In this document: positions 1-64,000 of the stretch, piece by piece | Numbering within the stretch: position 1 is the first letter of the stretch | Layout: each line of letters opens with the position of its first letter | Assembly (NCBI GenBank): GCA_019058315.1 | Contig: JAHPZH010000003.1 | Span: 652,451 to 716,450, forward strand | Source: Candidatus Helarchaeota archaeon | GTDB taxonomy: Archaea > Asgardarchaeota > Lokiarchaeia > Helarchaeales > RDOG01 | Direction: 5' to 3' | Length of the DNA stretch: 64,000 bases | Position numbers and translations under genes: made by a program | Notes under the pieces: model-generated | Database searches by the model: none | What the model was told of the DNA's origin: nothing | What the model saw: the letters and a program-made list of their open reading frames with translations, nothing else

Positions 1-1
1 T

Positions 2-571
2 TCTGAATTCATTAAAATGAATTCTAGAGTTTATCGCGGTTTTAAAGATACTTGCGTTTTAATCTTGAGAGATTGGAATACATTTGAATTAGAAAATCAT
101 TTAATGAAAGCATTTACTGTTCTTCAAGATCGAATCGTTATTCGTAACATCGAATATGCTGAACGAGCTTTTCATGGAAATCGAATTAAAATTGATGTGC
201 TAGCTTCAAAAATATCTATGAAATCAAAAATATTTAAAGAAAGATTATTTGATATTCTAGGAACATCAGAAGAATTAACTGGAAAATATGATGTTAAAAC
301 TAATGAATATATCTTTCGACCTGATGAGGAACCTAAGACGGTTATACCCACTACCCCATCAATACCAGCTGTAACTAAAAAGGGTTTTTCTGATATTGTA
401 TCCCAAATAGCACCTGTTTTTACAATTATAGCTGCATTTGCTACAGTAACATGGTATATTTATAGTTCAACACAAAGTCTAGTTGTTGCTGTTCTAGTTC
501 CGAGTATTGGATTACCTATTGCCTTTATATTTATGTATTTATATTATCGTAAATTTAGGAAAAAGGATTAA
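2..571 (+). CDS. PCI/winged-helix-like domain protein with two C-terminal TM helices (probably 5'-truncated by window edge)
   Basis: Frame is open from base 2 (SEFIK) upstream of ATG 17; RIKIDVLASKISM...LTGKYD resembles a PCI winged helix; two hydrophobic helices and a basic tail follow. Confidence 0.5.
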   Translation, partial: SEFIKMNSRVYRGFKDTCVLILRDWNTFELENHLMKAFTVLQDRIVIRNIEYAERAFHGNRIKIDVLASKISMKSKIFKERLFDILGTSEELTGKYDVKTNEYIFRPDEEPKTVIPTTPSIPAVTKKGFSDIVSQIAPVFTIIAAFATVTWYIYSSTQSLVVAVLVPSIGLPIAFIFMYLYYRKFRKKD

Positions 572-576
572 TTTCT

Positions 577-774
577 TTGGAGTTCAATTGGAGACATCCG
601 AAATTTATTGCCGTATTATCAGGCGTTCCCACAGGTTTGGTTGTAGCGATTTATATTTTTATTACAGGAGATGAAAGTTTAACTATATGGTTTTTTGGCA
701 TTTCATTACTTATCGGGTTAATAATTGCTATAATACTTATTTATCATAAATCTACAAAAAATAAAAATGGATAG
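577..774 (+). CDS. small two-TM membrane protein
   Basis: 65 aa, two hydrophobic segments, tight spacing to both neighbours. Confidence 0.6.
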   Translation: MEFNWRHPKFIAVLSGVPTGLVVAIYIFITGDESLTIWFFGISLLIGLIIAIILIYHKSTKNKNG

Positions 775-782
775 GGATTCTA

Positions 783-1244
783 TTGCAAGGTAAATTTTTT
801 AATGACTTTAATATTGGAGATAAATTCATTACAGCTAGACGAACTTTAACTGAATATGATTTAGAAACATTCTGCAATCTTGTTTGGTTTAATTCGAGTA
901 TGTTCTTTGATGATATTTATGCAAGTGAAGAAATGCCCTATAAATCAAGAGTGTTTCCAGGACCTCTTATCATCCCTTTAGCAGTAGGTTTATTTTTAAA
1001 ATTAGGAATATATGAACGAACTATAATTGCATTGCTTGGAATTCAAAACATGAAGTTTAAAGCTCCTTTACGTATTGGCGATACGATGCAAGTCGATGTA
1101 GAAATTTTGGATAAGAAGGATTCAAAGACCTATCCAGATAGAGGAGTTTTAATCGTCCAATTTATTGTTAATAAAGCGCTACCAAAGTCTAAAAAAGAAT
1201 TTATTATGAGTTTTGAAATGGCTCATATGCTTAAAAAAAGATAA
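783..1244 (+). CDS. MaoC-like (hotdog fold) dehydratase
   Basis: FFNDFNIGDKFITARRTLTE...F N-terminus, FPGPL, and LGIQNMKFKAPLRIGDT hotdog signature. Confidence 0.85.
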   Translation: MQGKFFNDFNIGDKFITARRTLTEYDLETFCNLVWFNSSMFFDDIYASEEMPYKSRVFPGPLIIPLAVGLFLKLGIYERTIIALLGIQNMKFKAPLRIGDTMQVDVEILDKKDSKTYPDRGVLIVQFIVNKALPKSKKEFIMSFEMAHMLKKR

Positions 1245-1286
1245 AAACAATGATATTTATTTTAATTATATTCAAATCTTTAAGTT

Positions 1287-2117
1287 GTGATTCCGAGATT
1301 GCCAAAGAAAAAATCTGAAGATGACGAACTCATGGAGTTAGGGATTGGAGTAGGTCAGGATCAATTTTATTTAAATCTACCATATTTAGCACTTATTGAC
1401 ACTGATTTATGGAAAAGGAGAAATCCTTGGTCCTTTGATATTAAAACCCTTTTACCTGACTTTTTTGAACGAATGAAAGGAAATTTGAAATTTAAAATTT
1501 TAGGTAAAGCACTCCTCTCGGCAACGCAACTCCATCATGCAAAGATATTATGGTTAATTTATAGAGAAGAAAAGGAAAAAGAAAAGCAAGAAATAGAAAA
1601 GAAACAGAGAGAATCAAAGGAGCTTCCAAGCCTAAAAGTTCCAATCCGTCGTTTTTCAGAAGAAATAAGTAAAGAGGAGCTAATGGATCAGTTAATTAAG
1701 GTTCTACTCGATGATAAAAAAAGGACTGAACGAAGATTAAAGCGAAAGAAAAAAGATAAGGAAAAACAAATCCGAGAACAAAAACGCAAACGCCGTGTAC
1801 CTTTAATAGAGACCATGAAACCTAAGGACTTTGATTATGAAGTAGATGCTGATCGGATGAATGTTAAAGAACGAAATGAACAAGTATACAGTATGGCAAT
1901 TAAATTATTGAAAGAAGCTGCAGAAGCGGGAGAAGATGAAATTAGGTTTGAAAAACTTTTAAAAGCGCTTACAGAAATGGCATCAGATCCAAGAATATTA
2001 ATGGCACGGGTTCTTCTCTCAGTACTGTTTCTTATTTCAGACGGTCTTTTGTATGCTGAACAAGATATTGACACAAAAAGAATTTTTATAATGTTTCCAA
2101 TTGAAGCAGCAGCTTAA
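1287..2117 (+). CDS. scpA: segregation and condensation protein A (kleisin)
   Basis: NPWSFDIKTL...GKALLSATQLH..K N-domain; RR...ISKEELMDQL motif; C-terminal winged helix LLSVLFLISDG...EQ; adjacent to scpB and smc. Confidence 0.8.
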   Translation: MIPRLPKKKSEDDELMELGIGVGQDQFYLNLPYLALIDTDLWKRRNPWSFDIKTLLPDFFERMKGNLKFKILGKALLSATQLHHAKILWLIYREEKEKEKQEIEKKQRESKELPSLKVPIRRFSEEISKEELMDQLIKVLLDDKKRTERRLKRKKKDKEKQIREQKRKRRVPLIETMKPKDFDYEVDADRMNVKERNEQVYSMAIKLLKEAAEAGEDEIRFEKLLKALTEMASDPRILMARVLLSVLFLISDGLLYAEQDIDTKRIFIMFPIEAAA

Positions 2118-2145
2118 TTTTTTTAAAAGGATATGAGCTAATAAT

Positions 2146-2991
2146 ATGCCAAATTTAGAACATGTTAAACTCGTGGAAGCTAGTCTTTTTATTGCAGGAC
2201 GTTCAATTAAAACGGATAATTTACTCACGCTTATTGATGGGAAAGGGAAAGAGGAATTAAATAACATTATAGAACAAATCTCAAAAAGTTTAGAGAAACG
2301 TAATAGTTTTATCGAAATCGTAAAAATTGAAGACGAATATATGATGCGGGTTAAGCCTGCAATTAGAAAAGAGTTAGGGGATATTGAGACTAGAAAATCG
2401 CTTCCGGATGAATTTATAAAAATATTAGCAATAATTGCTATGAAACAGCCTATTAAATATGGAGACATAAGGAAAATTTATTCTGGAAAAAATCTAAAGG
2501 AAAATGTCTCGGAATTATTGAGGAAAGGATTTATTCAAGTTAGAAAAGAAAAAAGAACTAAATTCTTAACAACTACACCTCATTTTGCTAATGTTTTTAA
2601 TTTAGATCCAGCAAATATGAAAAGTGAAATTCTTAGAATTCTAACAAAACGGCTTTCACAGCGTGCAGTTAAAGCACCAGAGATGATTAAGAGGGACGAA
2701 AAAGAGGATAAGGAAGTTTTAACGGAAGTTGAAATAAAGGAAATTGAAGAAAAATATTATGATTTAATGGAAAAGTTAGAAAAAGAAAGGGAAGAGGAGA
2801 GAAAACGTTTAGAAGAAGAAGAAAAAAAGAAAGCTGAAGAAGCAGCACTTATAAAAAATCTAGTTTTAGATCCCATGGCAAGTATATTTAAGCCTAAAAA
2901 AGAAGATAAAGAAGAAGATATGCCTAAAAAGGAAGATAAAGAAGAAGAAAAGGAAGTCACAGAGAAAAATTCTGAAATAAAAGAGAGTTAA
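2146..2991 (+). CDS. scpB: segregation and condensation protein B (kite) with charged C-terminal extension
   Basis: VEASLFIAG; ILAIIAMKQPI; L..KGFI...TTPHFANVFNL tandem winged-helix motifs. Confidence 0.88.
   Translation: MPNLEHVKLVEASLFIAGRSIKTDNLLTLIDGKGKEELNNIIEQISKSLEKRNSFIEIVKIEDEYMMRVKPAIRKELGDIETRKSLPDEFIKILAIIAMKQPIKYGDIRKIYSGKNLKENVSELLRKGFIQVRKEKRTKFLTTTPHFANVFNLDPANMKSEILRILTKRLSQRAVKAPEMIKRDEKEDKEVLTEVEIKEIEEKYYDLMEKLEKEREEERKRLEEEEKKKAEEAALIKNLVLDPMASIFKPKKEDKEEDMPKKEDKEEEKEVTEKNSEIKES
2892..2948 (+). repeat. 30-bp-period direct repeat encoding PKKEDKEE twice
   Basis: gcctaaaaa(a/g)gaagataaagaagaaga occurs at 2892 and 2922. Confidence 0.8.
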
Positions 2992-3106
2992 TAAATTATA
3001 AAAGTAATCAAATTAAGTACAATAAGGATAATTTCATAATCAATCAATATATTTTTTCATCTCAAAGAGGGAGATTGAAATTAAAAATATTAAAAGAGAA
3101 GAGCTC

Positions 3107-3562
3107 GTGGATGAAAAAGCTCAAACCATTTTGTTACAAGCAACATACCCAGAAATAGTCTCGGTTCTTAAAAGAAGCATGGGGAAGGAAGCTTGTGTAG
3201 AAATTTTAAGAGATCTTGGAGCTATTGCGGCAAAAACAGTATCAGAATATTGGTTACCTAAGGGAAAAAACATTCAAGATATGGTTAAGGAAATTTTCAA
3301 AAAAATTCTAGATAATAAAGATATAAAAATCGTTAAAGAAAAAGGACAAAATTTTTTAGTTCAAGATTTTGAGTGTAGACTATGTTGGGAAGGAGTAGAA
3401 GAAGAGGATATTAACTATTGCGTATCAACATCCGCCTTTATAGAGGAAATATTAAATGTTATCAGGAAATCATATGTTTATCTACCCTCAGTCAAAGTTT
3501 CCACAATCAAATCTAAAGCAGCAGGAGCAGACCATTGTGAACATTTAATAGAATTCTTATGA
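3107..3562 (+). CDS. Bet3/TRAPP-like V4R-fold protein
   Basis: LLQATYPEIV...LRDLG, CRLC...YC...FIEEIL, KSKAAGADHCEH; pattern aligns by eye with the Bet3/V4R fold. Confidence 0.7.
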   Translation: MDEKAQTILLQATYPEIVSVLKRSMGKEACVEILRDLGAIAAKTVSEYWLPKGKNIQDMVKEIFKKILDNKDIKIVKEKGQNFLVQDFECRLCWEGVEEEDINYCVSTSAFIEEILNVIRKSYVYLPSVKVSTIKSKAAGADHCEHLIEFL

Positions 3563-3571
3563 GGGATAAAT

Positions 3572-4213
3572 TTGCCAGGTAGAAAAAAGTTAGGACTTTT
3601 AAGGAAAGCATTAGCAAAAGTAGGCAAACATGTAATGTGGACGTTTTCTAAAAAACTTAATAGGTTATTCCTTCATGGCTGCTGGAAAAGCGTTATATTA
3701 AAATTTTCGGAGTTAAATGAGAATGATGCTAATAAAGCTACTGAGATCTGGTTTGAGATAGGGAAGGCAGCAGGAGATAGCTTAATGTATGCTTGGTTAG
3801 ATAGAGGAAAAATGATTTTCTCTAAAAAGCTTGAGGATATGAAAGTTGTGGTTGAAACTGCTTGGTATAGCTTTTTAGGCGATCATACAGATGATGTAAG
3901 ATATTATGAAGCAGGTGATGGACATGAGGTTCCTAGAATCGTATGGCGATTCTGGAAATGTTGGATGTGTTCTGGAGTTTTTGAAGATGAAGACCTCAAA
4001 CATTTAGATTTAGAAAATCTTCAGGAATTTGGATATGGTGCGGCAGCAGCTGGGATTTTTGAAACAGCACTTCAAATGGTCCAAGATTATGTTGATAATC
4101 CATATCGAGTAGTAGTTCGAGAAACTAAATGTTTCTGCAGAGGGGATGATTATCAAGAATTTACAGCATATTTCTATCCAAAAGAAGAACCAGAATCATC
4201 CTTTGAGATATAA
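3572..4213 (+). CDS. V4R/Bet3-like domain protein
   Basis: WFEIGKAAG; CWMC; AAAGIFETAL; VRETKCFCRGDDYQEF V4R C-terminal motif. Confidence 0.75.
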   Translation: MPGRKKLGLLRKALAKVGKHVMWTFSKKLNRLFLHGCWKSVILKFSELNENDANKATEIWFEIGKAAGDSLMYAWLDRGKMIFSKKLEDMKVVVETAWYSFLGDHTDDVRYYEAGDGHEVPRIVWRFWKCWMCSGVFEDEDLKHLDLENLQEFGYGAAAAGIFETALQMVQDYVDNPYRVVVRETKCFCRGDDYQEFTAYFYPKEEPESSFEI

Positions 4214-4220
4214 TGGATAA

Positions 4221-5381
4221 TTAAAAGAAATTATCCAGCCAAGGTTTCATTTCCAAAATTAGAGGTTCTTTTGATATAAATTCGGGATTATCTGGACTGA
4301 CATAAGTTAAAAAGAACTTTTCTTTATCTTTGGTGACAATCCTCTCAAGAGTGCAATATTTTTTATTTTTTAATGCAAGGATTAATTTTAGAGCTTGGTC
4401 AGGAAATATATTTAATTCTTCGCCAAGAATAGTATTAAAAGCAAAATTTTTTGCAAGCTCCTTTTCGTCATCTCCGTTTTCGGCTATGCAAATGCCGGTT
4501 TCGTTATAAATTGAAATATATTTTGCATTTACTTTAGACTCAAAATTCATTAGAATATTTTTTATTATAGTATTAACTGGAGAAAGTTCTCTAAGACTTT
4601 CACTAAAAGCAGAGAAGATGCTGTTAAAATTAAAAATACTGGTTACATGGGTAAAAAATCGAATCTCTCCAAAGATTTTTTGGATTTCTTTGCTAATTGC
4701 TGTTTTTTCTTTTTTAATATCTGGTGGTTTCATTTTGTCTGATTTATGTAATAGAACAACTGAAACGGGAGCTTCCTCTAAATATTTGAAAATTTCAACA
4801 ATATTTTTTAAATATTCCAATGCTGCATTTGTTCTTTTAGTATCGGATATATCAATAACAAAGACAAAGAGACTTGTGTAGCCAAAATGTTCTTTTGGTT
4901 CAGATAGATATTTTTTTCTATAGATATCTTGTCCTCCGAGATCCCATATACTTAAATTATAGCCGAATAGTTCAATATTTTCATATTCTACACCTTTTGT
5001 TGGCTTTAGTGATTTGGTTTCTTTTCCATCTTTTGCCTCTTGTGGATTAAGGAGAGTCTGAATGATTGAAGTCTTACCAGCAGCGTCAATACCAGCAATA
5101 ACTATTTTCTTTTCGGTAGTTTTCGCCCCTGTTGCAACTTCATTAATTATACGAGCGGCAGTAGTTAATTTCTCTATTTTTAAGGATTCTACAGACTTTA
5201 ATAGTTTATCAGGACTTTCAATTTTAATTAAATCAGCAATTTTGGCAATATTGTTTTGATTTAGCACTTTAGCGGTATCTTCATCACAGCCTTTCAAAGA
5301 AGTTATATCTAATTCAAGAACTTTTTGTAAATCAGCTGGAACTTTTTTAACATTTAATAGGGCAGCAATTTTAGAGGACAT
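4221..5381 (-). CDS. Rag/Gtr-like small GTPase with N-terminal HhH-like module and C-terminal roadblock domain
   Basis: G1 GIDAAGKTS, G2 PTKG, G3 WDLGGQ, G4 HKSD, G5 TSIF; post-G5 SIFSAFSESLRELSP...NFESKVNAKYISIY resembles the RagA/Gtr1 linker and C-terminal roadblock. Confidence 0.82.
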   Translation of the reverse strand: MSSKIAALLNVKKVPADLQKVLELDITSLKGCDEDTAKVLNQNNIAKIADLIKIESPDKLLKSVESLKIEKLTTAARIINEVATGAKTTEKKIVIAGIDAAGKTSIIQTLLNPQEAKDGKETKSLKPTKGVEYENIELFGYNLSIWDLGGQDIYRKKYLSEPKEHFGYTSLFVFVIDISDTKRTNAALEYLKNIVEIFKYLEEAPVSVVLLHKSDKMKPPDIKKEKTAISKEIQKIFGEIRFFTHVTSIFNFNSIFSAFSESLRELSPVNTIIKNILMNFESKVNAKYISIYNETGICIAENGDDEKELAKNFAFNTILGEELNIFPDQALKLILALKNKKYCTLERIVTKDKEKFFLTYVSPDNPEFISKEPLILEMKPWLDNFF

Positions 5382-5470
5382 AGCAATCCCTTATTTTTTA
5401 AAATCAATGATGTAATATATTTATACAAGATTATTTTTATATTTTTAAATTATTTTTTACAGTGCTTTAA

Positions 5471-6502
5471 ATGGCAAATGAGAAAGAACAAGACGAAGAT
5501 GCAGTAGAATCTCAAGACATTGAGGATGAAGATGAAGAAATAGAAAAAATGTTAGAAGAATTAGAGGAAGAAGAATTAGAAGAAGAAGGATTAGAGAAAG
5601 AAGAAATAATGGAGACCCAGCCAGAGATTAAAACGGATTTGGAAAAGGATATAGATATAAAAGACATTGAAATTACCTCAGAGATGGAACTCCCTATTCA
5701 TGAACAAGAATCACCACCTAAGACACAAAATTCGACTGAAGAAACATCAATAATGGCTCAGGTTTCAAAAGCTAAAGATTTAGAACAATTAATTGAAACA
5801 GAGGAACAAAAAAGCATTGAAGGTGAGGAATCCTTAATGTCTGATCAAGCACTTGATGAATTAGAAGCCATAGAAGATAAATCAGCTAAAGATCAATTTA
5901 AAGACCTTCATGCATATATTGAAGCCATTTTATTTGAGGTTGGAAAACCTCTTAAAGAATCAGAACTTGTTGACTTATTATTTGAAAAATATAAAGCTGA
6001 TAGAAATAGGATTAGATGGGGGTTAAGAATAGTAATGAGAGCTTTAGAAGCCCAGAATAGTTCAATCCAATTAATAAACCCCACTAAGGATTTTTGGTCT
6101 TTTCAACTTCACAGAGAGCTATCAGATGACTTTTTAGACAAAATAGAGAAATTTATCCCTGAAGAGGAATTTATTTCTAAAAGAGAAACCGTATTTTTAA
6201 CCGAAATAGCTTATAGACAACCAGTTACTACAACAGATATATTAAAGATTTTAGGTGCTGATGGATATGATTATATACGCTCTCTAGAAGAAAAAGATCT
6301 TATATTTATGACAAAAGAAGGGCAATCTAATATCTTAAGAACCACCGAAAAATTTGCACAAATTTTTGGTTTTGATACACAATTAAGAAGTTTAAAACTT
6401 CAACTAGTTTGGAGGCTTAAAAAATTAGCTAGATCCGAAGCAGCAAGAGATAAAGCTACTTTAGCTCTATTAAAGAAAGATAGAGAAAAGTACGAATCTT
6501 AA
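5471..6502 (+). CDS. scpB: second, divergent ScpB paralogue with long acidic N-terminal extension
   Basis: IEAILFEVGKPL; LTEIAYRQPVT; LEEKDLI...RTTEKFAQIFG; about 140 aa Glu/Asp-rich N-terminus. Confidence 0.85.
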   Translation: MANEKEQDEDAVESQDIEDEDEEIEKMLEELEEEELEEEGLEKEEIMETQPEIKTDLEKDIDIKDIEITSEMELPIHEQESPPKTQNSTEETSIMAQVSKAKDLEQLIETEEQKSIEGEESLMSDQALDELEAIEDKSAKDQFKDLHAYIEAILFEVGKPLKESELVDLLFEKYKADRNRIRWGLRIVMRALEAQNSSIQLINPTKDFWSFQLHRELSDDFLDKIEKFIPEEEFISKRETVFLTEIAYRQPVTTTDILKILGADGYDYIRSLEEKDLIFMTKEGQSNILRTTEKFAQIFGFDTQLRSLKLQLVWRLKKLARSEAARDKATLALLKKDREKYES

Positions 6503-6607
6503 TTTAATAAAAATAGAGAAATGACAAAATAATATCATAGTAATTAAATATTTAAATTATTATTGGAATTAGATTAATTAAAATGGTTACCTTTTTAAAA
6601 TTGGTGA

Positions 6608-9600
6608 ATGGAAAAGATGACATTTATCAAACGCATCGATATGACAGGATTTAAGTCATACGGAAGAGGAACTATATCTTTAGGATTTGGTCCTGGATTT
6701 ACGGGAATAATTGGACCAAATGGTTCAGGAAAAAGTAATATAGTAGATGCAATTTCCTATACATTAGGGGAATTGAGCTCGAAAAGTATGCGAGCGAAGG
6801 ATTTAAGGGATCTCATATATTCAGGAACTGGAGGTGATAATCCTGCCGATTTCGCTTCCGTTAATATTGTGTTTGATAATTCCGATAAAAAGATTCCGGT
6901 TCCTTTTGATGAAGTTATGGTACAAAGAGATATAAAAAGAAAGGGAGGAGGTTCCGTTTATAGGTTTAATGGGAAACGATCTACTAGAACTGAGATCATG
7001 GATAAATTAAAGATTGCCAATATTGATGTAAAAGAGGGGTTTAATTTAGTGTTGCAGGGGAGAATTGCAGAACTTGCTGCTATGAATCCCGATGAACGTA
7101 GGGAATTAATTGAGGATTTAGCGGGGACAAATGAATTTGATGAAAAAAAAATTGCGAGTATAAGTGAATTAGAAAAGGCTGAAATAAAACTAAGTGAATT
7201 AGAATTATTAATTAATGAAACCGAGACTAATGTAAAGAGATTGGATAAAGAAAAAAAAGATGTGGAAGAATGGGAGCTAGTTGTAGAACAAATATTTGAT
7301 AATAAAACCCAACTTTTATCTTTTCGACATGGAAATTTAGTTGAAGAATTAAAGGGATTCCAAACCAAAAGTGACGAGTTACTTAAAGAAATAAAGGAAG
7401 TAGAAGAGGAGAAAAATAAAAAAATTAAGATCTTAGACGAAGTAAATAAAAGTATTGAGGATGTCAAAAATAAAATAAATAAAAAACAGACCGACCTTGA
7501 AAATGTTCAAGCAGATATTTCTAATTTAAAATCAACCATTACTGGGCTCAAAAGGGATGTAACACATAGAGAAAAACGAATTAAAGAAATGGAGCAAGAA
7601 CAAGAAGATACTAAATCAAGAATTCAAAATATTAAAAAGAATCAAGACAAATTAGGAAGTGAAGTTACAGATATTGAAAGTAAGTTGGGTGTACTTGGAA
7701 AAAAGAGGGATGAAGAAAGAGCAGAACAAGAAAGATTAAATAAATTGATTCAAAAAAGTCAAACGCAATTTGAAACTCTTCAAACCCGTGCTACGGAAAT
7801 TCAAAAACAAATAGAAATGAAAACTAAAAAATTAAATAATTTAGAAATTCAAAAATCAATGAAATTATCTGGAGCAGAAATAAAACAAAATACATATGAT
7901 TCCAGAAAGCGTGAATTGGAATCACGTAAAAGAACATATAATCAGAATTTAGAATCCCTTAAAGCTTTAGAATTAGAAATAGTTCAATCGAAAGAACTAC
8001 TTCAAGTAGCATCACATAGAGTTGACTCATCAGATTCTAAAAGATCAACATATGAAGAAAGATTAGAACAGTTATATGATTTAAAATCCAAATTGGAAAA
8101 AAACACCTCATCTCTTGAAGCAAAAATTGACACTATTCAGAGTTTTCAAGGAGGAGATACGAATCCTGTAATTAAAAAAATTATGGGAAAAAAGGAAAAA
8201 AATGAAATTGTTGGTATTATCGGCAGATTTGGCGATTTAATAAATCTTGATGAACTTGATCCTAATGATAAAGCAGCACTTATTCCTTATTTGAATACTA
8301 TTATTGTTGATAGCACATTAACTGCTGCTGAAGCAATTCAAATTCTTAAAGATGAGCAAATAGGATATGGTTCTTTTATCCCTCTAGAAGAATTAGGAGA
8401 AATAATAATTGGACAAAATCTTCCATTTAAATTCTTGGAGGATCTTGACAGAAAGATGAAGGCAACGGCATTTATTTTTAATGATACTGTTGTTACTGAA
8501 AATCTTCATTCAGCAATTGATCTATTTATTAAAAATATTGAAGAAAAGAAATATGGAACTCAAATTCTGACTTTACAAGGTGAGAAAATCTCTAGAGAGG
8601 GGATTATTTCTGGTGGTGCTAGTTTAGAATTTGCTGAAACTCAAATATTAGATTTAAAAAAGAAATTAGAAGAACAGCAAGGAGAAGTTGGCAAGATTAG
8701 TGAAGAACAGATTATAACCAAACAAAAACTTGCTAAATTAAATGACTTATTAGCTGAAGTTAAAAGAAAACAAGAAAATGTAAAACAGAATATAAAGAAT
8801 AAACAAGAGAAAATGGATAGTATAACTAAGCTGATTGAGGAAGATAAATTTCATATCAATAGAATTGAGCAAGAATTAGAATCTTTAAAATTGAATATTG
8901 AAGCGATTAATACCTTATCAGCGAATATTGAACGTGAAAAGTCGGAAACTGAAACATCTGTTGCAGTACTTAAAGAAGATAAGAAAGTTATTGACGATGA
9001 GATTGAAAAAACTGAGATGACTAAGCTTTTAGATTCTGTTCGTAAGGTAGAAAAAGAATTATCGAAATTAGAAATTGATTATAGTAAAAATGAAGCTATA
9101 AAGAGTGAAAAATTACAACAGATAAATGATATCCTCGATAAAAATATAAAAGAAAAAGAGTCTCAAGTTCAAAATCTAATCAAAGAAATTGAGCAAGCAA
9201 GAAAAGATATTGAAAAATTTAATAGTGAAAAAAATCAAGCTGAAAAAGATTTAACTGCTAAAACAAAGGGTGAAGAAGATTTTAAAAAGGAAATTCAAGA
9301 ACTTCAAGATTCTATTAGTACAAAGTTAAACGAGATAGAAGCGAAGCGAAATGAAAATACTGCTCTTAATAGAAGAATAGAAAGATTACGTGAACAAGTA
9401 GGTGAAATCAAAGTCAATCAAGAGAGAGTAAAAACAGAATTGAGTAATGTCCAAAAACAGATTGAAGAAGAAGAGATAGAATTGATTCAACTTAAGAAAG
9501 AGGTTGATGAAAAAAAGCTTGAAAGCAAAATTCGAGAACTTTTAGACAGAAAACGACAGCTTGAACCAGTTAATGCCCTTGCTATAAAGCAGTTCCATGA

Positions 9601-10177
9601 AGCAAATCAAAGATACCAAGATTTAAAATCCCGACACGAAGAACTTCAAGAAGAAAGAAAAATTATAGTTGATTTTATCAATAAAATAGAATATGAAAAA
9701 GAAAATGTATTCATGAAAATTTTTAACGAAATTAATAAAGAATTCGGTAAAATCTTCAAAATGATCGCTGGAGGTAATGCTTGGATGGAGTTGGAAAATG
9801 AGGAGAACCCATTTGAAGGTGGAATCACTATTAATGCCGAACCGCATGGTAAAAAAGTAAAATCTGTAAGAGCTATGTCAGGAGGCGAAAAATCATTAAC
9901 TGCATTATCTCTAATTTTTGCAATGCAAAAAGTCGAGCCTTCACCATTCTATATTTTAGATGAGATCGATGCTGCATTAGATGTCATGAATGTGAGACGT
10001 GTAGCAAAAGTAATTGAGAAGATGAGTAAAGAATCTCAATGTATCCTCATTACTCACAGAGATATTGCCATGAGATACGCCAATTTACTTTATGGTGTTA
10101 CAAATATAAAAGGGATCTCAAAAGTGGTTTCTGTTGAATTGTCTGATGAAAGCACACTTCGTGAATTAAGCTCTTAA
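6608..10177 (+). CDS. smc: chromosome segregation protein SMC
   Basis: GFKSY, Walker A GPNGSGKSN, Q-loop LVLQG, coiled coils, hinge GEKISREGIISGG, signature MSGGEKS, Walker B YILDEIDAALD. Confidence 0.97.
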   Translation: MEKMTFIKRIDMTGFKSYGRGTISLGFGPGFTGIIGPNGSGKSNIVDAISYTLGELSSKSMRAKDLRDLIYSGTGGDNPADFASVNIVFDNSDKKIPVPFDEVMVQRDIKRKGGGSVYRFNGKRSTRTEIMDKLKIANIDVKEGFNLVLQGRIAELAAMNPDERRELIEDLAGTNEFDEKKIASISELEKAEIKLSELELLINETETNVKRLDKEKKDVEEWELVVEQIFDNKTQLLSFRHGNLVEELKGFQTKSDELLKEIKEVEEEKNKKIKILDEVNKSIEDVKNKINKKQTDLENVQADISNLKSTITGLKRDVTHREKRIKEMEQEQEDTKSRIQNIKKNQDKLGSEVTDIESKLGVLGKKRDEERAEQERLNKLIQKSQTQFETLQTRATEIQKQIEMKTKKLNNLEIQKSMKLSGAEIKQNTYDSRKRELESRKRTYNQNLESLKALELEIVQSKELLQVASHRVDSSDSKRSTYEERLEQLYDLKSKLEKNTSSLEAKIDTIQSFQGGDTNPVIKKIMGKKEKNEIVGIIGRFGDLINLDELDPNDKAALIPYLNTIIVDSTLTAAEAIQILKDEQIGYGSFIPLEELGEIIIGQNLPFKFLEDLDRKMKATAFIFNDTVVTENLHSAIDLFIKNIEEKKYGTQILTLQGEKISREGIISGGASLEFAETQILDLKKKLEEQQGEVGKISEEQIITKQKLAKLNDLLAEVKRKQENVKQNIKNKQEKMDSITKLIEEDKFHINRIEQELESLKLNIEAINTLSANIEREKSETETSVAVLKEDKKVIDDEIEKTEMTKLLDSVRKVEKELSKLEIDYSKNEAIKSEKLQQINDILDKNIKEKESQVQNLIKEIEQARKDIEKFNSEKNQAEKDLTAKTKGEEDFKKEIQELQDSISTKLNEIEAKRNENTALNRRIERLREQVGEIKVNQERVKTELSNVQKQIEEEEIELIQLKKEVDEKKLESKIRELLDRKRQLEPVNALAIKQFHEANQRYQDLKSRHEELQEERKIIVDFINKIEYEKENVFMKIFNEINKEFGKIFKMIAGGNAWMELENEENPFEGGITINAEPHGKKVKSVRAMSGGEKSLTALSLIFAMQKVEPSPFYILDEIDAALDVMNVRRVAKVIEKMSKESQCILITHRDIAMRYANLLYGVTNIKGISKVVSVELSDESTLRELSS

Positions 10178-10215
10178 CAGTCATAAAATATTTTTAATAT
10201 TCTATTTTTCAAATT

Positions 10216-11271
10216 TTAAATTTCATTTTCTCCAATTTTTTTAACTACTTGTGCCGGAACACCATATGCAATACAGTATGGAGGTATATCATCAACAACC
10301 ACTGAGCCTGCGCCTATAATCGACCCTTCTCCTATAGTAACGCCAGGTAAGATTGTCGAATACGCCCCAACTCGCGCATTTTTTTCTAGTTTTATTGGAC
10401 CTATACAAATTGTCAAGGGATCTTGATTCATAAAATTATGTGTTAATAACTGACAACCTATACCCACACCAGAACCTTCCTCAAATTCTATTAAATCAGG
10501 AAATAATGGGTCTATACGAGTCCATTGGCTAATACATACATTTTTTGCTATTTTTAATTTCGCTATCCTACGATAAATTCGATTTTTAGTTCTAGGCCAT
10601 GAAGTAAAATTCCTAATTATTTGTGTAACAAAACTTAGAATCCCACTCTTTAAATAGAGAGCTATTGAAACATCAGGATTTTTTCTGAGTTTATGAAAAG
10701 CCTCTTGTATTTTTAATATTGCAACTGCATCATAAACATATGAAATTGTAGAATCATTTTTTTGAAGGTGAATGTATGTTAATTTTCCCTTTTCTTCAAC
10801 CGTATATGTTAATTTATGATAATCCTTTCTTTGTCTCCATATATCTTCAAAAAAAGTTGAAATATCAAACCATTTCTCCAAGATTAATGATAGTATTGGC
10901 AAAAATGCAAAAAGCATAGTTGCAAGTAAAATTAATTTAATTTCTATTAAAAGCAATTCGTAGAATATAACAGTTAAAATAGTATATAATACCAAACCAA
11001 TTAAACTCGAAATTATCATTAATGCTCCAAATAGAGTTATCAGCATTCCTTTAACACGATTACGTTTAATATAAGAATATCCCCCACCGTAAATGAATCC
11101 TCCAATACAAAAATCGGCTACTATCCCAACATATACCCAAATTATCCACTCATTGAATATTTTATAGAGAATGGGTTCTAATACTTGAAAAATTTCCGCA
11201 TGAAAAATAAATATGATAAAGAGTCCTGTCAGAATTATGATTAAAATGCCAATTTTTTTTAGAATTCCCAT
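10216..11271 (-). CDS. membrane-anchored hexapeptide-repeat (LbH) acyltransferase
   Basis: N-terminal TM helices; VGAYSTILPGVTIGEGSIIGAGSVVVDDIPP...GVPA. Confidence 0.85.
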   Translation of the reverse strand: MGILKKIGILIIILTGLFIIFIFHAEIFQVLEPILYKIFNEWIIWVYVGIVADFCIGGFIYGGGYSYIKRNRVKGMLITLFGALMIISSLIGLVLYTILTVIFYELLLIEIKLILLATMLFAFLPILSLILEKWFDISTFFEDIWRQRKDYHKLTYTVEEKGKLTYIHLQKNDSTISYVYDAVAILKIQEAFHKLRKNPDVSIALYLKSGILSFVTQIIRNFTSWPRTKNRIYRRIAKLKIAKNVCISQWTRIDPLFPDLIEFEEGSGVGIGCQLLTHNFMNQDPLTICIGPIKLEKNARVGAYSTILPGVTIGEGSIIGAGSVVVDDIPPYCIAYGVPAQVVKKIGENEI

Positions 11272-11421
11272 CTCTAATTCACACTATTTTTAATTTTATT
11301 TTATAAAGATAAGAATCACGACTTCAAATTTTATTATATTAAAAAGGATAAATTAAATAAGCTATTCTTAGTTTTCATTATAAAGCTTTGTCTAGTATTA
11401 AAACATGGAAATGATCTATAA

Positions 11422-12012
11422 ATGAGTCAAGTTGAGCAAAAAAAACGACTATCCCCGACCCAATATAGATTAATAGGATATATTCCGATTATTATTTGTT
11501 TTCCCTTGACCTTTATAATATTTCAGCCTTCTATTATTGAAATTATTGCAGCATCTATAGCTGGATTATTTACTGCTGTTTATGATTGGAGCATTGAAGC
11601 ATATGCCTACAAAAAAGACCTTTGGTTTTGTTATGGGGGTTGTCAGAAAATCGAGATTGGAAGTAAAACAATTGATTTTAAGCATGTTCCAATAGATATG
11701 ATAATCAGTTTTTGGTTTTTTGGTTTTATGTTTAGTATATTATCAACTTTTCCAGATAGAAATAGAGTAATGTATAAAATAATTACAGATCCTGCTTTAA
11801 CAAACCCAGCCCTTGATCCGGTTTGGATTATTGCACTTTGTTTTATTTTGGCAACATTTGGAGCAATTTTTGACTATAGACATATTGGTTGTGGGGTTTG
11901 GAAACCTGGGGAAAACTGGAGTTTCCCAAAATGTGCGTATATTGCTTGGTTATCCTTAATTGCTTTTACTACTATTTTATTTTATGGATTATTAGGTATT
12001 TTCATGTTATAA
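11422..12012 (+). CDS. hypothetical integral membrane protein
   Basis: 196-aa ORF with about 5 hydrophobic segments. Confidence 0.7.
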   Translation: MSQVEQKKRLSPTQYRLIGYIPIIICFPLTFIIFQPSIIEIIAASIAGLFTAVYDWSIEAYAYKKDLWFCYGGCQKIEIGSKTIDFKHVPIDMIISFWFFGFMFSILSTFPDRNRVMYKIITDPALTNPALDPVWIIALCFILATFGAIFDYRHIGCGVWKPGENWSFPKCAYIAWLSLIAFTTILFYGLLGIFML

Positions 12013-12047
12013 TTTAATATTAAGATAAAAAAAAGGAAGCTTAGAGT

Positions 12048-12368
12048 TTAATCTTCTTCTTCTTCTTCTGGTATTGCTTCTGAAGCTTCTGTTTTAATCT
12101 CAACAATTTTTTTTGTATCTGGGCTAATGATAACTACCAATTTTTCTTTTCCTATGTCTTCAAGCTCAACTAGCCATAAATTTTTAGGGGGAGGTGAGCC
12201 AACATTTGCCTTTGGATTCTTTTTTATCCATGCTTCAGATTCTTTCGGTTTCATTTTTGTAACCATGACTGTGCAGTCAGGACGTTTCTCTTCAAACTCA
12301 TTTACTTTATCATTTTCATATGCTATTTCAATCGCTGCTTCATCATCAAATTTTGCCATATCATTCAC
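12048..12368 (-). CDS. hypothetical protein
   Basis: 106-aa ORF, normal composition, acidic tail; AGGTGA RBS-like sequence upstream of the MAKF start. Confidence 0.7.
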   Translation of the reverse strand: MNDMAKFDDEAAIEIAYENDKVNEFEEKRPDCTVMVTKMKPKESEAWIKKNPKANVGSPPPKNLWLVELEDIGKEKLVVIISPDTKKIVEIKTEASEAIPEEEEED

Positions 12369-12597
12369 CTAATTATATTTTTGAATTTTAATTTTCAAAT
12401 ATATTTTTTTAAAAAATATAATTTTTAATTTTAAATAATTCTCTTAATTTTTGAAAACTCATTATTCCTAATTACATATAATACAAAAAGTAATATGGTC
12501 TAAAAAAATAGAAAATTTTTTTAATTTTGTAAAAAAGAATAGGAAATAATTAATTAAAATTGAGAATAAGTATTAATTTAAAAAATACATCCCAGTC

Positions 12598-13155
12598 TTA
12601 TAAACTTTTTAAAGTTTGATTTAATTTATCCTCAGAAAAAATGCTAGTTTTAAAAATTTTTACAGAGAATTTTAGAGATTCAAATTTCTTATTAATCTTC
12701 TCATATAATTCCTGAAATAACTCTTTAAAAATTTTTGAATTTTGTAATTCTGGATCAGATTTATGTAAAAATACAACGAATTTGGGCACTAATTTCTGCA
12801 GTTTTATAACAGAGATTATATCTGAAAAATAACGTATAGCTTCTTCGTATCTATCGGGATCTTGAATATCAATAACATATATTACTGTGTCTACATAACT
12901 AAAGTAATAATCTTTTCGTTTAAAATATTCATCACGAAAGGTAACTTGACCACCGAAATCCCAAACAATGATTTTTTCACTATTTATCTCTAATTCCTCA
13001 ATATTAAGCCCTTTAGTAGGTTTTAAAGTTATAGTCGATTCTGGAGATAATTGTTTTTTTACTATCCTTAATATTGAGGTTTTTCCAGCGTTGTCAAGAC
13101 CTAATAGTATAATTTTTTTGTTAATTTCAGCAGCAGTGTCGTTCATATTGATCAT
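12598..13155 (-). CDS. Arf/Rag-like small GTPase
   Basis: GLDNAGKTS, PTKG, WDFGGQ, HKSD, TSIF. Confidence 0.92.
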   Translation of the reverse strand: MINMNDTAAEINKKIILLGLDNAGKTSILRIVKKQLSPESTITLKPTKGLNIEELEINSEKIIVWDFGGQVTFRDEYFKRKDYYFSYVDTVIYVIDIQDPDRYEEAIRYFSDIISVIKLQKLVPKFVVFLHKSDPELQNSKIFKELFQELYEKINKKFESLKFSVKIFKTSIFSEDKLNQTLKSL

Positions 13156-13385
13156 GCCTACTGAACAATTTTAGGACAATTTATTATCTTTTTCATCCTT
13201 ATGCAATAACTAAGTATCATACTTTAATTCCACAGATGATAGAGATTGCGAATGAGATTAAACCAAAAAAGCTTGTCCTTACACATTTAGTACCCACTAT
13301 TGCTTCACCAAAATATCTTGTAAGAAAAATTAAGGAAGGTTATGATGGGGAAGTAATCTGTGCTAACGATCTGGATTCTTTTTAA
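13152..13385 (+). pseudogene. 3' remnant of an RNase Z-like metallo-beta-lactamase-fold gene
   Basis: Open frame reads ...KYHTLIPQMIEIANEIKPKKLVLTHLVP...YDGEVICANDLDSF*, the typical MBL/RNase Z C-terminus; no N-terminal HxHxDH; in-frame TGA at 13149. Confidence 0.6.
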
Positions 13386-13388
13386 TTT

Positions 13389-13781
13389 TTAAATACAAAG
13401 ATTTGCAATACAATTATCAAAATTTGATAACTCAGGAATTAGACCTTTTTTTTCAAATGTATAACGTTGATTATTTGAAAACTCATTCAGAAATTCATTC
13501 ATTATTTGTTTAAAATTAGGCAACAGATAGCTTGAAGTATCGTTTTTATCACTTAGAAAAACGAAAATTAATTTATTTTTACGTATAAAATGAAATTTTA
13601 ATGTTTCCGTACAAATATAAGAAATATTTTCACCTATTGAAGTCTTACAAAAACGATCCATTGCGGCAATAAATCCTGAAACGAGTTGTTCATTAGGTGG
13701 AATATTTTTCACTGATTTATTGTATAAACATATACCCGTATTGTATATTACAAAAATTCCTTTGATCATTGAAATCTCCAA
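13389..13781 (-). CDS. stand-alone longin-like domain protein
   Basis: IFVIYNTGICLY...QLVSGFIAAMDRF...FVFLSD pattern. Confidence 0.75.
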   Translation of the reverse strand: MEISMIKGIFVIYNTGICLYNKSVKNIPPNEQLVSGFIAAMDRFCKTSIGENISYICTETLKFHFIRKNKLIFVFLSDKNDTSSYLLPNFKQIMNEFLNEFSNNQRYTFEKKGLIPELSNFDNCIANLCI

Positions 13782-14012
13782 AATTTATTAAGGTAAAGAA
13801 TAATTTCAAAATTTATTTTTAAACCCATCAATTTAAGAATGCGTAAATAAATGCGAGTTTATTATTCAGCGTTAATTTTGTATTTTGGAGAATTATATTG
13901 AATTTTTCTCATAGAAATTTGTTCATATAATTCAATATTCTTAAAAATTCTTAATTTTATCTAGAAAAGGAAATAGTCTATCGAAAAAAATGAAAAAAAA
14001 GATACCTCATTT

Positions 14013-14038
14013 TTTTTGCGCATCATAATGCGCAAAAA
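14013..14038 (-). terminator. 11-bp hairpin just downstream of GTPase gene
   Basis: tttttgcgcat-cata-atgcgcaaaaa perfect inverted repeat 13 nt after the stop at 14052; T-tracts follow on the minus strand. Confidence 0.5.
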
Positions 14039-14051
14039 TTCTAGAAAAATA

Positions 14052-14603
14052 TTATAATATCTGAAATTTCTGAAAAATGGTGTAAACAGAAGTTTTGAAA
14101 AACTTTATTGGAATATTCAAAGGTCTAAAGATAGTTTTAATTTTCCCAGTTAGTTGATCGAATAATTTTTCATATTTTTCTGAAGAAAGTAATTCAGGAT
14201 CGAACTTATGAGCGAAAATGATAAATTGTGGAAGAGGTTTTTGTAATTTTACTACCCCACTAATGTTTAATAAATATGTAATAGATTCATCATAACGATC
14301 TGGGTCTTGAATATCAATAACATAAATTAGTTTATTGATATTGCTAAAATAATAATCTTTCCGACGAAAATATTCTTCACGAAATGCTAATTGCCCTCCG
14401 AAATCCCAAACCATAAATTTTGTTCCATCAGATGCAGTAAATTCTTCTATATTTGCCCCTGTTGTTGGTTTCACATTTGCAAACAATTGAGGGGTTAATT
14501 CTTGTTTTAAAGTTTTTAAAATAGTAGTTTTTCCTGCATTATCAAGCCCTATAATAACCATTTTTTGTGTTGGATTAACCGAATCTTCACTCAATAGTTT
14601 CAA
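14052..14603 (-). CDS. Arf/Rag-like small GTPase (paralogue of 12598..13155)
   Basis: GLDNAGKTT, PTTG, WDFGGQ, HKFD, TSVY; shares RKDYYFS and YVIDIQDPDRY with its paralogue. Confidence 0.92.
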   Translation of the reverse strand: MKLLSEDSVNPTQKMVIIGLDNAGKTTILKTLKQELTPQLFANVKPTTGANIEEFTASDGTKFMVWDFGGQLAFREEYFRRKDYYFSNINKLIYVIDIQDPDRYDESITYLLNISGVVKLQKPLPQFIIFAHKFDPELLSSEKYEKLFDQLTGKIKTIFRPLNIPIKFFKTSVYTIFQKFQIL

Positions 14604-14803
14604 CCAATCCCGTTTTTTAAAGAAGGGTAATATAAATGAATTTGTTAAATGAAATAAAATTCTCTTTTCAACCTTTTATTTCTTAGGTAAATTCAATTTT
14701 AATCAGAAATTAAAAAAAATTTAAAATCTATTTATCTTAACTTAAATCGAATAAATTAATGTAAATTTCAATTTGTTCAATAAATATTATAGGTATTGTA
14801 GAA

Positions 14804-15475
14804 ATGAAGATTATTTTTGATCAATTAGTGAAAAGAAGATTCCCAGATTTACATATTGGGCTTGGATTTATTTCTGGTCTTATAAATAAGCAAAAAGATG
14901 TATTTGAGGAAAAAAAAGTATCAATTTATAGTAAATTGAAGAAAAAATATACTTTGGAAACACTAAAGGATTTAGAGATTGTGAGAGCTTATAGGGATTT
15001 TTTTTGGACATTAGGTATAGATCCGACCAAAAATAGACCTTCTGCAGAAGCCTTAATTCGCCGAGTTTTAAAAGGCAAGTCTATTCCAAGAATAAATTGT
15101 GTAGTTGATGCTTATAATCTTGCATCTATGGAGAGCGGAATTTCATTAGCAGCTTTTGATTCTGATCTTCTTATAGGAGATCTAAAAATGCGTTTCGCCA
15201 AAGCGGGTGAAATATTTCTGGGTATTGGGATGAAAGAAGCTAAAATTCTTAAAGGAAAAGAATTAATCATTAATGATCAGGATCAAATAATTGCAGTTTA
15301 TCCTTACAGGGATGCAGATAGCACTAAAGTTACTAAAAGCACAAAAAACGTAGTTTTATTGGTTTGTGGAGTTCCAGGTATAACAACAGATATATTGAAA
15401 GAAACTGCTGATCTTGCTATTGAATATATCACTTATTTATGTGGAGGAAAGGGGAGTTATCATATTGTTGAATAA
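14804..15475 (+). CDS. stand-alone B3/B4 (PheRS beta-like) tRNA-editing domain protein
   Basis: AYRDFFWTLGIDPTKNRPSAEALIRRV; INCVVDAYNLAS; YPYRDADSTKVT. Confidence 0.9.
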   Translation: MKIIFDQLVKRRFPDLHIGLGFISGLINKQKDVFEEKKVSIYSKLKKKYTLETLKDLEIVRAYRDFFWTLGIDPTKNRPSAEALIRRVLKGKSIPRINCVVDAYNLASMESGISLAAFDSDLLIGDLKMRFAKAGEIFLGIGMKEAKILKGKELIINDQDQIIAVYPYRDADSTKVTKSTKNVVLLVCGVPGITTDILKETADLAIEYITYLCGGKGSYHIVE

Positions 15476-15669
15476 TAAAAAGGATAAATATAATTTCAAA
15501 TCTTTAATGTGTTAAAATTTGAGTTCAATTTAGTTAAATATACTATTTTTTTTAATTTTTACTTAAAATTTGTTTCCATTTATAATTTAAATCCATATCT
15601 TTTTATATGTCAAAAATTTTTTTAACGAACTCTTAATTGTCATTTAGAAATATAATGTGTTAAGGTGTC

Positions 15670-16878
15670 TTGTACGTGACAACGACTGAGGAATTACCAT
15701 TAACGGAAAAATTATCGAAACTGAAGAAATTTATTTCTTATTGTTTTCAGTGTGGAACTTGTAGCGGAATTTGCACTTTGAGCTATGTTAGACCCACATA
15801 TAGTCCCAGAAATATAATTTATAAATATTTAGTTAATAAAGAAAAAGATTTAGATAATTTAGAACTTGATGAATTTTTAGATTGCCTTACATGCAATTTA
15901 TGTTCAGCAAAATGCCCACAAGAAGTAGATATGGCAGAATTTATTCGTGAAATTCGCACTGAGCTTTATAAGAAAGGGATCTGTGTTGAAGAATCTCATG
16001 AAGGTATTACCTCAACTATTGCAAGGATCCAGACAAATGAAAATGTAAAGCCAAAACTTCCATCAAATTTCTTACCCAAAGGTATAGAAATTCTCGAAAA
16101 AGGAGAAGTTGTATATTTTCCAGGTTGCCTTGCAATTTTTGATAAATTATTTGATGGTTATCAAACAAATTTTAAGGGAATTGCTCAAGATTCAGTTCTT
16201 ATTCTTAATAAATTATTAGATGAGTCTATAGCTGTTGTTCCAGACTTAAAATGCTGTGGTCATGACAATTTCTGGAAGGGTGATTTTGAGACATTTGAAA
16301 AGCTAGCAAAATACAATATAAAAAGATTAAAAGAATCAGGAGCTAAATTGGTAGTATTTTCTTGTGCGGAAGGTTACCGAACATTTAAAAAAGACTATTC
16401 AAGATTTTTTGGCGACCTTCCCTTTGAAGTCAAGCACATTTCAGAAATAATTCAAGAAAAGATTCAAGAGAAGGGGATAAAATTTTCTAATGCTATTAAT
16501 AAGACTATTACTTATCATGATCCCTGTAGATTAGGGAGGTTTATGAATGTTTATGACCAACCAAGGGAAATTTTAACTGGTCAAGGGGAAGAATTTGTTA
16601 AATTTAAAGAAATGGAACGAATTAAAGAAAATGCTCAATGTTGTGGGGTTCCATTATTTGCAAATTGTAATGATTATACAAAAGCATTACGGCTTGATCG
16701 GTTAAAAGAGGCTGAAAAAACAGCGGAATTATTAGTAACCACATGTCCAAAATGTCAGCTTCATTTTAATTGTTTCTTGCGTGAGTTTAAAGAAGGTCCA
16801 AATAAAATTAATCTGGAGGTTGGCGACTTAGTGAATATTGTTGCCAGATTAATGGGTTTAAAAGGTGATAAAAAATGA
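15670..16878 (+). CDS. HdrD-like Fe-S oxidoreductase (2x[4Fe-4S] plus CCG domains)
   Basis: CFQCGTCSGIC, CLTCNLCSAKCP, YFPGC, CCG, YHDPCRLGR, CCG, TCPKC. Confidence 0.9.
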   Translation: MYVTTTEELPLTEKLSKLKKFISYCFQCGTCSGICTLSYVRPTYSPRNIIYKYLVNKEKDLDNLELDEFLDCLTCNLCSAKCPQEVDMAEFIREIRTELYKKGICVEESHEGITSTIARIQTNENVKPKLPSNFLPKGIEILEKGEVVYFPGCLAIFDKLFDGYQTNFKGIAQDSVLILNKLLDESIAVVPDLKCCGHDNFWKGDFETFEKLAKYNIKRLKESGAKLVVFSCAEGYRTFKKDYSRFFGDLPFEVKHISEIIQEKIQEKGIKFSNAINKTITYHDPCRLGRFMNVYDQPREILTGQGEEFVKFKEMERIKENAQCCGVPLFANCNDYTKALRLDRLKEAEKTAELLVTTCPKCQLHFNCFLREFKEGPNKINLEVGDLVNIVARLMGLKGDKK

Positions 16879-19800
16879 GTAGTTTAGAAAAAGTAGGTGC
16901 TGTTTTAGTAATTGGTGGAGGAGTAGCAGGAATACAAGCATCATTAGACTTAGCAGAGATGGGCTTTAAAGTATATTTAGTTGAGAAAAGTCCAAGCATT
17001 GGAGGAAGAATGTCGCAGTTAGATAAAACATTCCCAACAAATGATTGCTCACTTTGTATACTCGCCCCGAAGATGGTTGAGGTTTTTAGACACCAAAATA
17101 TCAATTTGATGACATACTGTGAAGTAATTGGAGTTGAGGGTGAAGCTGGAAATTTTACAGTCTCAATAAATAAAAAAGCCAGGTATGTTGATGAAACTAA
17201 ATGCAAAGGTTGTGGAGATTGTGCTGCGAAATGTCCAATGAGAGGCAAATTTCCAGACGAATTTAATATGGGGCTTGGAAAGAGAGGTGCGATTTATACT
17301 CCATTTCCTCAAGCTGTTCCTCCAGTTTATTTAATTGATAAAGAAAATTGCTTATTTTTTCAAAAAGGTATTTGTAAAGTCTGTCAAAAATTCTGTAAAG
17401 CAAATTGTATAGATTTTGAAATGAAGGATGAAGTACTTAAACTGAAAGTTGGAGCTATAGTTGTCGTCACTGGGTTCGATCAAATAGACCCTTCAATTTT
17501 ACCTCAATATGGTTATCAATTTGAAAATGTCATAACAGGATTAGAATTTGAACGATTAATGTGTGCTTCTGGACCTACTAGAGGGCATATTCAACGTGTT
17601 TCAGATGATAAACATCCTCATAAAATCGCTATGTTATCATGTGTAGGATCTCGGAATGAAAGAGGAGGAGTTCCTTATTGTTCAAGTGTTTGTTGTATGT
17701 ATATAGCTAAAGAATGTATAATTACGAAAGAACATGCTCCAGATATTGATATGTTCGTGTTCAAGAGTGATGTTCGATCTTATGGAAAGGGATTTAATGA
17801 ATTTATTCAAAGAGCACAAAGAGAGTATGGAGTAAAATATATTACAGGAAGAGTAGCATTTGTTGAGGAAGATCCCGAAACTAAAAATCTGATAATTTAT
17901 TATGAAGATATTGAAACTGGCGAATCTAAAGAAATGGAAGTTGATCTAGTTGTATTAGCAGTTGCATTAGTTCCATCTAAGGGCACTGTTGAATTGGCGA
18001 AAGTTTTGGGTGTTGATATAGACATCAATAATTTCTTTGCTGAAAAATCAGAAACTGATCCAGTCGAATCTACTAGACCGGGTATTTATATTTGTGGATA
18101 TGGACAAGCTCCAAAAGACATTCCTGAATCGGTAGCAGATGCAAGTGGTGCAGCAGCCAAAGCTGGAGAATTGTTGTCTTCGGTAAGGGGCACTTTAGCA
18201 AAGAAAAAAGTATTTGAACTTCCCGAAAAAGAAATTGGACCTGATGATGAACCAAGAATTGGAGTCATGGTCTGTCATTGTGGAATTAATATCGGAGGAG
18301 TAGTTAATGTTCCACAAGTCGTCGAATATGTCAAGACGCTTCCTAACGTTATTCATGTAGAAGAAAATTTATATTCTTGTTCTAGCGATTCACAACAAAG
18401 AATTAAAGATTTGATTGCAGAACATAACTTGAATAGATACATAGTAGCATCATGTACACCCCGAACTCATGAACCACTCTTTGCTTTAACTTGCCGAGAA
18501 GGAGGTTTAAACCCTTATTTATTTGAATTAGTTAATATTCGTGACCAATGTTCATGGGTGCACATGAGTGAGCCAGAAGCAGCGACGCAAAAAGCAAAAG
18601 ATCTCCTAAGAATGACCATTTCTAAATCAAGACTTCTAAGACCGCTTCAAAGAGGACAGGTTCAGGTTGTTCAACATGCATTAGTTATAGGAGGAGGAAT
18701 TTCAGGAATGACAGCCGCCCTAAATATTGCTAATGAGGGATATCAAACATACCTTATAACAAATGAAGAGAAATTAGGTGGAATTTTAAATCAAGTCCAT
18801 AAAGTTTTCCCCTCAGAAGAAAAAGCTTCGGATATTTTGGCTCCGTTATTAAAAGAAATTGAAAAGCATGATAAAATCGAAGTCTTTACATCATCTAAAA
18901 TAAAAAATGTTGGCGGTTATGTAGGAAATTTTAAAGCTGAAATAGAAGACATTGATGGTAATATAGCCGAGAGGGAAATGGGAGTAGTTATAGTAGCCAC
19001 AGGAGGCAAAGAATTAAAACCCAAAGGATATCTCAAGTACGGAGAATATGAACAGGTTATAACTCAATTAGAATTGGAGCAAAAATTGAAAGAAGGTTCG
19101 ATTAATAAGGATATTAAAAATGTAGTTATGTTACTATGTGCAAATGCCAGAGAAAATGAAGGTCTTTTTACTTATTGTTCTAAAATATGCTGCTCTGTAG
19201 CTATTAAAAACGCTATGATTCTCAAAGAAATAAATCCTGATATTAATGTAACCATTCTCTATCGTGATATACAAATGGCAGGGAAAGTGGCGGAACAATA
19301 TTATAGAACTTCACGAGAAAAAATAAATTATATCCAATATGATCTTGAAAAACTACCAGAAGTGACCAAAAATTCGGGTAATCACATTAACCTTAAACTT
19401 TATAATGTTTTAAACACTGATCAAATTGAACTTGATTGTGATCTTCTTGTATTAGCAACTCCAATGGTGCCTCAAAGTGGAGTAGAAGAATTGGCTCAAT
19501 TTTTAAAAATCCCCACTATGAAGGATATACCTCCCTTCTTCCTTGAAGCACATGTAAAACTTAGACCTCTTGATTTTGCAACTGAAGGCATATTTTTATG
19601 CGGAGCTGCACAATGGCCTAAACCTCTTCATGAATGCGCATCGCAAGCTCTCGGTGCTGCGGCGAGAGCAAGTCGACTCCTTGCTGCCGGAGTTATAGAA
19701 ACTGAAGGAATCATTTCAGAAATAGATCCTGAGAAATGTATAGCTTGCGGAAGATGTAGAGAAGTATGTGCTTATAATGCAATTGAAGAAGTAATATTTG

Positions 19801-19973
19801 AAAAAGAATTTGAAAATGTTAAATTAATTGAAGTGAAATCCAGAATTATCCCAGCACTCTGTAAAGGGTGCGGAACTTGTGCCCCAATTTGCCCCGTTTC
19901 AGCTATAACCTCAAAACATTTTACAACGCCACAACTAAAAGCTATGGTAAAGAGTTATTTAACAGAGGATTAA
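16875..19973 (+). CDS. hdrA: heterodisulfide reductase subunit A-like flavoprotein (double-FAD-domain form)
   Basis: GGGVAG, LDKTFPTNDCSLC, YCSSVCCMY, CHCGINI, SCTPRTHE, second GGGISG, C-terminal ferredoxin motifs; start overlaps the upstream stop. Confidence 0.95.
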   Translation: MSSLEKVGAVLVIGGGVAGIQASLDLAEMGFKVYLVEKSPSIGGRMSQLDKTFPTNDCSLCILAPKMVEVFRHQNINLMTYCEVIGVEGEAGNFTVSINKKARYVDETKCKGCGDCAAKCPMRGKFPDEFNMGLGKRGAIYTPFPQAVPPVYLIDKENCLFFQKGICKVCQKFCKANCIDFEMKDEVLKLKVGAIVVVTGFDQIDPSILPQYGYQFENVITGLEFERLMCASGPTRGHIQRVSDDKHPHKIAMLSCVGSRNERGGVPYCSSVCCMYIAKECIITKEHAPDIDMFVFKSDVRSYGKGFNEFIQRAQREYGVKYITGRVAFVEEDPETKNLIIYYEDIETGESKEMEVDLVVLAVALVPSKGTVELAKVLGVDIDINNFFAEKSETDPVESTRPGIYICGYGQAPKDIPESVADASGAAAKAGELLSSVRGTLAKKKVFELPEKEIGPDDEPRIGVMVCHCGINIGGVVNVPQVVEYVKTLPNVIHVEENLYSCSSDSQQRIKDLIAEHNLNRYIVASCTPRTHEPLFALTCREGGLNPYLFELVNIRDQCSWVHMSEPEAATQKAKDLLRMTISKSRLLRPLQRGQVQVVQHALVIGGGISGMTAALNIANEGYQTYLITNEEKLGGILNQVHKVFPSEEKASDILAPLLKEIEKHDKIEVFTSSKIKNVGGYVGNFKAEIEDIDGNIAEREMGVVIVATGGKELKPKGYLKYGEYEQVITQLELEQKLKEGSINKDIKNVVMLLCANARENEGLFTYCSKICCSVAIKNAMILKEINPDINVTILYRDIQMAGKVAEQYYRTSREKINYIQYDLEKLPEVTKNSGNHINLKLYNVLNTDQIELDCDLLVLATPMVPQSGVEELAQFLKIPTMKDIPPFFLEAHVKLRPLDFATEGIFLCGAAQWPKPLHECASQALGAAARASRLLAAGVIETEGIISEIDPEKCIACGRCREVCAYNAIEEVIFEKEFENVKLIEVKSRIIPALCKGCGTCAPICPVSAITSKHFTTPQLKAMVKSYLTED

Positions 19974-20023
19974 ATCTACTCCATTTTTTAAAATAGAAAA
20001 AAAATAAATTATAAATTATTGTA

Positions 20024-22768
20024 TTAACGTTTTTTCCGTAGTATTATGACCAATACTATAACGACTATAGCAGCTACAGCAGCAAGACCAATTATTAATG
20101 GCAAATTAACAAGAGATTCTCCTGTGGGAATAATTATATAGATGGGGGTAGTTCGAGCGGGAGATGGTTTTGGATAAAGACCAGTATTACGTTCATCATG
20201 GCGAAACTTAGGCCATGGAAACATTGAATCAATATATGGTCCTTTACAATTAAATGCCCATACAAAACCTCCGATTGACCCCGAAATAATTGCATGTGAC
20301 CCAATAACAACTTCTACTAATCCATCGCCATCAAGATCTGCAAGTGCAGGACTAGAATAAATTGTGCAATTTGTGTATATAGGCCAGCCTGTAACATTCG
20401 TTCCATCGTGATTTAAAGCCCAAATAAAGTTATCCATAGCACCAATTACTACTTCTAACATACCATCACCATCAATATCACCTATAGCTGGAGAGGAAGC
20501 ATAAACATCACTTACATTTGCTGGCCATCCAGGTAAATTTTGTCCCGTGTAATTAAGAGCACAAACATTATAGTCATCTGTACCCACTACTATATCTAAA
20601 TACCCATCATTATCTATGTCACCAAGAGCTGGGGATGAAATCCCAAATCCTCCAGATCCTATACTTACTGGCCATCCATTTATGTAGTCCCCAGTATAAT
20701 CAAAGACGTGAAGATTATTATTACCCCACTTAACAATAATTTCTAATTTACCATCCTTATTAATGTCTCCAAGTGCAGGAGTAGAATGTGTAGCACCTCC
20801 TATGAAAAAAGGCCACCCAGTCATATTATTTCCAGTTGAATCAAGCACCCATATATTTCCATCATCTGAACAGATCACGATTTCCAATTTTCCATCACCA
20901 TTGATATCACCAAGAGCTGGAGAAGACCACACATCACCTCCTGTTAACACTGGCCAACCTGTCATATTTTTCCCAGTTGAATTAAATACATAAATGTGAT
21001 TATCATTTGAGCCAACAACAACATCTAATTTTCCATCACCGTCTATATCGCCAAGAGCTGGTGAAGATCGTATATCACCTCCAGTTGAAACTGGCCATCC
21101 GGGTAAATTGTATCCAGTTGCATTTACTGCATAAACTTGTCCACCACCAGTTCCAACTACGATATCCAATATACCATCACCATTAAGATCACCAATAGCT
21201 GGGGAAGAACGGACAGCATCTCCTGTGTTTATAGGCCAAAGTCCAGCAACATCAGTCCCATCTTGATTTAAAGCCATTATCAAACGACCATTTGTGCCTA
21301 TTACCACTTCTAACTTATTATCATTATCTATGTCAACTAGAGCAGGAGAAGAAAAAACATCAAATTTTAATGGAGGAATTTGCACTGGCCATCCAGGTGG
21401 TGAAAGAAAATAAAGACCTGCATTTTGTTCATCATTATGGAACTTAGGCCATGGAAGTCCTTGCAGAGAACTATTACAATTTATTGCCCAAATATAATTA
21501 TCATCAGACCCAAAGACAACTTCAAAAAATCCATCACCATCTATATCACCGAGAGCTGGAGATGAGCCTATATAATCTCCTGTTTCTACTTCCCAATCCG
21601 AAATATTATTACCAGAAGAATCTAGAGCCCAGAGATAATTGTCATCTGATCCTACAACTATATCTGTTAGATTATCGCCATCGATATCGCCTAGAGCAGG
21701 AGAAGATCTCACAGTACTTCCCGTCATTACAGGCCAACCAGTGACATTTGATCCATCAGGATTTATAGCCCATATTTGCTTATCCATTGAACCAATTACA
21801 ACTTCTAACCGTCCATCATAATCAATATCCCCAAGAGCGGGAGAAGAATATATTAAACTTCCAGTTTTTACAGGCCATCCTGTCATATTGTGTCCAGTTG
21901 CATTAACAGCCCAAATGTGAAAATCAGTTGAGCCAACTATAACGTCTAACTTGCCATCGCCATCGATATCACCAATAGCTGGGGAAGATCTTACGTCAGC
22001 CCCCGTTTTTACAGGCCATAAACCTGTTAAATTATGTCCTGTTGAATTTAACGCCCAAATATAATCATCATCAGAGCCAACTACTATATCTAGTGACCCA
22101 TCCCCGTCAATATCGCCAATAGCAGGAGTAGACCCTACAAGACCATTGGTTTTTATGGGCCATCCTGTTACATTTGTTCCATCGTGATTGAATGCCCAAA
22201 TATACTCATCATATGATCCTACGACTATTTCTAATCTTCCATCATTATCAATATCACCCAAGGCAGGTGATGAGATTATATCATCTCCAGTAGTTACAGG
22301 CCATCCTGGAACATATGTTCCATCATCATTTAATACATGTATTTTATCATCATTTGATCCAATTACAATTTCAAGCTTTCCATCATTATCAATGTCACCA
22401 AGAGCTGGAGAGGAACTTATTGGTTCTCCTGTCTTTACTGGCCATCCCGTTACGTTATATCCAGTTGAATTTAATACATAAATATAGGTATCTTGAGATC
22501 CAAATATAGTCTCTAATTGCCCATCTCCATCAATATCTCCAAGAACTGGAGAAGAATATACTATACCTCCTGTTTGTACAGGCCATAAACCAGATACATT
22601 TGATGGATCTTTTTTAACAAGATCTACTGTATCTTGTTTTATCGTTTCAATTTGTGTTAGCGTATTGATTGGTCCCTTAAGCAGCGTTAGTAAAATTGGT
22701 AGTATTATTATTATAGTCAATAGAAATATTCTTGTTAAAGTCATTTTTCTTTGCATATTTTGAACCAT
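20024..22768 (-). CDS. cell-surface FG-GAP/VCBS-repeat protein, two 8-repeat propellers, C-terminal TM anchor
   Basis: N-terminal signal; 16 copies of GWPV.TG...SSPALGDIDGDG.LEIVVGS.D; C-terminal TM plus RKKR. Confidence 0.9.
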   Translation of the reverse strand: MVQNMQRKMTLTRIFLLTIIIILPILLTLLKGPINTLTQIETIKQDTVDLVKKDPSNVSGLWPVQTGGIVYSSPVLGDIDGDGQLETIFGSQDTYIYVLNSTGYNVTGWPVKTGEPISSSPALGDIDNDGKLEIVIGSNDDKIHVLNDDGTYVPGWPVTTGDDIISSPALGDIDNDGRLEIVVGSYDEYIWAFNHDGTNVTGWPIKTNGLVGSTPAIGDIDGDGSLDIVVGSDDDYIWALNSTGHNLTGLWPVKTGADVRSSPAIGDIDGDGKLDVIVGSTDFHIWAVNATGHNMTGWPVKTGSLIYSSPALGDIDYDGRLEVVIGSMDKQIWAINPDGSNVTGWPVMTGSTVRSSPALGDIDGDNLTDIVVGSDDNYLWALDSSGNNISDWEVETGDYIGSSPALGDIDGDGFFEVVFGSDDNYIWAINCNSSLQGLPWPKFHNDEQNAGLYFLSPPGWPVQIPPLKFDVFSSPALVDIDNDNKLEVVIGTNGRLIMALNQDGTDVAGLWPINTGDAVRSSPAIGDLNGDGILDIVVGTGGGQVYAVNATGYNLPGWPVSTGGDIRSSPALGDIDGDGKLDVVVGSNDNHIYVFNSTGKNMTGWPVLTGGDVWSSPALGDINGDGKLEIVICSDDGNIWVLDSTGNNMTGWPFFIGGATHSTPALGDINKDGKLEIIVKWGNNNLHVFDYTGDYINGWPVSIGSGGFGISSPALGDIDNDGYLDIVVGTDDYNVCALNYTGQNLPGWPANVSDVYASSPAIGDIDGDGMLEVVIGAMDNFIWALNHDGTNVTGWPIYTNCTIYSSPALADLDGDGLVEVVIGSHAIISGSIGGFVWAFNCKGPYIDSMFPWPKFRHDERNTGLYPKPSPARTTPIYIIIPTGESLVNLPLIIGLAAVAAIVVIVLVIILRKKR

Positions 22769-22899
22769 CCAAATTCATAAATTCTTAATTTTTATTATTT
22801 ATCAACTAAAATCAATTGATAATAAATCATGAAAAAAAAATTTAATAACCTTATTTTAATTGTATTTTAAAAAATAAATTAACAAATTACGGTGAAATC

Positions 22900-23337
22900 A
22901 TGAGTGGCGAATTCAATCCTCGCATTGTAGCATTCCTCTGCAATTGGTGCGGATATGCGGGGGCTGATCTGGCAGGAGTAAGCCGATTTCAATATCCTCC
23001 CACAATCCGTATTATTCGAGTAATGTGTTCGGGCAGAATCCAACCTTCATTTGTTCTCGAAGCATTTGAAAAAGGAGCAGACGGAGTATTAGTCTGCGGG
23101 TGACACATTGGAGATTGCCATTATATTCATGGAAATGAATATGCAAAGGAAAGAATAGAGATGACAAAAAGTCTGCTGGAAACTGTTGGAATTAATCCAA
23201 AGAGATTGCGTCTTGAATGGATTTCTGCAGCTGAAGGACAGAAGTTTGCATCTTTAATACATGAATTTACAAATGATATTAAACAATTAGGACCATTTGC
23301 AACTAAAAGTAAAAAGGTTGAAATACCAAATAAATAG
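22900..23337 (+). CDS. mvhD: hydrogenase iron-sulfur subunit MvhD/VhuD, selenoprotein (UGA at 23101-23103)
   Basis: [22 protein letters not shown]; in-frame TGA at the conserved Cys of GCHxGDCHY; frame continues (HIGDCHY...[12 protein letters not shown]) to TAG at 23335-23337; 145 aa. Confidence 0.93.
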
Positions 23338-23341
23338 TATA

Positions 23342-23409
23342 TTAAAGTTGGATGATTCACATCTGAAAAATTAATAGATGTGATGAGATGGCCGCAAGCC
23401 AAACTTTAA
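23342..23409 (+). promoter_or_regulatory. SECIS element in mvhD 3'-UTR
   Basis: Outer stem TTAAAGTT/AACTTTAA; ATGAT...TGAG non-Watson-Crick core; stem TCACATCT/AGATGTGA; A-rich loop; extra hairpin TGGC-CGCAA-GCCA. Confidence 0.8.
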
Positions 23410-23530
23410 ATCTGGTATGAAAATTCTACTTCTTTTTTCCTCTATCCCATTAGTTAAAGAATTAAAATTTATTAACAAATTTACTTTTTCTAAAATAAAG
23501 AATCTTTACAAATTCTAATAGTTGATTTAA

Positions 23531-24730
23531 ATGAGTGAGATCAAGATAAATTGGAAAGGACATCTTGAAAAATATCAGAATGCTATGGAGGAACTTAATC
23601 TGGATTTTTGTGTACTCACAAGAGTTAAATCATTGACTTATTTGCATGGTGCATTCGTACCTTGGAGAAGTGCGATATTTTTACCCAAGAAAGGTTCGGG
23701 AGATCCAATTTTATATACAGTTCTTTTGGATGTAGAACGCTGCAAGGCAGAGGGGCAATTAGCGGTTGATGGTTGGGGTCCCATGAAAGGGTTCTATTTG
23801 GAAAAGAAGATTCAAAAGGCAGCAAAAAAGGCAGGAGTATATAATCCAAACGGATCACCTCCAAGAATTGGTGTAGAGCTTGGTCAAGATATTTGTATAA
23901 GTGGCGGTATGCTGCAATACACTGAAGCTGAGCTCATTAAAAGTGTCTTTCCAGGTTGTGAACTAGTTGATTTTAATGAAAAAATTGAACAAATCCAGTT
24001 CATAAAAGAACCTGAAGAAATTGCTATGTTACGAAAAGCAAGTGGGATAACAGATATTGGGCAGGAAGCTGTAAAAAAAGAACTAAGCGAAAGACCCTCT
24101 GGAAAAGTATTTACTGAGAATGAAATTGCTGGAATTGGGACAAAAGCTATGCGAGATGCTGGGAGCAATTGGGAATGGACTTTCACAGGTGCCCAAGAAA
24201 TTGGTTCGGGTTACCGAGCAAGTTATATTTGGGGAGGTTGTACCCCAGCAACAAATAAAAAAATTAAAGAAGGCGAATCTCTACTTGTGGATCTTCATAG
24301 CGAATATGGGTGCTATTTAGGAGATCTGAGTCACAATTACGTACTTGGTAAATGCTCATCAGAATTAAAAGAGTTTAACGAAGTTTATGAACAATTGTGT
24401 TATACACTAATAGACAACATGGTCCCCGGAAAAACATTTGGTGAATGCTTTGAAGAAGTTTCTAAAGTAGCTAATTCGGCTGGATTTGGTAACGAACTTT
24501 TTCTAGCCGTTGGTCACGGTATTGGGTGTATTGGAAATGAGTCTTGGCCAATTATCACCTTTGGAAAAGAGTGGGGTAAAATGGAGTTCGTTCCTGGAAT
24601 GGTCGAGATAGCTGCGGTTGTTTTTAATAGACCAGATCTTGGTGGATTAAGGTTAGAATCTCCTACTCTTGTCACAAATAAAGGTGCGGAAGTGCTTCCA
24701 AAGACACCTTTTGAAGTTGATTATGTTTAG
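23531..24730 (+). CDS. M24 (Xaa-Pro peptidase/creatinase-like) family protein
   Basis: IKEPEEIAMLRKA; VDL...YLGDLS; GHGIG; GGLRLE. Confidence 0.85.
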   Translation: MSEIKINWKGHLEKYQNAMEELNLDFCVLTRVKSLTYLHGAFVPWRSAIFLPKKGSGDPILYTVLLDVERCKAEGQLAVDGWGPMKGFYLEKKIQKAAKKAGVYNPNGSPPRIGVELGQDICISGGMLQYTEAELIKSVFPGCELVDFNEKIEQIQFIKEPEEIAMLRKASGITDIGQEAVKKELSERPSGKVFTENEIAGIGTKAMRDAGSNWEWTFTGAQEIGSGYRASYIWGGCTPATNKKIKEGESLLVDLHSEYGCYLGDLSHNYVLGKCSSELKEFNEVYEQLCYTLIDNMVPGKTFGECFEEVSKVANSAGFGNELFLAVGHGIGCIGNESWPIITFGKEWGKMEFVPGMVEIAAVVFNRPDLGGLRLESPTLVTNKGAEVLPKTPFEVDYV

Positions 24731-24767
24731 ATTAATACTTGATTTGAGGCAATTTCTAGTGATTTAA

Positions 24768-25703
24768 ATGAATCCAAAACATGAACTTGCAGAGAGGCCC
24801 GATTTCAATGTATATGTTAGTGGTATGAATGCTACGGTGCGAATGAAATGGAATGATATAGAGAAATATATCATACCTGGTAAAATAGTTGATGTAGGTT
24901 GTGGGACGGGTGAATTAACAAAAATTATCGCAAAAAAATTTCTCGATTCTCAAGTTATAGGCATTGATATATCGGATTATTTCGTTCAATTATCCCGAAA
25001 AAACACGAAGGATTTAGGGAATGTCGAAATACAGCAGTGTGATATTGTTTTTAAAGAATTTGAACCAGAAACCATTACAACAAAAATATTTTCTTCTGTT
25101 ATCCATGAATTAGTATCTTATAAAGGCTATAATAAAGAAATTCCTAAAAAAGTAATAAGAGGTTCATTTAGAGAACTTAAACCAGGTGGTAGGATTATTA
25201 TTAGAGATGGTGTAAGTCCAGGGGATTATGAAATATACATTTGGTTTAATGATAAAAATGGAATAAATGAGTTAGATCATAAGAAAAATATAAAGCTTAA
25301 TTTTAAAGATTTAAGCACAGAAGCTCGTTTCATACGATTCTGTTTGCAATTCAAGGGTAAAGAATGGGATTATAGACCAGTCAGAATTAATAATAAAAAA
25401 TTATATGTTTTGGATGCGCATTTTGCACATGAATTTATGAGTAAGAAAGAATATGTCGAAAATTGGGATGTTGAAGCTCTTGAGGAATTTGGCATATTTA
25501 CTATTGAAGAATATAAACAGACTCTTGAAAATGCAGATTTTGACATAGTTGAAATTAAAACTTACAAAAATCCTTGGATTGTAAAAAATTGGTATGAAAA
25601 TAAACTAAAATTATATAGATATGAAAATAATAAGCTTAATGAGCTAGATTATTTTCCAACGAATATTATAATTATAGCTGAAAAACCTAAAGAAACTAAT
25701 TAA
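24768..25703 (+). CDS. class I SAM-dependent methyltransferase
   Basis: VDVGCGTG; GIDIS; SSVIHE; LKPGGRIIIRDG. Confidence 0.9.
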   Translation: MNPKHELAERPDFNVYVSGMNATVRMKWNDIEKYIIPGKIVDVGCGTGELTKIIAKKFLDSQVIGIDISDYFVQLSRKNTKDLGNVEIQQCDIVFKEFEPETITTKIFSSVIHELVSYKGYNKEIPKKVIRGSFRELKPGGRIIIRDGVSPGDYEIYIWFNDKNGINELDHKKNIKLNFKDLSTEARFIRFCLQFKGKEWDYRPVRINNKKLYVLDAHFAHEFMSKKEYVENWDVEALEEFGIFTIEEYKQTLENADFDIVEIKTYKNPWIVKNWYENKLKLYRYENNKLNELDYFPTNIIIIAEKPKETN

Positions 25704-25757
25704 CTAAACAAGAATTCAATTTTTTTAATCGATTTTATATAAATCTTGAATTAAATT

Positions 25758-25787
25758 AAAAAAAAAATTGAGGTAATTTTGACCTCA
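25758..25787 (-). terminator. hairpin plus T10 tract downstream of 25800..26798
   Basis: TGAGGT/ACCTCA stem followed on the minus strand by a 10-nt T run. Confidence 0.55.
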
Positions 25788-25799
25788 TCTCGTATAGAA

Positions 25800-26798
25800 T
25801 TAGAGTAAATCGAGGATTTGTACTAGTATTAATTGAATATCATCGATCTGTGCAATTAGGTTTCCTGCCATTTCTTCTTCGATGATATGAAACCTATCAG
25901 CGATTTTTATTATAATCTCGCTTATGCAAGTTTGACATTTTGTTATCCAGACACGTATTTTAGCACATTCGGTGTTATTTTCTAGATATAAATCAAGAGC
26001 AGTTTCCATATTATTTTCTGCCTTATTTGTAATATAAGTTAAGATTATTCTAAGCAAACTACAATTGATTTCTCCAATAGAACCTTTTAAGATACCGAGT
26101 TGTTCTATCACTTCTTCCATTAGAATTTGTTCTGGTGGTTTTTCTTTGTAATCGGGTATGCCATTTCCATCATAGTCTAAACTTATAATAACTACATCCC
26201 AACCTGAATCAGCAGGTGCAGGACTGTAGCCAGACCAAGTTAAAATTCTTATATCATTGCTACCTTCAGTCCAATCATTAATGCCATCGCCATCTAGATC
26301 TGTAGAGAATGAAAAATTGTACCAATTAAATTCTGTTCCTGATATAGTTTTCCAGATTTTAACTTGAGAGGGGTAGTAATCCGGATCATTTACTGATACG
26401 TATGTAACTTGGTCTTGAAATCCTAATGGTGGAGGATAAGTCCCATTTTTTGTTATTTTAGCTTTGAATTCAATAAATATTTTGCTTGTATTTGTAGGAA
26501 CTTTAGAAAAATTAATTACCCATGGATTACTCCAAACATCCATCCAGCCAAATCCATCAAGAGTGAGATCAGAACAATTGTCATTATCTATGCCAATTAT
26601 TGAATATAATCCTTTATTTTCAATGATCCATGAACTTTTTTGCTCACTCATGCCATCTTGAGAATTCTGGATTCCTTGAAGTGCCAGAAGTCCATAAAGT
26701 GTGGGAAACGTTGAACCAGTATTTAAATATGCAAAACTAAGACCAAACGAACATAAAATGATTACTATAGCTATTGCTCCAGTTTGATTCTTCTTCAT
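25800..26798 (-). CDS. secreted/membrane-anchored hypothetical protein with Ca-binding DxDGDG motifs
   Basis: N-terminal signal; DLDGDGINDW and DYDGNGIPDY; helical C-terminus. Confidence 0.7.
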   Translation of the reverse strand: MKKNQTGAIAIVIILCSFGLSFAYLNTGSTFPTLYGLLALQGIQNSQDGMSEQKSSWIIENKGLYSIIGIDNDNCSDLTLDGFGWMDVWSNPWVINFSKVPTNTSKIFIEFKAKITKNGTYPPPLGFQDQVTYVSVNDPDYYPSQVKIWKTISGTEFNWYNFSFSTDLDGDGINDWTEGSNDIRILTWSGYSPAPADSGWDVVIISLDYDGNGIPDYKEKPPEQILMEEVIEQLGILKGSIGEINCSLLRIILTYITNKAENNMETALDLYLENNTECAKIRVWITKCQTCISEIIIKIADRFHIIEEEMAGNLIAQIDDIQLILVQILDLL

Positions 26799-27119
26799 TT
26801 TTGTCCCCGAGCTATATTAGTAAATTAGTAAGAAATTATTTTTTCACAAATATAAAAAGATTTCTTTAAGAATCTCATTAATATGTTAAAAAATTTTGAG
26901 ATTTGTTATTTTTATCGAAAATATAATTGCGAAATTTTACATTATTTAAATCAGAGAATATTTTTTATTAGTCTTATTTATTTATATTATAATTTTAATC
27001 AGTCTTGTTGATATAAAGTTAAAAACCAATAATATTCTATTAATATGAAATATGTGTCATTAGTACATTTTTAATAAAATACGGTGATTTATTGATCTTT
27101 TTTCTAATAAAAGAAGAAT

Positions 27120-28136
27120 TCATTCTATTAAATTAGATGTTTTGAATTTTTCTAGTTTAAAAATATAAAGAATGATGAGAATTCCACAAATAATTATTGA
27201 AACTGGAATAATTACATACAATGTTATTTCAGGACCATGCCAAGGAAGAGCAGCATGAAAAATATATGCAAAATATAATAATAGTAATGAAATATAATAA
27301 GAATCAGTTCTACGAGTAATTTCGCATAATATCAAGCCGAAAAGAGTAAATGTTAAAGCAAACCCAAAAGTATGCCAAGGATAAGCAAATCCAAAACAAA
27401 CTGAAATTATAAGATATGCAAATATTGTTTTAGTTTTGCTCATAAACATTTTAAATCCCCATTTATAGAAAAATGAAGTCATAGCCCATAATTGGATGAA
27501 TTTTATAACAAAAAAAAAGAAATACATTGTAAAATTGAATAAAGAACAGCAATGCCAAAGAGCTGAAACTGCTCCATAGCCATATGCGCTTAAAACTACA
27601 ATAAATATTTCTTTATCAATATTTTTTTTAGAAATTGCAAAATCTTCTTTATTAAATTTAAAGATTATTTTGAACAATTCTGGGAGTAATCCTATTACGA
27701 TTAGACTTAACATGGAATGAAAGAATAACGGACCCATTCCTAAGGGAGCATTTGGATCCCACCAAGAATATCCTATTAAAAAATTTATTATTATAAAGCC
27801 TCCAGTTGTCCCAAAAAAAGCAATAATTTCAATTTTGTTTACTGGTCGTTTTTTAAATGAAATTGGCTCCCATTGCATAAGAAACAAAATACAGATTCCT
27901 AGAATAATAAAACCTAGTATAGCTAAGGATTTCATACCAATCTCGCCACCTAATTCCCACATTCCTTCTATCCAAGTTCTACCATTAATCGGAGGTTCGC
28001 CAACAACGTTTAGAGAGAGATATTCTAAAAGATTAATGGGAACAAATATAATTAAATTAATTGTGATTGTAACGAATATTAAAACAATTAAAAGACTCTT
28101 CGATTTTTCAGTTAATACATTAAACATATTTCTCAT
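27120..28136 (-). CDS. multi-pass membrane protein, degenerate CPBP/Abi-like C-terminus
   Basis: About 10 TM segments; ISVCFGFAY and RRTDSYYISLLL resemble CPBP motifs but lack the catalytic Glu/His. Confidence 0.6.
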   Translation of the reverse strand: MRNMFNVLTEKSKSLLIVLIFVTITINLIIFVPINLLEYLSLNVVGEPPINGRTWIEGMWELGGEIGMKSLAILGFIILGICILFLMQWEPISFKKRPVNKIEIIAFFGTTGGFIIINFLIGYSWWDPNAPLGMGPLFFHSMLSLIVIGLLPELFKIIFKFNKEDFAISKKNIDKEIFIVVLSAYGYGAVSALWHCCSLFNFTMYFFFFVIKFIQLWAMTSFFYKWGFKMFMSKTKTIFAYLIISVCFGFAYPWHTFGFALTFTLFGLILCEITRRTDSYYISLLLLYFAYIFHAALPWHGPEITLYVIIPVSIIICGILIILYIFKLEKFKTSNLIE

Positions 28137-28199
28137 AGCGCATCATCAAAAATAATCTTATAATTTTAAAAAAAAAAGATATTTATTTTTAGATTAATT

Positions 28200-28685
28200 C
28201 TAAATTTTTGCTTTTGTTTTTTGAAGAGCTATAATTTCTAATACTACAATTACACCAGCAAGAATAAAAGTGACAATTGCCCTCACAAGTGTAATATTAA
28301 GTTCTCTGATTGAAGCAGGCATGGATATTATGACTAAAAATTGCATAAAAGAATCGCCTTCGAAAAGCAGAAGCCAAATCAATGTTCTCATTGGAAGAAT
28401 GGATATTGTATTAAGTATAAATATCGTATTGCCAATTTCCGATCCAAAAAGTAGACCTATTGCGCCCATTCCAACCCCAAAACCAACCTTGAAAAGATCT
28501 TCACTATCCCAGATACCACTTATAAATATGAAAATTCCCGAGTTAATTACTATTAATACTCCTAAGATCCTAAGGATGTCAACTAATCGAGGAGCATCTT
28601 CATATACTGGAAATCCTGTTAACACAAAACCTATAATCAAGATAATTATTCCAAGTGTAAATACATCTCTATTTTCTATTGCCAT
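28200..28685 (-). CDS. hypothetical membrane protein
   Basis: Multiple TM segments; GGAG upstream of ATG. Confidence 0.65.
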   Translation of the reverse strand: MAIENRDVFTLGIIILIIGFVLTGFPVYEDAPRLVDILRILGVLIVINSGIFIFISGIWDSEDLFKVGFGVGMGAIGLLFGSEIGNTIFILNTISILPMRTLIWLLLFEGDSFMQFLVIISMPASIRELNITLVRAIVTFILAGVIVVLEIIALQKTKAKI

Positions 28686-28902
28686 ATCATTTGCTCCATT
28701 TCAAAATTATATAATAATGAATTATAAATAAACTATTTTATGAATTTTTTTAAATAAATTGCCTAGGAATATAGATTTAGTTATTTGTTTATTTTTACGA
28801 AATTAACTTGTAATTCAAAATTATTAAACCCTCAGTGTTTTAGTTATACTAACCTAGGTCTTAAATACTAACTTTCGTTTTTATTCTCAAAAATAGAGGT
28901 GA

Positions 28903-29178
28903 GTGTTTATGGATTTTAATAATAAAACCCAAGTAGAAAATAAGATAGCAGAACTTATAGCTGAGGTTAAAAAAGAAGGATGTGCCAAGGCAAAATATGA
29001 AGAATTGGGTTCTATTCTAAATAAAATAGGTCAAGATGAAGACCTTTTAAAAAAATATGAAACACTATTTGATGATGCATTAGACGAAATGATGATGTCA
29101 GGAGTTAGCATGGAAAAATGTGGTTGTGATCCATTACTTAAAAAAATCCCAGCGGATAAAGAGCCGAAAAAACCTTAA
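28903..29178 (+). CDS. small hypothetical protein
   Basis: GAGGTGA RBS upstream; helical, CGC near the C-terminus. Confidence 0.65.
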   Translation: MFMDFNNKTQVENKIAELIAEVKKEGCAKAKYEELGSILNKIGQDEDLLKKYETLFDDALDEMMMSGVSMEKCGCDPLLKKIPADKEPKKP

Positions 29179-29209
29179 TCTTTTTATTTTTATTATTATA
29201 CTGGACATT

Positions 29210-29518
29210 TTAAAATGTCTGTACTACATCCCAGTCTAAAATATGGTATTCATTATTAATCTCTTCAATATTTAAATTTATAATCGTTTCTTCTTCTTGA
29301 GTCCATTCAATACTCCATCGTGCGATTATTTTTGATGGTTCAATATAGATATTCCATTCTCCCACGCACCAAATATCTTTTTGAATTTTCCCTTTTCTTC
29401 CTTTAATTGAATCTTCACTTAATGGTAAACCGCTTAATAATGAATTATTCTTATTTTCTTGGATAAACCCAATAATACAATGTTCAATAAGATCTAAATT
29501 CGGAACTTTTTCTCTCAT
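29210..29518 (-). CDS. hypothetical protein
   Basis: 102-aa ORF filling the intergenic space. Confidence 0.55.
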   Translation of the reverse strand: MREKVPNLDLIEHCIIGFIQENKNNSLLSGLPLSEDSIKGRKGKIQKDIWCVGEWNIYIEPSKIIARWSIEWTQEEETIINLNIEEINNEYHILDWDVVQTF

Positions 29519-29633
29519 TATATTTCCTTTATCTTTTATTTATTTTACAAAATTTTTTAACACATAATCCATATATGTCTTTTACATAAAAGCAAATACC
29601 AAAATAAGAAAGATATGATTAAGAGGCTTAATA

Positions 29634-30821
29634 ATGGAAAAGAAGAAATTTAAGTTCTTACGTGGATTTGCCACAAGAGCTATTCATTCTACAATACCAA
29701 AAGAAGAGGAAAGTCGTCCTATTACCTCACCGATATATCAGACTACATCCTTTGATGTAAAAGATGCGTTTATAAAACAAATCAGCCCTAAATATATTTA
29801 TACAAGAGGAGGCAATCCAACATTACACGAATTAGAAGTAAAACTTGCAAATTTAGAAAATGGTGATATAGGGGAGACCTTTGCATCAGGTATGGGTGCT
29901 ATTTCTACAACTGTTCTTTCAATCGCTAAAAAGGGGGATGAAATAATTGCAGACTATGAATTATATGGAGGTACCCAAGGTCTATTTAATAGTGTTGTTC
30001 GAGACTGTGGAATTAAAGTCAATTATATAGACATGACTAATTTCGATCAGGTTCTAGAAGCTATTAATAATAGAACCAAACTTATTTTCCTTGAAACTCC
30101 GGCTAATCCAACTTTAAAAATTACTAATTTAGAAGAAATTTCAAAAATTGCTAAAGAGAAAGAAATTATTACAGCTGCGGATAATACCTTTAATAGTCCA
30201 TATAATTCACGTCCATTGGAGCATGGTATAAATTTTGTAATACATTCTCTCACAAAATTTATTGGAGGTCATGGAGACGCTATAGGTGGTGTGGCAGTAT
30301 CAAAAAGGAGCGATTTTAAATTAATGACTGAAATTAAAAAGAATGCACATGGAATTGGAGCGTGTTTATCACCTTTTAATGCTTTTCTATTTCTTAGAGG
30401 TTTAAAGACTTTAGAACTTAGGATGCAAAGACATAATTATAATGCAACAGAATTAGCCAAAGCTCTCGAGGAAAGAACTGATAAAATCGGAAAAGTTCTT
30501 TATCCGGGATTACCTTCGCATCCTCAGCATGAATTAGCAAAAAAACAGATGGATGGATTTGGTTGTATTGTAAGTTTTTATTTGAAAAAAGGAACTAATG
30601 TCCAGAAATTCCTTAGGAATCTAGAAATTCCACATTATACTGTTAGTCTTGGAGATTGCGATAGTTTAATTGAAGACCCTTATAATCTAACGCATTTTTC
30701 AGTTTCCCATAAAGTTAAAAAAATGATAGGAATAACAAAATACATGATTAGAGTAAGTGTTGGTCTAGAAAACGTGGATGATTTAATAGATGATTTTAAT
30801 AATTCATTAGATTTACTATGA
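29634..30821 (+). CDS. PLP-dependent trans-sulfuration enzyme (cystathionine gamma-synthase/methionine gamma-lyase family)
   Basis: PIYQTTSF, YTRGGNPT, FASGMGAI, ETPANP, DNTF, HSLTKFIGGHGD, RVSVGLE. Confidence 0.93.
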   Translation: MEKKKFKFLRGFATRAIHSTIPKEEESRPITSPIYQTTSFDVKDAFIKQISPKYIYTRGGNPTLHELEVKLANLENGDIGETFASGMGAISTTVLSIAKKGDEIIADYELYGGTQGLFNSVVRDCGIKVNYIDMTNFDQVLEAINNRTKLIFLETPANPTLKITNLEEISKIAKEKEIITAADNTFNSPYNSRPLEHGINFVIHSLTKFIGGHGDAIGGVAVSKRSDFKLMTEIKKNAHGIGACLSPFNAFLFLRGLKTLELRMQRHNYNATELAKALEERTDKIGKVLYPGLPSHPQHELAKKQMDGFGCIVSFYLKKGTNVQKFLRNLEIPHYTVSLGDCDSLIEDPYNLTHFSVSHKVKKMIGITKYMIRVSVGLENVDDLIDDFNNSLDLL

Positions 30822-30827
30822 AATATA

Positions 30828-31793
30828 ATGAAGATCAGTGAATTATCAAAATTTAAGCATAGTAACCCTATTTTATCATTAGCTATTTCCTCTGATGGAA
30901 AATATATCGTTTGCGGCTCAAATGATATTCATATTTGGGATATAACAAATGAAAAGCTTGTCCGTATTCTTGAAGGAAAAAATGATATTTTTTATTCTCT
31001 AGCATTTTCTAATGACTCAAAATACATCATTGGTGGTTCTCTTGATAAAACTCTTAAAATTTGGGAAATTGATACAGGAAAACTTGTTCATATTCTTGAA
31101 GGTCATGAACAACCTATTGTTGCAGTTAAGGTAACTCCAAATGGAAAATATATTGTTAGTGGATCTCGTGATTTTAGCGTTAAAGTGTGGAATATGGATA
31201 GTGGTGACTGTTTCCAAACGTTTAATGCGCACTGGGGTCCCGTAAAATCGATTGCAATTTCTCCAGATGGAAAATATCTTGTGAGTGGTTCTGGTGAATA
31301 TCGTTATTCAGGAACCAAAGATTACACCCTTAAACTTTGGGATTTAGAGAAGGGTATGCCTCTGCATACATTCATCGGACATGAGCACGATATACCCTCT
31401 GTTGAATTTTCACCCGATGGAAAATTTATTATCAGTGGTTCTTGGGATAATTCAATAAAAATCTGGAGATTAAAAACACGTACTCTTATCGATTCTATTG
31501 AAGATGCACAAGATTCTGTTCCAGTATATTCAATTGCAATCTCACAAGATGGAAAATATATTATTGGTGCCTTACAGAATGGTAATATTAAATTTTGGGA
31601 TTTTAAAACTAGGAGATATCTATATACACTAAAAGCACATAAGGGAGTGATCTGGTCGATATTAGTTTCTAATGACGATAATTATCTCATCAGTGGATCA
31701 GATGATAAATTAGTAAAAGTCTGGAACTTTTTAGAATTAAAGAAAGAATGTGAAATGAAAGTTAAATTAAAAATAGGGGATAAATACTTTTAA
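30828..31793 (+). CDS. WD40-repeat protein
   Basis: About 7 repeats of GH...V.SV..SPDGK.IVSGS.D..IK.WD. Confidence 0.93.
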   Translation: MKISELSKFKHSNPILSLAISSDGKYIVCGSNDIHIWDITNEKLVRILEGKNDIFYSLAFSNDSKYIIGGSLDKTLKIWEIDTGKLVHILEGHEQPIVAVKVTPNGKYIVSGSRDFSVKVWNMDSGDCFQTFNAHWGPVKSIAISPDGKYLVSGSGEYRYSGTKDYTLKLWDLEKGMPLHTFIGHEHDIPSVEFSPDGKFIISGSWDNSIKIWRLKTRTLIDSIEDAQDSVPVYSIAISQDGKYIIGALQNGNIKFWDFKTRRYLYTLKAHKGVIWSILVSNDDNYLISGSDDKLVKVWNFLELKKECEMKVKLKIGDKYF

Positions 31794-31884
31794 TATCAGT
31801 ATTAATATTCATGTGAGTATCTGAACTTTTGGGGGAAGGTTGTAAATAATTAGGAACCCTATAAAGAATAATTTGGTTTGAAAA

Positions 31885-32088
31885 GTGCAAAAAGAGTGTA
31901 AATGGTATACAGTTTGCCCCATGAAGAGATTTTATGAACAGGGAAAATTGGATGAAAAGTGGATTAGATTATATTGTAGGGGAGATTGGAAGATTTGCGT
32001 TCGTTATCAAATGGAGGAAAGAGGAGACCCACATTCTGACTTGATGCTTCCAGATGGAACAATAATGGATAATAATAAAGATTTTTGA
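31885..32088 (+). CDS. small Cys-rich conserved hypothetical protein
   Basis: ECKWYTVCP...YCRGDWKICVRY...MLPDG. Confidence 0.7.
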   Translation: MQKECKWYTVCPMKRFYEQGKLDEKWIRLYCRGDWKICVRYQMEERGDPHSDLMLPDGTIMDNNKDF

Positions 32089-32151
32089 TATCAAAATAAA
32101 TATTAATAATGAAAAGATTATTTAACTGATAATTTTTGAAGAGGTTTTAAA

Positions 32152-33099
32152 ATGATAATCGATGCACATACTCATTTATGGCAGCGGGATATGCTACCTG
32201 AGAAATATTGGATAAATGCAGCTTGGATGATGTCTCAATTTATCCCCGGAGATATGTCGATTGATGTTATTCTAAAATCAGATGCTATGCAAAAATATAT
32301 GGATGGTTCTGCGGAACGACTTTTGGCTGAAATGGAAGAAGCAAGTATCGATAAGGCAATAGTTTTCGGAACAGATTGGGGTCTAGCATTAGGAGAGCCC
32401 AAAATTCCCGTTGATGATTTGAATAAATTTATTGCAGATAATGCTAAAGAATATTCGGATAAGTTTATTCCTTTTTTTACAATAGACCCAAGACGTCCAA
32501 ATGCAGCTATATTATTTGAAACAGCTCTTACTAAATGGGAAATGAAAGGATTAAAGTTACACCCTACAACTGGCTACTATCCAGATGGGGAGGAATGTTA
32601 TAAATTATTCGAAATTGCTGACAAATATCAAGTCCCTGTTATTACTCATACAGGTTATCTTACTGGATTAAAAGGTCGCACAGCATCCATAGAGTATTTT
32701 GATGCACCTACTACTGATTTTCCGAAAATTAAATTCAGTTTTGCACATCTAAGCTTCGGGAAAATTGAAGATCTTATTGGTATTATAACTATGAAGCCAA
32801 ATATTTATTGTGATATCTCTGCACATGGACAACTTCTTATAACGAATTCTCCCAGTGACTTCTATCGACAATTAAGGTTTATTATGAATCATCAGTTAGT
32901 GTCAAACAAAGTAATGTTTGGGTCTGATTGGCCTGCTACAAGCTCACTTATGACTCTTTCTAAATGGGTTGGAACAATAAAAGATCTGGATAATCCAAAA
33001 ATTAGTGAAGTTCTCGATAAATTTGGATATAAAAAATTTAGAAATAAGGATATAAAACAGGTTTTGGGATTAAATGCGACTAAATTTTTAGGTTCATAA
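32152..33099 (+). CDS. amidohydrolase family (amidohydro_2) protein
   Basis: IIDAHTH, GLKLHP, THTG, FAH, MFGSDWP. Confidence 0.9.
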   Translation: MIIDAHTHLWQRDMLPEKYWINAAWMMSQFIPGDMSIDVILKSDAMQKYMDGSAERLLAEMEEASIDKAIVFGTDWGLALGEPKIPVDDLNKFIADNAKEYSDKFIPFFTIDPRRPNAAILFETALTKWEMKGLKLHPTTGYYPDGEECYKLFEIADKYQVPVITHTGYLTGLKGRTASIEYFDAPTTDFPKIKFSFAHLSFGKIEDLIGIITMKPNIYCDISAHGQLLITNSPSDFYRQLRFIMNHQLVSNKVMFGSDWPATSSLMTLSKWVGTIKDLDNPKISEVLDKFGYKKFRNKDIKQVLGLNATKFLGS

Positions 33100-33177
33100 T
33101 GTTTAATTATTGATTAATTAAAATTTTTTTAGTATTATTGATATATTATTTAACAAAAAATATAAGCTGGTATTTTT

Positions 33178-34638
33178 TTGAAGTATAAGAATAAAATAGC
33201 TGGTTTGCTTATTGTGTTAATTTTTTGTTTATCATATAACATCGATTATATTTCTTATAAAATGGGTCCTGATTCTTATAGCATGGATCCCGATAATATA
33301 TCTCCAGATTTAATTTGGACTATGCTAGGGGAAAAAGTTCAAAGAGTCATTTTGATTAGTATCGACTCATGCAATCCAGATTATATTCGTCCAGACCTTA
33401 TGCCCCACTTATGGGAATTTATGTTTTATACGGGTTGTATGTTCATTAATGCAGAAACCATACTATCATCTGACACTGTTTCAGGTCATACGTCTATGCT
33501 TACTGGAGCATACCCTAATACCACCAAAATTTTTGGAAATCAATACACAAATGTAAGTCTATGGTTTCATCCATTTCCTGGATTTATGGCACCAAATAGA
33601 TTTTTTGATTATAACATAAGACAAGCTAATACAATTATTGAAGCAATAGAGCCGAATTTAACAATTGGAACACATTTCATTTCAAGTAAATGGTTACATT
33701 GGATGCTTGGTTGGGAATCGGATAGCTGGGTTGGACCAGAGTTTAAAATTGAATTTTCGCAAGGAGCTCCACGTTTTCTTCCAGCTAGTTCATATAGTTG
33801 GGCGAATCCTGATTATCAAAGTCAAGTTGGTAATGGTTATGGTGAGATGTTACCTATGGATCACTGGATCATTAATGCTTTAATAGAAAACTTAAGGAAT
33901 GAAAAATTTCCACAAAATTTCTACTTTGTAAATATAGGTTATACAGATGAAATGGGTCATGTTTATGGAGCCCGAAATGCTATGGCAGAACGGCAGATGA
34001 GAGAAGTGGATAATTTACTACATCGCTTATTTGTAGAAATTATTTCATCAGGTAAACTTTTCAATACATTATTTGTAATAACATCAGATCATGGAATGGA
34101 AACCATTCATGAAGAAGGAGTTAACTTAGAAGCACTTCTTAATGAAGCGGGAATTCCATGTTATATTCACAATGAAGGAGGAAGTGCATACATTGGTCTT
34201 CCCTTTATAGACAAAAATACAACTGGATATAAGAAAATGAAAGAATATACGCTTAATTATTTGGAATTAATAAATTCTAGATACTGGTTATTTGATGATA
34301 TAGTACCATCAGAAAATTATTCAAAATATAATATCCCTGAGGATGGTTGCGCAGGTGATATATTCTTATCTTTCCGAAAAGGAGCACGAATTCGAACCAA
34401 AAATGCTCCTGCTCATGCAAATGGAGAACATGGATCTATCAATGAACGGAAAATTGTGATGATGTGGCTGGGACCACACATTAAACGACGGGGCGTAATC
34501 TTTAATGAAGATCCTGTGTCTATTTGTGATATTGTGCCAACTATAGGGAGTTTAATGGGTTGGGACTTGTCAAAAATTGAAAATACTATTAATGGTCAAG
34601 ATTTAACCACAATATATAACTTGGGGGAGTCTGTTTAA
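33178..34638 (+). CDS. alkaline phosphatase superfamily (nucleotide pyrophosphatase/phosphodiesterase-like), N-terminal anchor
   Basis: LISIDS; SDTVSGHTSMLTGAYP; DEMGHVYG; TSDHGM; GEHG. Confidence 0.88.
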   Translation: MKYKNKIAGLLIVLIFCLSYNIDYISYKMGPDSYSMDPDNISPDLIWTMLGEKVQRVILISIDSCNPDYIRPDLMPHLWEFMFYTGCMFINAETILSSDTVSGHTSMLTGAYPNTTKIFGNQYTNVSLWFHPFPGFMAPNRFFDYNIRQANTIIEAIEPNLTIGTHFISSKWLHWMLGWESDSWVGPEFKIEFSQGAPRFLPASSYSWANPDYQSQVGNGYGEMLPMDHWIINALIENLRNEKFPQNFYFVNIGYTDEMGHVYGARNAMAERQMREVDNLLHRLFVEIISSGKLFNTLFVITSDHGMETIHEEGVNLEALLNEAGIPCYIHNEGGSAYIGLPFIDKNTTGYKKMKEYTLNYLELINSRYWLFDDIVPSENYSKYNIPEDGCAGDIFLSFRKGARIRTKNAPAHANGEHGSINERKIVMMWLGPHIKRRGVIFNEDPVSICDIVPTIGSLMGWDLSKIENTINGQDLTTIYNLGESV

Positions 34639-34639
34639 T

Positions 34640-35332
34640 ATGAATTTAGAATCAGTCAAGATTTTTTTTAGAAATTACGTCAGAATGATATATTCACCAA
34701 CAAAGGCAATAGATGAGATTCTAGAACGAGAAACCAATTTATTAGATTCAGTTTTATTGGTCTTAATTTCTAGTGTCCTAACAATTACTGGTGTTTTTAT
34801 ATTTCAAGGTCCATCAGGTCCAATTTATAATATTTTTCAATATTATAGCTCCACATTCCTTCTAGAATTATTAACATCATCATCAATATTTGGATATGAC
34901 CTTTTTACAACCCATTATCATTTGATATTTCTAAAAAATGTACTTTTTCTTATTAAAGCTTGGATTTACTTTAGTATTTTCGCTTATATATGGTTAAGAA
35001 TCTTGAAAGTTAAAGCTAGTTTCTTAAAGACTTTTGAAATAACTGCATGGTCTTTATTTCCTCTTCTTTCAATTACAATTATAATTTCATTTATTTGTAT
35101 AATATTGAATTTAATTCCTGGTATGGCTCTATACGCTTATTTACCATACTATATAGTATTAATGATACTTATAATAGTTGTAATTCCCCCCATCTTTAGT
35201 AATTTTATTATGAAAGCGTTTGATGTATCTGATGTAAAAGTTCTACTTCCATATTACCTGACATTGTATATCTTGTTTATAATCTTTACATATAACCATA
35301 TGGAAATTCTCGCAAGGTTTAGGTTCCTCTAA
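34640..35332 (+). CDS. Yip1-domain membrane protein
   Basis: MIYSPTKAIDEI N-terminal amphipathic motif; ASFLKTFEITAWSLFP; about 5 TMs. Confidence 0.7.
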   Translation: MNLESVKIFFRNYVRMIYSPTKAIDEILERETNLLDSVLLVLISSVLTITGVFIFQGPSGPIYNIFQYYSSTFLLELLTSSSIFGYDLFTTHYHLIFLKNVLFLIKAWIYFSIFAYIWLRILKVKASFLKTFEITAWSLFPLLSITIIISFICIILNLIPGMALYAYLPYYIVLMILIIVVIPPIFSNFIMKAFDVSDVKVLLPYYLTLYILFIIFTYNHMEILARFRFL

Positions 35333-35362
35333 TATTATTAATGACTTAAATAAGATGATAAT

Positions 35363-35944
35363 ATGAATTGGAAAGAGTTTATTATTAATTTCTTAAAAAA
35401 ACCATCAGAAACCATAGAATTTGTAGATGAAAACTATTCAATGAAGAAAATGATTATTCTAGGTTTGCTAGGCGGATTATTTTTATTACCAAATTTCATA
35501 ATTTTTCAATTTCGTGGAGAATATTGGATATATATTGCATTTTTACTGGGGTTAGTTGGACTTTTAGCTGCTGTTTATGTAAATTATCAAGTTGTTTTTT
35601 ATTTACTTTCAAAACTAATGTACAGAGATTCTGATTATCCATTCGATAAAATAAGAAAGTCAAATATCTGGTATGCTGCAACAGCATTTTTACTATGTAT
35701 GTTATTTGTTTTGCCTCTTCAATTGACATTTCTATATATTAAAGAATATGGTGTAGGTTTGTTTTTTTATTGGCTCGTGGTTATAATTTGGCATATATGG
35801 GCAATGGCTTTGGAATATCAGACAATTCAATTTTATGTTAAAGAAAATAATCTCAAAAACATGTATTTGACAATTATTACTCAAATTTGTGGTTTCTGTA
35901 TTTATCAAATTTTGATTTATATAGGAATTCTTTCGATGTATTAA
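35363..35944 (+). CDS. Yip1-domain membrane protein (second)
   Basis: FLKKPSETIEFV motif; about 5 TMs; IWHIW. Confidence 0.6.
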   Translation: MNWKEFIINFLKKPSETIEFVDENYSMKKMIILGLLGGLFLLPNFIIFQFRGEYWIYIAFLLGLVGLLAAVYVNYQVVFYLLSKLMYRDSDYPFDKIRKSNIWYAATAFLLCMLFVLPLQLTFLYIKEYGVGLFFYWLVVIIWHIWAMALEYQTIQFYVKENNLKNMYLTIITQICGFCIYQILIYIGILSMY

Positions 35945-36044
35945 ATTTAAAGGAATTATTAATATACTCTTTATTGACATTTTTCAACATAATTAGCTAA
36001 AAAAAAATAGATAATAAAGAAAAAAGTTTTGTTTGAGGTTCTGA

Positions 36045-37865
36045 ATGATGCTTTTTGGGTATAAAGGAAAACTTTTGCATCTTGATCTTAGCAAAAAAAC
36101 ATCTAAAAGCATAACCATTCCTGAAGTTATTTTAAAGAAGTATATAGGTGGACGTGGTCTAGGAGCAAAACTCTATTGGGATCTTATATCACCCGAGGCA
36201 ACTCCGCTTGGTCAAGAAAATATTTTTATGGTCTTAACTGGTCCTCTAGGAGGTACAATGGTGATTGGTTCAGGGAAACATGTTATAATTACAAAATCAC
36301 CTACTACTGGAGGTTGGTTAGAAACTTATTCTAGTGGTAGAATGACCCCAGAGATGAAATTTGCAGGATATGACGGATTAATTTTTACCGGTAAATTAAA
36401 GGATCTAAGTGGTGTTTTCATTAAAGATAATAAAGTGGAATTTTCTGATGCTGATTTTCTTAAGGGTAAAGGTTCATTTGAAACCGAGACTTATATTCGG
36501 GAAAATTTTCATCCAGACTGTGGTACTCTTTCTATTGGACCAGCTGGTGAAAATCTTCTTCCTATTGCGTGTATTGGAAGTGATTATTTTCGCAAAGCAG
36601 GTCGTGGAGGTTCAGGTGCAGTAATGGGCTCTAAGAATCTTAAATTTATTGCTATTAAGGGTAGCGGAGGAATTAATTGTGTAAATATGCAGGAACTTCA
36701 TAAATTAGTCCTCAAGCATCAAAAAAGAGTCAAGTTTAGAACCAGCACTCCTATGACTATGACTTTCACTAATTCCGCAGGAATGCTTCCCACGCGAAAT
36801 TTTTCCAAGGGTCAATTTAAAAGGGCAATTGGTAGAATAGATATTGAGGCCGTTAATAAGGTAAAAATAGCTAGAAGGGCATGTTACGCTTGCTTCGCAG
36901 CATGTGCAAGTATAACAAAAATTAGAGAGGGAGAGTTTAAGGGCATTACATTAGAAGGTCCTGAATATGAAACTCTCGCAATGCAAGGTGCTAATTTGGA
37001 AATTGACTACTTGCCAGCAATTTTGAAGGCAAACTATCTATGTGATGATCTTGGAATGGATACGATATCCTCAGGTGTAATAATAGGCTTCGCAATGGAA
37101 TGTTATGAGCGAGGAATTTTAACAAAAGAAGATACCGAAGGGTTGGATCTTAAATTTGGAAATTATAAAGCTGCACTTGAGTTACTGGAACTCATGGCTC
37201 ATAAAAAAGGTTTTGGAGCGTTTTGTGCCCAAGGAGTAAAAAAGATGGCAAAATCTCTAGGACATAATTCCGAGCATTTCGCAATGCATTCTAAAGGCTT
37301 GGAATTGCCTGCTTATGATCCACGTGCAGGGTGGAGCACAACTATAACATATTCAGTTACACCAAGAGGTGGATGTCATCGGAGAGCTTGGCCTCCATTA
37401 AAAGAAGTCCTCGGAGGTGTAAATCCTTTTACTATTAAAGGAAAAGCAGAGATGGTGATAGAGCTTATGAACGAAAGGTGTGTGATTCATTCCCTTTTAG
37501 TATGCGACATGTCTAATGCGGCTGTTCGGTTGAAAATTTCTGATTGGGCTAAGTATTTGAATATTGTGACTGGTTCAAATTATTCAAAAGAAGACCTAAA
37601 TTACCATGCAGAGATTATTGAAACCCTAATTAGACGAATTAATATTCGTGAAGGTTTTAGCTCCAAAGATGATTATCTGCCTAAACGCATTTTGGAAGAA
37701 AGTCATCCCGATGGTCCAACGAAGGGTAAAATTATTGGAACCGATAATTTCTTGAAAATGCGAACAGATTATTATTTGTGTCGAGGTTGGGACAGTGAAG
37801 GTGTTCCAACCGAAGAGACTATTGCTAAATATGAATTTGATTCAGAACCAACCATCAAAATTTAA
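36045..37865 (+). CDS. aor: tungsten-containing aldehyde:ferredoxin oxidoreductase family
   Basis: YIGGRGLG, KSPTTG, IGPAGEN, GRGGSGAVMGSKNLK, EGPEYET, CDDLGMDTIS, RGGCH, YY..RGWD..G.P. Confidence 0.93.
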   Translation: MMLFGYKGKLLHLDLSKKTSKSITIPEVILKKYIGGRGLGAKLYWDLISPEATPLGQENIFMVLTGPLGGTMVIGSGKHVIITKSPTTGGWLETYSSGRMTPEMKFAGYDGLIFTGKLKDLSGVFIKDNKVEFSDADFLKGKGSFETETYIRENFHPDCGTLSIGPAGENLLPIACIGSDYFRKAGRGGSGAVMGSKNLKFIAIKGSGGINCVNMQELHKLVLKHQKRVKFRTSTPMTMTFTNSAGMLPTRNFSKGQFKRAIGRIDIEAVNKVKIARRACYACFAACASITKIREGEFKGITLEGPEYETLAMQGANLEIDYLPAILKANYLCDDLGMDTISSGVIIGFAMECYERGILTKEDTEGLDLKFGNYKAALELLELMAHKKGFGAFCAQGVKKMAKSLGHNSEHFAMHSKGLELPAYDPRAGWSTTITYSVTPRGGCHRRAWPPLKEVLGGVNPFTIKGKAEMVIELMNERCVIHSLLVCDMSNAAVRLKISDWAKYLNIVTGSNYSKEDLNYHAEIIETLIRRINIREGFSSKDDYLPKRILEESHPDGPTKGKIIGTDNFLKMRTDYYLCRGWDSEGVPTEETIAKYEFDSEPTIKI

Positions 37866-37882
37866 TATAAAAGGGATTAAAT

Positions 37883-38455
37883 ATGGTTAAAAGAGTTTTA
37901 GTCATTCATGCAGAAAATTGTACAGGATGTCGAATGTGTGAACTAGCATGTTCAAGTGTTAAAGAAGGAGAGTTTATCCCGGAGCATTCACGTATTAGAA
38001 TCGTAACTAATGAATTAGAAGGATGGTCTAGACCAACTGTTTGTTTGCAATGTGAAAATCCAATGTGTATGGAAAAATGCCCAGTTGGAGCTATTTATAA
38101 GACAAAAACTCCACAAGGTGACTTTTTGGTTTTAGTGGATCAAGAAAAATGTACTGGGTGTAAACAATGCGTTGAAGCTTGTCCATTTGGAGTTATTTAT
38201 TTTTTTGATAAGTTAGGTGTTATCAAATGTGACTTATGTGGAGGTAATCCAACTTGTGTAGGGTTTTGTTCATATAAGTGTTTAGATTTCGTTGAGCTGT
38301 CAGATGAGGAATACCAAAATAGAATTAGGAAATTAAACGAGATAACTGTAAAAGCTTCCGAAAAGATCGATAAACTCAATTCGTATAAGCGTAAAATGCT
38401 CTATTCTCTAGATACATCAAAAATTTCTGTCAATTCAGTGAAAAACAAGAAATAG
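37883..38455 (+). CDS. 4Fe-4S dicluster electron-transfer subunit (DmsB/CooF-like)
   Basis: CTGCRMCELAC, CLQCENPMCMEKCP, CTGCKQCVEACP, KCDLCGGNPTC. Confidence 0.92.
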   Translation: MVKRVLVIHAENCTGCRMCELACSSVKEGEFIPEHSRIRIVTNELEGWSRPTVCLQCENPMCMEKCPVGAIYKTKTPQGDFLVLVDQEKCTGCKQCVEACPFGVIYFFDKLGVIKCDLCGGNPTCVGFCSYKCLDFVELSDEEYQNRIRKLNEITVKASEKIDKLNSYKRKMLYSLDTSKISVNSVKNKK

Positions 38456-38621
38456 AAATTATAACTAGAATAATAAAGAAATTATATCGTTTTTCTTTCA
38501 ATATAACAGATTTAAAAACAGTGCTTGCAAAAAAATTAGTGCATAAATCAAAATATTTTAAAAAAATCCTATTAGAATAAAAAAATCGAAAAATTTTATA
38601 TCAATCCTAAAGTGAAATAAA

Positions 38622-38963
38622 ATGTCTTTTGACGAAAAAGAAGTTGAAAAAGCAAAAGCTGTAGCAATTGCACATTATAAATTAATAACTGAAGGCAAAC
38701 AAGAAGAATGGCTAAAAACTATGGAACCAAATAAAAAGAGTACTGCAATTCGTTACTATTGGCCAGCAGGCAGAAAATGGATAGAAGCAGGAGGATCCTA
38801 TGAATTCAAATTTTTTGATACGAAATATAGTCAACCAACAAGATTAAAGTTCTTTTTCCATCGCTATGACAAAGATGGAAACCCTTCTGGTTCTGGACAA
38901 GTCCCAGTTATTATGGTAAAAGATAAAGCTGGTAAATGGATAGTAGATGTTGCAAGCTGGTAA
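38622..38963 (+). CDS. hypothetical protein
   Basis: 113-aa ORF followed by a T-rich tract. Confidence 0.7.
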   Translation: MSFDEKEVEKAKAVAIAHYKLITEGKQEEWLKTMEPNKKSTAIRYYWPAGRKWIEAGGSYEFKFFDTKYSQPTRLKFFFHRYDKDGNPSGSGQVPVIMVKDKAGKWIVDVASW

Positions 38964-39227
38964 CTATCCCTTAATTTTTTTTCTTTTCAAAATTAATATT
39001 AAAAGGACTATCTGAGTAATATCAAACAAAAAATAATTGAAATGATACTAATTCCATTATGGAAGAATAAAAGATTAATTTCAGATTAATCAAATTTTAG
39101 TATTTATGCAGATTTTGTTAATTAGAATAATATTATTAACCGTAAATCACTAAAGAGAAAACCTATTCTTTTATATTGATGAGAAATATAATTTAATTTA
39201 GTATAATTCAATAGGGATAAATAATTA

Positions 39228-42200
39228 ATGTTTAATTTAACTCAAAATGATACTCTAAAACAAATTAATGAATTGCTACAGCAAGCAGCAGAAGAGGAGA
39301 ATAAATACAATTGGAATAAAGAAATTGAAATTTTGAAACGAGTAGACAAGATTAGTTCAGACTATAAATTAAGAGAAATTGAAGGCGACACTAATTATAA
39401 ATTGGGGGAGATATATGGAATTGCAGCTGACTTTGGAAATACTCAAGAAGAAATCGAAAATTTATTTCATTTATCCATAACAAGTTTTCAAAAAGCAGTT
39501 AATATATTTGAAGAATTAAAAATAGAACATAAGACAAATGCAGCATTAGGTCAAGTTAGCCTTCTTAAATCTATCTCTGGAGTTGAAGAAGGAAAAGAAA
39601 AAATTTTATTAGCATCAGTAATAAAACTTTTCAATAAAGCTAAAACTATTAATTTTGAGAGGGGAGATGCAAAAGAAACTTTAAAAATGGCAATTAGTGA
39701 GATTTCGGCTTTAGCATTTCTTTCTGGTAAAAGTGTTCTTCGCATTGATAAAAGAGTAGATCCAATAAAATTTCTTTCAGAATTTGATACTTTAATTAGT
39801 AAAGTCTGGAAAGAACTTAAAACTAAAGCAGATTTTCCTGAGATTTATATCTATCATTTTTTAAAGTCCATAACAGTATTTCTTGATGGGATGATTTGTT
39901 ATTTTCCTGCTAAAGGTTTTAATATTGAGCAATTTTATTTAAAGCAAATAGACGAAATCAAAGAATTTATCGAATTATTTGAAAACTCAAACAAAAACCT
40001 AATTTTTTGTGGAGCTCATATATTTTACTCATATGCGAATTCAGGATATGCAACTTTTTTTACTAATAATCAATTTGAAGTGAAAAAATATTATAATAAA
40101 GGACTTAAAAGGTTAAAGACAGCTGAAATTCTATTACAAAAATTCGAACTTAATAATAATATATTAAAAGTAATTTTCTACTCTAGTAGATTCATGGCTA
40201 CAGTAAATTTGTTAATCTTGGGTTATTCTACAAAAGATTTCAAGACATTTTTGGATGATTATGATTTTGGAATTAATTATGCTTTATTAATTTATCCTAG
40301 ATATATTGCTATATTTACTTTGATTCATCTAAATCTTCTTATATTAATGTTTGCTCATGCTCCTTTTATACCAGATATTGAACGTTTTAATATAGCTAAA
40401 AAATCTCTTGATATAATTAATTTGATAACACAAATATTTCCTATAATAAATGATCCGAGTAATACCTTAATAAATTTACAAAAAAATACTTGTTTAGGTT
40501 CAGCAAATGCAATATTAGGAGATTTGGCTAAAAAAGAGAAGGATAAATCAAGTTATCTTAATGAAGCTTCTAAAATTTTTTACACAACAGCTAAAGTTGA
40601 AATTGAAAAAGGAGAAGGTTCTTTTTTTTATGCCGGTCTTTATTATCATGCTTCTAGGACTGCAATGATATTAGCCAATAATAATTCAATAATATCAAAA
40701 CAAGTCGAATATTATCTGAAAGCAATTGATTTCTTATTAGTAAGCAAAGATTTCTTAATGAAAGATAATTATAGTTCTTTTCTTCTAGTTCAATACTTAA
40801 TCATAATTCCAAGCCTTTATTATAAGGTAGGAAGATTAACAAACGATGAAAAGATATTTAGAAAAGCTTATTCGGCTTATATAGATGCAATTACATATTA
40901 TAAAAACAGAGGGTATTCTAATTTAGTTGGCTCGGCTTATGTAAGAATTGCAGAAATTGAAGATCGACTTGGAAACTTCCTTTCTGCAGCAGATGATTAT
41001 CAAAAGGCTGTTGATTCTTACGAAAAAGCAATTCTAACACTCACCTATACCAGATTGGGTAAAAAAATTGAGACTTTAAAGAATTATTTAAAGGCATGGA
41101 ATTTAATTGAGATCGCGAAATCATTCCACGCAAATGAAGAACATGATCAAGCAGAATTGCACTATGAACAAGCCAGTAAATTGTTGAATTCTCTTCGTGA
41201 TTTTAGATATGAAGCCCCATTTTATATTGCTTGGGCCGCATTAGAGACTGCAGAAAATTTAAGTAAAAAAAATAAACATCAAGAATCTACTTTAATGTAT
41301 TTAGATTCTAAAAATAAGTTTGAAAATGCAATAGAAACTTTTAATTCTTTTTTTCATAAGAGGTCATTTTCACAAAGAGATAAAAATAGAATTTCAAAAT
41401 TGATAAAGGTCGCAGTCGTTAGGGAGCGATATTGTGATGCACGGTTCCAAATTGAAACCGCAAGGTTAGAAAGCAAAAAAGGAAATCACTTAATAGCTGC
41501 AGAATTATATAACAAAAGCAGTTCACTTTTTGAAAATTTATGTCACACTTATAGAATTGAGCGAGAAAAAGATGAATTAACTGCTGTATATTATTTATGT
41601 AAAGCTTGGGAACATATGGAACGGGCAGATGAAAAACAAAACGCATCCCTTTATGGGTTAGCTGCAGACCTATTTAAAAAAGCTGGGGATATATTTCCAG
41701 AGAGTAGGATGCAAAAACTATCCTTGGGAAATTCACTTTATTGTTCTGCTCTTCGATGTGGAAGTTTATTTGATAGAACTGCCGATTTAGATGACAAGAT
41801 TAAATTTTATAAAAAAATTAAAATGAATTTAAGAGAATCTTCAAAGAATTATCAATTAGGAGGTTTCGAGCAAGATGCTCAGTGGGCTTTAGCAACATCT
41901 ACCTTTTTTGATGGCATGTGGAATTTAATTCAAGCTGATAATGAAATTGATGGCTCTAAAAAAAGTCAATTTTTAAAAATAGCAACAAATTATCTCGAAT
42001 CGGCATCAAATATGTTTCAACATGCAGGATATACCCAAAAAAAAGATCTAATTTCAAATTATTTAAATATGATTAAAAATGAACAAGAAATTCTTACTTC
42101 TGCATTAAATGTTATTGAAAAGCCGGCAATTTCTGCAAGCAGCGTCGGAATTGTAGCTCCATCCTGTCCTATTGAAATTAGTTCCCAAATTAGCCTCGGG

Positions 42201-42641
42201 GAAATGCAGCAATACGATTTACAAACTGAATCTGAGATGAATTGGCGTAAAAGAATCCATCATATCTATTTCTATACTTCTGACGGTGGGTGTATTTATG
42301 ATCATGCCTTTAAAGTAGAAGAAGAAGTATCAGCTAATTTAGTTGCTGGGGGCTTAACAGGAGTTGATGCTTTAGTTCAGGAGGTTACTCGAACCGAAAC
42401 TAAAATAAAAATAATTGAAAAAGAAGACATGACTATTCTTCTAGAACACGGTAAGTACGTAAGTGCCGCCTTGGTTACAGACGAAAGCTTGATAACTTTA
42501 CGAAATAAATTAAAACAATCTATTCAAGAGATAGAAAATTTTTTCAAAGAAGAATTAGAGTGTTTTTCTGGAAATATAACTCCTTTCAATAAAATTGAAA
42601 AATTTGTTCATAAAATCTTTGAGCTTAAATCTAATTTGTAG
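39228..42641 (+). CDS. large alpha-solenoid (TPR/SNAP-like) protein with C-terminal longin-like domain
   Basis: Repeated A...Y..A...F helical hairpins; C-terminal IHHIYFYTSDGGCIY...LVAGGLTGV...LEHGKYVSAALVT. Confidence 0.78.
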   Translation: MFNLTQNDTLKQINELLQQAAEEENKYNWNKEIEILKRVDKISSDYKLREIEGDTNYKLGEIYGIAADFGNTQEEIENLFHLSITSFQKAVNIFEELKIEHKTNAALGQVSLLKSISGVEEGKEKILLASVIKLFNKAKTINFERGDAKETLKMAISEISALAFLSGKSVLRIDKRVDPIKFLSEFDTLISKVWKELKTKADFPEIYIYHFLKSITVFLDGMICYFPAKGFNIEQFYLKQIDEIKEFIELFENSNKNLIFCGAHIFYSYANSGYATFFTNNQFEVKKYYNKGLKRLKTAEILLQKFELNNNILKVIFYSSRFMATVNLLILGYSTKDFKTFLDDYDFGINYALLIYPRYIAIFTLIHLNLLILMFAHAPFIPDIERFNIAKKSLDIINLITQIFPIINDPSNTLINLQKNTCLGSANAILGDLAKKEKDKSSYLNEASKIFYTTAKVEIEKGEGSFFYAGLYYHASRTAMILANNNSIISKQVEYYLKAIDFLLVSKDFLMKDNYSSFLLVQYLIIIPSLYYKVGRLTNDEKIFRKAYSAYIDAITYYKNRGYSNLVGSAYVRIAEIEDRLGNFLSAADDYQKAVDSYEKAILTLTYTRLGKKIETLKNYLKAWNLIEIAKSFHANEEHDQAELHYEQASKLLNSLRDFRYEAPFYIAWAALETAENLSKKNKHQESTLMYLDSKNKFENAIETFNSFFHKRSFSQRDKNRISKLIKVAVVRERYCDARFQIETARLESKKGNHLIAAELYNKSSSLFENLCHTYRIEREKDELTAVYYLCKAWEHMERADEKQNASLYGLAADLFKKAGDIFPESRMQKLSLGNSLYCSALRCGSLFDRTADLDDKIKFYKKIKMNLRESSKNYQLGGFEQDAQWALATSTFFDGMWNLIQADNEIDGSKKSQFLKIATNYLESASNMFQHAGYTQKKDLISNYLNMIKNEQEILTSALNVIEKPAISASSVGIVAPSCPIEISSQISLGEMQQYDLQTESEMNWRKRIHHIYFYTSDGGCIYDHAFKVEEEVSANLVAGGLTGVDALVQEVTRTETKIKIIEKEDMTILLEHGKYVSAALVTDESLITLRNKLKQSIQEIENFFKEELECFSGNITPFNKIEKFVHKIFELKSNL

Positions 42642-42707
42642 ATAAAAAATGAAAAAGTGATCCTATTTTTAAATTTTATTTCTTAAAATCATTAATGAGG
42701 ATACTTA

Positions 42708-43652
42708 ATGAGTTCTGAACTAAATGAAATCCAGAATAAATTCAAAAATGCATTTGAAGAAGATTTCATTATTCTAGATGGGGTAGTAAAACCTGACAGA
42801 TATGATAAAAATTATTGGCTAGTTAGGATAAAACCTAAGAAAAGTGGTCTTTTCATCATTAATCATTTCTTCGAAGATGAAACTGTATCAAAGGATGGTT
42901 ATTGCCATAAATCTCACGAATTTCATATTAGTGTGAAAGAAAAAGGGACACGTCGTACGAATCGATATAATGCAGCGGGACAAAGAAAACAGACTTGTCC
43001 GGATATTTGGCTTGGTGACACATTAATAATCCCGATTTTTATCATGGACTACGCTAAAGACCATAGATTTAGCAAAAAAACAAAATGGGCTGAAAATATG
43101 GATTGGTTAAAAAATTTTCATTTTGATAAAGATAGAATGAAATATGATATAGAATTGGATAAAAAGGATATAATTGATAGGGAAATAATGAATAAGAACC
43201 TCCCAGAATTAGAAGGGATAACTGTTAGGCAATATGACGAAATTCCCAGAAGAGGGATAGATATAAATTTTGATTTATTATTTGAAGCTAGAGCACCTTC
43301 GAATTTTAATTTGAAATTAAGTGGAAGTGGTTTTGCGGATGTTATTATTCCAATAAGAATTGTTCCTATAGATCAACCAATTGAATCATTAGCAAGTTAT
43401 GCAATGTTTAATGAGGCAAATGATGAATATAATTCTGCTCATAATTTATGGTTTCACTTAAATATCGCTACTCTCCGTCCAGGCGACAGATTATTGCTTA
43501 ATTTCTTTAAAAAAAGGTTTTTAAACATAAAAGATAGTGAGGGGGTTAAAGATAAAATTAAAGATATAACAATTAGTAAACTACCATTTTCAGCAGAACA
43601 CCATTCTACTCTTATATACAATCCATACGATTACTGGCTAGATAATAAATAA
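42708..43652 (+). CDS. hypothetical protein
   Basis: 314-aa ORF, GAGG upstream; no recognised motif. Confidence 0.7.
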   Translation: MSSELNEIQNKFKNAFEEDFIILDGVVKPDRYDKNYWLVRIKPKKSGLFIINHFFEDETVSKDGYCHKSHEFHISVKEKGTRRTNRYNAAGQRKQTCPDIWLGDTLIIPIFIMDYAKDHRFSKKTKWAENMDWLKNFHFDKDRMKYDIELDKKDIIDREIMNKNLPELEGITVRQYDEIPRRGIDINFDLLFEARAPSNFNLKLSGSGFADVIIPIRIVPIDQPIESLASYAMFNEANDEYNSAHNLWFHLNIATLRPGDRLLLNFFKKRFLNIKDSEGVKDKIKDITISKLPFSAEHHSTLIYNPYDYWLDNK

Positions 43653-43699
43653 CTTGGAATGAGTTATAAATTTTGTAATTACCGCACCTTTAAGAACAA

Positions 43700-44011
43700 T
43701 TATAAACGGATTCCACCTTCTTTAATGGCATTTTCTAGCTCTTTATCCCTAAAGAAATCAACTTGTAAATTACATTTTTCACAGATTGTTAAAAACCCTG
43801 CTTTTCCCTCACCTTTATCCCAAGATTCATTAGAAGATTGAATTCCAAGCCAAAAAAGTTTTTCAGGAGTCTGTCCGCATTTTGGACAACTTTTTGCTTC
43901 ACTCAAATACATTTCTTTTGCAAATTTCATCGCAGTTGGAAATATAACCCAATCTATTTGGTCACGGTTTTTTTTAACTTCATCCCAGCTGAAAAATTTA
44001 CCTTCTTCCAT
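43700..44011 (-). CDS. zinc-ribbon protein
   Basis: CPKC...CEKC. Confidence 0.7.
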   Translation of the reverse strand: MEEGKFFSWDEVKKNRDQIDWVIFPTAMKFAKEMYLSEAKSCPKCGQTPEKLFWLGIQSSNESWDKGEGKAGFLTICEKCNLQVDFFRDKELENAIKEGGIRL

Positions 44012-44057
44012 AAAAATAACCTAAAAAACAACTAAATTTTTTTAAAACACAGTTAAA

Positions 44058-44157
44058 TGGGGTTGCTGAGATTTGAACTCAGGATCACCTGCGCCCCAGG
44101 CAGGTATCATACCAATCTAGGGTTGAATTTTATTCAAACTAGCTAGACCACAACCCC
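44058..44157 (-). tRNA. tRNA-Pro(GGG) with 26-nt intron in the D-loop (44115-44140)
   Basis: Acceptor GGGGTTG/CAACCCC+A; anticodon arm CCTGC-CTGGGGC-GCAGG; T-arm CTGAG-TTCAAAT-CTCAG; removing the insert restores a normal D-loop AGCTTGGTA; CCA not encoded. Confidence 0.92.
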
Positions 44158-44190
44158 ACAATAGAGTGGGACCTTATGTTTTATTAATTC

Positions 44191-44277
44191 ATTAAGTTGG
44201 CGGCGATGTCTTGCAGACACATGCTCCATTCAGCTCCAATAACGGTTTCGCATCCTTTCATAGCTTTGCCGCTTAAT
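44191..44277 (-). promoter_or_regulatory. putative SECIS element in selD 3'-UTR
   Basis: GC-rich structured island: outer stem ATTAAG-CGGC/GCCG..CTTAAT, ATGA, ATGC-GAAA-CCGTT...AATGG-A-GCAT, hairpin GTGTC-TGCAA-GACAT. Confidence 0.65.
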
Positions 44278-44278
44278 T

Positions 44279-45325
44279 TTAAGTTTTTTGATACTCTATA
44301 ATTTCAATGTTTTCGTTAATATTAACCTTTCCAGTTCCACGTATTACTTTCCCAATGACATAAGGCTTAACTCCATTTTTCTTCAGAAGATTTATTAAAT
44401 TCTCTAGGTTATCTTTGCTTACAGAAATCAACATCCCACCAGCAGTTTCCGCTGCTTTACCTTCTAATAAAGGATATCCAAAGGTTTCTGCCATTTCTTT
44501 TGTCCCTTTAATAATTGGTAATTTTTCGATTATTATATCAACATTACTTTGCTTTGCCATCTCTTCAGCATGCCCTTTTATTCCAAACCCTGTGACATCA
44601 GTTGCTGCATTGACTGAAATTTCTTGCATGACCTTTGCAACGGGTTTATTTGAAGTTATCATTATATTAACAGCGATATCAATTGCTTTTTCCATTTTTT
44701 CTTGAGAAATCAATTCAAAAATTTCTTTCATAGGTTCGGGTTCTTTTATTAATCTATATGCAGCCATCGCCGGTTGAATTCCTAATGGTTTAGTTAATAA
44801 AAGAAAATCTCCGTCTTTAGCACCATTTAAATAAATAAGTTTATCTAGATCCGCGACAGCGATAGCACAACCACCAAGTAGAGGCCAAGGATTTTGAATT
44901 GATTGTCCTCCAACAATAAGACATCCTTCTTTCACACAAAATTCATGAAATCCTTTTAGCATTTCAGTTGCAATTATTTCAGGCATTTCTGGAGGATAAG
45001 CAATAAGCGAAACCATACTTAATGGATCCGGCCAGCCCATGGTATATATATCATTTAATACATTACATGCACAAATTTTACCTTGAATAACTGGATCGTC
45101 AATGATAGGGGTGAAAACATCAATTGTTTGAATGATTGCTAATTTTTCATTAATTTTTATAACTGCGGAATCGTCACCAATTCCTGCTAGAAGTCGTTCA
45201 TCTTTCACCATTGTTAAACCAGAATTTTTGAGTAATTTGGAAAGGTCATATTGAGGAATTTTACATGATCATCCATGAACTTGAACTGCTTTTGTTAAAC
45301 GGAATTCCTCAGTTACTGAATTCAC
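44279..45325 (-). CDS. selD: selenophosphate synthetase, selenoprotein (UGA at 45269-45271)
   Basis: Frame extends 5' of the listed ORF: FRLTKAVQVHG-U-SCKIP (GUxCK active site); GDDSAV, DVFTPIIDDP, TKPLG, TDVTGFG, ETAGGML; start codon uncertain (GTG at 45325). Confidence 0.95.
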
Positions 45326-45409
45326 CTCCTTATAAAGAATTTTTTCTAAAGATTTGTTTTCTATTATTTTACAATTTAAATTATATATTTATTAATAAAT
45401 TTAATTTGT

Positions 45410-46546
45410 CTATTTTTGTTCTTTTATCTTTAAAATTGATTTAAGTTCCTCGTGTAGTGATTCTTTCAAAGCATCTTTACTCTTTATTTGGTCAAATTTT
45501 TCAGTACTTTTTAATTCAAGTGTTGTTTCTGGAGAAATTGATTGTATTGATTTTTTAAGAAATTCAATCCATTCAATTGTATTTTGATTGGCTTTTTCGA
45601 GCATTAAAAATCGGGATTCAATTGAAGAGGTCAAGTTAATTAATAGATTTAAAACTTGTTCTATTGAAGATCCCAATTCTTTTCCTTTTAATCCTGCTGA
45701 ACCTGTAATAATTAGATCACGAATACCTTTTATTACAGTTTTACTATCTCCCAAGCTGTTATAAATACTGTAAGGCGTTATTTCATATTCAAAATCTTTA
45801 AATTGAAATATTTCCTTGATTTCTTTTGATAGAAATTCAAATCTTTCTTTAATTTGTTCATCATCTTTGATATCGGGATCCATTTTATTTATTATAATTA
45901 GAAATCTAGGATTTTCTTTCAATAGCTCAACAATATTAGTAATCTCTTTCAGATAATCCAATGAATTCTCAAATTTCGAGGGATCTTGAATATCTATAAC
46001 AAACATTAAAAATACAATATTTAAAAAGTATCTATCTGCATTTTGTATATATTCTTTCCTATAAATCTCTTGTCCACCCATATCCACCATTACATATTTT
46101 AAACCTTTCTTATCATCGAATATTTTTTGATTTGGACCTAATGTTGGTGGTAATTGATCAAATATATCCAATTTTAATTTATCCTGGATAATTCGGAATA
46201 TTGCGGTCTTTCCAGCGTTATCCAATCCTACAATTGAAATTTTTTTAGATCCTAAAAACTCACCAATTTTACCTTCAGAAATCATCTTTGAAATAAACAT
46301 CCATACGTTTACATCATACGGATCAACACCTAACACTTTTAATGTTAGGAACTTGGAGTCATCTATTTCCATTCTTACGAAATCTTCAATTTTTCTTGCT
46401 TTTAATACATTATACATGGTAAAAGCTGCCTTACTACTGACTCCTTTAAAATAAGTCAAGTCTAATTTTAAAATATCTTTTAAATCCTTAATTTTTTCTG
46501 GGATATCTATAATATCTTTAAGTCTTTCACGAATTGATTCATTCAA
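45410..46546 (-). CDS. HhH-like/Arf-like GTPase/coiled-coil protein (array copy 4)
   Basis: LDLTYFKGVSSKAA; GLDNAGKT, PTLG, DMGGQ, NKMD; C-terminal coiled coil and LHEELKSILK. Confidence 0.88.
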   Translation of the reverse strand: MNESIRERLKDIIDIPEKIKDLKDILKLDLTYFKGVSSKAAFTMYNVLKARKIEDFVRMEIDDSKFLTLKVLGVDPYDVNVWMFISKMISEGKIGEFLGSKKISIVGLDNAGKTAIFRIIQDKLKLDIFDQLPPTLGPNQKIFDDKKGLKYVMVDMGGQEIYRKEYIQNADRYFLNIVFLMFVIDIQDPSKFENSLDYLKEITNIVELLKENPRFLIIINKMDPDIKDDEQIKERFEFLSKEIKEIFQFKDFEYEITPYSIYNSLGDSKTVIKGIRDLIITGSAGLKGKELGSSIEQVLNLLINLTSSIESRFLMLEKANQNTIEWIEFLKKSIQSISPETTLELKSTEKFDQIKSKDALKESLHEELKSILKIKEQK

Positions 46547-46577
46547 AAATACCTTCCTCCTTTAATTATTTTTTTGA

Positions 46578-47720
46578 TTATCCTATTTTTCTCATTTTTA
46601 ATAATTCCTTAAGTTCTGCTCGAAGAGATTGTTTTAAAGATTGAGTGTCTTGTAATTTTTTGAATCCTTTAGGGGCTTCTAATTTTGTAGGAAGTTCAGC
46701 TGGGATTTTAGGTTGAGGTGTTTTTGTATACGTACTCCATTCTCTAAAGTTTTGAATTGATTCTTCAATTTTTGAAAATCGTTCTTCCATCGTAGAACCA
46801 AAGGTGAGTACAATATTCATCATTCTTTCTAAGGATTCTATAACAAAATCTTTTAATTCTTGAAAACTTTCTGAATCAGTACTTAAAAAATCACGAATAT
46901 CTCTAACTACAGATTTATTATCCCCCAATGCATTAAAAATACTATAAGTTGTTATTTCATATTGGAAAGTTTTATCTTGTAGTATTTCATCTACCTTTTT
47001 TATTAAGTAGAGAACAGAACTTTGAATATCTTCTTGTTCCTTAATATCCGGATCTACTTTATGTATTATAACTAAAAATTCAGGATTTTCATTTAAAATT
47101 GACATAATTTTTATAATTTCTTCCAGATAGTGTAAAGCTTCCTCAAATTTATCTGGGTCTTGGACGTCAATAACAAAAATTAATAGACCAACTTTAAGAA
47201 AATACTTTTCAGCATGTTGGATATAGTCTTTTCTGTATGCTTGTTGACCACCCATATCTAAGATCATGTATTCAAAGCCAAGTTTTTCAATTACTTCTCT
47301 ATTAACACCTATTGTTGGTGCTAAACTACCAAATAAATCGATATTGACTTTATCTTGCAACACACGCAAAATAGCAGTTTTTCCAGCATTATCAAGACCC
47401 ACAAGAGATATTTTTCTCGGCCCAATATATTCTTCTATTTTACCTTTATTGAGGACTCTTGAAATAAAAACCCATACATTTAGGTCATAAGGATTAATTC
47501 CAAGAAATTTCAAATTCATGAATTCTTCTTCATTGATTTTTCTTTTTGCAAGGTCTTTTATTGTTTTAACATTTAGAACTTTTCGTAATACAGCAGCATC
47601 CTTAATACTGATTCCTTTGATGTGTGATAAATTAAGGTTTAAAATACGTTTAAGGGTTCTGACATTTTTTGGAATCTCAAGAAGATGTTCAAGCTTTTTG
47701 ACTATTGAATAACCCTTCAA
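46578..47720 (-). CDS. HhH-like/Arf-like GTPase/coiled-coil protein (array copy 3)
   Basis: LNLSHIKGISIKDA; GLDNAGKT, PTIG, DMGGQ, HKVD; Pro-rich linker; LRAELKELLKMRKI. Confidence 0.88.
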   Translation of the reverse strand: MKGYSIVKKLEHLLEIPKNVRTLKRILNLNLSHIKGISIKDAAVLRKVLNVKTIKDLAKRKINEEEFMNLKFLGINPYDLNVWVFISRVLNKGKIEEYIGPRKISLVGLDNAGKTAILRVLQDKVNIDLFGSLAPTIGVNREVIEKLGFEYMILDMGGQQAYRKDYIQHAEKYFLKVGLLIFVIDVQDPDKFEEALHYLEEIIKIMSILNENPEFLVIIHKVDPDIKEQEDIQSSVLYLIKKVDEILQDKTFQYEITTYSIFNALGDNKSVVRDIRDFLSTDSESFQELKDFVIESLERMMNIVLTFGSTMEERFSKIEESIQNFREWSTYTKTPQPKIPAELPTKLEAPKGFKKLQDTQSLKQSLRAELKELLKMRKIG

Positions 47721-47846
47721 TTTATCACCAATATATTCATCTAATCTTTACATTTATATAATTCTATATAAAAATTTATTAGAATTTTAAAGACTATTTA
47801 TCATTAGGAACAAACAACTTCTCTTAGTATAATTTAAAAACCTATT

Positions 47847-49043
47847 TTATATAAGATCATCATCTCGGGTCTTTAATATTTCATTTTTTTTCGATTTTAA
47901 TACAGATTTTAGCTCCTTGCGGAGAGCTTCGTTTAAAGTCTTAAAAATTTTTACTTTATCGGTTTCTGGGGAAGGTTTTGTTTCTACGGTGGGTTTGGGG
48001 GTAAATTCGTGAGTTGTACTGAAATGTTCCATCCAATTTCTAAAGTCTTGCATACCCATTTCAAGATTTGATAACCTTTGTTCTACAGTTGAACTAAGAT
48101 TTATCACTATATTTAAAATTCGTTCCATTGAACTTTGTAAAATTACTTCTTCCTTGTGTTTATGCTCAACATCAGGAGATATTACCCCACTAGTTATAAA
48201 TTCACGAATTTCTTTTACTACTGCTTTATTATCTCCAATAAAATTAAATATACTAAAGGTCGTTATGTCAAAAACAAAATCTTTATCTTTAAATATTTCA
48301 ATAACTTTATCCCCTAAGTAATTAATCGAATCTTGAATTTCCTTAAAATCAGAAATGTCAGGATCCACTTTATGAATTACAATTAGAAATTCTGGTTCTT
48401 CTTTTAATAATTCTACAGTTTTAATGACATCTTGTAAATATTTTAATGATTCATCAAATCTTTTCGGATCTTGCACATCTATAACATACATTAAAAATTC
48501 AACTTTAAGAAAATAGCTTTCAGCGTTTTGAATATATTGTTTCCTATAGGCTTCTTGTCCTCCCATATCGAGTATTACATGTTGCATGCCATATCTTTCA
48601 ATTATCTCTCGATTTGCCCCCACCGTTGGTGCTAACTTGCTAAATATATTTACATTGAGTTTATTTTGTATAGCGTTCAATATTGCAGTTTTTCCTGCGT
48701 TATCAAGACCAACAATCAAGGTTTTTGAAGGACCTAAATACTTACTAATTTTTGCTTCAGATATCATTTTAGAGAAAAAAGACCAAATATTTAAATCGAA
48801 TTCGCTTATGCCTAATGATTTTAACATTAAATATTCTGAGTCATTTACCTCTCTTCTTGCCATCTCTTCGATAGTCATAACATGTAATACATTTTTTAAT
48901 GTTGTTGCTATTTTTACATCGATTCCTTTAACATGAATTAAATCTAGTTTTGAAATTTCATTTAGAGTTCCTACTCTTGCTGGAATATCAATAAAATTAC
49001 TTAGTTTTTCCCTCATTGATTTATCTAAAGGTATTAATTCCAA
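47847..49043 (-). CDS. HhH-like/Arf-like GTPase/coiled-coil protein (array copy 2)
   Basis: LDLIHVKGIDVKIA; GLDNAGKT, PTVG, DMGGQ, HKVD; LRKELKSVLK. Confidence 0.88.
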   Translation of the reverse strand: MELIPLDKSMREKLSNFIDIPARVGTLNEISKLDLIHVKGIDVKIATTLKNVLHVMTIEEMARREVNDSEYLMLKSLGISEFDLNIWSFFSKMISEAKISKYLGPSKTLIVGLDNAGKTAILNAIQNKLNVNIFSKLAPTVGANREIIERYGMQHVILDMGGQEAYRKQYIQNAESYFLKVEFLMYVIDVQDPKRFDESLKYLQDVIKTVELLKEEPEFLIVIHKVDPDISDFKEIQDSINYLGDKVIEIFKDKDFVFDITTFSIFNFIGDNKAVVKEIREFITSGVISPDVEHKHKEEVILQSSMERILNIVINLSSTVEQRLSNLEMGMQDFRNWMEHFSTTHEFTPKPTVETKPSPETDKVKIFKTLNEALRKELKSVLKSKKNEILKTRDDDLI

Positions 49044-49099
49044 AAAAATTTACCTCCAATATTATATAATAAGAATTTAAAAAAGGATTTTCTCTTTTT

Positions 49100-50230
49100 T
49101 TAGTCGGTTAATTTTTTCATTTTTAAAATGGATTTAAGTTCATCACGAAGAGCTTGGTTTATTGGGTAATGTTCTTTTATTTTTCCCGATTCTTTAACTT
49201 CTCTAGTAGGAGGCTTCGGTAGAGTTACAGCTTCACCTTTTCTAGTATATTCCATCCAGTGTCTAAAATTTTCCATTCTAGTTTCGATACTCGATAATCT
49301 TTGTTCTACCATTGAACTTAAGTTAATTACAATGTTCATAATGTGTTCTATTGATTCTTTTAACACAGAATCTTCTTTATGCTCATGCGCTTTTCCAGTA
49401 GTTATGAAAGTACGAATTTCTTTTACCATAGTTTTATTATCGCCAATAAGATTAAAGATACTGAAGGTTGTTATTTCAAAATCAAAATTTTTACTTTGTA
49501 ATATTTCATTATACTGATTTTTAAGAACTTGAATTGCATCTTGGGTTTCTTTTTTATCTCTAATATCTGGATCTACTTTATGAATTATCACTAGAATTTC
49601 TGGTTGTTCTTTTAATACTTCTAATAAATTAATAATTTCTAGAAAATAATTTTGGGCCTCTTGAAATCGATTTGGATCTTGAACGTCAATTACAAACATT
49701 ATGAACTCTACATTTAAAAAATAGCGCTCAGCATTTTGAATATATTGTTTTCTATAAGATTCTTGACCCCCCATATCAAGTACTATATGATCCATACCAT
49801 ATTTTTGGATTATCTCGCGACCCACACCTAATGTTGGGCTTAATTTTTCAAAGGTTTCTAGATCTAATTTATTTTGGATTGCTTGGAGTATGGCAGTTTT
49901 ACCTGCATTATCTAGTCCTATAATTAAAGTTTTAGAAGATCCGACTTCGAATTTTCCTTCAAAAATCATTTTACATAAAAATTTCCACAGATTTAAATCA
50001 TATTCGGGAATTCCTAACATTTTAAGCATTAAAAATTCTTCATCATTTATTTTTCTTAAAGCTAACTCTTCAATTGTTACAACATGTAAAACATTTTTTA
50101 AAGTCGTAGCAGTCTTTACATCAATACTCTTAAAATGAATTAAATCAAGTTGTGCAAGTTGTTTTAAAGTCGTAATTGATTCTGGAATGTCAATAACATT
50201 TTCAAGTTTGTTTTTTATAGATTCGTCCAT
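49100..50230 (-). CDS. HhH-like/Arf-like GTPase/coiled-coil protein (array copy 1)
   Basis: LDLIHFKSIDVKTA; GLDNAGKT, PTLG, DMGGQ, HKVD; LPKPP linker; LRDELKSILKMKKL. Confidence 0.88.
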   Translation of the reverse strand: MDESIKNKLENVIDIPESITTLKQLAQLDLIHFKSIDVKTATTLKNVLHVVTIEELALRKINDEEFLMLKMLGIPEYDLNLWKFLCKMIFEGKFEVGSSKTLIIGLDNAGKTAILQAIQNKLDLETFEKLSPTLGVGREIIQKYGMDHIVLDMGGQESYRKQYIQNAERYFLNVEFIMFVIDVQDPNRFQEAQNYFLEIINLLEVLKEQPEILVIIHKVDPDIRDKKETQDAIQVLKNQYNEILQSKNFDFEITTFSIFNLIGDNKTMVKEIRTFITTGKAHEHKEDSVLKESIEHIMNIVINLSSMVEQRLSSIETRMENFRHWMEYTRKGEAVTLPKPPTREVKESGKIKEHYPINQALRDELKSILKMKKLTD

Positions 50231-50257
50231 AAATACAGCCTCAAATATTAAAATCCA

Positions 50258-51247
50258 TTATAAATGCTTGTGATTATTATTCTTTTTATTATTGTTATTT
50301 TCTTTCATAAATTTTAATACATTTTCCATAGAAGTCATTCCAGTTCTTGCTCCTACTTTAAGGCAATTTAAAGCCCCAGCAGCATTAGCAAAATTGGCGA
50401 TTTTATCTAAGTCCCAATCCTTTAAATAACCTACGGAAAATGCAGCATTAAATGCATCACCAGCACCAGTTGTATCAATGGGTTTTATATTATATGCAGG
50501 ATAAGTTTTTTGTTCGATTTTATCACCGTTTCTTGTAGAAATAACACAACCATCGCTTCCTAAAGTGACTGCAATAATTTTTATATTAGGTTTTTTTCCT
50601 AGCAAAATCTTTGCGGCAACTGTTGGGTCGTGCTTCCCAGTCAGTTCCATTATTCCCAGTCTTTGGGGAATTAGTATATCGACAAGATCCAAAAATTTTT
50701 CAATCTCATCATAACCGTATTGGACTGCAACTTGTTTTTCTAAATCAAATGAAATAATTATATCAGGATTATCCTTTTTTGAGGCTTTTATTATATATTC
50801 TGAAACATCCTTATGAATGGCTGTAGTATGAATTAATTTTGCACCCTTTATAAGTCTTAAATCAATATCTTCTGGAACCTTGAGCCTTGTTTTAATCATG
50901 TAAGGACTTTGAATAATTACCCGTTCTCCACTTCCTGTAACCATAATAAAATTTACTGCTGAACTGGAATCGTCTTTAATTTGTAATAAAGAAGTGTCAA
51001 CTCTTTCCTTTTCAAAATCCTGTAAAAGGGTTTCCCCAGCTGAATCATTTCCAATTGCACCCACAAAACCTGCTGGGATGCCTAATCGTGCAACGCCTGT
51101 AATATAATTACCTGTTACGCCACCAGGAAGATATACATAGCTTTCTGCATCAACTTTTTCATCGGGTTCTGGGAAATGTTTAATTTTTGCTATCATATCT
51201 AGGGCGCAAGCACCGACACCTAAAATTTCAGCCATTTTTAAGCCCAA
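50258..51247 (-). CDS. PfkB/ribokinase-family carbohydrate kinase
   Basis: PGGVTGNY...ARLG; GAIGND; VTLGSDG; DTTGAGDAFNAAF. Confidence 0.93.
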   Translation of the reverse strand: MGLKMAEILGVGACALDMIAKIKHFPEPDEKVDAESYVYLPGGVTGNYITGVARLGIPAGFVGAIGNDSAGETLLQDFEKERVDTSLLQIKDDSSSAVNFIMVTGSGERVIIQSPYMIKTRLKVPEDIDLRLIKGAKLIHTTAIHKDVSEYIIKASKKDNPDIIISFDLEKQVAVQYGYDEIEKFLDLVDILIPQRLGIMELTGKHDPTVAAKILLGKKPNIKIIAVTLGSDGCVISTRNGDKIEQKTYPAYNIKPIDTTGAGDAFNAAFSVGYLKDWDLDKIANFANAAGALNCLKVGARTGMTSMENVLKFMKENNNNKKNNNHKHL

Positions 51248-51344
51248 TTTTATTATTTTTTAAATGTGTTTTTTGATAATTTTTAATTTATAATGGATTT
51301 TAAAAATATTCCTTCACATATAATTTCAAAAAAATTACAGTTAT

Positions 51345-51896
51345 TTATTCCACAGATGCATGTCTTGCATGGATGTAATCCTCGTCAATCTTTAATTCAT
51401 CCATTATAACTCTTGCTAGTGAATCAAATAGCGCAAATGCAGCAGTATCAAAAAGACTCGTATAGGGAGCTAGACTTTTAGTTTTTTCAACTTTTGTTTT
51501 ACTTTTCAAATCTATGATTATATCAGCTAATTTCCCTATTGTACATTCAGGATTTGAGGTAATTAAAACGAGTTTACCTCCAATTTCTCTAACTTTTTTT
51601 GCGAATGCAACAGTACTAATTGTTTCACCAGATCCTGATATCGCTATTAAAATATCTTTATCCGTAAAGCGGTGTGTAATGGTATCACCAATAAAACAAG
51701 ATTTTACTCCCAAATGCATGAGGCGATGTGCAAATGTTCGTCCCACAAGTCCCGATCTGCCAGCTCCATAAACAAACGTCATTCGACAATAATGAATTAA
51801 GTTAGTTATTCCTTTAATATCATGTTCATCAATTATTTCTGTTAATTTTTTAATATTATCCGCTATTTCAAGTATTGTATCATGAAAATTACCCAT
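51345..51896 (-). CDS. hxlB: 6-phospho-3-hexuloisomerase (SIS domain)
   Basis: YGAGRSGLVG..FAHRLMHLG; ISGSGET; C-terminal RHASVE. Confidence 0.88.
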   Translation of the reverse strand: MGNFHDTILEIADNIKKLTEIIDEHDIKGITNLIHYCRMTFVYGAGRSGLVGRTFAHRLMHLGVKSCFIGDTITHRFTDKDILIAISGSGETISTVAFAKKVREIGGKLVLITSNPECTIGKLADIIIDLKSKTKVEKTKSLAPYTSLFDTAAFALFDSLARVIMDELKIDEDYIHARHASVE

Positions 51897-52006
51897 AAAA
51901 GCTCACTCACTTAGTAATTCTATTCTTTAAATAGGATTATTGTATAGATTATTAAAAATATAGTAATTAAAATTAGAATAAAAATGATTTCAAAGAGATT
52001 TTAATA

Positions 52007-52762
52007 ATGGAAAAAAATAAGTATCCAATTACAATTGAGGGTGAAACAGCCCAAATTAGGACTGCAGCAGAACTTGTAGTCGCGTTAGATGTCCTCCAAG
52101 GAAATCATGACCGTATGGTATTGCAGCAATTACATCAAAAAATAGTGGACATCATCAAGAGTCCTCAGGATTTATATATGATTTTAAAAGTTTTATCCGC
52201 AGATGACCAGATCTTTCTAATAGAAGCTCTGGGTGTAAATTTAGTTAAAGTAGTAAAAAGAGCCAGTGCTTTACGAGATATATTTGCTATGTTATCGGAA
52301 GGTAAAGTAGAAGAACAAATTTTAAAAGTTCTAGGTCCCAGTGGTCTACGTAGTTTGGTTCATTCAGCACGTGAATTATCTGAGATCCTCGAATGGGTAT
52401 ATGATATATGTGATAAATATGTCCTCGAATTGCTTGGTCCAGATTATTTGAGACGTATCTTTCAAAGTGGTGAAGAACTTAGCCTCGTTTTACATTCAAT
52501 CGATCATGATTGTCAAAATGGGCTAATTGAAATCATTGGTTGGGAACAGGTTGTATCTTTAGTTAGAAATAGACGTGATTTAGCACATCTACTAAGAGCA
52601 TTACCAAGTGAACTTAGTAAAAAATTGTTGAATTTTTTTACAAAAGAACAATTATGGGAGATAATTATCGATGATCACGGTTGGAAATATCTCTATAAAT
52701 ATCTTGAATCTGATGAGGCTAATTATCTAAGTGAGTTATTGGAGGTAGAAAAACATGCCTAA
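52007..52762 (+). CDS. hypothetical helical-repeat protein
   Basis: Repeated ...S..EL..IL..L units; overlaps the next gene by 8 nt. Confidence 0.75.
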   Translation: MEKNKYPITIEGETAQIRTAAELVVALDVLQGNHDRMVLQQLHQKIVDIIKSPQDLYMILKVLSADDQIFLIEALGVNLVKVVKRASALRDIFAMLSEGKVEEQILKVLGPSGLRSLVHSARELSEILEWVYDICDKYVLELLGPDYLRRIFQSGEELSLVLHSIDHDCQNGLIEIIGWEQVVSLVRNRRDLAHLLRALPSELSKKLLNFFTKEQLWEIIIDDHGWKYLYKYLESDEANYLSELLEVEKHA

Positions 52763-53810
52763 TGAAGCAATTCCAACTTGGACCAGAGATCCAACCAAAC
52801 CTGGATCTTTAACTCCTTTACGGGGAAGCAAATACGAAATGATTGATTCACATCTTCATGTAGTGAATTTTATTCAAGAAACCCCAGGCGGAAACGCTCT
52901 TATTAAAGCCATGGATAAAGCAAATGTAGGCAAGGCTGTTATTTTTGGACTGCCTGTTGCAAAAATATGGGCAGGACAAGACAGAGAGCCACCGGATTAT
53001 TATTTGGCAAATGATTCCCGTTGCTATTATTATAGTTACTCAGATGTAATTGTAGCAGAAATGGTTCGTGCTTTACCAAATAAACAACAAGAGCGTCTTT
53101 ATCCCTTAATATGTGGTTTCAATCCGACCGATAAATATGCATTTAGGCATATAGAGAGATTATACAATCAATACCCTGATGTATGGAGTGGTATCGGTGA
53201 AATACTGTTACGTCATGATGATCTCACAGCACTTACATATGGAGATGCCGCACGTGCTAACCATCGTGCACTTTGGCCAGTATATCAGTTCGCAGCAGAC
53301 CATGATTTACCAGTATTAATGCATCAAAATATAACTTCTGTTAGTAAAAGCGACCATCCGGTATATTTATATGAACTCGAGGAAGCACTTCGTGATTTCC
53401 CTAGGACTCGTTTTGTCTTGGCTCATTGTGGAATATCAAGACGAGTTAATGTTCCATTCTACCATGAAATGATTAAACGATTACTTGATCAATATCCTTT
53501 ATTGGTGGTGGATTACTCATGGATTATCTTTGATGTAGTCATCTGCCCTAATGGAAAGCCTCAAAAAGAATGGATAGAACTTACAGAAGAATATAGCGAA
53601 AGGATTTGTCTCGGATCAGATATGGTGACTAAATTTGAGCGCATAGGTCCAGAATTGCAACGTTATGATGTATTTCTTGATCAGCTTAGTGAGACAGCTC
53701 GTGCCAACATTTGTTGGCATACTCCAGAAAGAGTTTATAGCCGAAATAAAGGCAAAGTGAAACTAACTGAAACATCTCTTGACTATTATGCATCTATAAC
53801 TGGTTATTAA
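52755..53810 (+). CDS. amidohydrolase-family protein (bacterial-type)
   Basis: IDSHLH; GFNPTD; GIGEILLRHDDLT; LMHQN; LAHCG; LGSD. Confidence 0.88.
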   Translation: MPNEAIPTWTRDPTKPGSLTPLRGSKYEMIDSHLHVVNFIQETPGGNALIKAMDKANVGKAVIFGLPVAKIWAGQDREPPDYYLANDSRCYYYSYSDVIVAEMVRALPNKQQERLYPLICGFNPTDKYAFRHIERLYNQYPDVWSGIGEILLRHDDLTALTYGDAARANHRALWPVYQFAADHDLPVLMHQNITSVSKSDHPVYLYELEEALRDFPRTRFVLAHCGISRRVNVPFYHEMIKRLLDQYPLLVVDYSWIIFDVVICPNGKPQKEWIELTEEYSERICLGSDMVTKFERIGPELQRYDVFLDQLSETARANICWHTPERVYSRNKGKVKLTETSLDYYASITGY

Positions 53811-53951
53811 TCAGCGATTATCATGAGAACACTTAATAAAAAAATTATTATTAAACAAAATACTGAAAAACCATATCAATATCCTTTTTTTTATATTTTC
53901 GGATATAATATACTATATCAAGTTCTTTAATCGATTAATTTTGGAATGTAA

Positions 53952-54296
53952 TTAGTCTTCGTCATTAAGATCAGGGGGAGCTATTACTTCACCGACGCAA
54001 ACGCTGTTTTTATCAATAATCTTCAATTTTTTATTAATAGAAAATTGACAATCATGTCCATAACCAGATAATGGTCCACAATCTATAAAATAAGCTTTTT
54101 TCTTTTCAGTAATGGTTACTATAAAATCATTTACCAAATTTTCTAATCCAGAACTTAAATTTCCATAAACACCGAAATCTCCACTTTTCTTTAACGCCTC
54201 GTCCAAAATTTTTGCTATTCTATTTTTTTCATCTATATTCTTCTCTTTTTTGGAAATAAATCGTATCTTTGCTACAATATCGTCAAATTTAGACAT
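53952..54296 (-). CDS. hypothetical protein
   Basis: 114-aa ORF; GGGTGTGA upstream. Confidence 0.6.
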   Translation of the reverse strand: MSKFDDIVAKIRFISKKEKNIDEKNRIAKILDEALKKSGDFGVYGNLSSGLENLVNDFIVTITEKKKAYFIDCGPLSGYGHDCQFSINKKLKIIDKNSVCVGEVIAPPDLNDED

Positions 54297-54499
54297 TTAT
54301 TTCACACCCTAATAACGGGATGATATTAATGAATTTATTAACATTTTTTCGCATATAATTATTCCCAACCATTCAAAATTACTAAAATAGTCAGTTTTTC
54401 TTTTCAAGTAAAAAAGAAAATTTATATTTTAGTGAACCGTTTACAATATGTGGAATAGAATTAATTAATAATGAGGAGAATACTATTAAAGAAATCGAA

Positions 54500-55090
54500 T
54501 TGGGAAATATTCTAGATGAAAAAAAGCTAGAAGAAGAAATTAATAAAATAAAGAAAAAGGGAAAGAGGTTATTCGATAAAGGAGATTATTTAGAGGCTCA
54601 AAAACTATTTAAAAATATGGAATCTAGTCTATTAAAAATAAATAGGAAAAATGAAGCATTATTTTTTTCTCGTAAATACGAGCAAATCAAAAATCTAACT
54701 GATCAGCGCAGAGAAACCTTAAAACTTTTAACACAAGCAAAATTTAAGAAAGATATTATTCAAGTGATAAATCTATATAATGAAATAATTGAAATTTCTA
54801 AAGAATTGAATGATATTGATGGTATAGAGATGTATAATGTAAAACTAAAAGAATATACTAAATCCTATAAAATTTCTATCCCTGAATTAGAATTGAAATT
54901 GATGGTTTTAGAAGAGCAAGCAGCAAAGTGTGAGAGTGAATATTTATATGGGGCAGCTTCCGATAATTACGAAAAATGTGAGAAAATATGTTTATTATTA
55001 AGACAATTAGGGGAAGAAGAAGAAGATAATTTAGAAAAATTTAGAAAAAAGAAAGAATCACTTCGAAATATAATTTCAAAACAAGAATAG
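54500..55090 (+). CDS. alpha-helical (MIT/TPR-like bundle repeat) protein
   Basis: Repeated helical-bundle units such as AAKCESEYLYGAASDNYEKCEKICLLLRQLG. Confidence 0.6.
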   Translation: MGNILDEKKLEEEINKIKKKGKRLFDKGDYLEAQKLFKNMESSLLKINRKNEALFFSRKYEQIKNLTDQRRETLKLLTQAKFKKDIIQVINLYNEIIEISKELNDIDGIEMYNVKLKEYTKSYKISIPELELKLMVLEEQAAKCESEYLYGAASDNYEKCEKICLLLRQLGEEEEDNLEKFRKKKESLRNIISKQE

Positions 55091-55251
55091 ATTTTCTTTT
55101 TTTATAAAATAGTTATTCTTCGCTTTATATGGTATAATCTCGGTGTTAAGATTTTTCTTTAAAGATTAATAAGTTTCTTTATAATATATATAAGGAGCGA
55201 TTTTAAGGAATTTAGAAATTAAAATATTAAATTATAATAAAGGTTAGGATA

Positions 55252-58200
55252 ATGCGAAGACATAAAATTTTAGGATTTTTAATATATTTATTTACAATCT
55301 TAATTATTATCCCCTCAAATTATTCCTTTTCAACCAATGAAACTCTTCCTTGGAATTTATTAATAACAAATGAAAATCGTTCTCCTTCAGTCTACGATCC
55401 AATACTATTATCTCCCTCCTACAGTCCATGGTCCAATGCAACGATAATTTCAGATGATTTCATTGGATGGAATAATGATTCAAGTCAGTTTGCGGATATT
55501 GCCACAGATATATATGGAAATGTGCATGTTGTTTGGGAGGATCAAACTATTGGTGAATGGGGAACTGATCATGAAATAATGTATGCAAATTATACAGGTT
55601 CGAGTTGGTCCAATTCCACAGTTATTTCAGACGATTTTACAGGGTGGAATACCGGTGATAGTCACAGACCAAGCATTGCTACAGATAGTAATGGAGATGT
55701 TCATGTTGTCTGGAATGATAACACTAATGGTCCATGGTATGATAGCGTAGGAGATTGGGAAATTATGTATGTAAATTATACATCATCGGGCTGGTCCAAT
55801 GCCACGGTGATTTCTGATGATTTCACAGGATGGAATGATCAGGGTAGTTATTGGCCTGACATCGCAGTGGATAAAAATGACAATTTGCATGTTGTTTGGG
55901 AGGATTGGACGGATGGTGAATGGGGAACGGATCGTGAAATAATGTATGTAAATTATACATCATCGGGTTGGTCCAATGCCACCGTGATTTCAGACGATTT
56001 TACTGGATGGAATAATGATACTAGTAATTACGCTAACATCGCCATAGATATATATGGAAATTTGCATGTGGTCTGGGAGGATTTTACAGTTGGTGAATGG
56101 GGATCTGATCATGAAGTAATGTATGTAAATTATACATCATCGGGTTGGTCCAATGCCACCGTTATTTCAGATGATTTTACAGGGTGGAATACCGGTGATA
56201 GTCACAGACCAAGCGTTGCAACAGATAATAATGGAGATGTGCACGTAGTCTGGAATGATGGCACAGATGGTACGTGGGGAACTGATTGGGAAATTATGTA
56301 TTCAAACAATTCTGCTGGAGGTTGGTCTAAGGCAACTGTGATTTCGGATGATAGTACCAATTGGAATTATGATGGTAGCTATCAACCTGAGATTGCTATA
56401 GATAAAAATGGAGATTATCATGTTGTCTGGAATGATTGGACGCCTGGTGAATGGGGAACAGATCATGAAATAATGTATGTAAAACATGTTGGTACAGGTT
56501 GGACTAACGCAACAGTGATCTCGGACGACGGTACTGGATGGAATAATGGTGATAGTTCTATCGCTCAGATTGCAACGGATAATAATAGCTATATTCACGT
56601 AGTCTGGCATGATGACACGGATGGTGAATGGGGAACTGATTATGAAATTATGTACTCACGGTATCTTTGGGAAAATAACCCTCCAACTTCAAATCACCCA
56701 AATAATATTACGACTCCGATAAGCGACACAGATAAGATTGGATGGATATTATATGATGATTATGATGAAGGTTATTATCGAGTCTGGGCAAATGATACAA
56801 ATGGAAATTATTACATACGGGAAGATTGGCAACCTTGGACCAATAATACGCTTTTGAATGTTACTATTAACCGCACTGCGTTAGGAATTTATAATTATAC
56901 AATAGAATATAATGATAGTGCAGGGATTTTTGGCAATCCCGACACTGTTATAGTTTACGTGGTTGGTAACAACGGTTCAAAACAATTTTTAAGCTCTGGA
57001 ATTAATTACATCTTTCAATATGATAATGAGAGCTTTTTATGGGTGAATTTAACGATTTTTGTATCATATGAAACTAATTTAACAATAACAACATATTTAA
57101 AAAAGCCTATAACCTTTGAAGATTTATCAGAGGGGTTTCTCTTTTTTGATTTAACATTAGAGGATCCAAACGCAATAGCTAATGTGATTATACGATTTCA
57201 TTATAATGAATCACTTCTTAATGGTATTGAGGAACAAAAAATTGTTCTATATATTTTTAATGAGGGAGCCGGGAAATGGGAAATACTCGATAATGCGACG
57301 TCTAATTATAATGATAACTATTTTCAAGTTAATTTAGCTCATCTGTCAAAATTTGCAATGGCACCTAAATCACAAAAAGAAATACCAATTATATTTCTTC
57401 CTCCTTCAGGTGGGGATAATTTGCTATTATATATCATTATCGGAGGAATAGCAATAACAACTATCGCTATTATTGTTGCTGTAAAAAAACGGAAGGAGGA
57501 ACTGGAACCTATTAAAAAAATGAAATTTAAGAAGGAAGAATTAAAAATTAAAAGAGCCTACGACTATTTAGGAGGGGATATTAGATATAAAGTAGTCGTA
57601 GAAAACATCTCCAAGGAAAACATTAGGGATATTTCAGTAGAATTAGATGTTAGCAAGGGATTTGAACAAACAAAACCAATAAATAAAATAAAGAAACTTG
57701 AGCCAGGAGAAAGCATTGGCTCTGATTTTACTCTCACTCCAATGACTTGTGGCAAGACAAGGATTCATGGAAAAGTTTCTTACATTAATGGAAAAGGTAA
57801 ACCGGTAACAACGGAGGTTTCCCCTTCTATAGTCCAAATTAAATGTCCCTTGGTGCAACCCAAAACAATTTCTTTATCAGAACTCATGAAATTGATGGGT
57901 AAGTTACAAAGCAGTCATACAGAAATTGAATATTCTAGACTTAGTAAGGCATTGGCATATCAAATTGCAAAGGAACAGGTTTCTTCGCTGGATGTTTTGG
58001 AAGTAGAAGAGAATGAGGATATTTTCCATGTAATTTATAGTGGTGAGGCTAAAGTCGGTGGAGACTTGATCATCATTGATTTAATTGTGAAAGATAAAAT
58101 AATTATCAATGTATACTTAAAAGATATTAAACAGGCTACGGGGTTTTTAGCTAACATTAAAAATTTGATAAATCTAGCAATAAAATATTCTTCAAGGATT

Positions 58201-59010
58201 TCAACTACTTTGGGTGTCATAACTTCCAAGATTTATAATTTATTTGAATTTGCTGGTCGACTCTCAGACCTAAATAACTTGTGCATCGAAAAAGCTCCAG
58301 TTGATGATATTCTTCTAGTGCTAAAAGAATTAAATATCAAGTCGAATTCTTATTTCTCAGGTTTAAAGATTGCCCAAACCCTTCAAGAAAATTTCAAGAA
58401 TTGGATAAATAATCTAGATCAAATCAAGGATGAAGAAATCTGGGACAGAACGTATCTAAACATGAGATACGATATTATCAACTTGATAGATGCAATCATC
58501 TTACTCTCAGAATCAAATTCAAAGAATTATTATGAAGCACCAGATTCTGAAGAAACTATAAAGAAAAACATCGAAATAGGAAATAAACAGTTAATAGATG
58601 AATATAAGAAAATTTTGGAGCAATATTCCAAAAATATCATATTCGCTTTGATGGTAATTGAGAAGAATGGAGGACTCAATTTGTACACGTATGATTTCAA
58701 GGAGGAAAAACTGGCATCGGATTTAATTGGTGGATTTTTAACTGCGATAAGAAGTTTTGGAACCGAAATATCAAAAGAAGAAACTATCATGAAAAAACTT
58801 TCGTATGAGCACTTTCAAATCGAGCTTTTAGAAGGACAACATATAATAGCTGCACTCTTTACTTCTGGAATTTCCGATCAACTAACTAAGGAACGGCTGA
58901 ATAAATTTTTAATCAAATTTGAAAAACAATTCAAAAACGAATTAGAAACATTCATGGGAGATATTTCACGATTCGAAAGGGCTAAAGATCTTATAAATCA
59001 AATTTTCTAA
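55252..59010 (+). CDS. single-pass receptor-like protein: 7-repeat extracellular propeller, Ig-like stalk, TM, cytoplasmic appendage(GAE/platform)-like, helical and longin-like domains
   Basis: Signal peptide; 7x WSNATVISDD..W repeats; TM LLLYIIIGGIAITTIAIIVAV plus KKRK; C-terminal ALMVIEKNGGLNLY...DLIGGFLTAIRSFG longin pattern. Confidence 0.8.
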   Translation: MRRHKILGFLIYLFTILIIIPSNYSFSTNETLPWNLLITNENRSPSVYDPILLSPSYSPWSNATIISDDFIGWNNDSSQFADIATDIYGNVHVVWEDQTIGEWGTDHEIMYANYTGSSWSNSTVISDDFTGWNTGDSHRPSIATDSNGDVHVVWNDNTNGPWYDSVGDWEIMYVNYTSSGWSNATVISDDFTGWNDQGSYWPDIAVDKNDNLHVVWEDWTDGEWGTDREIMYVNYTSSGWSNATVISDDFTGWNNDTSNYANIAIDIYGNLHVVWEDFTVGEWGSDHEVMYVNYTSSGWSNATVISDDFTGWNTGDSHRPSVATDNNGDVHVVWNDGTDGTWGTDWEIMYSNNSAGGWSKATVISDDSTNWNYDGSYQPEIAIDKNGDYHVVWNDWTPGEWGTDHEIMYVKHVGTGWTNATVISDDGTGWNNGDSSIAQIATDNNSYIHVVWHDDTDGEWGTDYEIMYSRYLWENNPPTSNHPNNITTPISDTDKIGWILYDDYDEGYYRVWANDTNGNYYIREDWQPWTNNTLLNVTINRTALGIYNYTIEYNDSAGIFGNPDTVIVYVVGNNGSKQFLSSGINYIFQYDNESFLWVNLTIFVSYETNLTITTYLKKPITFEDLSEGFLFFDLTLEDPNAIANVIIRFHYNESLLNGIEEQKIVLYIFNEGAGKWEILDNATSNYNDNYFQVNLAHLSKFAMAPKSQKEIPIIFLPPSGGDNLLLYIIIGGIAITTIAIIVAVKKRKEELEPIKKMKFKKEELKIKRAYDYLGGDIRYKVVVENISKENIRDISVELDVSKGFEQTKPINKIKKLEPGESIGSDFTLTPMTCGKTRIHGKVSYINGKGKPVTTEVSPSIVQIKCPLVQPKTISLSELMKLMGKLQSSHTEIEYSRLSKALAYQIAKEQVSSLDVLEVEENEDIFHVIYSGEAKVGGDLIIIDLIVKDKIIINVYLKDIKQATGFLANIKNLINLAIKYSSRISTTLGVITSKIYNLFEFAGRLSDLNNLCIEKAPVDDILLVLKELNIKSNSYFSGLKIAQTLQENFKNWINNLDQIKDEEIWDRTYLNMRYDIINLIDAIILLSESNSKNYYEAPDSEETIKKNIEIGNKQLIDEYKKILEQYSKNIIFALMVIEKNGGLNLYTYDFKEEKLASDLIGGFLTAIRSFGTEISKEETIMKKLSYEHFQIELLEGQHIIAALFTSGISDQLTKERLNKFLIKFEKQFKNELETFMGDISRFERAKDLINQIF
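55429..56664 (+). repeat. seven coding tandem repeats of about 59 codons
   Basis: Near-identical DNA blocks, e.g. atgtatgtaaattatacatcatcggg(c/t)tggtccaatgccac recurs three times. Confidence 0.9.
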
Positions 59011-59179
59011 ACCTAGTTAAAATTTTAAACAAAAGCAAATAGAGAACATAGAAATAATTTTTTAAAATTTTTTGAAGTCTTGATTGAGTTAAAGAAAAAT
59101 ATGTTGAGCTAAACCATATTTATTTGATATTTTTGTTAAAATTAATAAATCATTATATCATCTTCTAGTTGGTGCATAA

Positions 59180-60535
59180 ATGTTTGAGAAGAAATATGAT
59201 GCGATTATTATTGGTGCGGGTTTAGGAGGGTTAATGACTGCAGCAGGATTGGTTCAAGCAAAAAAGAGAGTCCTTGTTCTAGAAAAAGCAGCTTTTATTG
59301 GAGGAAAATATACAGAAATTGATTATAAGGGATATAAAGTCACTACCGGAGCTTGGACAAATATGGGTAGTAATAGCCATATAGACCGATTTTGTCAAAA
59401 AGTTGGTGCACAAGTTGATTATATTACTTTAAAACAAATACGAAAGGAACGTGGAACTCCGGGTTTACTTGGAAAAATTAGATATAAAAACGGAAAAGAA
59501 TTTCTACCCACTTCAACCTTAAATTCACCATTTTCTGAAAGTGAGATGCAAGAATTTTCAAAAATAATGATTGGTATGGTTTCTAAAGAACTTGAAGGAA
59601 TTGATAGGTCAAAAAATGTATCAGTTTTTGAATATGCAAAAAATTTTACAAATTCTGACAAGATTATCAAATTATTAGATTCATTAATAGGAATTGCAAG
59701 CGGATTAAATTCAAAAACAATCCCTGCAAGTGAATATAAAATAATTTTAGATGATGGTTTTGGGATAGCATCTGGTAGCTTTGGATTTCCAATTGGTGGT
59801 ATTAAATCCATTATAGATGCTCTAGAGAAAGTTATTATCAATAAAGGCGGTGAAATTAGGACTAAAAGTGCAGTTGAAAAAATACTAATTGATAGTAATT
59901 CGGCTACAGGAGTGCAATTGTCAGATGGTAAATCAATTTATTCAGACTTAGTTGTTAGTAATGCGGGACCAAGAAATCTTCTAAAAATATGTGGGCGAAA
60001 TAAATTTCCATCCAGTTTTCTTAAACAAGTTGATTCATTAATTCCAATAGAGGCGCTAGCCATTATATGTGGTTTAAATGAGCCGCTCAGTGAAGATGTG
60101 CCTATGATTATCACTCCGGACTGCCAGAGAATAGCTGGAATTTTTCAACCTACCTTTTTCGACCCGAGTGTTGCACCTCCTGGAAAAACTATGATTGATA
60201 TATTTGCTCCTCTTAAAACAAAAGATATCAAAAAAGAAATAGATCTCACCGTAAAAGATTTAGAAGATTTATATCCCGGCATTCTTGATCCTTCTAATTT
60301 GGATTTTCAGCTAAATATGGTATTTGCTGGCGACTTTCCAGCTGCAGAGGGTGCACAAACGTTCCGCCAGACGGGTAATGATAGAATTGACCCGAGATTA
60401 CCAGTAAATAATTTATTTATGGTAGGAGCCGAAGCTATAGGAAGTGGTGTTGCTGCGGATCTCATACCTATAGGAGTTAACAAAGCATTAGAGTATATAT
60501 TAGGAACTGAAAAATGGCTTAAGGTTACTACTTAA
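59180..60535 (+). CDS. phytoene dehydrogenase-like FAD-dependent oxidoreductase
   Basis: IIIGAGLGGL..A...LEK...GG; FPIGGIKSIIDAL; DPSVAPPGK. Confidence 0.88.
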   Translation: MFEKKYDAIIIGAGLGGLMTAAGLVQAKKRVLVLEKAAFIGGKYTEIDYKGYKVTTGAWTNMGSNSHIDRFCQKVGAQVDYITLKQIRKERGTPGLLGKIRYKNGKEFLPTSTLNSPFSESEMQEFSKIMIGMVSKELEGIDRSKNVSVFEYAKNFTNSDKIIKLLDSLIGIASGLNSKTIPASEYKIILDDGFGIASGSFGFPIGGIKSIIDALEKVIINKGGEIRTKSAVEKILIDSNSATGVQLSDGKSIYSDLVVSNAGPRNLLKICGRNKFPSSFLKQVDSLIPIEALAIICGLNEPLSEDVPMIITPDCQRIAGIFQPTFFDPSVAPPGKTMIDIFAPLKTKDIKKEIDLTVKDLEDLYPGILDPSNLDFQLNMVFAGDFPAAEGAQTFRQTGNDRIDPRLPVNNLFMVGAEAIGSGVAADLIPIGVNKALEYILGTEKWLKVTT

Positions 60536-60637
60536 ATTTAATTTTGTAATTAAATTGATATACTTAAGATATTTTTCAAAAGTTGAATTAAGGTATAATC
60601 TATAACAAATTTATTAAAAAGACTTAGAGGATTTTCT

Positions 60638-61945
60638 TTGGCAGACTCGCAAGGAATAGAATTTTATGAAAAATTTACCTTTATGTTAAAAGATATGCAA
60701 ATGGCTTACCCTTTTGGAGTGGGTAAAGCAATATATTTATATTTTAGTAAATTACTTAAACAAATTCGGGATCCTAACAAAAAGAAAATATTATCAAACA
60801 TTGGTATTTGTCCGGAAATTTGTTATGCGATGGATTTAGTCCCGATTCAGCAAGAACTTACCAGTACTTTATGTGCAGCACTTGGAACATCAGTTGAATA
60901 TTTAGATTCTGCAATTGAGGCAGGAATGCCGCAAGGTTATCTTTGTAATTTCCAAAAAGTCTGGATTGGTGCAATGATATTGAAAAAGCTTCCCATACCA
61001 GATCTATTAGTATATGCTCCAGAACCTTGTGATTCAATGCATGAAAATTATCAATTCATTCAAAATCGTTATAATATTCCTGCATTTGGTTTTGACATTC
61101 CATATTGGACACATGAAAAGAGTTCTCCTTATTATAGTGACCGGATTTCAGAGTATGTAGGAAATCAAGTGAAAAAGATGGTTTCCTTTTTAGAAAAACA
61201 TACAAATTCAAAATTAGAGCCTGAAAAACTAAAAGAAACAATGGAAAAGTCAAATGCTGCTCGTCTAAATATGCTCGAAATACTTGAGTACTGTAAAGCC
61301 GTTCCAAGTCCGATGCCAAGTTCTATATTAACTCCATTCCTTATTTTACTTTCCTGCCTACTTGGTACAGATGAAGCTATAAATCTAACAAAATCGGTAA
61401 GAGACGAAGTTTACTCCAGATTTAAAAATAAACAAGGACATATTGCTTTAACTTATAAGAAAAAGACGGAAAAACTTAGACTATTATGGTTATTAATTCC
61501 AATAGCCTGGGATCTGGGAATAAGTAACTGGATGGAACGAAAATATGGTTGTATTACTATAATGGATATACTTTCAATTTACTTAACAAAACCAATCGAC
61601 ACAACAAGTTTAGAGTCCATATATAGAGATTTAGGAAAAGCAGTGATAGATTATCCAATGGGTCGTCAATATCGTGGACCAATCGAATTTTTTTTGGATG
61701 ATATGCTAAGAATTTGCAAGGATTATAAAATAGACGCGGCGGTATTGGGAGGTCATAATTGTAAAAACGTGTTTGCAGTCCGTAAATTGATTTCGGAAAC
61801 TTTAGATAAAGAGATGGGAATTAAAACCCTTGAACTGGAAGCAGATTCACTAGATCCCCGAGTAAAGCAAAAAAAAGATATAAAAAGAGCTTTAAGTCAA
61901 TTTTTAGATCGAATTACTAAAGAAAAATATGGGATAGAAAAATAA
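60638..61945 (+). CDS. 2-hydroxyacyl-CoA dehydratase/benzoyl-CoA reductase subunit family (HGD-D)
   Basis: PEICYAMDLVP; LCNFQK; PCD; FDIPY; HNCK; LEADSLDPR. Confidence 0.85.
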   Translation: MADSQGIEFYEKFTFMLKDMQMAYPFGVGKAIYLYFSKLLKQIRDPNKKKILSNIGICPEICYAMDLVPIQQELTSTLCAALGTSVEYLDSAIEAGMPQGYLCNFQKVWIGAMILKKLPIPDLLVYAPEPCDSMHENYQFIQNRYNIPAFGFDIPYWTHEKSSPYYSDRISEYVGNQVKKMVSFLEKHTNSKLEPEKLKETMEKSNAARLNMLEILEYCKAVPSPMPSSILTPFLILLSCLLGTDEAINLTKSVRDEVYSRFKNKQGHIALTYKKKTEKLRLLWLLIPIAWDLGISNWMERKYGCITIMDILSIYLTKPIDTTSLESIYRDLGKAVIDYPMGRQYRGPIEFFLDDMLRICKDYKIDAAVLGGHNCKNVFAVRKLISETLDKEMGIKTLELEADSLDPRVKQKKDIKRALSQFLDRITKEKYGIEK

Positions 61946-61974
61946 ATTTAAAGATTTTATTATTCAATTATGAG

Positions 61975-62715
61975 GTGAATTTTATGGAAAGGTTAAAAGC
62001 AATACCCATTTCTGCTCCTTTATATGAATTTAAGAAAAATGAGACATTTTTTTACCCTGATTCAAAATTTTTAATGGTTACGTTTAGTGTTGATAGAGAA
62101 GATATTAAAGAATTGGTTCCACCTCCGTTAATTGTCGGTAAATCACCAATGGTTATATGTTATGTAGCATATTTTAAAGATTCATTTGTGGGAAATTATC
62201 ACGAGGCAGCAACTTTTATTGAAGCACGATTAAAAACGAAAACAACTAAGGATATGGGTTGGTACTGTAATAGTATGTTTGTTGATAATGATGCAGCAAT
62301 GGCAGCAGGACGTGAAATTTACGGTTTTCCAAAAAAAATTGCAGAATTCAAGCTATTTACTGAAAAGGGAAAACAAATTGGCATTGTAAAAAGAAATGGG
62401 ATTGAAATAATGAAAATAGTAGTTGAACTTACAAATGAAGTAAATGAAATTCCTGGAGGACAAGTCATTAGAGCTTTAACTTTAAAACACATTACTAATC
62501 CAGAGAATAATGGAATTGAACTTTCCGAATTTGTAGCAACTGATTTAAAAGTGATTCCTAAAACAATTAAAAATGGGAGTACATCAGTTGAATTTAAAGA
62601 ATCAAAAAGAGATTTAATATATTTGCTTAAACCAAAAACGGATCCCTTGGGTTTTTATATAATTTCAAACGAAATGTATTTACCTCCCGGAAAAATAATA
62701 CATAAAATGGTTTAA
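61975..62715 (+). CDS. acetoacetate decarboxylase family protein
   Basis: ELVPPPL; GNYHEA; AMAAGREIYGFPKK Schiff-base Lys motif. Confidence 0.9.
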   Translation: MNFMERLKAIPISAPLYEFKKNETFFYPDSKFLMVTFSVDREDIKELVPPPLIVGKSPMVICYVAYFKDSFVGNYHEAATFIEARLKTKTTKDMGWYCNSMFVDNDAAMAAGREIYGFPKKIAEFKLFTEKGKQIGIVKRNGIEIMKIVVELTNEVNEIPGGQVIRALTLKHITNPENNGIELSEFVATDLKVIPKTIKNGSTSVEFKESKRDLIYLLKPKTDPLGFYIISNEMYLPPGKIIHKMV

Positions 62716-62891
62716 TTATACACGATTCTTTTATAAATATTTAGGAATTATCACAGTTAAGTTAATTACGTATCAAATTTTTAAATTATTATCATAAAGA
62801 ATATTTCATTGTAATAATTCATTTCATAAAAACAAAGTATCTTGTTTGATACTGGTTCTTTTTATATTTGGACTATTCACGATAGAGGTTT

Positions 62892-63074
62892 ATGAAATTG
62901 ATTCAAATTGATGATAAGAAATGTTGTGGTTGTAGTTATTGTGTATTAACTTGTCCTAAAGAGGCAATAACTTCCTATTATGGTGCTGAAGTTAATGAAA
63001 AGTGTACTAGCTGTGGGATTTGTGTACATAATTGTCCAAATTATGCCATTATAATTATACAAGGTGAAAAATAA
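62892..63074 (+). CDS. 2x[4Fe-4S] ferredoxin
   Basis: CCGCSYCVLTCP and CTSCGICVHNCP. Confidence 0.9.
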   Translation: MKLIQIDDKKCCGCSYCVLTCPKEAITSYYGAEVNEKCTSCGICVHNCPNYAIIIIQGEK

Positions 63075-64000
63075 ATGTCTGAACAAGATTATGATACCAT
63101 CATTATAGGTGCTGGAATTGGGGGTTTAATGACAGCTGCTGGGTTATTACATGCTGGAAAAAGAAAAATTCTGGTTTTAGAAAAAGGAACGTTTATAGGA
63201 GGCAAGTATACAGAAATTAATCATAAGGGATACAAGGTAACTACGGGATCTTGGACTAGTATAGGTAAAAGTTCACATATCGGTCGTTTTTGCGAAGAAG
63301 TTGGAGCAAATGTTGAATATATAACTCTAAGACAAATGAAGAAAAAAGGTATTGGTTCTGGGTTATTTAGCAAGGTCAGATATACTGATGGAACTGAATA
63401 TTCACCAACATCAACTGAAACGACTCATTTTTCAGAAAAAGAGGGGGAAGAAATGACTACATTGTTGATGGGATTAGCTGCCAAAGAACTTAAAGGGATT
63501 GATAGGTCTAAGAATGTTTCCGTAAGACAATATGGAGAGAATTTTACAAAATCAGAAGGTATAATGGGACTTCTGGATTCTTTAATAGGCACAGCTGCTT
63601 GTTTAAATGTTGATACTATGCCAACAAGTGAGTTCCGGATCATTATGGAAGACGGTTTTAGATTAGCTGCTGCAAGGTTTGGTTTCCCAGTAGGAGGCGT
63701 TCGAGGTATTATTGATGCTTTGGAAAAAGTAATTAGAGAAAAAGGGGGAGAAATCCAAACCAAATGCAATGTTGAGAAAATAAACATTGATAATAATCGT
63801 GCAACTGGAGTCGAGTTATCTGATGGTAAAACAATTAATTCAAAAATCGTAGTTCACAACGCTGGACCAAGGAGACTTTTGGAACTTGGCGGAAGAAAAA
63901 ATTTCCCTAATGAATTAGTCAAAAAAATTGATAATCTAATCCCCGTCGAAGCCGCTGCAATTATATTGGGATTAAATAAGCCTATTTCTAAAGATATTCC
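63075..64000 (+). CDS. second phytoene dehydrogenase-like oxidoreductase (3'-truncated by window; absent from ORF track)
   Basis: ATG at 63075: MSEQDYDTIIIGAGIGGLMTAAGL...GGKYTEI.HKGYKVTTG; open to window end; clear paralogue of 59180..60535. Confidence 0.88.
   Translation, partial: MSEQDYDTIIIGAGIGGLMTAAGLLHAGKRKILVLEKGTFIGGKYTEINHKGYKVTTGSWTSIGKSSHIGRFCEEVGANVEYITLRQMKKKGIGSGLFSKVRYTDGTEYSPTSTETTHFSEKEGEEMTTLLMGLAAKELKGIDRSKNVSVRQYGENFTKSEGIMGLLDSLIGTAACLNVDTMPTSEFRIIMEDGFRLAAARFGFPVGGVRGIIDALEKVIREKGGEIQTKCNVEKINIDNNRATGVELSDGKTINSKIVVHNAGPRRLLELGGRKNFPNELVKKIDNLIPVEAAAIILGLNKPISKDI

Follow-up and report, generated by a model that had tools for sequence, protein, structure and literature searches.

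A Rag-like GTPase of the smc-scpAB locus in Helarchaeota-type archaea and its lineage-specific, predicted Bet3/TRAPPC3-fold neighbours

Gene content of the locus

The window, by which we mean the whole stretch of DNA analysed here, comprises 64,000 nt of the genome of an Asgard (Helarchaeota-type) archaeon, and all coordinates count from its first letter. The locus under study holds scpA, scpB1, Bet3a and Bet3b on the forward strand, a GTPase gene on the reverse strand, and scpB2 and smc, again on the forward strand (Table 1). Together these genes provide a complete SMC-ScpAB (condensin-type) set, with SMC, a kleisin and two kite genes. The kleisin found no match in a Pfam search, and was recognised through a profile of nine orthologues that matches PDB 6ivh, 'Segregation and condensation protein A' (E = 9.6e-8); in every related locus scpA keeps its synteny with scpB1, and the smc orthologues of these loci share 46-78% identity. 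The original prediction had placed a module of two V4R/Bet3-like genes and a convergent GTPase between scpB1 and scpB2-smc, and the two SMC_ScpB matches, the SMC_N match and the ScpA profile agree with that placement. Its spacings are also exact, with Bet3b starting 9 nt 3′ of Bet3a and a 7-nt gap separating Bet3b from the convergent GTPase gene.

Table 1. Features of the condensin locus, with coordinates counted from the first letter of the window
Feature	Position	Strand	Basis
scpA (kleisin), 276 aa	1287..2117	+	Profile of 9 orthologues vs PDB 6ivh
scpB1 (kite), 281 aa, acidic C-terminal extension	2146..2991	+	Pfam SMC_ScpB 4e-25; NCBIfam TIGR00281 1.7e-23
Bet3a, predicted TRAPPC3/Bet3-V4R fold, 151 aa, GTG start	3107..3562	+	Profile, AF2, Foldseek
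Bet3b, longer TRAPPC3/Bet3-like paralogue, 213 aa, TTG start	3572..4213	+	Profile, AF2, Foldseek, hhalign
HhH-Rag-roadblock GTPase, 386 aa	4221..5381	-	Pfam and profiles
GTPase residues 262-386, roadblock-type C-terminal domain	4224..4598	-	Iterated profile search
GTPase residues 89-261, Rag/Gtr1-like G domain	4599..5117	-	Pfam, motifs, profile A3
GTPase residues 1-88, HhH-type N-terminal domain	5118..5381	-	Profile A4
AT-rich divergent intergenic region GTPase/scpB2, 89 nt	5382..5470	.	Sequence; candidate shared promoter region
scpB2 (second kite paralogue), 343 aa, acidic N-terminal extension	5471..6502	+	Pfam SMC_ScpB 5.1e-20, residues 149-306
smc, 1189 aa	6608..10177	+	Pfam SMC_N 1.6e-54 and SMC_hinge

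Domains and folds of the GTPase and the Bet3 proteins

The central domain of the GTPase scores 101.4 bits against Pfam Gtr1_RagA (cut-off 22; E = 6.9e-29) and 71 bits against Arf (E = 1.2e-19), and the motifs GxDxAGKT/S (G1), DxxGQ, HKSD and TSI, together with T128, are invariant or nearly so among 26 GTPase orthologues, as expected of the Rag-like GTPase originally proposed. Against PDB, profile A3 recovered RagA (8e-20), Gtr1 (3e-18) and Arl3 (4e-18); among named matches, RagA and Gtr1 rank best and cover the longest span, and their alignments take in ~45 residues of the Rag C-terminal domain. PDB chain 8yl2 aligns over both the G domain and the C-terminal domain (2.4e-41). The C-terminal domain itself is probably of the roadblock type, as had been proposed, through transitive profile evidence: in an iterated search, Pfam Robl_LC7 proteins came within reach at round 3 (E = 4.7e-9), and by round 5 six had been recovered. 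The roadblock call depends on this search, with some danger of profile drift, because direct tests were weak: a profile search of the domain against PDB returned nothing, direct hhalign against the Robl_LC7 proteins encoded by this genome reached a probability of only 8%, though in register, and an ESM feature search produced only leads (0.82-0.86), to eukaryotic Gtr1_RagA fragments.

The N-terminal domain reached no Pfam family at threshold and its ESM features gave no usable match. Its profile (A4), which recovered 114 representatives from 1.84e9 proteins, matches the HhH thumb of the genome's own Y-family polymerase (E = 1.1e-5), and among 30 sampled multi-repeat matches to A4, 16 carry HHH_5 (best 5.7e-30), 10 IMS_HHH_1 and 8 RAD51D_N. 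At the level of profile homology, this is an HhH domain of the HHH_5 or RadA-Rad51 N-terminal type, in keeping with the HhH-like module first noticed in the sequence. That module had also been described as common to an array of GTPases at 45-50 kb of the window, and alignments of the GTPase to the array proteins do begin at residue 4-7. The condensin locus of the window has a single GTPase gene and no A/C pair; group B loci carry a second HhH-GTPase upstream of scpA, which is nearest to the 45-50 kb array genes of the window's genome (27-33% identity).

As single sequences, neither Bet3a nor Bet3b passed a Pfam threshold, and their relatives gave only sub-threshold V4R/TRAPP matches. The Bet3a family profile (A2) matched Thorarchaeota TRAPPC3 (PDB 7yh2/7yh3) at E = 1.4e-15 and that of Bet3b (A1) matched TRAPPC3 6aq3 at E = 2.4e-5. 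AF2 models (pLDDT 90.7 for Bet3a and 86.6 for Bet3b) returned TRAPPC3/Bet3 chains as top Foldseek matches for both proteins (E ~2e-7 to 7e-7, TM 0.7-0.8), followed by MopR/PoxR V4R domains; the best were Thor TRAPPC3 and eukaryotic Bet3 for Bet3a, and eukaryotic Bet3/TRAPPC3 (E = 7e-7) for Bet3b. The predicted fold, a two-layer alpha/beta arrangement with four helices on a four-stranded sheet, matches that of solved Bet3/TRAPPC3, and on these models both proteins belong to the Bet3/TRAPPC3-V4R fold, as the original prediction had it. Alignment of the two families by hhalign (96%, E = 3.5e-9) identifies them at sequence level as distant paralogues of ~20% identity. Judged by aligned residues, the Cys4 Zn site of archaeal/V4R members is present in Bet3a, whose invariant C90, C93, C105 and C144 align with the Zn-binding Cys of Thor-TRAPPC3 (7yh2), and partial in Bet3b, which conserves only C130, C133 and C187 and carries an extra N-terminal helix. 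Bet3b fusions with a C-terminal extension occur in Lokiarchaeales; neither Pfam nor ESM searches gave a match for that extension.

Conservation of the locus and contents of the slot

The GTPase orthogroup is sharply bounded, with 27 cluster representatives sharing 44-88% identity over their full length before the next match drops to E = 4e-34; a search of a genome-contig collection with the GTPase as query confirmed no related locus. Of the 12 Helarchaeota-type loci read, 11 (the window, L029, L030, L019, L020, L022, L032, L034, L035, L066 and L067) have the gene and scpB2 head-to-head across a spacer of 77-196 nt; the exception is L033, where the GTPase lies apart from scpB2-smc. Around this arrangement much has changed. 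The outer flanks vary by group: some have prenyltransferase/MaoC genes, others flavodoxin, and others again a phosphodiesterase and a second GTPase. In L032, the scpA-scpB1 block now lies behind smc and the GTPase is still beside scpB2; and in L020 and L034 a flavodoxin gene has been inserted between scpB2 and smc. Two genomes of one family (f2; G002 and G004, each 93% complete) have neither a GTPase orthologue nor ScpB nor an SMC of this type. Throughout the order the GTPase keeps a stable place in the smc-scpAB locus, and the neighbourhood recurs in relatives, so that the original prediction withstands the possibility that it was peculiar to this genome.

All of these loci come from one order, however, and inherited synteny could therefore explain part of the pattern. 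The GTPase may be a switch of the ordinary Asgard Rag/Arf-like kind, acting at membranes or in signalling, its adjacency to scpB2 being inherited gene order without function. Such a reading is consistent with the ~100 small GTPase genes scattered everywhere in the genome, with L033, with a further genome (G006, 88% complete) in which scpB2-smc lacks an adjoining GTPase and no orthologue was found, and with the SMC genes of Lokiarchaeales, which have neither ScpB nor GTPase within ~9 kb on either side; HhH-type domains, moreover, mediate protein contacts too. We nevertheless regard it as rather unlikely, given that the adjacency has outlasted 44-56% sequence divergence, the move of scpA-scpB1, the flavodoxin insertion and full turnover of the outer flanks, that family f2 lacks the GTPase together with ScpB and this type of SMC, and that DNA-binding domains are numerous in the HhH domain family.

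Within the condensin locus, the Bet3 pair occurs in the window and in its closest relatives only (L029, L030, L057, L058 and L059; 60-91% identity), and the GTPase lies beside it in all five genus-level loci readable at that point (Bet3b identity 65-91%), the contig of L057 ending before the GTPase side of the pair. The pair is absent from the condensin locus in G001, G003, G005 and groups B and C; candidate pairs there in G001 and G005 were rejected, as the gaps hold other genes. In L031, a 60%-identical pair lies outside the condensin locus, between gyrB and RFC genes. A 261-aa gene convergent on the L031 pair looks by eye like a longin plus roadblock protein, an appearance without Pfam or PDB-profile support. 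The original prediction had offered two alternatives, a GTPase switch linked to chromosome organisation or an insertion into the smc operon, and each captures a part of the locus: synteny and domains of the GTPase fit a link to chromosome organisation, and the Bet3 pair is a lineage-specific insertion, filling the slot at the GTPase 3′ end in one genus. A mobile element was considered as the source of this insertion, but no sign of an integrase or of repeats was noticed in the course of the analysis.

Elsewhere in the genome, Bet3 genes keep other company. Seven tandem a/b pairs are present, the locus pair included. The other six have as neighbours DUF362, ferredoxin-domain, AFOR, TPP-enzyme, ADH and CCG/Hdr-like genes as well as PadR/TrmB regulators, and the 6 kb around each is free of GTPase genes. 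That a and b genes stand strictly in tandem, in the seven pairs and in relatives, makes a Bet3a-Bet3b heterodimer the most likely assembly. Given ~100 small GTPase genes and 14 flanking positions, the chance that a Bet3 pair adjoins one GTPase is roughly 25%, so the adjacency is not by itself beyond chance. It is quite conceivable, if short of probable, that Bet3a and Bet3b form an autonomous Zn- and ligand-binding heterodimer of V4R type, a small-molecule or redox sensor or carrier, inserted here by chance and without a functional tie to scpB1 or the GTPase. The redox and metabolic neighbours of the six other pairs, the patchy presence of the pair at the condensin locus with its different position in L031, and the level of chance adjacency all agree with this, as does the small-molecule binding favoured for Asgard TRAPPC3 by Tran et al. 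(PMC10933270). Against it stand the constancy of the pair beside the GTPase in the five readable loci and the contents of the same slot in other lineages.

Those contents vary, comprising the Bet3 pair in the window's genus, a folliculin-like longin gene in another family and a SWIM-like gene in a third group. Of five members of the folliculin-like family, four match Pfam Folliculin (best 3.6e-5, with 24.1 bits where the cut-off is 23.3); the protein also matches PDB 8yqg, 'Longin domain' (3.3e-4), and its consensus carries DIGP (GP motif) and ARGGARD (ARG motif). It represents a family tied to Rag GTPases, and in the sister family this folliculin-type longin is, from its sequence, a candidate GAP for the GTPase. 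In groups A and B the slot gene is convergent to the GTPase and not co-transcribed with it. The SWIM-like gene of L019 and L032 lies on the GTPase strand, 23-35 nt after the GTPase, and a same-strand gene directly downstream suggests that the slot is GTPase-related. With Bet3 genes at the place that a folliculin-like longin takes in relatives, the gene order puts candidate regulators next to an Asgard GTPase.

The term 'proto-TRAPP', under which the locus had originally been described, goes further than this, and is not borne out as stated. In its full form it would make the Bet3a/b heterodimer the exchange factor of the GTPase, docked on the roadblock of the GTPase instead of on Bet5/Trs23. 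Top structural matches to TRAPP core Bet3 chains, some of them from Ypt1/Ypt32-bound TRAPP, and an a/b pairing that resembles the Bet3-Trs31 and Bet3-Trs33 heterodimers speak for such a role. The eukaryotic TRAPP exchange site, however, requires the longin subunits Bet5/Trs23, and a longin-type TRAPP subunit (Bet5/Trs23/Trs20) is absent between positions 1 and 12000, where the sole platform domain is the roadblock tail of the GTPase. Tran et al. (PMC10933270) describe roadblock and longin as related platform folds and report a Heimdall longin-TRAPPC3 fusion. Eukaryotic TRAPP nonetheless targets Rabs, not Rags; a search for longer forms of Bet3b fused to a GTPase or longin, itself a weak one, found none; and since the six other pairs sit beside redox and metabolic genes with no GTPase in reach, a proto-TRAPP is not demonstrated and we hold it to be improbable. 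Complex prediction of Bet3a, Bet3b and the GTPase (GTPase scored) gave an ipSAE of 0.00 in two runs, which counts neither for nor against it.

A possible condensin-coupled switch and its relation to known systems

Our preferred explanation, offered tentatively and a little below even confidence, is that the GTPase is a switch that associates with DNA and is coupled to condensin, and that the slot supplies it with regulators particular to each lineage, as synteny and domain content suggest. Two layers would be distinguished. The first, kept across Helarchaeota-type genomes, would be the three-domain GTPase head-to-head with scpB2-smc inside the scpA-scpB1/scpB2-smc cluster. This GTPase may dimerise through its roadblock domain, like Rag GTPases, and its HhH domain may touch DNA or a DNA-bound partner; in contact with SMC or ScpB, it would act as a GTP/GDP-gated switch, tuning how the SMC-ScpA-ScpB1/B2 complex is loaded or how active it is. 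The short divergent region between the GTPase and scpB2-smc, a candidate promoter judging by its position and sequence, may provide them with shared control. The second, variable layer would be the slot at the GTPase 3′ end, hosting lineage-specific partners, among which the window's Bet3 pair may be a regulator or ligand-sensing input of the GTPase, as distinct from a full TRAPP complex; any GEF or GAP activity of slot proteins is likewise conjectural.

Asgard archaea encode dozens to ~100 small GTPases, plus roadblock, longin and TRAPPC3-like proteins, and we know of no function or GTPase-regulator match for these GTPases and regulators. The locus offers concrete, testable pairs, one GTPase orthogroup with a TRAPPC3-like pair in one genus or with a folliculin-type longin in another family, and the fused HhH domain points to an unexpected context in SMC-ScpAB chromosome organisation. 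Should the link prove functional, the view of where Rag and TRAPP regulators came from would change; should it not, the locus would still be the best available entry into Asgard GTPase-regulator biochemistry. A 2025 study (PMC12290439) asks which GTPase partners Asgard folliculin-type longins. For Prometheoarchaeum MK-D1, the main structural study (PMC10933270) states that GTPase genes do not, in general, share operons with those for roadblock, longin or TRAPPC3 proteins, so that gene layout there yields no GTPase-regulator matches.

The closest solved relative of the Bet3 pair, Thorarchaeota TRAPPC3 (7YH2/7YH3; Tran et al. 2024, PMC10933270), has the same fold, as the Bet3a profile match and the four aligned Zn-binding Cys indicate. 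Thor-TRAPPC3 crystallised as a homodimer encoded by a single gene, whereas the proteins of this locus are divergent paralogues, always in tandem and in a condensin locus; Bet3b differs further in its added N-terminal helix and its three Cys. With the eukaryotic TRAPP core the locus has in common the Bet3-family fold, two different subunits encoded together and a small GTPase next door. It differs in being without longin subunits, in a neighbouring GTPase that is Rag-like and not Rab, in falling below the Pfam TRAPP thresholds, and in that any exchange activity would be putative.

Likeness to the Rag/Gtr GTPases, with their longin GAPs FLCN-FNIP and GATOR1, extends to the Gtr1_RagA signature, HKxD, TS[IV], the C-terminal roadblock and, in sister loci, a folliculin-type longin abutting the GTPase. 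Unlike them, the locus GTPase has an N-terminal HhH domain, is a single gene and sits in a chromosomal-maintenance neighbourhood, with no Ragulator/TOR context. The GTPase-roadblock and longin-GTPase-roadblock proteins of MK-D1 likewise join a Rag-like G domain to a roadblock domain; the portion of PMC10933270 that describes them mentions no HhH N-domain, and the neighbourhood here, in contrast, is conserved.

In the literature we found no paper describing a GTPase-condensin link. The bacterial counterpart in function may be ParB. This CTP-gated DNA clamp loads bacterial SMC-ScpAB, and its link to SMC has been shown experimentally. The likeness is one of functional analogy only, between nucleotide-gated, dimerising proteins with a DNA-binding-type domain and an SMC-ScpAB association; ParB has an unrelated fold and uses another nucleotide, and we infer the GTPase-SMC link from gene order. 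The boldest form of the comparison, which we think unlikely, is that the HhH-Rag-like-roadblock GTPase would be a dedicated, nucleotide-gated, DNA-associated condensin regulator or loader, a functional counterpart of ParB-CTP and a prokaryotic precedent for chromatin-coupled small GTPases, with the slot encoding a GAP (the folliculin-type longin, in one family) and a GEF or sensor (the TRAPPC3-like dimer, in the window's genus). If true, regulator families of eukaryotic membrane traffic and nutrient sensing would have first served chromosome organisation.

Gene order around the GTPase and the condensin genes

The source genome (5.79 Mb in 12 contigs, ~30% G+C; completeness 94%, contamination 6.6%), in which the window corresponds to C11:652451-716450, encodes proteins whose nearest named relatives are annotated as Candidatus Helarchaeota, and same-class genomes in our GTDB sample are Lokiarchaeia-type. 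Our ORF map of 1–12 kb recovered the predicted order, with two Bet3-like genes and a GTPase lying between scpB1 and scpB2-smc, and the predicted gaps of 9 nt between Bet3a and Bet3b and 7 nt at the convergent Bet3b/GTPase junction proved exact. Two ScpB paralogues occur in this one locus, and the acidic extensions of both are kept across related loci; their joint conservation suggests that ScpB1 and ScpB2 form a heterodimeric kite.

Among twelve informative loci around GTPase orthologues (plus partial ones), all from metagenome-assembled genomes whose kin are not independent, the GTPase gene lay head-to-head with scpB2 across a spacer of 77–196 nt in 11: the window, L029, L030, L019 (genome G001), L020 (G005), L022 (G003), L032, L034, L035, L066 and L067. 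The neighbourhood thus recurs across Helarchaeota-type genomes and is not unique to its source. The adjacency holds while outer flanks vary by group, and is unchanged where a flavodoxin-ferredoxin gene lies between scpB2 and smc (several loci), where smc is no longer adjacent (L066) and where scpA-scpB1 is relocated behind smc (L032). The exception, L033, carries the GTPase near scpB1-scpA, away from scpB2-smc. Outside these twelve, genome G006 (88% complete) has scpB2-smc with no GTPase beside it and yielded no orthologue, and Lokiarchaeales-type genomes possess an orthologous SMC with neither ScpB nor GTPase within ~9 kb on either side. Both genomes of family f2 (each 93% complete) yielded no GTPase orthologue, no ScpB match and no SMC of this type, which constitutes one co-absence event. 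The association of GTPase and condensin is conserved at the level of the order, survives local rearrangement and is accompanied by one co-loss. Comparative genomics can offer no more than this, and we consider the chances of a functional link evenly balanced.

Features of the window, related loci (L) and other contigs (C) of the source genome; positions are those of the window unless a locus or contig is named
Feature	Location	Strand	Remarks
MaoC-like gene			first in map of 1–12 kb, before scpA
ScpA			276-aa ORF; profile of nine orthologues matches PDB 6ivh (ScpA), 9.6e-8
ScpB1	2146-2991		acidic C-terminal tail
Bet3a	3107-3562	+	151 aa
Bet3b	3572-4213	+	213 aa
GTPase	4221-5381	-	386 aa
ScpB2	5471-6502	+	acidic N-terminal extension, ~145 aa
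SMC	6608-10177	+
Hexapeptide transferase		-	after SMC in map of 1–12 kb
Four-gene GTPase array	45410-50230
Folliculin-type longin gene	L020:1513-2712	+	group B
Folliculin-type longin gene	L034:8168-9376	-	group B
Folliculin-type longin gene	L035:8158-9348	-	group B
Folliculin-type longin gene	L066:8168-9376	-	group B
Folliculin-type longin gene	L067:8135-9322	-	group B
SWIM-like gene	L019:6708-7670	-	group C; 39% identical to that of L032
SWIM-like gene	L032:8185-9150	+	group C
Second HhH-GTPase	L034:10757-11998	-
Second HhH-GTPase	L035:10830-12053	-
Second HhH-GTPase	L066:10887-12119	-
Second HhH-GTPase	L067:10832-12049	-
Second HhH-GTPase	L033:13909-15123	-
Six other Bet3 pairs (L013-L018)	C2:55.3-56.5 kb; C3:1175.3-1176.6 kb; C1:424.4-425.6 kb; C3:1078.4-1079.6 kb; C3:896.9-898.1 kb; C5:163.0-164.0 kb		source genome (G000)
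Bet3b fusion, Lokiarchaeales-type	L009:1477-2952	+	likewise L010-L012, L008
Bet3 pair outside SMC loci	L031:3094-5038
Homologues of 261-aa gene of L031	e.g. C5:1225242-1225994; C11:439178-439921		the latter between two Robl_LC7 genes
312-aa ORF	C3:457844-458779

Domains of the GTPase and the Bet3 pair

The GTPase (P0001) scored 101 bits against Pfam Gtr1_RagA and 71 bits against Arf, and belongs to an orthogroup that the database search bounded sharply (27 cluster representatives, 44–88% identity, full length; next match E 4e-34). All three of its regions are conserved in a 26-sequence alignment, where G1 (GxDxAGKT/S), T128, DxxGQ, HKSD and TS[IV] are near-invariant or invariant, bearing out the Rag-like motifs of the original prediction. 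The top two PDB matches of its profile were unnamed 'GTP-binding protein' entries (8yl2, 2.4e-41, aligned across the G and C-terminal domains; 8zla, 3.6e-33), followed by RagA (8e-20) and Gtr1 (3e-18), with alignments that enter the Rag C-terminal domain by ~45 residues; the Arl3 match was restricted to the G domain. Direct tests of the C-terminal domain as a roadblock, as had been proposed, failed or were weak. When the profile search was iterated (inclusion at 1e-3), it first collected the corresponding domains of further HhH-GTPases and of Rag-like GTPases, then reached a stand-alone Pfam Robl_LC7 protein in round 3 (4.7e-9) and six such proteins by round 5, and we accept the domain as a putative roadblock on that sequence evidence.

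The 88-residue N-domain fell below every Pfam threshold. Its profile matched the HhH thumb of the genome's own Y-family polymerase (E 1.1e-5), where Pfam IMS_HHH and HHH_5 also match, and a search of 1.84 billion representatives returned 114 proteins at E <= 1e-3 in two classes, namely GTPases of ~380–420 aa matched once, at the N-terminus, and proteins with 2–11 tandem matches. Thirty sampled members of the tandem class gave Pfam matches to HHH_5 (16, best 5.7e-30), IMS_HHH_1 (10), RAD51D_N (8) and RNA_pol_A_CTD (5). Together, the polymerase thumb and the HhH families of the tandem-match proteins identify the N-domain as an HhH-type domain, the pattern of which we presume, as a lead, to resemble the RadA/Rad51 N-terminal motif. 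Eight GTPases of the source genome carry it; these include the four array genes at 45.4–50.2 kb, whose alignments to P0001 begin at residue 4–7, as expected of the common N-module originally noted. The GTPase may be capable of dimerisation and DNA binding. Another HhH-repeat protein may be encoded elsewhere in the genome by a 312-aa ORF, which has no Pfam family and matches the HhH-domain profile weakly at two tandem sites.

As single sequences, Bet3a and Bet3b gave no Pfam hit (best V4R match E = 3). The Bet3a family profile (19 sequences) matched Thorarchaeota TRAPPC3 in the PDB (7yh2, 1.4e-15; 7yh3, 5.4e-15) and then eukaryotic TRAPPC3, and that of Bet3b (21 sequences) matched TRAPPC3 (6aq3, 2.4e-5) and Thor-TRAPPC3 (6e-4). 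AF2 models were confident (pLDDT 90.7 for Bet3a, 86.6 for Bet3b), and Foldseek ranked TRAPPC3/Bet3 chains first for both, including chains of Ypt1- and Ypt32-bound TRAPP complexes, with MopR/PoxR V4R sensor domains well below. Profiles and models agree on the V4R/Bet3-like identity claimed for both genes, whose families are distant paralogues (hhalign 96%, ~20% identity). Bet3a has four invariant Cys in register with those that Tran et al. report as Zn-binding in Thor-TRAPPC3 (PMC10933270); Bet3b retains the CxxC and one Cys at a shifted position.

Occupants of the slot beside the GTPase

The gene in the slot at the 3' side of the GTPase varies by lineage. In group A, the genus-level clade of the window (with L029, L030, L057, L058 and L059; Bet3b identity 65–91%), it is the Bet3 pair, separated from the GTPase by two additional small genes in L058. 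In group B (L020, L022, L034, L035, L066 and L067, with a variant in L033), a ~400-aa protein with a longin-type N-terminus and a long helical tail is encoded by a gene convergent on the GTPase gene or overlapping it by a few nt. Its N-terminus matched Pfam Folliculin in 4/5 members (best 24.1 bits, cut-off 23.3) and a solved 'Longin domain' (8yqg, 3.3e-4), and its consensus has two motifs, DIGP between predicted strands 1 and 2 and, further along, ARGGARD, in which by our reading the ARG position would correspond to FLCN's finger. We propose the folliculin-type protein and the Rag-like GTPase of these sister-family SMC loci as a candidate cognate GAP-GTPase pair. A second HhH-GTPase (404–413 aa) is encoded directly upstream of scpA in group B loci, which places a Rag-like GTPase at either end of their condensin clusters; in the source genome, the four array genes are closest to this second GTPase (27–33% identity). 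In group C (L019, L032), a 320-aa protein with a CxC...CxH SWIM-like motif seen by eye, and no Pfam support, is encoded on the GTPase strand 23–35 nt downstream.

Eukaryotic members of two of the three occupant families regulate small GTPases, and the third occupant is encoded directly downstream of the GTPase on the same strand; this favours a GTPase-related slot, which the Bet3 pair entered recently. Of the two alternatives originally offered, a GTPase tied to chromosome organisation stands as synteny (11/12 loci), and an insertion stands for the Bet3 pair, in group A only.

Tandem pairs in a-then-b order number seven in the source genome and several in each same-order genome. Neighbours of the six others are DUF362, ferredoxin-domain proteins, AFOR, a TPP enzyme, ADH, a CCG/Hdr-like protein, AICARFT, LysE and PadR- and TrmB-type regulators, and the strict order suggests obligate Bet3a/Bet3b heterodimers with roles outside GTPase signalling. 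Lokiarchaeales-type genomes have Bet3a preceding a Bet3b fused to an uncharacterised C-terminal extension of ~290 aa, with neither a Pfam nor an ESM-feature match. One pair outside any SMC locus (L031, 60% identical) has gyrB on one side and the genes for two RFC subunits on the other; convergent on it is a gene of 261 aa that looks longin-like at the N-terminus and roadblock-like at the C-terminus by eye, without Pfam or PDB-profile support, and has homologues in the source genome.

The genome encodes ~100 small GTPases, and the probability of a single adjacency arising by chance at the 14 flanking positions is ~25%. A literal exchange-factor reading of the proto-TRAPP first proposed is unlikely, since the other pairs are metabolic in context and have no GTPase within 6 kb. 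Weighing the slot evidence against that context and the published ligand view, we tentatively regard the pair as a possible regulator of this genus's GTPase, or as an input to it that senses a ligand. An unrelated insertion, to which the otherwise metabolic setting of the family and the published view that Asgard TRAPPC3 binds ligands both lend weight, is about as likely, although slot occupants elsewhere point towards the GTPase; both readings rank above the exchange factor, and any regulatory role remains putative.

Relation to described Asgard systems

TRAPPC3-like proteins, Rag-like GTPases and GTPase-roadblock fusions are among the Asgard features already reported (PMC10933270), and Asgard SMC operons with kite paralogues are described in a preprint on how SMC complexes evolved, where a GTPase is mentioned only in connection with an unrelated eukaryotic cilium protein (10.1101/2024.01.07.573240). 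Literature searches pairing Asgard ScpB with GTPase, and Asgard helix-hairpin-helix with small GTPase, returned nothing relevant. Beside these known components, the main new result is the synteny of the GTPase with scpB2 across Helarchaeota-type loci.

Follow-up and report, generated by a model that had tools for sequence, protein, structure and literature searches.

Sequence comparison points to a conserved third arm on the eukaryote-like SECIS element of an Asgard archaeal mvhD gene

The 64,000-nucleotide stretch of Helarchaeota DNA analysed here (the window) carries, directly behind a UGA-containing mvhD gene, a 68-nt element at 23342–23409 that is very probably the SECIS of that gene, of the eukaryote-like Asgard type I kind, folded as a three-way junction; a recruiting and contact mechanism through which it would act is proposed below. 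As judged from sequence comparison, the side hairpin that turns the element into a three-way junction is a conserved and co-varying third arm, with about 130 Asgard signals sampled. The core on which this arm sits is of a kind already known, the lokiSECIS, and the arm itself is a new, apparently undescribed feature of it.

All parts of the element lie on the + strand. The 5′ strand of the outer stem P1, UUAAAGUU (23342–23349), pairs in both the MFE and the centroid fold with the 3′ strand AACUUUAA (23402–23409), with a duplex energy of −5.6 kcal/mol. It is followed by G23350 (k-turn position −1b) and G23351 (L1), as mapped from a gap-free alignment, and then by the AUGA core (23352–23355), in which A, U, G, and A take positions L2, L3, 1b, and 2b of the k-turn, respectively. 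Helix II is formed from the 5′ strand UUCACAUCU (23356–23364) and the 3′ strand AGAUGUGAU (23376–23384), assigned from fold and alignment, and consists of U23356 (3b), opposed to U23384 in a U·U pair, and eight Watson-Crick pairs. It is capped by the 11-nt apical loop GAAAAAUUAAU (23365–23375), which has an A-rich start and is without the usual terminal G. The 3′ GA of the core (23385–23386; G = 2n, A = 1n), invariant in the 75 aligned elements, is followed by a GA linker (23387–23388; −1n and −2n), at the place taken in other elements by the 3′ strand of P2, and by the side hairpin P3, the third arm (23389–23401). P3 is a UGGC/GCCA stem with the loop CGCAA, identified from the fold and from stem covariation, and is directly abutted by the 3′ strand of P1; the conserved G-pyrimidine of its loop is G23394–C23395 in the window copy. 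The first-pass annotation had described the stems, the loops, and the TGGC-CGCAA-GCCA hairpin correctly, but had the outer stem directly enclose ATGAT, thereby omitting GG 23350–23351, and gave the linker before the hairpin as TGAG, where the sequence has GA.

RNAfold, which had been suggested as a check, returned the three-way junction as both the MFE and the centroid structure, with pairing of 23342–49 to 23402–09 (P1), 23357–64 to 23376–83 (helix II), and 23389–92 to 23398–401 (P3), and with the option of lengthening helix II by a G23365–U23375 pair. The apical loop starts with GAAAA (four of five bases A), or with AAAAA if that pair is formed, and ends on U23375, in a column occupied by G in at least 90% of the 75 aligned elements; the terminal loop G is missing from two further elements of the same genome too. 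The folding energy of −17 kcal/mol corresponds to z = −1.72, and 12 of 200 shuffled sequences are just as stable. The thermodynamics of the window copy alone are weak, and the case for more than chance rests on comparison.

The mvhD gene itself (22900–23337, +; 145 codons), delineated from the ORF list, the read-through translation, and Pfam, encodes a FlpD-family hydrogenase delta subunit. Its product is a full-profile match to Pfam PF02662 (FlpD; E = 3.9e-58), and the full-length read-through product aligns to FlpD 1–123. The in-frame UGA (23101–23103, +), read as selenocysteine (Sec) U68 in the motif VCG-U-HIGDCHY, is found 251 nt 5′ of the AUGA core and at the position of the conserved Cys of the CGUH motif of FlpD/MvhD. 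Past this codon the frame is open for 77 more codons up to the stop UAG (23335–23337, +), which sits 4 nt 5′ of P1. On the other side of the element, 24 nt 3′ of it, a T6 run is seen in the sequence (23433–23438, +) that is likely to be an archaeal transcription stop. Sec-mvhD is a stand-alone gene (22769–23337), with no hdrA upstream and with its upstream neighbour on the opposite strand, and of the two Sec sites published for VhuD, only the second is occupied by Sec in its product. The divergent 5′ neighbour (20024–22768, −) encodes a 914-residue protein with a C-terminal membrane anchor and ∼17 'SSPALGDIDGDGxLE' repeats, which by eye are FG-GAP/VCBS-like.

Metagenomic relatives of mvhD were collected at 80 loci, 74 of which were parsed and 6 of which were unparsable, and Cys occupies the TGA site in 74/74 of the parsed relatives, at identities of up to 77%. 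No Sec-containing ortholog of this mvhD was found in 60 related genomes and the 74 parsed metagenomic relatives; the 60 relatives hold one other close mvhD match with a TGA, which is cut by a contig end. The genome of the window has 13 other mvhD-like matches. In near-identical contigs from other samples there is no TGA change among the changes listed, at a depth that includes paralogs, and synonymous changes flank the TGA at 23100 and 23106. One contig from another sample spans 23311–23411 with a single difference, which lies outside the element. The window copy is read as functional because contigs from other samples keep both the TGA (among the changes listed) and the element.

The genome (5.8 Mb, ∼30% GC, 12 contigs) has a tRNA-Sec gene that adjoins SepSecS, as well as a Sec-containing selD that lies inside the window. 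The presence of these three components, together with the TGA at a conserved Cys, agrees with the earlier assignment of the element as the SECIS of a Sec-containing mvhD. SepSecS, tRNA-Sec, and a selD/AIR-synthase-like gene stand side by side at G000 C5:125775–128115. Only two L7Ae-family genes are present in this genome, and no SBP2-like protein was found in it. A core-only covariance model of 39 positions (R1), built from seven elements of this genome, detects nine elements in it at E < 0.01, the next matches (E > 0.5) being noise. The eight elements other than that of mvhD are located behind, or overlap, frames with an in-frame TGA, namely those of vhuU, an hdrA-like, a DsbA-like, and two IscA-like genes, and of the 'FSUC', membrane 'HVUPLC', and 'GCUU' proteins, and no R1 match was found beside 86 mvhD-relative loci. 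This link of presence and absence with UGA-containing genes bears out the earlier reading of the element as a SECIS and supports its putative role in directing Sec insertion.

Small UGA frames with a SECIS are located at G000 C2:355615–358660 (L046), C10:41820–45160 (L042), and C2:185700–189040 (L039), and the tandem 'GCUU', membrane 'HVUPLC', and 'FSUC' frames fit no archaeal selenoprotein family that the consulted literature names. Three genes of this genome (G000 C5:1207636, C3:41521, and C2:355615) terminate at the very UGA of their SECIS core, as do 13/13 selD genes in a different family of the phylum (L180–L192). The 5′ strand of P1 lies inside the coding sequence of genes that stop at the core UGA, so that termination there would require the ribosome to unfold the element. 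The Sec-selD of the window (VHG-U-SCK; 44279–45325, −) has a downstream element region at 44191–44277 (−). An outer stem, GCGGC/GCCGC plus UUAAG/CUUAA, is present in the 90 nt 3′ of the selD stop, as is a side hairpin, GUGUC-UGCAA-GACAU, whose loop falls into one family with that of the mvhD P3; P1 and P3 were thus assigned in this region, whereas its core and helix II were not assignable. A tRNA-like sequence with an apparent insertion is found 3′ of selD (∼44060–44165, −), with ends that are GGGGUUGUGGUCUAGC ... GGUUCAAAUCUCAGCAACCCCA-like, and may be an intron-containing archaeal tRNA; ARAGORN reported no tRNA over the whole window. Rfam gave nothing for the whole window at gathering score, and around the element, at E up to 10, it gave no SECIS family (RF00031 and its clan) and two chance matches. 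A non-match of lokiSECIS to the Rfam SECIS models is likewise reported in the main text of Mariotti et al. (PMC4989117).

The core of the element is that of the published lokiSECIS, which the main text of Mariotti et al. (2016; PMC4989117) describes as AUGA, a 9-bp stem, an 11-nt loop with an A-rich start, and GA, close behind the stop codon, and which is the Asgard type I eSECIS-like structure in the main text of Huang, Xiao and Zhang (2024; PMC11227280). The window element has the AUGA (23352–55) before a nine-layer stem and the GA (23385–86) after it, a position at which this kind of element may also have AA. This stem (23356–64/23376–84; eight Watson-Crick pairs plus the U·U) and the 11-nt loop, whose first five bases are mostly A, align without gaps with 74 other elements, and the element is located just 3′ of a UGA-containing gene of the same VhuD/MvhD/FrhD family. 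It differs in being without the 'ultraconserved' terminal G of the loop, in having GAG after the stem in place of the usual GAC, and in serving a stand-alone mvhD, whereas the published Loki vhuD genes follow hdrA. The first-pass annotation had pointed to the AUGA/GA core and the A-rich loop as eukaryote-like features published for Lokiarchaeota, in agreement with the main texts of both papers. The 'short helix II', which it had placed outside the canonical model, is no novelty, because the core is the published lokiSECIS, which is defined by the 9-bp stem and 11-nt loop.

The third arm is a different matter. The main texts of Mariotti et al. and Huang et al. (PMC4989117 and PMC11227280) model the core quartet, the upper stem, and the apical loop, with a generic internal loop and lower stem, and neither these nor the main text of a 2026 review describe a side hairpin or a three-way junction, although the supplementary figures may show the arm. 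Full-text literature searches for SECIS with 'three-way junction', or Asgard with 'hairpin', returned nothing relevant. The earlier suggestion that the side hairpin falls outside the published models is therefore in keeping with the main-text descriptions in PMC4989117 and PMC11227280.

Of 61 genomes searched with R1, 53 (the window genome and 52 relatives) yielded elements. Flanks were parsed for the 76 unique type I elements collected from them; the relatives share ancestry, so that element counts overstate independence. A hairpin with a stem of 4 bp or more that begins at most 4 nt after the 3′ GA was present in 72/76 type I elements as compared with 17% of shuffled flanks, and the mean hairpin score was 12.4 versus 7.2 for the shuffled flanks. 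In control windows such a hairpin was found in 18/76 at 28 nt further downstream and in 12/76 on the 5′ flank. The 76 elements have 52 distinct P3 stem sequences, and the GC content of these stems is 52%, compared with 25% for helix II. Their loops contain a G-pyrimidine in 76/76 elements (GC in 66/76), with the G invariant in a MAFFT alignment of 49 pentaloop arms, and belong to two families, UUGCN and YGCRA, the window loop CGCAA being of the latter.

Covariation of the P3 stem was scored in gap-free alignments of each loop family and gave 0.538 versus 0.193 and 0.491 versus 0.161 for shuffled sequences, with 0/500 shuffles reaching either score and with pairing that collapses when partners are slid; the P3 registers in these alignments were chosen by the parser in favour of pairing, a bias that the alignments carry, and the shuffle controls share the parser. 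RNAalifold was therefore also run on plain MAFFT alignments, where, unguided and with 28 type I elements (the window copy among them), it again produced helix II and P3. Groups of gap-free geometry were used, MAFFT on mixed elements having given an unusable alignment, and a second model (R2), built on one orthologous class, was dropped as too sequence-biased, as it missed the window element. The side hairpin, whose absence or lack of covariation in orthologous UTRs the first-pass annotation had named as grounds for giving it up, is thus present and co-varying; paralogous and heterologous SECIS elements were used in this comparison in place of orthologous UTRs, which were unusable because no Sec-containing ortholog of this mvhD was found. 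Chance as the source of P3 is ruled out by the shuffle, shifted-window, and slid-partner controls. No consistent Watson-Crick complementarity between the apical loop and the P3 loop was seen by eye.

The k-turn was mapped on a gap-free alignment of 75 elements (74 distinct rows), in which the UGA and the 3′ GA are invariant in all 75 and the base before the UGA is A, rarely G. Helix II is paired in 94.7% of cells and shows heavy covariation (74 elements). Position −1b, two bases ahead of AUGA, forms a pair with −1n, which follows directly on the 3′ GA, in 73/74 rows (GC 66, AU 4, UA 2, UG 1), and the −2 pair holds in 57/74, with five pair types. Since the −1 pair is kept with changes on both sides and the −2 pair in several types, the predicted core reads as a standard k-turn, with P2 as the C helix, N-A-U as the loop, tandem G·A/A·G pairs, and helix II as the NC helix. 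The sequence of the window copy, G23351-A-U followed by G-A and opposite G23385-A23386, fits such a three-base bulge with tandem G·A/A·G. The GA-C that results from a C at −1n (68/76 elements) has a counterpart in the euryarchaeal SECIS of Methanococcales/Methanopyrus vhuD and hdrA, which differs from the Asgard element in that a GAA_A bulge and a GC-rich upper stem are its defining features and that descriptions of it include neither an 11-nt A-rich apical loop nor a third arm.

P2 measures 1–4 bp in 72/76 elements, and P3 begins 0–2 nt after it. The P3 loop starts 6–8 nt after the GA in 70/76 elements, however the bases are split between P2 and P3, a fixed distance that fits a model in which P2 and P3 would form one stacked arm of set length. 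The outer stem P1 has a duplex energy of −5 kcal/mol or lower in 54% of elements versus 14% of cross-paired controls (p = 3e-11); it is not universal, being weak or absent in one large orthologous class.

Within this set the window copy is the sole exception at −1b·−1n, where G23350 faces G23387 and a Watson-Crick C helix is missing; it also has U·U at 3b·3n, the base of helix II, and no terminal loop G. As it departs from the rest of the set in these respects, it could be a less effective element or one with a different fold. With P2 reduced to G·G, the stems P1, helix II, and P3 come together at the k-turn with no C helix between them, through linkers of 4, 2, and 0 nt, and the predicted layout fits a formal k-junction topology, as a match at the level of secondary structure. 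Wang, Daldrop, Huang and Lilley (2014; PMC4005666) describe the k-junction of TPP riboswitches, which has the same formal linker pattern of 4, 2, and 0 nt and in which the C helix has the third helix stacked on it. The TPP riboswitch is, however, an unrelated RNA that serves in ligand sensing, and the fold of the Asgard element compared with it is a predicted secondary structure. Moreover, most Asgard elements differ from the k-junction in keeping a C helix of 2–4 bp between the kink and the junction, and are predicted to be a k-turn beside a three-way junction and not a strict k-junction.

Beyond the class, R1 gave only three weak matches in the rest of the phylum, which looked spurious on inspection. 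As R1 is too narrow, breadth was tested through selD. For 21 type II selD elements of the main Lokiarchaeial family, unguided RNAalifold gave a consensus of P1, helix II, a ministem, and P3, with compensatory changes in both P1 and P3. Three further families of the phylum have Sec-selD genes with the three-armed plan, which was found in 13/13, 2/2, and 2/2 of those parsed, and RNAalifold on the set of 13 returned a 7-bp P1, a 3-bp P2, helix II, and a 5-bp P3 with YGCRA loops. Five genomes of the same order as the window genome (G002–G006) have no R1 match, and Sec-selD is present in 4/5 of them; the regions downstream of selD in G004–G006 contain three-armed SECIS elements with 12-nt loops. 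Fixed-geometry, core-only models thus under-detect Asgard SECIS elements and miss whole families. A further locus (L058; G026:C134) has two SECIS elements on opposite strands within 1.4 kb.

In the mechanism proposed for mvhD, a ribosome would arrive at the UGA (23101–23103), and the folded element, 240–300 nt downstream, would recruit the Sec elongation factor together with Sec-tRNA. The k-turn would be bound by an L7Ae-type or another protein. P3 would stack on the short C helix, stabilising the kink. Its G-Y loop, kept at a constant spacing from the kink, would offer a further contact that depends on sequence, which would set SECIS k-turns apart from the many other k-turns of the cell. From these features we infer that P3 may serve as a docking or scaffold arm for an archaeal recognition factor. 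Candidates for such a factor are the Sec elongation factor and an Asgard-specific hypothetical protein that Huang et al. located adjacent to Sec genes. A more far-reaching version is offered tentatively. The k-turn and the G-Y loop, separated by 6–8 stacked layers, would make up a docking platform of two parts, to which an archaeal SECIS-binding factor or the Sec elongation factor would attach. The three-armed form would be ancestral to the Sec-using Asgard lineages and a precursor of the eukaryotic SECIS, in which the arm would have been lost, leaving the 'internal loop', once SBP2 took over.

The main rival to a role in recognition is that P3 is purely architectural, a GC-rich hairpin on a C helix of 0–4 bp that, closed by P1, holds the kink and is read by no factor. 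Such a clamp would suit a P2 of only 1–4 bp in 72/76 elements, a stem that is 52% GC as against 25% for helix II, a start 0–2 nt after P2, and the stacking of the third helix on the C helix in k-junctions (PMC4005666). A clamp, however, needs no fixed loop sequence, and yet a G-pyrimidine is found in 76/76 loops with the G invariant in 49 pentaloops, and the distance from loop to kink is tightly held. A purely architectural P3 is considered possible but somewhat doubtful; recognition is favoured by a loop dinucleotide that does not vary and by a spacing that is kept constant, and recognition and architecture may coexist. The position of P3 and P1 at the very end of the transcription unit, with the T6 run (23433–23438) next, raises the alternative that the two are a 3′-end element, such as a transcription stop, a processing site, or an mRNA stabiliser, merely placed beside a SECIS hairpin. 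The 3′ ends of archaeal mRNAs are often structured. P1, however, encloses P3 together with the SECIS core, and the position of P3 is fixed to the GA and not to the T-run, whether the stop codon lies upstream of the core or inside it. P3 is moreover found only with SECIS cores and not beside the Cys-form mvhD-relative loci, and a 3′-end element appears improbable.

The peculiarities of the window copy could alternatively mean that it is a decaying SECIS, that its TGA is a real stop, and that mvhD is truncated at residue 67. Its −1b·−1n mismatch is the only one among 74, the terminal loop G is missing, Cys is found in 74/74 parsed close relatives, and the 13 other mvhD-like matches of the genome are to be considered here as well. 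Set against this are the 77 further open codons that run to a UAG 4 nt before the element, within a full-length FlpD match, the lack of a TGA change among the changes listed in near-identical contigs (where depth includes paralogs), the one contig that keeps the whole element unchanged, and the intact state of core, P1, and P3, all of which make decay very improbable. A working SECIS with a third arm that may take part in recognition is the preferred reading of the window copy.

The eukaryotic SECIS (Rfam SECIS_1, RF00031; form 1 and form 2) resembles the Asgard element in its k-turn-like AUGA...GA quartet, its unpaired apical adenines, its location in the 3′-UTR, and its outer helix I. The two differ in helix II, which is shorter in the Asgard element, and in the region below the quartet, where the eukaryotic form is described with an internal loop and the Asgard element has P2 and the extra hairpin. 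They differ also in that SBP2 is without a homolog here, both in this genome and in the main text of PMC4989117.

How archaea recognise a SECIS matters in this context, as there is no SBP2 homolog and the Asgard SECIS is a proposed link to the eukaryotic signal; in published work, the archaeal Sec elongation factor showed no in vitro binding to the euryarchaeal SECIS. The third arm provides a handle on recognition in the form of a bait for pull-downs, mutants for reporter assays, and a better search model, and the window copy, being without a C helix, lends itself to asking whether function survives in a k-junction-like layout. A near-universal, co-varying, and sequence-marked third arm changes the working model of the link between the Asgard and the eukaryotic SECIS.

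Follow-up and report, generated by a model that had tools for sequence, protein, structure and literature searches.

We find that the 3′ UTR of selD, the gene for selenophosphate synthetase, carries a genuine SECIS in an AT-rich, 5.8-Mb Asgard genome of the class Lokiarchaeia, and that it belongs to the published eukaryote-like, Loki-type kind of Asgard SECIS. The element is very probably a selD (SPS-type) "type II" Lokiarchaeia SECIS, in which a kink-turn core carries a helix II, an AAA bulge and an apical ministem, and stands on a three-way junction of the closing helix (helix I, H1) and a side hairpin (H3). Observed here are its position behind a Sec gene, its conserved motifs, the covariation of H1, the C stem, the ministem and H3, and its homology to other Loki selD SECIS. 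Such an element is of a known kind, and what we add to it is modest, namely a purine-rich helix II specific to the clade and a junction with a third arm. Coordinates throughout are those of the window, i.e., the whole stretch of 64,000 nucleotides that was analysed.

The selD gene and the parts of its element

The selD coding sequence lies on the minus strand and has an in-frame UGA (Sec) at 45271-45269, codon 19, within the motif VHG-U-SCK; the Pfam domains AIRS and AIRS_C were found on homologues, and the TGA is kept, along with the element, in all six close relatives described below. The SECIS sits in the 3′ UTR, close behind this gene, starting 6 nt past the stop codon and ~1 kb downstream of the UGA. 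Its parts in the fold derived from related sequences (hereafter the kink-turn fold) are as follows.

44279..45325, minus strand: selD (selenophosphate synthetase) coding sequence, GTG start at 45325, TAA stop at 44281-44279
44200..44272, minus strand (read 44272-44200): whole selD SECIS element, behind the selD stop
44268..44272, minus strand: helix I, 5′ strand GCGGC, pairing with 44204-44200
44258..44264, minus strand: bulged strand of the predicted kink-turn, with C-stem GC (44264-44263), loop UAU (44262-44260), G44259 and A44258
44261-44258, minus strand: the published "AUGA" within the element
44250..44257, minus strand: helix II, 5′ strand AAGGAUGC, pairing with 44234-44227
44246..44249, minus strand: GAAA bulge, read as the A-rich (AAR-like) motif of a type II SECIS
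44236..44245, minus strand: ministem CCG/UGG (44245-43 with 44238-36) and apical loop UUAU (44242-39)
44227..44234, minus strand: helix II, 3′ strand GCUGAAUG, pairing with 44257-44250
44223..44226, minus strand: non-bulged strand of the predicted kink-turn, with GA (44226-44225, the 3′ partner), then C-stem GC (44224-44223)
44264-63 with 44224-23, minus strand: C stem GC/GC
44259 with 44225 and 44258 with 44226, minus strand: tandem pairs G.A and A.G
44206..44220, minus strand: third arm H3, GUGUC-UGCAA-GACAU, between kink-turn and closing strand
44200..44204, minus strand: helix I, 3′ closing strand GCCGC, pairing with 44272-44268

Comparison of folds within the clade

Taken singly, the selD UTR folds no better than its shuffles (z = 0.14), and since single-sequence folding is uninformative, the case rests on related sequences and not on folding energy. 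The 60 nearest GTDB genomes yielded 40 selD 3′ UTRs, and a protein-cluster search led to closer relatives with SelD identities of 74-87%, for which six contigs were obtained. Together with the window, which joins by direct alignment at 81% mean column identity, these six make up the clade alignment (A1, n = 7). A metagenome scan with the SelD protein returned distant relatives only (23-25%), and an exact-pattern scan of genome contigs for the clade motif GAAUGGAGC..UGUCNGCAAG gave 74 chance matches, all bacterial, with no Asgard record among them.

On this alignment the kink-turn fold has 94.7% of cells paired, against 87.9% for the fold proposed in an earlier note made from the letters of the window. 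Helix I is 100% paired in the seven sequences, with a compensatory change at one pair, and H3 is 94% paired. Further compensatory changes occur at alignment pairs 29-45 in helix II (CG in three sequences, UA in three, UG in one) and 36-41 in the ministem (GC in four, GU in two, AU in one). The covariation score of the whole fold was reached by 18 of 500 shuffles, a modest result from seven sequences. RNAalifold, run blind on the same alignment, predicted helix I, a CCG/YGG ministem and H3.

All the strings quoted in the earlier note are present on the minus strand where it placed them, and its outer stem, AUGA, GUGUC-UGCAA-GACAU hairpin and closing strand are supported by the related sequences. 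Its inner stem, AUGC-GAAA-CCGUU-(10 nt)-AAUGG-A-GCAU, fares worse: AUGC/GCAU is 68% paired and CCGUU/AAUGG 85% paired in the seven sequences, the sole double-sided change is that of one sequence at pair 27-58, where five others are unpaired, and RNAalifold predicts neither helix, placing the CCG/YGG ministem there instead. The nearest-neighbour energy favours this inner stem (-15.3 versus -11.5 kcal/mol for the kink-turn fold) because non-Watson-Crick pairs earn no credit in it, and the run of purine.purine oppositions in helix II, with its second tandem G.A, explains why energy folding and the earlier note alike drew a different inner stem.

The note had also seen no evident 3′ GA partner for the AUGA. 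The partner is the GA at 44226-44225, inside AAUG-GA-GC, where GGAGC is invariant in the clade, as is the UGA of the bulged strand. The element has AUGA just before the upper stem and GA just after it, both invariant in the seven clade sequences, which agrees with the 5′ [A/G]UGA and 3′ [G/A]A of type II elements. Above helix II, unpaired adenines lie in a bulge (GAAA plus A), followed by the ministem and apical loop, all within the sizes given for type II elements (4-12 nt, 2-8 bp and 2-6 nt).

A purine-rich helix II

In the window, only three of the eight helix II positions of AAGGAUGC/GCUGAAUG are Watson-Crick pairs. Purine faces purine in four of the five non-Watson-Crick oppositions, which take in a second tandem G.A/A.G, and the fifth is a U.U that is A-U in four of the six relatives; most clade members have four non-Watson-Crick positions out of eight, versus five in the window. 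The purines themselves are conserved, with G25, A26 and A49 invariant and G48 a G in six of seven sequences. The published descriptor for Asgard elements, with an upper stem of 7-15 bp and at most two mismatches (PMC11227280), does not accommodate such a helix, and the selD element is a variant that this descriptor would miss.

Such a poorly paired helix (3/8 Watson-Crick), along with the weak scores that the element obtains with models built from relatives, might be expected of a decaying, non-functional SECIS with an upper stem worn down by mutation; translation of selD would then either stop at the UGA or get past it in some other way. Six relatives whose SelD is 74-87% identical nevertheless retain the purine-rich helix II, the TGA and a full-length frame, the invariance of G25, A26 and A49 (and near-invariance of G48) points to selection and not to decay, and at least ten further selenoprotein genes with a SECIS, all in need of SelD, persist in the genome. 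We therefore consider decay extremely improbable, and retain the reading of a type II SECIS with a divergent helix II.

Support from selD UTRs of other Lokiarchaeia

A clean alignment (A3) was obtained for 34 selD UTRs of a related family (f4). Their common pattern begins with GAUG, a 2-bp C stem, N-A-U, GA, AAUAAGC, a (U/G/A)AAA bulge, an invariant C and the ministem, and continues on the 3′ side with GCUUAUU, GA, the second C-stem strand, H3 and CAUC. All five helices covary in this family, the C stem included, with double-sided changes in 13 of 20 pairs, among them all four H3 pairs, and in none of 500 shuffles did the percentage paired, the number of compensatory pairs or the covariation score come up to the observed value. 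Helix II of the family, AAUAAGC/GCUUAUU, occupies the same place as AAGGAUGC/GCUGAAUG in the clade; side by side, "AUGA AAUAAGC UAAAC ... GCUUAUU GAG" of the family stands against "AUGA AAGGAAGC GAAAC ... GCUGAAUG GAG" of the clade. Where the family has Watson-Crick pairs at three positions of helix II, the window clade has G.A, G.A and A.G.

A covariance model (R1) built from these 34 UTRs aligned one clade member (L045) in exactly the proposed kink-turn register, with an E-value of 1.6e-4. The window element itself matched weakly, at 9.6 bits (E 6.9 in 96 kb, 0.011 in 151 nt), and with its 5′ half misaligned; the model places the window's 3′ GA (AAUG-GA-GC) on its own GA(G) and the window's H3 on its own H3.

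These sequences also bear on the GAAA, which the earlier note had read as an archaeal-type GAA/A internal loop and made the basis of a hybrid or intermediate SECIS family, i.e., a Methanococcales-type apical module set on a eukaryote-like AUGA without 3′ GA partner. In this module AUGC/GCAU would be the lower stem and CCGUU/AAUGG the G-C-rich upper one. In its favour are stems that can indeed be drawn, with the better nearest-neighbour energy given above (-15.3 kcal/mol), the 85% pairing of CCGUU/AAUGG in the clade, two C-G pairs that follow the GAAA as they do in euryarchaeal SECIS, and the rare GAA_A-containing structures reported in Asgard UTRs (PMC11227280). Those Asgard "euryarchaeal-like" structures were, however, judged non-conserved and probably non-functional in the same study (PMC11227280). 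In the selD element the bulge is GAAA/A and not GAA/A, its AAA is invariant in the clade and aligns with the invariant AAAC of the 34 related selD SECIS, where a UAAA or AAAA bulge occurs without any such flanking helices, and the GA partner is present and invariant. Euryarchaeal GAA_A SECIS have a 5′-GAA/3′-A loop set between conserved helices, with G-C pairs in succession in the upper one; the selD sequences do not show this, and the framing helices drawn for it are not conserved. Judged from these alignments, the GAAA appears to be the A-rich bulge of the type II form already described for SPS (PMC4989117, PMC11227280), and not the Methanococcales GAA/A loop. Loki SECIS have been known as eukaryote-like from publications since 2016 (PMC4989117). 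We regard a hybrid family, and an evolutionary intermediate of this sort, as very improbable.

The mvhD element and other type I SECIS of the genome

The window holds a second SECIS, on the plus strand directly behind an mvhD/vhuD-like selenoprotein gene, with the following parts.

22900..23337, plus strand: mvhD/vhuD-like selenoprotein gene, UGA at 23101-23103, motif VLVCG-U-HIGDCHY
23342..23409, plus strand: mvhD type I SECIS, directly behind the gene
23342-49 with 23402-09, plus strand: helix I, UUAAAGUU/AACUUUAA
23352-55 and 23385-86, plus strand: AUGA and GA
23356-64 with 23376-84, plus strand: helix II, nine positions
23365-75, plus strand: A-rich loop GAAAAAUUAAU, 11 nt
23389-23401, plus strand: H3, UGGC-CGCAA-GCCA, with the closing strand directly after it

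The mvhD element, which folds into a three-way junction at minimum energy, is a textbook case of a type I lokiSECIS. The earlier note was right that the mvhD and selD UTRs share one order of parts, and they have one architecture, which runs from the closing helix through AUGA, the upper helix and a side hairpin with a GCA-type loop to the closing strand. Its expectation that one covariance model would serve both UTRs was not borne out: a type I model (R2) finds only the mvhD element in the window, at 75.8 bits and as the sole match with E below 0.01, and does not report the selD element at E <= 5. A reading of the mvhD element as a C/D sRNA was rejected, as C/D-box snoRNA matches were at chance level only (E 3-8).

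Pattern scans, RNAfold and the type I model together gave ten type I elements in the genome, mvhD included, each with helix I, AUGA (GUGA in one, UUGA in one), a nine-position helix II, GA, H3 and a closing strand; the A-rich loop is 11 nt long in eight of them and 14 nt in one (L037). Each lies behind an ORF with an in-frame TGA, and the Sec genes concerned encode HdrA, a 2-Sec VhuD, a DsbA-like protein and several small proteins, among which the 137-aa selenoprotein of one element (L035) had no homologue in the 60 relatives. The earlier note's expectation that elements would lie behind UGA-Sec genes is thus supported in this genome. A whole-genome search with the type I model, confined by a pre-filter to 150 of 13,757 candidates, returned only the four training elements and weak matches; two of the weak ones (L084, L085) do not follow Sec genes and were dropped. 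Descriptor scans of this AT-rich genome were swamped by chance when loose (151 real versus 106 decoy matches; 592 versus 340), while a strict descriptor (9+11+9, A-rich loop, H3, H1) gave 15 matches in the genome versus 3 in the reversed genome.

The third arm, the C stem and the three-way junction

As MvhD orthologues in the relatives are mostly Cys forms, the 2-Sec VhuD paralogue was used for the comparison of type I SECIS instead. Protein homology served to pick its loci in 30 genomes (29 relatives plus this one), and the elements in them were located with the type I model, which includes H3. Alignments made with covariance models (A5, A6) misplace H3, and the arm was therefore detected by script, with no pair counts taken from those alignments.

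An H3 of at least 4 bp is present in all 39 type I SECIS examined (the 2-Sec VhuD loci and the genome's own elements). Among these arms there are 26 distinct stem sequences, and an equal hairpin arises in shuffles with a mean probability of 0.116 per element. Across type I and selD elements of this and about 60 related genomes, 78 of 80 have an H3 of at least 4 bp. The loop of these 78 arms, anchored on a central G, follows the motif H-G-C-R-H: position -1 is never G, position +1 is C in 72, position +2 is a purine in 75 and position +3 is never G, with GCAA (30), GCAC (19) and GCGA (11) as the commonest forms, and the motif is conserved across gene families. The YGCAA hairpin singled out in the earlier note as a shared determinant is in this sense a general, covarying feature, of which YGCAA is only the local spelling.

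The nucleotides between helix I and AUGA and those between GA and H3 form a C stem of two, sometimes three, base pairs. In the 39 type I elements, -1b.-1n is paired in 38 (GC 17, UA 14, UG 3, AU 3, GU 1) and -2b.-2n in 32, versus 17-25 and 6-10 in shifted-register controls. Between the C stem and the invariant GA/GA lies a 3-nt loop, N-A-U. At the level of sequence, the window's selD element reads as a standard kink-turn, with GC/GC, UAU, GA/GA and then A.G, and the published "AUGA" accordingly appears to correspond to L2, L3, G1b and A2b of a standard kink-turn set on a three-way junction. H3, to judge from its covariation, is a real arm that is predicted to make, with the closing helix, a three-way junction beside the kink-turn.

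This arrangement resembles the k-junction of the TPP riboswitch, in which the third helix enters the non-bulged strand directly opposite the loop (Wang et al. 2014, PMC4005666), as far as sequence and predicted pairing can be compared. The two share a C stem, a 3-nt bulge, tandem G.A/A.G pairs, a non-canonical helix starting with A.G and a third helix on the non-bulged strand. Unlike in the k-junction, two to three C-stem pairs here separate the G.A pairs from the junction.

Small G-C-rich hairpins are common 3′-end elements. H3 might accordingly be a separate UTR signal, e.g., an end-stability hairpin, a terminator, or a processing or promoter signal for the tRNA-Pro gene that lies 43 nt downstream; such a gene follows selD in the window and in five of the six close relatives. 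In 78 of 80 elements, however, the arm is enclosed by H1 and joins the C stem immediately, and these elements stand behind unrelated genes with no tRNA nearby, no T-run follows the hairpin, and the loop motif is conserved across gene families, all of which make a separate signal very unlikely. We continue to read H3 as a part of the SECIS.

The texts of PMC4989117, PMC11227280 and PMC13188914 (a 2026 review) make no mention of a side hairpin or junction, which may be drawn in their figures or supplements, as our reading covered the texts. A literature search found no paper combining SECIS, Asgard and "three-way junction", and found the term "lokiSECIS" only in the 2016 paper (PMC4989117).

Possible mechanism and consequences

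In the mechanism that we favour, the RNA of the selD 3′ UTR would have the UGA ~1 kb upstream decoded as selenocysteine. By analogy with what is established for SECIS elements and kink-turns, the AAA motif and the kink-turn would recruit the Sec-specific elongation factor with its Sec-tRNA, either directly or via a putative L7Ae/SBP2-like protein. The C stem would end in the three-way junction of closing helix H1 and side hairpin H3, which might fix the orientation of so short a C stem, and the H3 loop may serve as a second point of contact, be it with a protein, with the ribosome or through a tertiary interaction in the RNA.

More tentatively, and in our estimate rather doubtful, Lokiarchaeial SECIS may represent a structural class of their own and more than shortened eukaryotic SECIS, defined by a kink-turn, a 2-bp C stem on a three-way junction and H3, with its conserved H-G-C-R-H loop, as a second specificity determinant, with eukaryotes having lost the arm when SBP2 took over. 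H3 could then dock an Asgard SECIS-binding factor or the ribosome or, in selD, contact the conserved loop of purines in helix II.

The present model bears on how Asgard archaea, from which no SBP2 is known (PMC4989117, PMC11227280), recruit the Sec machinery. Being precise and backed by covariation (kink-turn, 2-bp C stem, three-way junction, GCR-loop arm), it leads to concrete mutants and to baits for a binding factor. Published search descriptors that allow at most two upper-stem mismatches and have no side arm miss variants such as the selD clade of the window, which could in turn be mistaken for an archaeal-type GAA_A element.

Likeness to known SECIS classes

Mariotti et al. (2016, PMC4989117) described the "lokiSECIS" as a 9-bp stem flanked by AUGA and GA and capped by an 11-nt loop whose first nucleotides are adenines, and an SPS (selD) form whose main stem is shorter and which gains an additional stem at the apex, as in eukaryotic type II SECIS; SPS escaped their published lokiSECIS model. 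Huang, Xiao & Zhang (2024, PMC11227280), with more than 400 Asgard genomes, distinguished eSECIS-like type I and type II structures, with selD mainly type II. The SPS lokiSECIS (PMC4989117, Fig. 5) is the Asgard "type II eSECIS-like structure" (PMC11227280), and for Loki selD both studies describe a core of AUGA..GA, a bulge rich in A and a ministem (PMC4989117, PMC11227280).

The present element shares with this form its place in the 3′ UTR directly behind a Sec-encoding selD, the AUGA ... GA core, the short upper stem, the unpaired adenines between upper stem and apical ministem, and a G/C-containing lower stem, and differs from it in that the upper stem of the clade is broken by a conserved 3x3 purine loop (GGA/GAA). 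The texts of the two papers speak of an internal loop and a lower stem, and not of a 2-bp C stem with a 3-nt bulge or a side hairpin with a GCR loop. With type I lokiSECIS the selD element has the kink-turn, H1 and H3 in common, whereas a ministem and bulge replace the 11-nt loop. It resembles euryarchaeal (Methanococcales/Methanopyrus) SECIS in its 3′-UTR location and in that a purine-rich asymmetric loop beside G-C pairs can be drawn; unlike in GAA_A elements, what is conserved in it is the kink-turn and the AAA bulge.

No Rfam family reached its gathering score in the window, and no SECIS family matched the selD or mvhD element at E <= 10. Form 2 of the eukaryotic SECIS (RF00031) is alike in its AUGA/GA non-Watson-Crick core, its AAR-like motif of unpaired adenines, its apical ministem, its 3′-UTR location and its action over ~1 kb, which the selD element is predicted to share. 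The selD element differs in having a much shorter helix II and, beneath the core, a side hairpin carried by the 3′ strand. For the origin of eukaryotic SECIS, an apparent "hybrid" is thereby removed, and a feature is added that eukaryotic SECIS lack.

Variation in SECIS type and core among selD and vhuD genes

In the related Lokiarchaeia family f4, the SECIS behind selD is usually of type II, whereas in one genus, represented by the relative G029, a type I element occupies this place, and thus the SECIS type has been swapped within one orthologous gene.

L021:2419-2488, (+): type I SECIS behind selD of G029, with a 9-bp stem and the loop AAAAAUGUUAG

The core itself also varies, as a UUGA core replaces AUGA/GUGA in the SECIS of the source genome's own 2-Sec vhuD (locus L078, G000:C5:666140-666270) and is found again in three selD UTRs of the f4 family (L013, L024, and L028). 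The kink-turn loop can therefore have a non-purine at position L2, and these four elements differ from published SECIS descriptors, which demand [A/G]UGA.

Candidate selenoprotein genes and their apparent clustering

Elsewhere in the source genome, SECIS elements accompany further ORFs with in-frame TGAs, two of which are as follows (contig positions).

G000:C5:240985-241395 (locus L083:1085-1495), (+): 137-aa ORF with one in-frame TGA and a full type I SECIS 12 nt downstream
G000:C2, upstream of locus L079, (-): ORF with two consecutive TGAs (...TPDAGC-UGA-UGA-NEID...) and a SECIS ~100 nt past them

The TGA of the 137-aa ORF lies within the motif TSAI-U-GTGGSD, the terminal residues are GGGC, and a search across the 60 nearest genomes found no homologue; we consider it a candidate lineage-specific selenoprotein. 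The second ORF looks like a protein with two adjacent selenocysteines. Two more small ORFs, upstream of L032 and L033, each combine one in-frame UGA with a SECIS of their own.

Additional type I matches, all strong (40-50 bits) and all three with the side hairpin H3, lie ~1.5 kb or less from the 2-Sec vhuD genes of relatives, so that Sec genes appear to cluster.

L119:3219-3289, (-): type I SECIS match
L094:1395-1464, (+): type I SECIS match
L098:1940-2010, (-): type I SECIS match

Genes flanking selD

Within the window, selD is bordered on both sides by the following features.

44056-44157, (-): tRNA-Pro(GGG) gene, 43 nt downstream of the selD SECIS
44117-44142, (-): its 26-nt intron, in the D-loop region, with CTAG repeats on both flanks
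45410-46546 and 46578-47720, (-): a tandem gene pair, each gene coding for ~380 aa, directly upstream of selD

Both upstream genes carry a GLDNAGKT P-loop and, given the Arf/Ras/Gtr1_RagA/SRPRB Pfam matches on homologous selD neighbours in relatives, their products are predicted to be small GTPases of the Asgard type, each with a long extension at the N-terminus. Downstream, the intron-bearing tRNA gene went undetected by ARAGORN and Rfam, and ARAGORN called tRNA-Pro(GGG) once the 26 nt were removed in silico. The selD-tRNA-Pro order is conserved in five of six close relatives (74-87% SelD identity), including one (L047) in which the tRNA-Pro gene is intronless.

What the first reader, a model, noticed from the sequence alone, without database searches (positions are those of the whole stretch)
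45410..50230. Tandem array of four small GTPases with an unfamiliar modular architecture (HhH-like / Arf-like G domain / coiled coil / tail helix)
Seen: four co-oriented paralogues of 376-398 aa separated by 31-126 nt. Each has a ~95-aa N-terminal module with a helix-hairpin-helix-like pattern (LDL.H.KGI..K.A..L..VL....IEELA), intact G1-G4 motifs, a heptad segment and a conserved last helix. Knowledge: Arf-family GTPases are normally ~180-aa single-domain proteins, and this HhH pattern resembles the RadA/Rad51 N-domain or DUF4332. Inference: retention of four diverged but intact copies in one apparent operon suggests subunits of a hetero-oligomeric GTPase scaffold (septin-like logic, different GTPase class). 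This is the best candidate for an undescribed system here.
Basis: partly seen in the sequence, partly recalled or inferred. Interest (0 to 1): 0.85.

Follow-up and report, generated by a model that had tools for sequence, protein, structure and literature searches.

The report
Tandem Rag-like GTPases, Asgard archaeon
Four neighbouring genes of an Asgard archaeon encode related Rag-type GTPase switch proteins with an unusual extra module at each end; the family is widespread in these archaea and already catalogued but unstudied, and three old gene types kept side by side hint, without proof, that they work together.

Summary
Four intact, co-oriented genes lie on the minus strand (376/398/380/378 aa; gaps 56/126/31 nt), all under purifying selection.

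Each protein has five parts:
- an N-terminal (HhH)2/DUF4332-like domain (fold supported, modest scores);
- a G domain;
- a roughly five-heptad coiled coil with an RhxxhE motif;
- a floppy linker;
- a basic amphipathic end helix.

The G domain is not Arf proper. Orthologues of all four genes are listed as 'RagGtr' in a published Asgard GTPase census. The nearest solved structures are Lokiarchaeal 'Rag-like' GTPases, one titled a homotetramer. The Rag roadblock domain is replaced by the helical tail.

The architecture is common: 31 of 31 related genomes have it, including cultured MK-D1, mostly as single dispersed genes. The array is confined to a narrow Helarchaeales lineage. It holds three old clades in fixed A-B-C order, with A duplicated here; one relative has three genes. 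Clades differ in N-domain charge and coiled-coil core.

Hetero-oligomer formation remains an inference. This scan had already noted the family on other DNA (e1-5393008, e1-5393166).

Verdict: new variant of a known kind, moderate interest.

The parts
49100..50230 (-). g1 (clade A, copy 1), 376 aa
   Evidence: ORF; Pfam Arf 9e-21 and Gtr1_RagA 1e-17; clade A with 100/100 support; dN/dS 0.13 against the L013 orthologue
47847..49043 (-). g2 (clade A, copy 2; the later duplicate), 398 aa
   Evidence: 61% identical to g1; sister sub-clade within A; dN/dS 0.26, the most relaxed of the four
46578..47720 (-). g3 (clade B), 380 aa, with a strongly basic N-module (+10)
   Evidence: dN/dS 0.09
45410..46546 (-). 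g4 (clade C), 378 aa, with G4 NKMD and an Asn at a coiled-coil core position
   Evidence: dN/dS 0.11
49937..50230 (-). g1 N-module (aa 1-98), an (HhH)2/DUF4332-like five-helix domain. Equivalents: g2 48729-49043, g3 47418-47720, g4 46247-46546
   Evidence: AF2 on the module alone gives pLDDT 92.8 and pTM 0.83; VIA Z 6.5-5.3 to HhH domains; Atlas DUF4332/HHH_5 cluster TM 0.70; coordinates
49427..49936 (-). g1 G domain (aa 99-268). Equivalents: g2 48219-48728, g3 46908-47417, g4 45734-46246
   Evidence: Pfam; PDB profile search gives 8YL2 5e-41 and 8ZLA 3e-36; coordinates
49247..49351 (-). g1 coiled-coil segment (aa ~294-328) with the RhxxhE motif RLSSIE at 49283-49300. Equivalent motifs: g2 48060-48077, g3 46764-46781, g4 45596-45613
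   Evidence: AF2 long helix 280-331 at low pLDDT; heptad register; motif in 117 of 118 family members against ~6 in shuffles
49163..49246 (-). g1 variable Pro/Lys/Glu/Thr-rich linker (aa ~329-356)
   Evidence: AF2 predicts no secondary structure at 332-356, pLDDT below 50; these columns are not conserved
49109..49162 (-). g1 basic amphipathic end helix (aa 357-374) with the (D/E)ELKxhLKxKK motif. Equivalents: g2 47883-47936, g3 46584-46637, g4 about 45416-45469
   Evidence: Hydrophobic moment 0.51-0.69, at or above the 95th percentile of family 14-mers, net charge mostly +1 to +3; L and K are invariant or nearly so across the family
50258..51896 (-). Upstream syntenic genes: PfkB-family kinase (50258-51247) and SIS-domain protein (51345-51896)
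   Evidence: Pfam; the same order occurs in L013 and L014
44279..45211 (-). Downstream syntenic AIRS/SelD-like gene
   Evidence: Pfam AIRS and AIRS_C; it occupies the same position in L013 and L014

Best explanation
Shown:
- The four genes are paralogues of an Asgard-wide, multidomain small-GTPase family.
- The published census classes its G domain as Rag/Gtr (RagGtr).
- The usual C-terminal roadblock dimerisation domain is replaced by a roughly five-heptad coiled coil carrying an RhxxhE motif, then a flexible linker, then a basic amphipathic end helix.
- An (HhH)2/DUF4332-like domain is added at the N-terminus.
- The array consists of three old paralogue types in fixed order A-B-C, with A duplicated here.
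- All four copies are intact, all are under purifying selection, and the types carry type-specific features.

Inferred mechanism:
- Each protein is a GTP/GDP switch that self-assembles through the coiled coil into dimers or trimers.
- In this lineage the co-encoded A, B and C types probably mix into hetero-oligomers. That would follow the Rag paradigm of paralogue pairs, with a coiled coil taking the place of the roadblock platform.
- The mixed assembly would combine an acidic, a basic and a neutral N-module.
- The end helices, held on floppy arms, would dock the assembly to a membrane or to a conserved protein partner, much as the coiled-coil-plus-amphipathic-helix tail of septin Cdc12 does.

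Rough odds for the steps:
- oligomerisation by the coiled coil: 0.7;
- A/B/C hetero-assembly: 0.4;
- end helix binds membrane: 0.4, or a protein partner: 0.4;
- N-module is a protein-interaction module rather than a DNA binder: 0.6.
For: Identity and class:
- Pfam finds a small-GTPase domain.
- The family profile matches Loki 'RagA-like' 8YL2 at 5e-41 and 'Rag-like' 8ZLA at 3e-36, against 1e-21 for the best Arl. Foldseek ranks the same two structures first.
- The orthologues NVM01192-NVM01195 are listed as 'RagGtr, tree' in Table S3 of 10.1101/2024.02.28.582541.

Roadblock replaced by a helical tail:
- AF2 predicts only helices after residue 258, and Pfam finds nothing there.
- A paralogue in the same window (4221-5381) has the same N-module plus a G domain plus a C-terminal domain. 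It aligns with 8YL2 through residue 330 and with yeast Gtr1.

Coiled coil:
- The a/d register is regular over about five heptads.
- RhxxhE occurs after the G domain in 117 of 118 members, against about 6 by chance.
- The motif is described as a trimerisation motif of short coiled coils (PMC5940361).
- The same coil-plus-amphipathic-helix layout occurs in the septin Cdc12 tail (PMC13060782).
- The closest solved relative is titled a homotetramer.

End helix: it has a high hydrophobic moment and net positive charge, and it is conserved from the long-form to the short-form branches.

Paralogue logic:
- Clades A, B and C are each supported at or near 100%, and their order is conserved in L013 (four genes) and L014 (three genes).
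- dN/dS is 0.09-0.26 in every module.
- N-module charge is clade-specific: A -1 to -6, B mostly +9 to +12 (P0020 +1), C -1 to +3. G4 is clade-specific too: NKxD in C, HKxD elsewhere.
- Coiled-coil core residues are clade-specific.
- An independent tandem triplet has arisen in another lineage, L042.
- A Rag-like operon pair in MK-D1 has been predicted to heterodimerise (PMC10933270).
Against: - Most genomes carry the family as a single or dispersed gene: 69 of 80 loci have one copy, and related genomes hold 1-3 dispersed copies. The basic unit must therefore work without paralogue partners.
- Array copy number varies, 3 versus 4.
- Clade C has a conserved polar Asn at a core 'a' position where A and B have Met or Ile. 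Coil length also differs by clade. Either feature could favour like-with-like pairing instead of mixing.
- Many RhxxhE coiled coils are dimers, not trimers.
- The C-terminal helix is modelled with low confidence (pLDDT 40-63).
- The end helix has low mean hydrophobicity, no aromatic residues in the short forms and a conserved acidic pair. That is unusual for a membrane anchor.
- No conserved non-GTPase neighbour points to a partner or pathway.
- Against eukaryotic proteins alone, the G domain scores slightly better with Arl/Arf (5e-12) than with RagA (4e-8). The RagGtr label therefore rests on the published tree, not on a tree built here.
Confidence: 0.5

Rival explanations
1. The paralogues are independent. 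The array is only a retained tandem duplication. Each protein forms its own homo-oligomer or acts alone on a different target, and adjacency reflects history and shared regulation rather than physical association.
For: - Single or dispersed copies are the rule elsewhere.
- This genome holds four more dispersed paralogues.
- Copy number differs between relatives.
- Clade-specific core residues, such as the Asn at 'a' in clade C, could enforce self-pairing.
- The closest solved relative is titled a HOMO-tetramer.
Against: - The A-B-C order is kept across genomes whose orthologues are only about 50-56% identical.
- Intergenic gaps are short, 31-126 nt.
- An independent triplet has arisen in another lineage.
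- The N-module charges of A (acidic) and B (basic) are complementary.
Confidence: 0.3
2. The proteins are nucleic-acid or chromosome-associated GTPases. The HhH-type N-module, especially the basic clade B version, would bind DNA, and the assembly would act on or tether chromatin, possibly to the membrane through the end helix.
For: - The N-module has an (HhH)2-type fold and resembles RAD51 N-domains and polymerase thumbs.
- The clade B N-module carries +9 to +12 in four of five members, and some orthologues add a poly-Lys N-terminal extension.
- The paralogue at 4221-5381, which has the same N-module, sits divergently next to ScpB-SMC. That pairing is conserved in all three relatives with an orthologue (44-54% identity by tblastn), while the opposite flank is not conserved.
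Against: - The hairpin Gly-h-Gly signature is not conserved. Only two hydrophobic positions are invariant or nearly so in the N-module, and long-form members have 0-2 glycines in the whole module.
- Clade A N-modules are acidic.
- Equally good structural neighbours, NusA AR2 and RNAP alpha-CTD, are protein-binding modules.
- The array itself has no DNA-related neighbours.
Confidence: 0.15
3. The proteins are true Arf-family GTPases, as the public annotation ('ADP-ribosylation factor-like') and the first reader suggest, and act in Arf-type membrane remodelling.
For: - Pfam Arf is the top or near-top hit.
- G1 GLDNAGKT and G2 PTxG look Arf-like.
- Arl/Arf are the best eukaryotic sequence matches.
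Against: - The published tree puts the orthologues in RagGtr, not ArfR or ArfL.
- G4 is HKxD, and the G5 region aligns with the Loki Rag-like proteins.
- There is no N-terminal amphipathic helix; a folded ~95-aa domain sits there instead.
- Tran et al. note that MK-D1 Rag-like GTPases were often mis-annotated as Arf.
Confidence: 0.04
4. The terminal helix is a WH2-like actin-binding motif (an earlier scan note), which would make these proteins GTPase-linked actin regulators.
For: The tail is a short amphipathic helix followed by a Lys-rich stretch at the end of a Pro-containing linker. Asgard archaea have actin, by general knowledge.
Against: - No WH2 match appeared in a Pfam scan of the tails even at E up to 10.
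- The basic residues follow the pattern LKxKK(L), not LKKV/T.
- An earlier follow-up on a related tail in another genome also rejected the WH2 reading (e1-5393166; not independent evidence).
Confidence: 0.02

Closest known systems
Rag/Gtr GTPases (eukaryotic RagA-D, yeast Gtr1/2) and the Asgard 'RagGtr' class
   Same: - The published tree places the orthologues in the RagGtr class.
- The G4 motif is HKxD and the G5 region is SI(F/Y).
- Paralogues are encoded together, echoing the Rag rule of paralogue pairs.
- A window paralogue with the same N-module still carries the Rag-type C-terminal domain and matches Gtr1.
   Different: - There is no roadblock C-terminal domain; a coiled coil, linker and end helix stand in its place.
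- An extra (HhH)2-like N-domain is present.
- G1 and G2 look Arf-like.
- Three paralogue types are involved rather than two.
- No Ragulator or TOR context is present.
Lokiarchaeal Rag-like GTPases with solved structures: LokiRagO (PDB 8YL2, homotetramer) and LokiRagM (PDB 8ZLA, monomer)
   Same: These are the closest G domains by profile (5e-41 and 3e-36) and by Foldseek. They share GLDN(A/S)GKT, DxGGQxxYR, VIDxQD and HKxDP. One of them is oligomeric.
   Different: - They are about 28-32% identical.
- They lack the N-module.
- 8YL2 continues into an alpha/beta C-terminal domain, where the array proteins have only helices.
- No paper on these structures was found in the library.
Septin C-terminal extension (yeast Cdc12)
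   Same: The layout is the same: a GTPase domain, then a coiled coil with an RhxxhE motif, then an amphipathic helix used for membrane binding. Paralogous subunits assemble together (PMC13060782).
   Different: The G domain belongs to another GTPase family, and Pfam gives no septin match. This is analogy, not homology. Filament formation is not indicated.
Arf family and Asgard ArfR
   Same: The P-loop (GLDxAGKT) and switch I (PTxG) are similar. Pfam Arf scores 67-78 bits.
   Different: The family is not in the ArfR clade. It has no N-terminal amphipathic helix, and it is about twice as long, with two extra modules.
(HhH)2 domains: DUF4332/HHH_5, RAD51 N-domain, NusA AR2, Y-family polymerase thumb
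   Same: The N-module shares the five-helix fold: VIA Z 5.3-6.5, NusA AR2 TM 0.72 (by target), DUF4332/HHH_5 cluster TM 0.70. A profile link to HHH_5/DUF4332 repeat proteins also exists.
   Different: Scores are modest (Z below 8, Foldseek E 0.35). The Gly-h-Gly hairpins are not conserved. The module is fused to a GTPase. DNA binding is unproven.

Membership tests
Rag/Gtr (RagGtr) GTPases | G domain falls in the RagGtr clade of a Ras-superfamily phylogeny | tested here: met
   This was a look-up, not a tree of my own. The four orthologues in GCA_013375355.1 (NVM01192.1-NVM01195.1) and NVM28125.1, which has the same architecture, are labelled 'RagGtr, tree' in Table S3 of 10.1101/2024.02.28.582541.
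Rag/Gtr (RagGtr) GTPases | Sequence is closer to Rag/Gtr than to other small GTPases | tested here: inconclusive
   - Pfam bits for Arf against Gtr1_RagA: 74.5/64.8, 77.6/63.4, 72.5/75.2 and 67.6/59.5.
- PDB: Loki Rag-like 1e-23, Arl 5e-12, human RagA 4e-8.
Rag/Gtr (RagGtr) GTPases | G4 reads HKxD instead of NKxD, with a Rag-type G5 region. That these motifs are typical of Rag is from my own knowledge. | tested here: met
   G4 is HKVD in g1-g3 and NKMD in g4 (a clade C trait). G5 is SI(F/Y)N. These regions align with hKfDP and tIy in 8YL2 and 8ZLA.
Rag/Gtr (RagGtr) GTPases | C-terminal roadblock domain that mediates dimerisation | tested here: not met
   AF2 predicts only helices after residue 258. 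Pfam finds no hit in the tail. The profile alignment to 8YL2 stops at the first helix of its C-terminal domain.
Rag/Gtr (RagGtr) GTPases | Functions as a dimer of two paralogues | not testable with these tools
   This needs biochemistry. Only circumstantial evidence exists: the conserved A-B-C array.
Arf family / ArfR | N-terminal amphipathic helix, and placement in the Arf/ArfR clade | tested here: not met
   The N-terminus is a folded ~95-aa domain. The orthologues are classed RagGtr, not ArfR or ArfL.
(HhH)2 / DUF4332-type domain | Five-helix fold made of two helix-hairpin-helix units | tested here: met
   - The model has pLDDT 92.8.
- The top structural neighbours are nearly all HhH domains, at modest scores (VIA Z 6.5-5.3; Foldseek best E 0.35).
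- An Atlas DUF4332/HHH_5 cluster matches at TM 0.70 over 90 residues.
(HhH)2 / DUF4332-type domain | Gly-h-Gly hairpin signature and DNA binding | tested here: not met
   Each hairpin has at most one Gly (KGI, LGI), and long-form members have 0-2 Gly in the whole module. Only one Pfam HHH_5 hit appeared, below threshold (E 0.036). DNA binding itself cannot be tested here.
Short coiled coils with the RhxxhE trimerisation motif | R-h-x-x-h-E in register g-a-b-c-d-e within a heptad repeat | tested here: met
   The motif occurs in 117 of 118 members against about 6 in shuffles, and the register is regular. The oligomer state is not determined, and many proteins with this motif are dimers.
Septins | Septin-type G domain | tested here: not met
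   No septin family appears among the Pfam hits. Only the tail layout is analogous.
WH2 actin-binding motif | Match to the WH2 profile, or an LKK(T/V) motif after a short amphipathic helix | tested here: inconclusive
   No WH2 hit appeared in the Pfam scan of the tails at E up to 10. The pattern is LKxKK(L). Short motifs are hard to exclude by profile.

The most novel reading that the evidence does not exclude
The A, B and C proteins form a defined hetero-trimer through their RhxxhE coiled coils. This would be a Rag-derived, septin-like GTP-switched scaffold. Its basic HhH module (clade B) would bind DNA or chromatin, and its amphipathic end helices would bind membrane. On this reading it is an archaeal GTPase tether between chromosome and membrane, related to the HhH-Rag-like paralogue that is conserved next to SMC-ScpB.
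Probability: 0.1. Interest if true: 0.85.

Novelty: new variant of a known kind. Interest (0 to 1): 0.55.

Why it matters
Asgard small GTPases are central to ideas about how eukaryotic membrane and signalling systems arose, and Rag/Gtr is one of the few classes in which eukaryotic proteins nest among Asgard ones.

This family shows a Rag-class G domain that has swapped its roadblock dimerisation platform for a coiled coil plus amphipathic helix, and has gained an HhH-type head. The tail layout was otherwise known from septins. In the papers I could read, these sequences are listed but the architecture is not discussed.

The family occurs in every related genome searched, including the cultured Promethearchaeum syntrophicum MK-D1, so it can be tested directly. 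The conserved A-B-C array offers a natural system for asking whether paralogue hetero-assembly, a hallmark of Rags and septins, already existed in archaea.

Tried and rejected
- Complex prediction of g1+g3+g4 (G domain plus tail, three chains): score 0.26, below the 0.32 mark, so no verdict. It is not used as evidence either way.
- Sequencing runs: no RNA holder is listed, only DNA sediment metagenomes. This says nothing about expression or operon structure.
- The search for related loci with g3 alone in genome contigs found no relative. The alignment query worked, but its best hit is only 33% identical, so the array lineage is barely sampled among species representatives.
- Free-standing tail proteins (lead from e1-5393166): none were found among short proteins with g1's tail. 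None exist in this genome either; all eight tail matches lie in 380-410 aa ORFs.
- Pfam on the isolated N- and C-modules gave nothing significant.
- NCBIfam gave only generic small-GTPase hits below their cut-offs.
- The Atlas feature search of the N-module gave no usable hit.
- Neighbourhood analysis found no informative conserved partner. The window array sits between PfkB/SIS and SelD. The long-form orthologue sits between TFB and a PAP2 phosphatase in 52 of 70 loci.
- No publication on LokiRagO or LokiRagM was found in the library.
- Klinger et al. 2016, which defined ArfL, is not held in the library.
- The MIM1 (ESCRT-III) reading of the end helix was rejected by eye. Only the Leu spacing fits; the acidic and Arg positions do not.

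Full report
OBSERVATION

The window holds four co-oriented ORFs on the minus strand: 49100-50230 (g1, 376 aa), 47847-49043 (g2, 398 aa), 46578-47720 (g3, 380 aa) and 45410-46546 (g4, 378 aa). They are separated by 56, 126 and 31 nt. They are 46-61% identical to g1.

All four keep G1 GLDNAGKT, G2 PTxG, G3 DMGGQ, G4 HKVD (NKMD in g4) and G5 SI(F/Y)N. Pfam sees a small-GTPase domain at about residues 100-260, with Arf and Gtr1_RagA scoring almost equally. It finds nothing significant in the ~97-aa head or the ~110-aa tail.

Contigs from independent sediment metagenomes (two other studies) cover the locus at 85-99% identity and bridge gene junctions.

ORGANISM AND FAMILY SIZE

The window lies in a 5.79-Mb, 12-contig genome. 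Its closest public relatives are labelled Helarchaeota or Promethearchaeota.

The family is not rare. The large protein collection holds 171 clusters at E<=1e-3 in the searched length range, the higher-ranked ones at 377-423 aa and labelled Loki-, Hel-, Thor-, Hermod- or Hodarchaeota. All 31 related genomes searched have full-length matches, and so does cultured Promethearchaeum syntrophicum MK-D1, with one full-architecture gene. This genome has eight genes carrying the tail module: the four array genes plus four dispersed ones.

G DOMAIN

By profile, the closest solved proteins are two Lokiarchaeal entries: 8YL2 ('homo-tetrameric RagA-like small GTPase, LokiRagO', 5e-41) and 8ZLA ('monomeric Rag-like, LokiRagM', 3e-36). 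The best Arl scores 1e-21. Foldseek ranks the same two entries first.

Table S3 of Vargova et al. (10.1101/2024.02.28.582541) covers GCA_013375355.1, the genome that carries the orthologous four-gene array (L013). It lists all four orthologues, NVM01192.1-NVM01195.1, as 'RagGtr' assigned by tree. It gives the same label to another Helarchaeales protein with this exact architecture. Tran et al. (PMC10933270) note that Rag-like GTPases are the second-largest class in MK-D1 and were often annotated as Arf.

I could not build an independent tree with eukaryotic references. My own similarity tests are ambiguous. Pfam Arf and Gtr1_RagA score about equally, and among eukaryotic structures Arl scores 5e-12 against 4e-8 for RagA. 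The motifs are a mosaic: G1 and G2 look Arf-like, while G4 and G5 look Rag-like. 'Arf-like' is thus the annotation-level reading and RagGtr is the phylogenetic one.

N-MODULE

Folded alone with a 28-sequence alignment, the N-module gives a confident five-helix model (pLDDT 92.8, pTM 0.83).

- Foldseek finds no significant PDB hit (best E 0.35). Nearly every top row is nonetheless an HhH domain: NusA AR2 (TM 0.72 by target, rmsd 2.1 A), Y-family polymerase thumbs, the RAD51 N-domain and AlkA.
- An independent aligner gives Z 6.5 for a Dpo4-type thumb, 6.2 and 5.8 for RAD51-family N-domains, 5.8 for NusA AR2 and 5.3 for RNAP alpha-CTD. All are below the Z of about 8 at which such matches become compelling.
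- In the ESM Atlas, the nearest non-GTPase cluster is an archaeal DUF4332/HHH_5 family (TM 0.70 over 90 residues).
- An exhaustive profile search with the N-module finds, besides the GTPases, proteins with 2-8 tandem copies of its first ~40-residue unit. Several of these carry HHH_5 or DUF4332 signals.

DNA binding does not follow from it. The Gly-h-Gly hairpins are not conserved, long-form members have 0-2 glycines in the whole module, and only two hydrophobic positions are invariant or nearly so. NusA AR2 and alpha-CTD are protein-binding examples of the same fold.

TAIL

AF2 predicts only helices after the G domain, including a long helix at 280-331 with low confidence, then an unstructured stretch, then a terminal helix at 357-374. 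No roadblock fold is present.

The long helix has a regular a/d register over about five heptads. It carries R-h-x-x-h-E in 117 of 118 family members, against about 6 in shuffled tails, always 40-70 residues from the C-terminus. This is the motif published as a trimerisation motif of short coiled coils (PMC5940361), although many proteins with it are dimers (PMC13060782). An earlier scan note (e1-5470903) had pointed to it.

The end helix is strongly amphipathic (hydrophobic moment 0.51-0.69, at or above the 95th percentile) and mostly net basic. It also has low mean hydrophobicity and a conserved acidic pair. It could therefore be a membrane-binding helix or a protein-docking helix.

The septin Cdc12 tail has the same order of parts: a coiled coil with RhxxhE, then an amphipathic helix that binds membrane.

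A fifth gene in the window (4221-5381, minus strand) links the family to classical Rag architecture. It has the same N-module and a G domain that prefers Gtr1_RagA (6.9e-29). Its C-terminal domain aligns with 8YL2 through residue 330, and the protein aligns with yeast Gtr1 at 1e-15.

THE ARRAY

A maximum-likelihood tree of 41 sequences (LG+C20) gives three strongly supported clades:

- A: g1 and g2, each with its L013 orthologue, plus the first gene of L014.
- B: g3, L013 gene 3 and L014 gene 2.
- C: g4, L013 gene 4 and L014 gene 3.

L013 has four genes and L014 three. In both, the array lies between SIS-PfkB and an AIRS/SelD-like gene, in the order A-(A)-B-C. The A/B/C split is therefore older than the divergence of these genomes, whose orthologues are about 50-56% identical. 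The g1/g2 split is a later duplication within A.

All four genes are under purifying selection in all three modules (dN/dS 0.09-0.26; g2 is the most relaxed).

The clades have fixed differences:

- N-module net charge is -1 to -6 in A, mostly +9 to +12 in B (P0020 +1), and -1 to +3 in C.
- G4 is NKxD in C and HKxD elsewhere.
- Clade C has a conserved Asn at the core 'a' position after RhxxhE (6 of 6), where the other clades have Met, Ile or Val.
- Helix length after the conserved Trp differs by clade.

Outside this lineage the family is usually a single gene per locus (69 of 80 loci). One long-form lineage (L042) has an independently derived tandem triplet, and mixed clusters of Rag-like GTPases occur in the sister genus.

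MECHANISM

What is shown: the identity, the anatomy, conservation, orthology and selection.

What is inferred: the coiled coil drives self-assembly, and in this lineage the A, B and C types mix, which would be the Rag paralogue-pair rule carried out with a different dimerisation device. Also inferred is that the end helix on its floppy arm attaches the assembly to membrane or to a conserved partner, and that the N-modules recruit further components.

The main counter-arguments are these. Single-copy genomes show that the unit works without paralogue partners. Copy number varies between relatives. The clade-specific core residues could enforce self-pairing rather than mixing.

No conserved neighbour reveals a pathway. 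The array is flanked by sugar-metabolism genes and SelD. The main long-form orthologue sits between TFB and a PAP2 phosphatase in 52 of 70 loci.

A DNA-related role for the HhH head is a minority reading. It gains some weight from the conserved divergent pairing of the 4221-5381 paralogue with ScpB-SMC in all three relatives that have an orthologue.

COMPARISON AND NOVELTY

The proteins belong, by published tree, to the Asgard RagGtr class. They fail one defining Rag feature, the roadblock C-terminal domain, and add two modules.

The sequences are catalogued. The MK-D1 homologue was presumably among the 74 GTPases modelled by Tran et al.. The papers I could read describe only longin and roadblock fusions. 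I found no description of the HhH head, the RhxxhE coil plus end-helix tail, or the A-B-C array. This scan had noted the same family on other DNA (e1-5393008, e1-5393166, e1-5460829).

I rate it a new variant of a known kind, of moderate interest. Its value lies in being widespread, present in a cultured Asgard archaeon, and offering a natural test of paralogue hetero-assembly in an archaeal Rag-class GTPase.

Noticed in passing
window 4221-5381 (-), with 5471-6502 (+) and 6608-10177 (+): A fifth GTPase has the same HhH-like N-module, a Gtr1/RagA-preferring G domain and a Rag-type C-terminal domain (it aligns with 8YL2 to residue 330 and with yeast Gtr1). It lies divergently next to ScpB and SMC. 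This pairing is conserved in all three relatives that have an orthologue (G001, G005 and G003; 44-54% identity by tblastn), while the opposite flank is not conserved. That suggests a functional link between an HhH-Rag-like GTPase and condensin.
   Followed up: partly
window 12598-13155 (-), 13389-13781 (-), 14052-14603 (-): Two bare 183-185-aa G domains of the same GLDNAGKT/HKxD type flank a 130-aa gene with a weak longin match (Fuz_longin_1, 4e-4). This forms a GTPase-longin-GTPase triplet, also flagged by scan note e1-5470900.
   Followed up: partly
L042:4142-8254 (Promethearchaeota LW40_45, 700-kb contig): An independently derived tandem triplet of long-form family genes (418, 413 and 422 aa) sits at the conserved TFB/PHP locus. 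Two of the genes are recent sisters (64% identical). The middle gene belongs to another sub-clade and lacks the strict RhxxhE match.
   Followed up: partly
L022 and 51 other loci (for example L022:1673-11376): The main long-form orthologue has strongly conserved synteny in 52 of 70 loci. The order is an unannotated ~1250-aa protein with no Pfam match, a divergent TFIIB-type gene, the GTPase, a convergent PAP2 phosphatase only about 12 nt away, PHP, and acetyl-CoA hydrolase/GNAT.
   Followed up: partly
proteins P0129-P0139, P0143, P0135: Proteins with 2-8 tandem copies of the ~40-residue first HhH-like unit of the N-module. They include a 4261-aa protein with 8 copies, LysM-fused forms and an LRR-containing form. 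Some carry HHH_5/DUF4332 signals. This looks like an undescribed repeat family related to the GTPase head.
   Followed up: partly
L007 (G000:C1:454050-455225, -): A dispersed full-architecture paralogue has a 397-aa open frame with no ATG, GTG or TTG before residue 68, although the N-module is encoded upstream of that point. The cause could be a non-canonical start or a sequence error.
   Followed up: no
window 44279-45211 (-) and 44191-44277: The syntenic downstream AIRS-family gene is read by other scan notes (e1-5470922, e1-5470905) as a SelD selenoprotein with an in-frame UGA and a 3' SECIS-like element. I confirmed only the AIRS/AIRS_C domains and the synteny.
   Followed up: no
L015:5946-9402 (G001:C83): The sister genus has a mixed three-gene cluster on one strand: an N-module+G+roadblock-type protein (406 aa, tail ...PWLENFF, like the window's gene at 4221-5381), a 321-aa GTPase, and a full-architecture member (416 aa).
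   Followed up: partly
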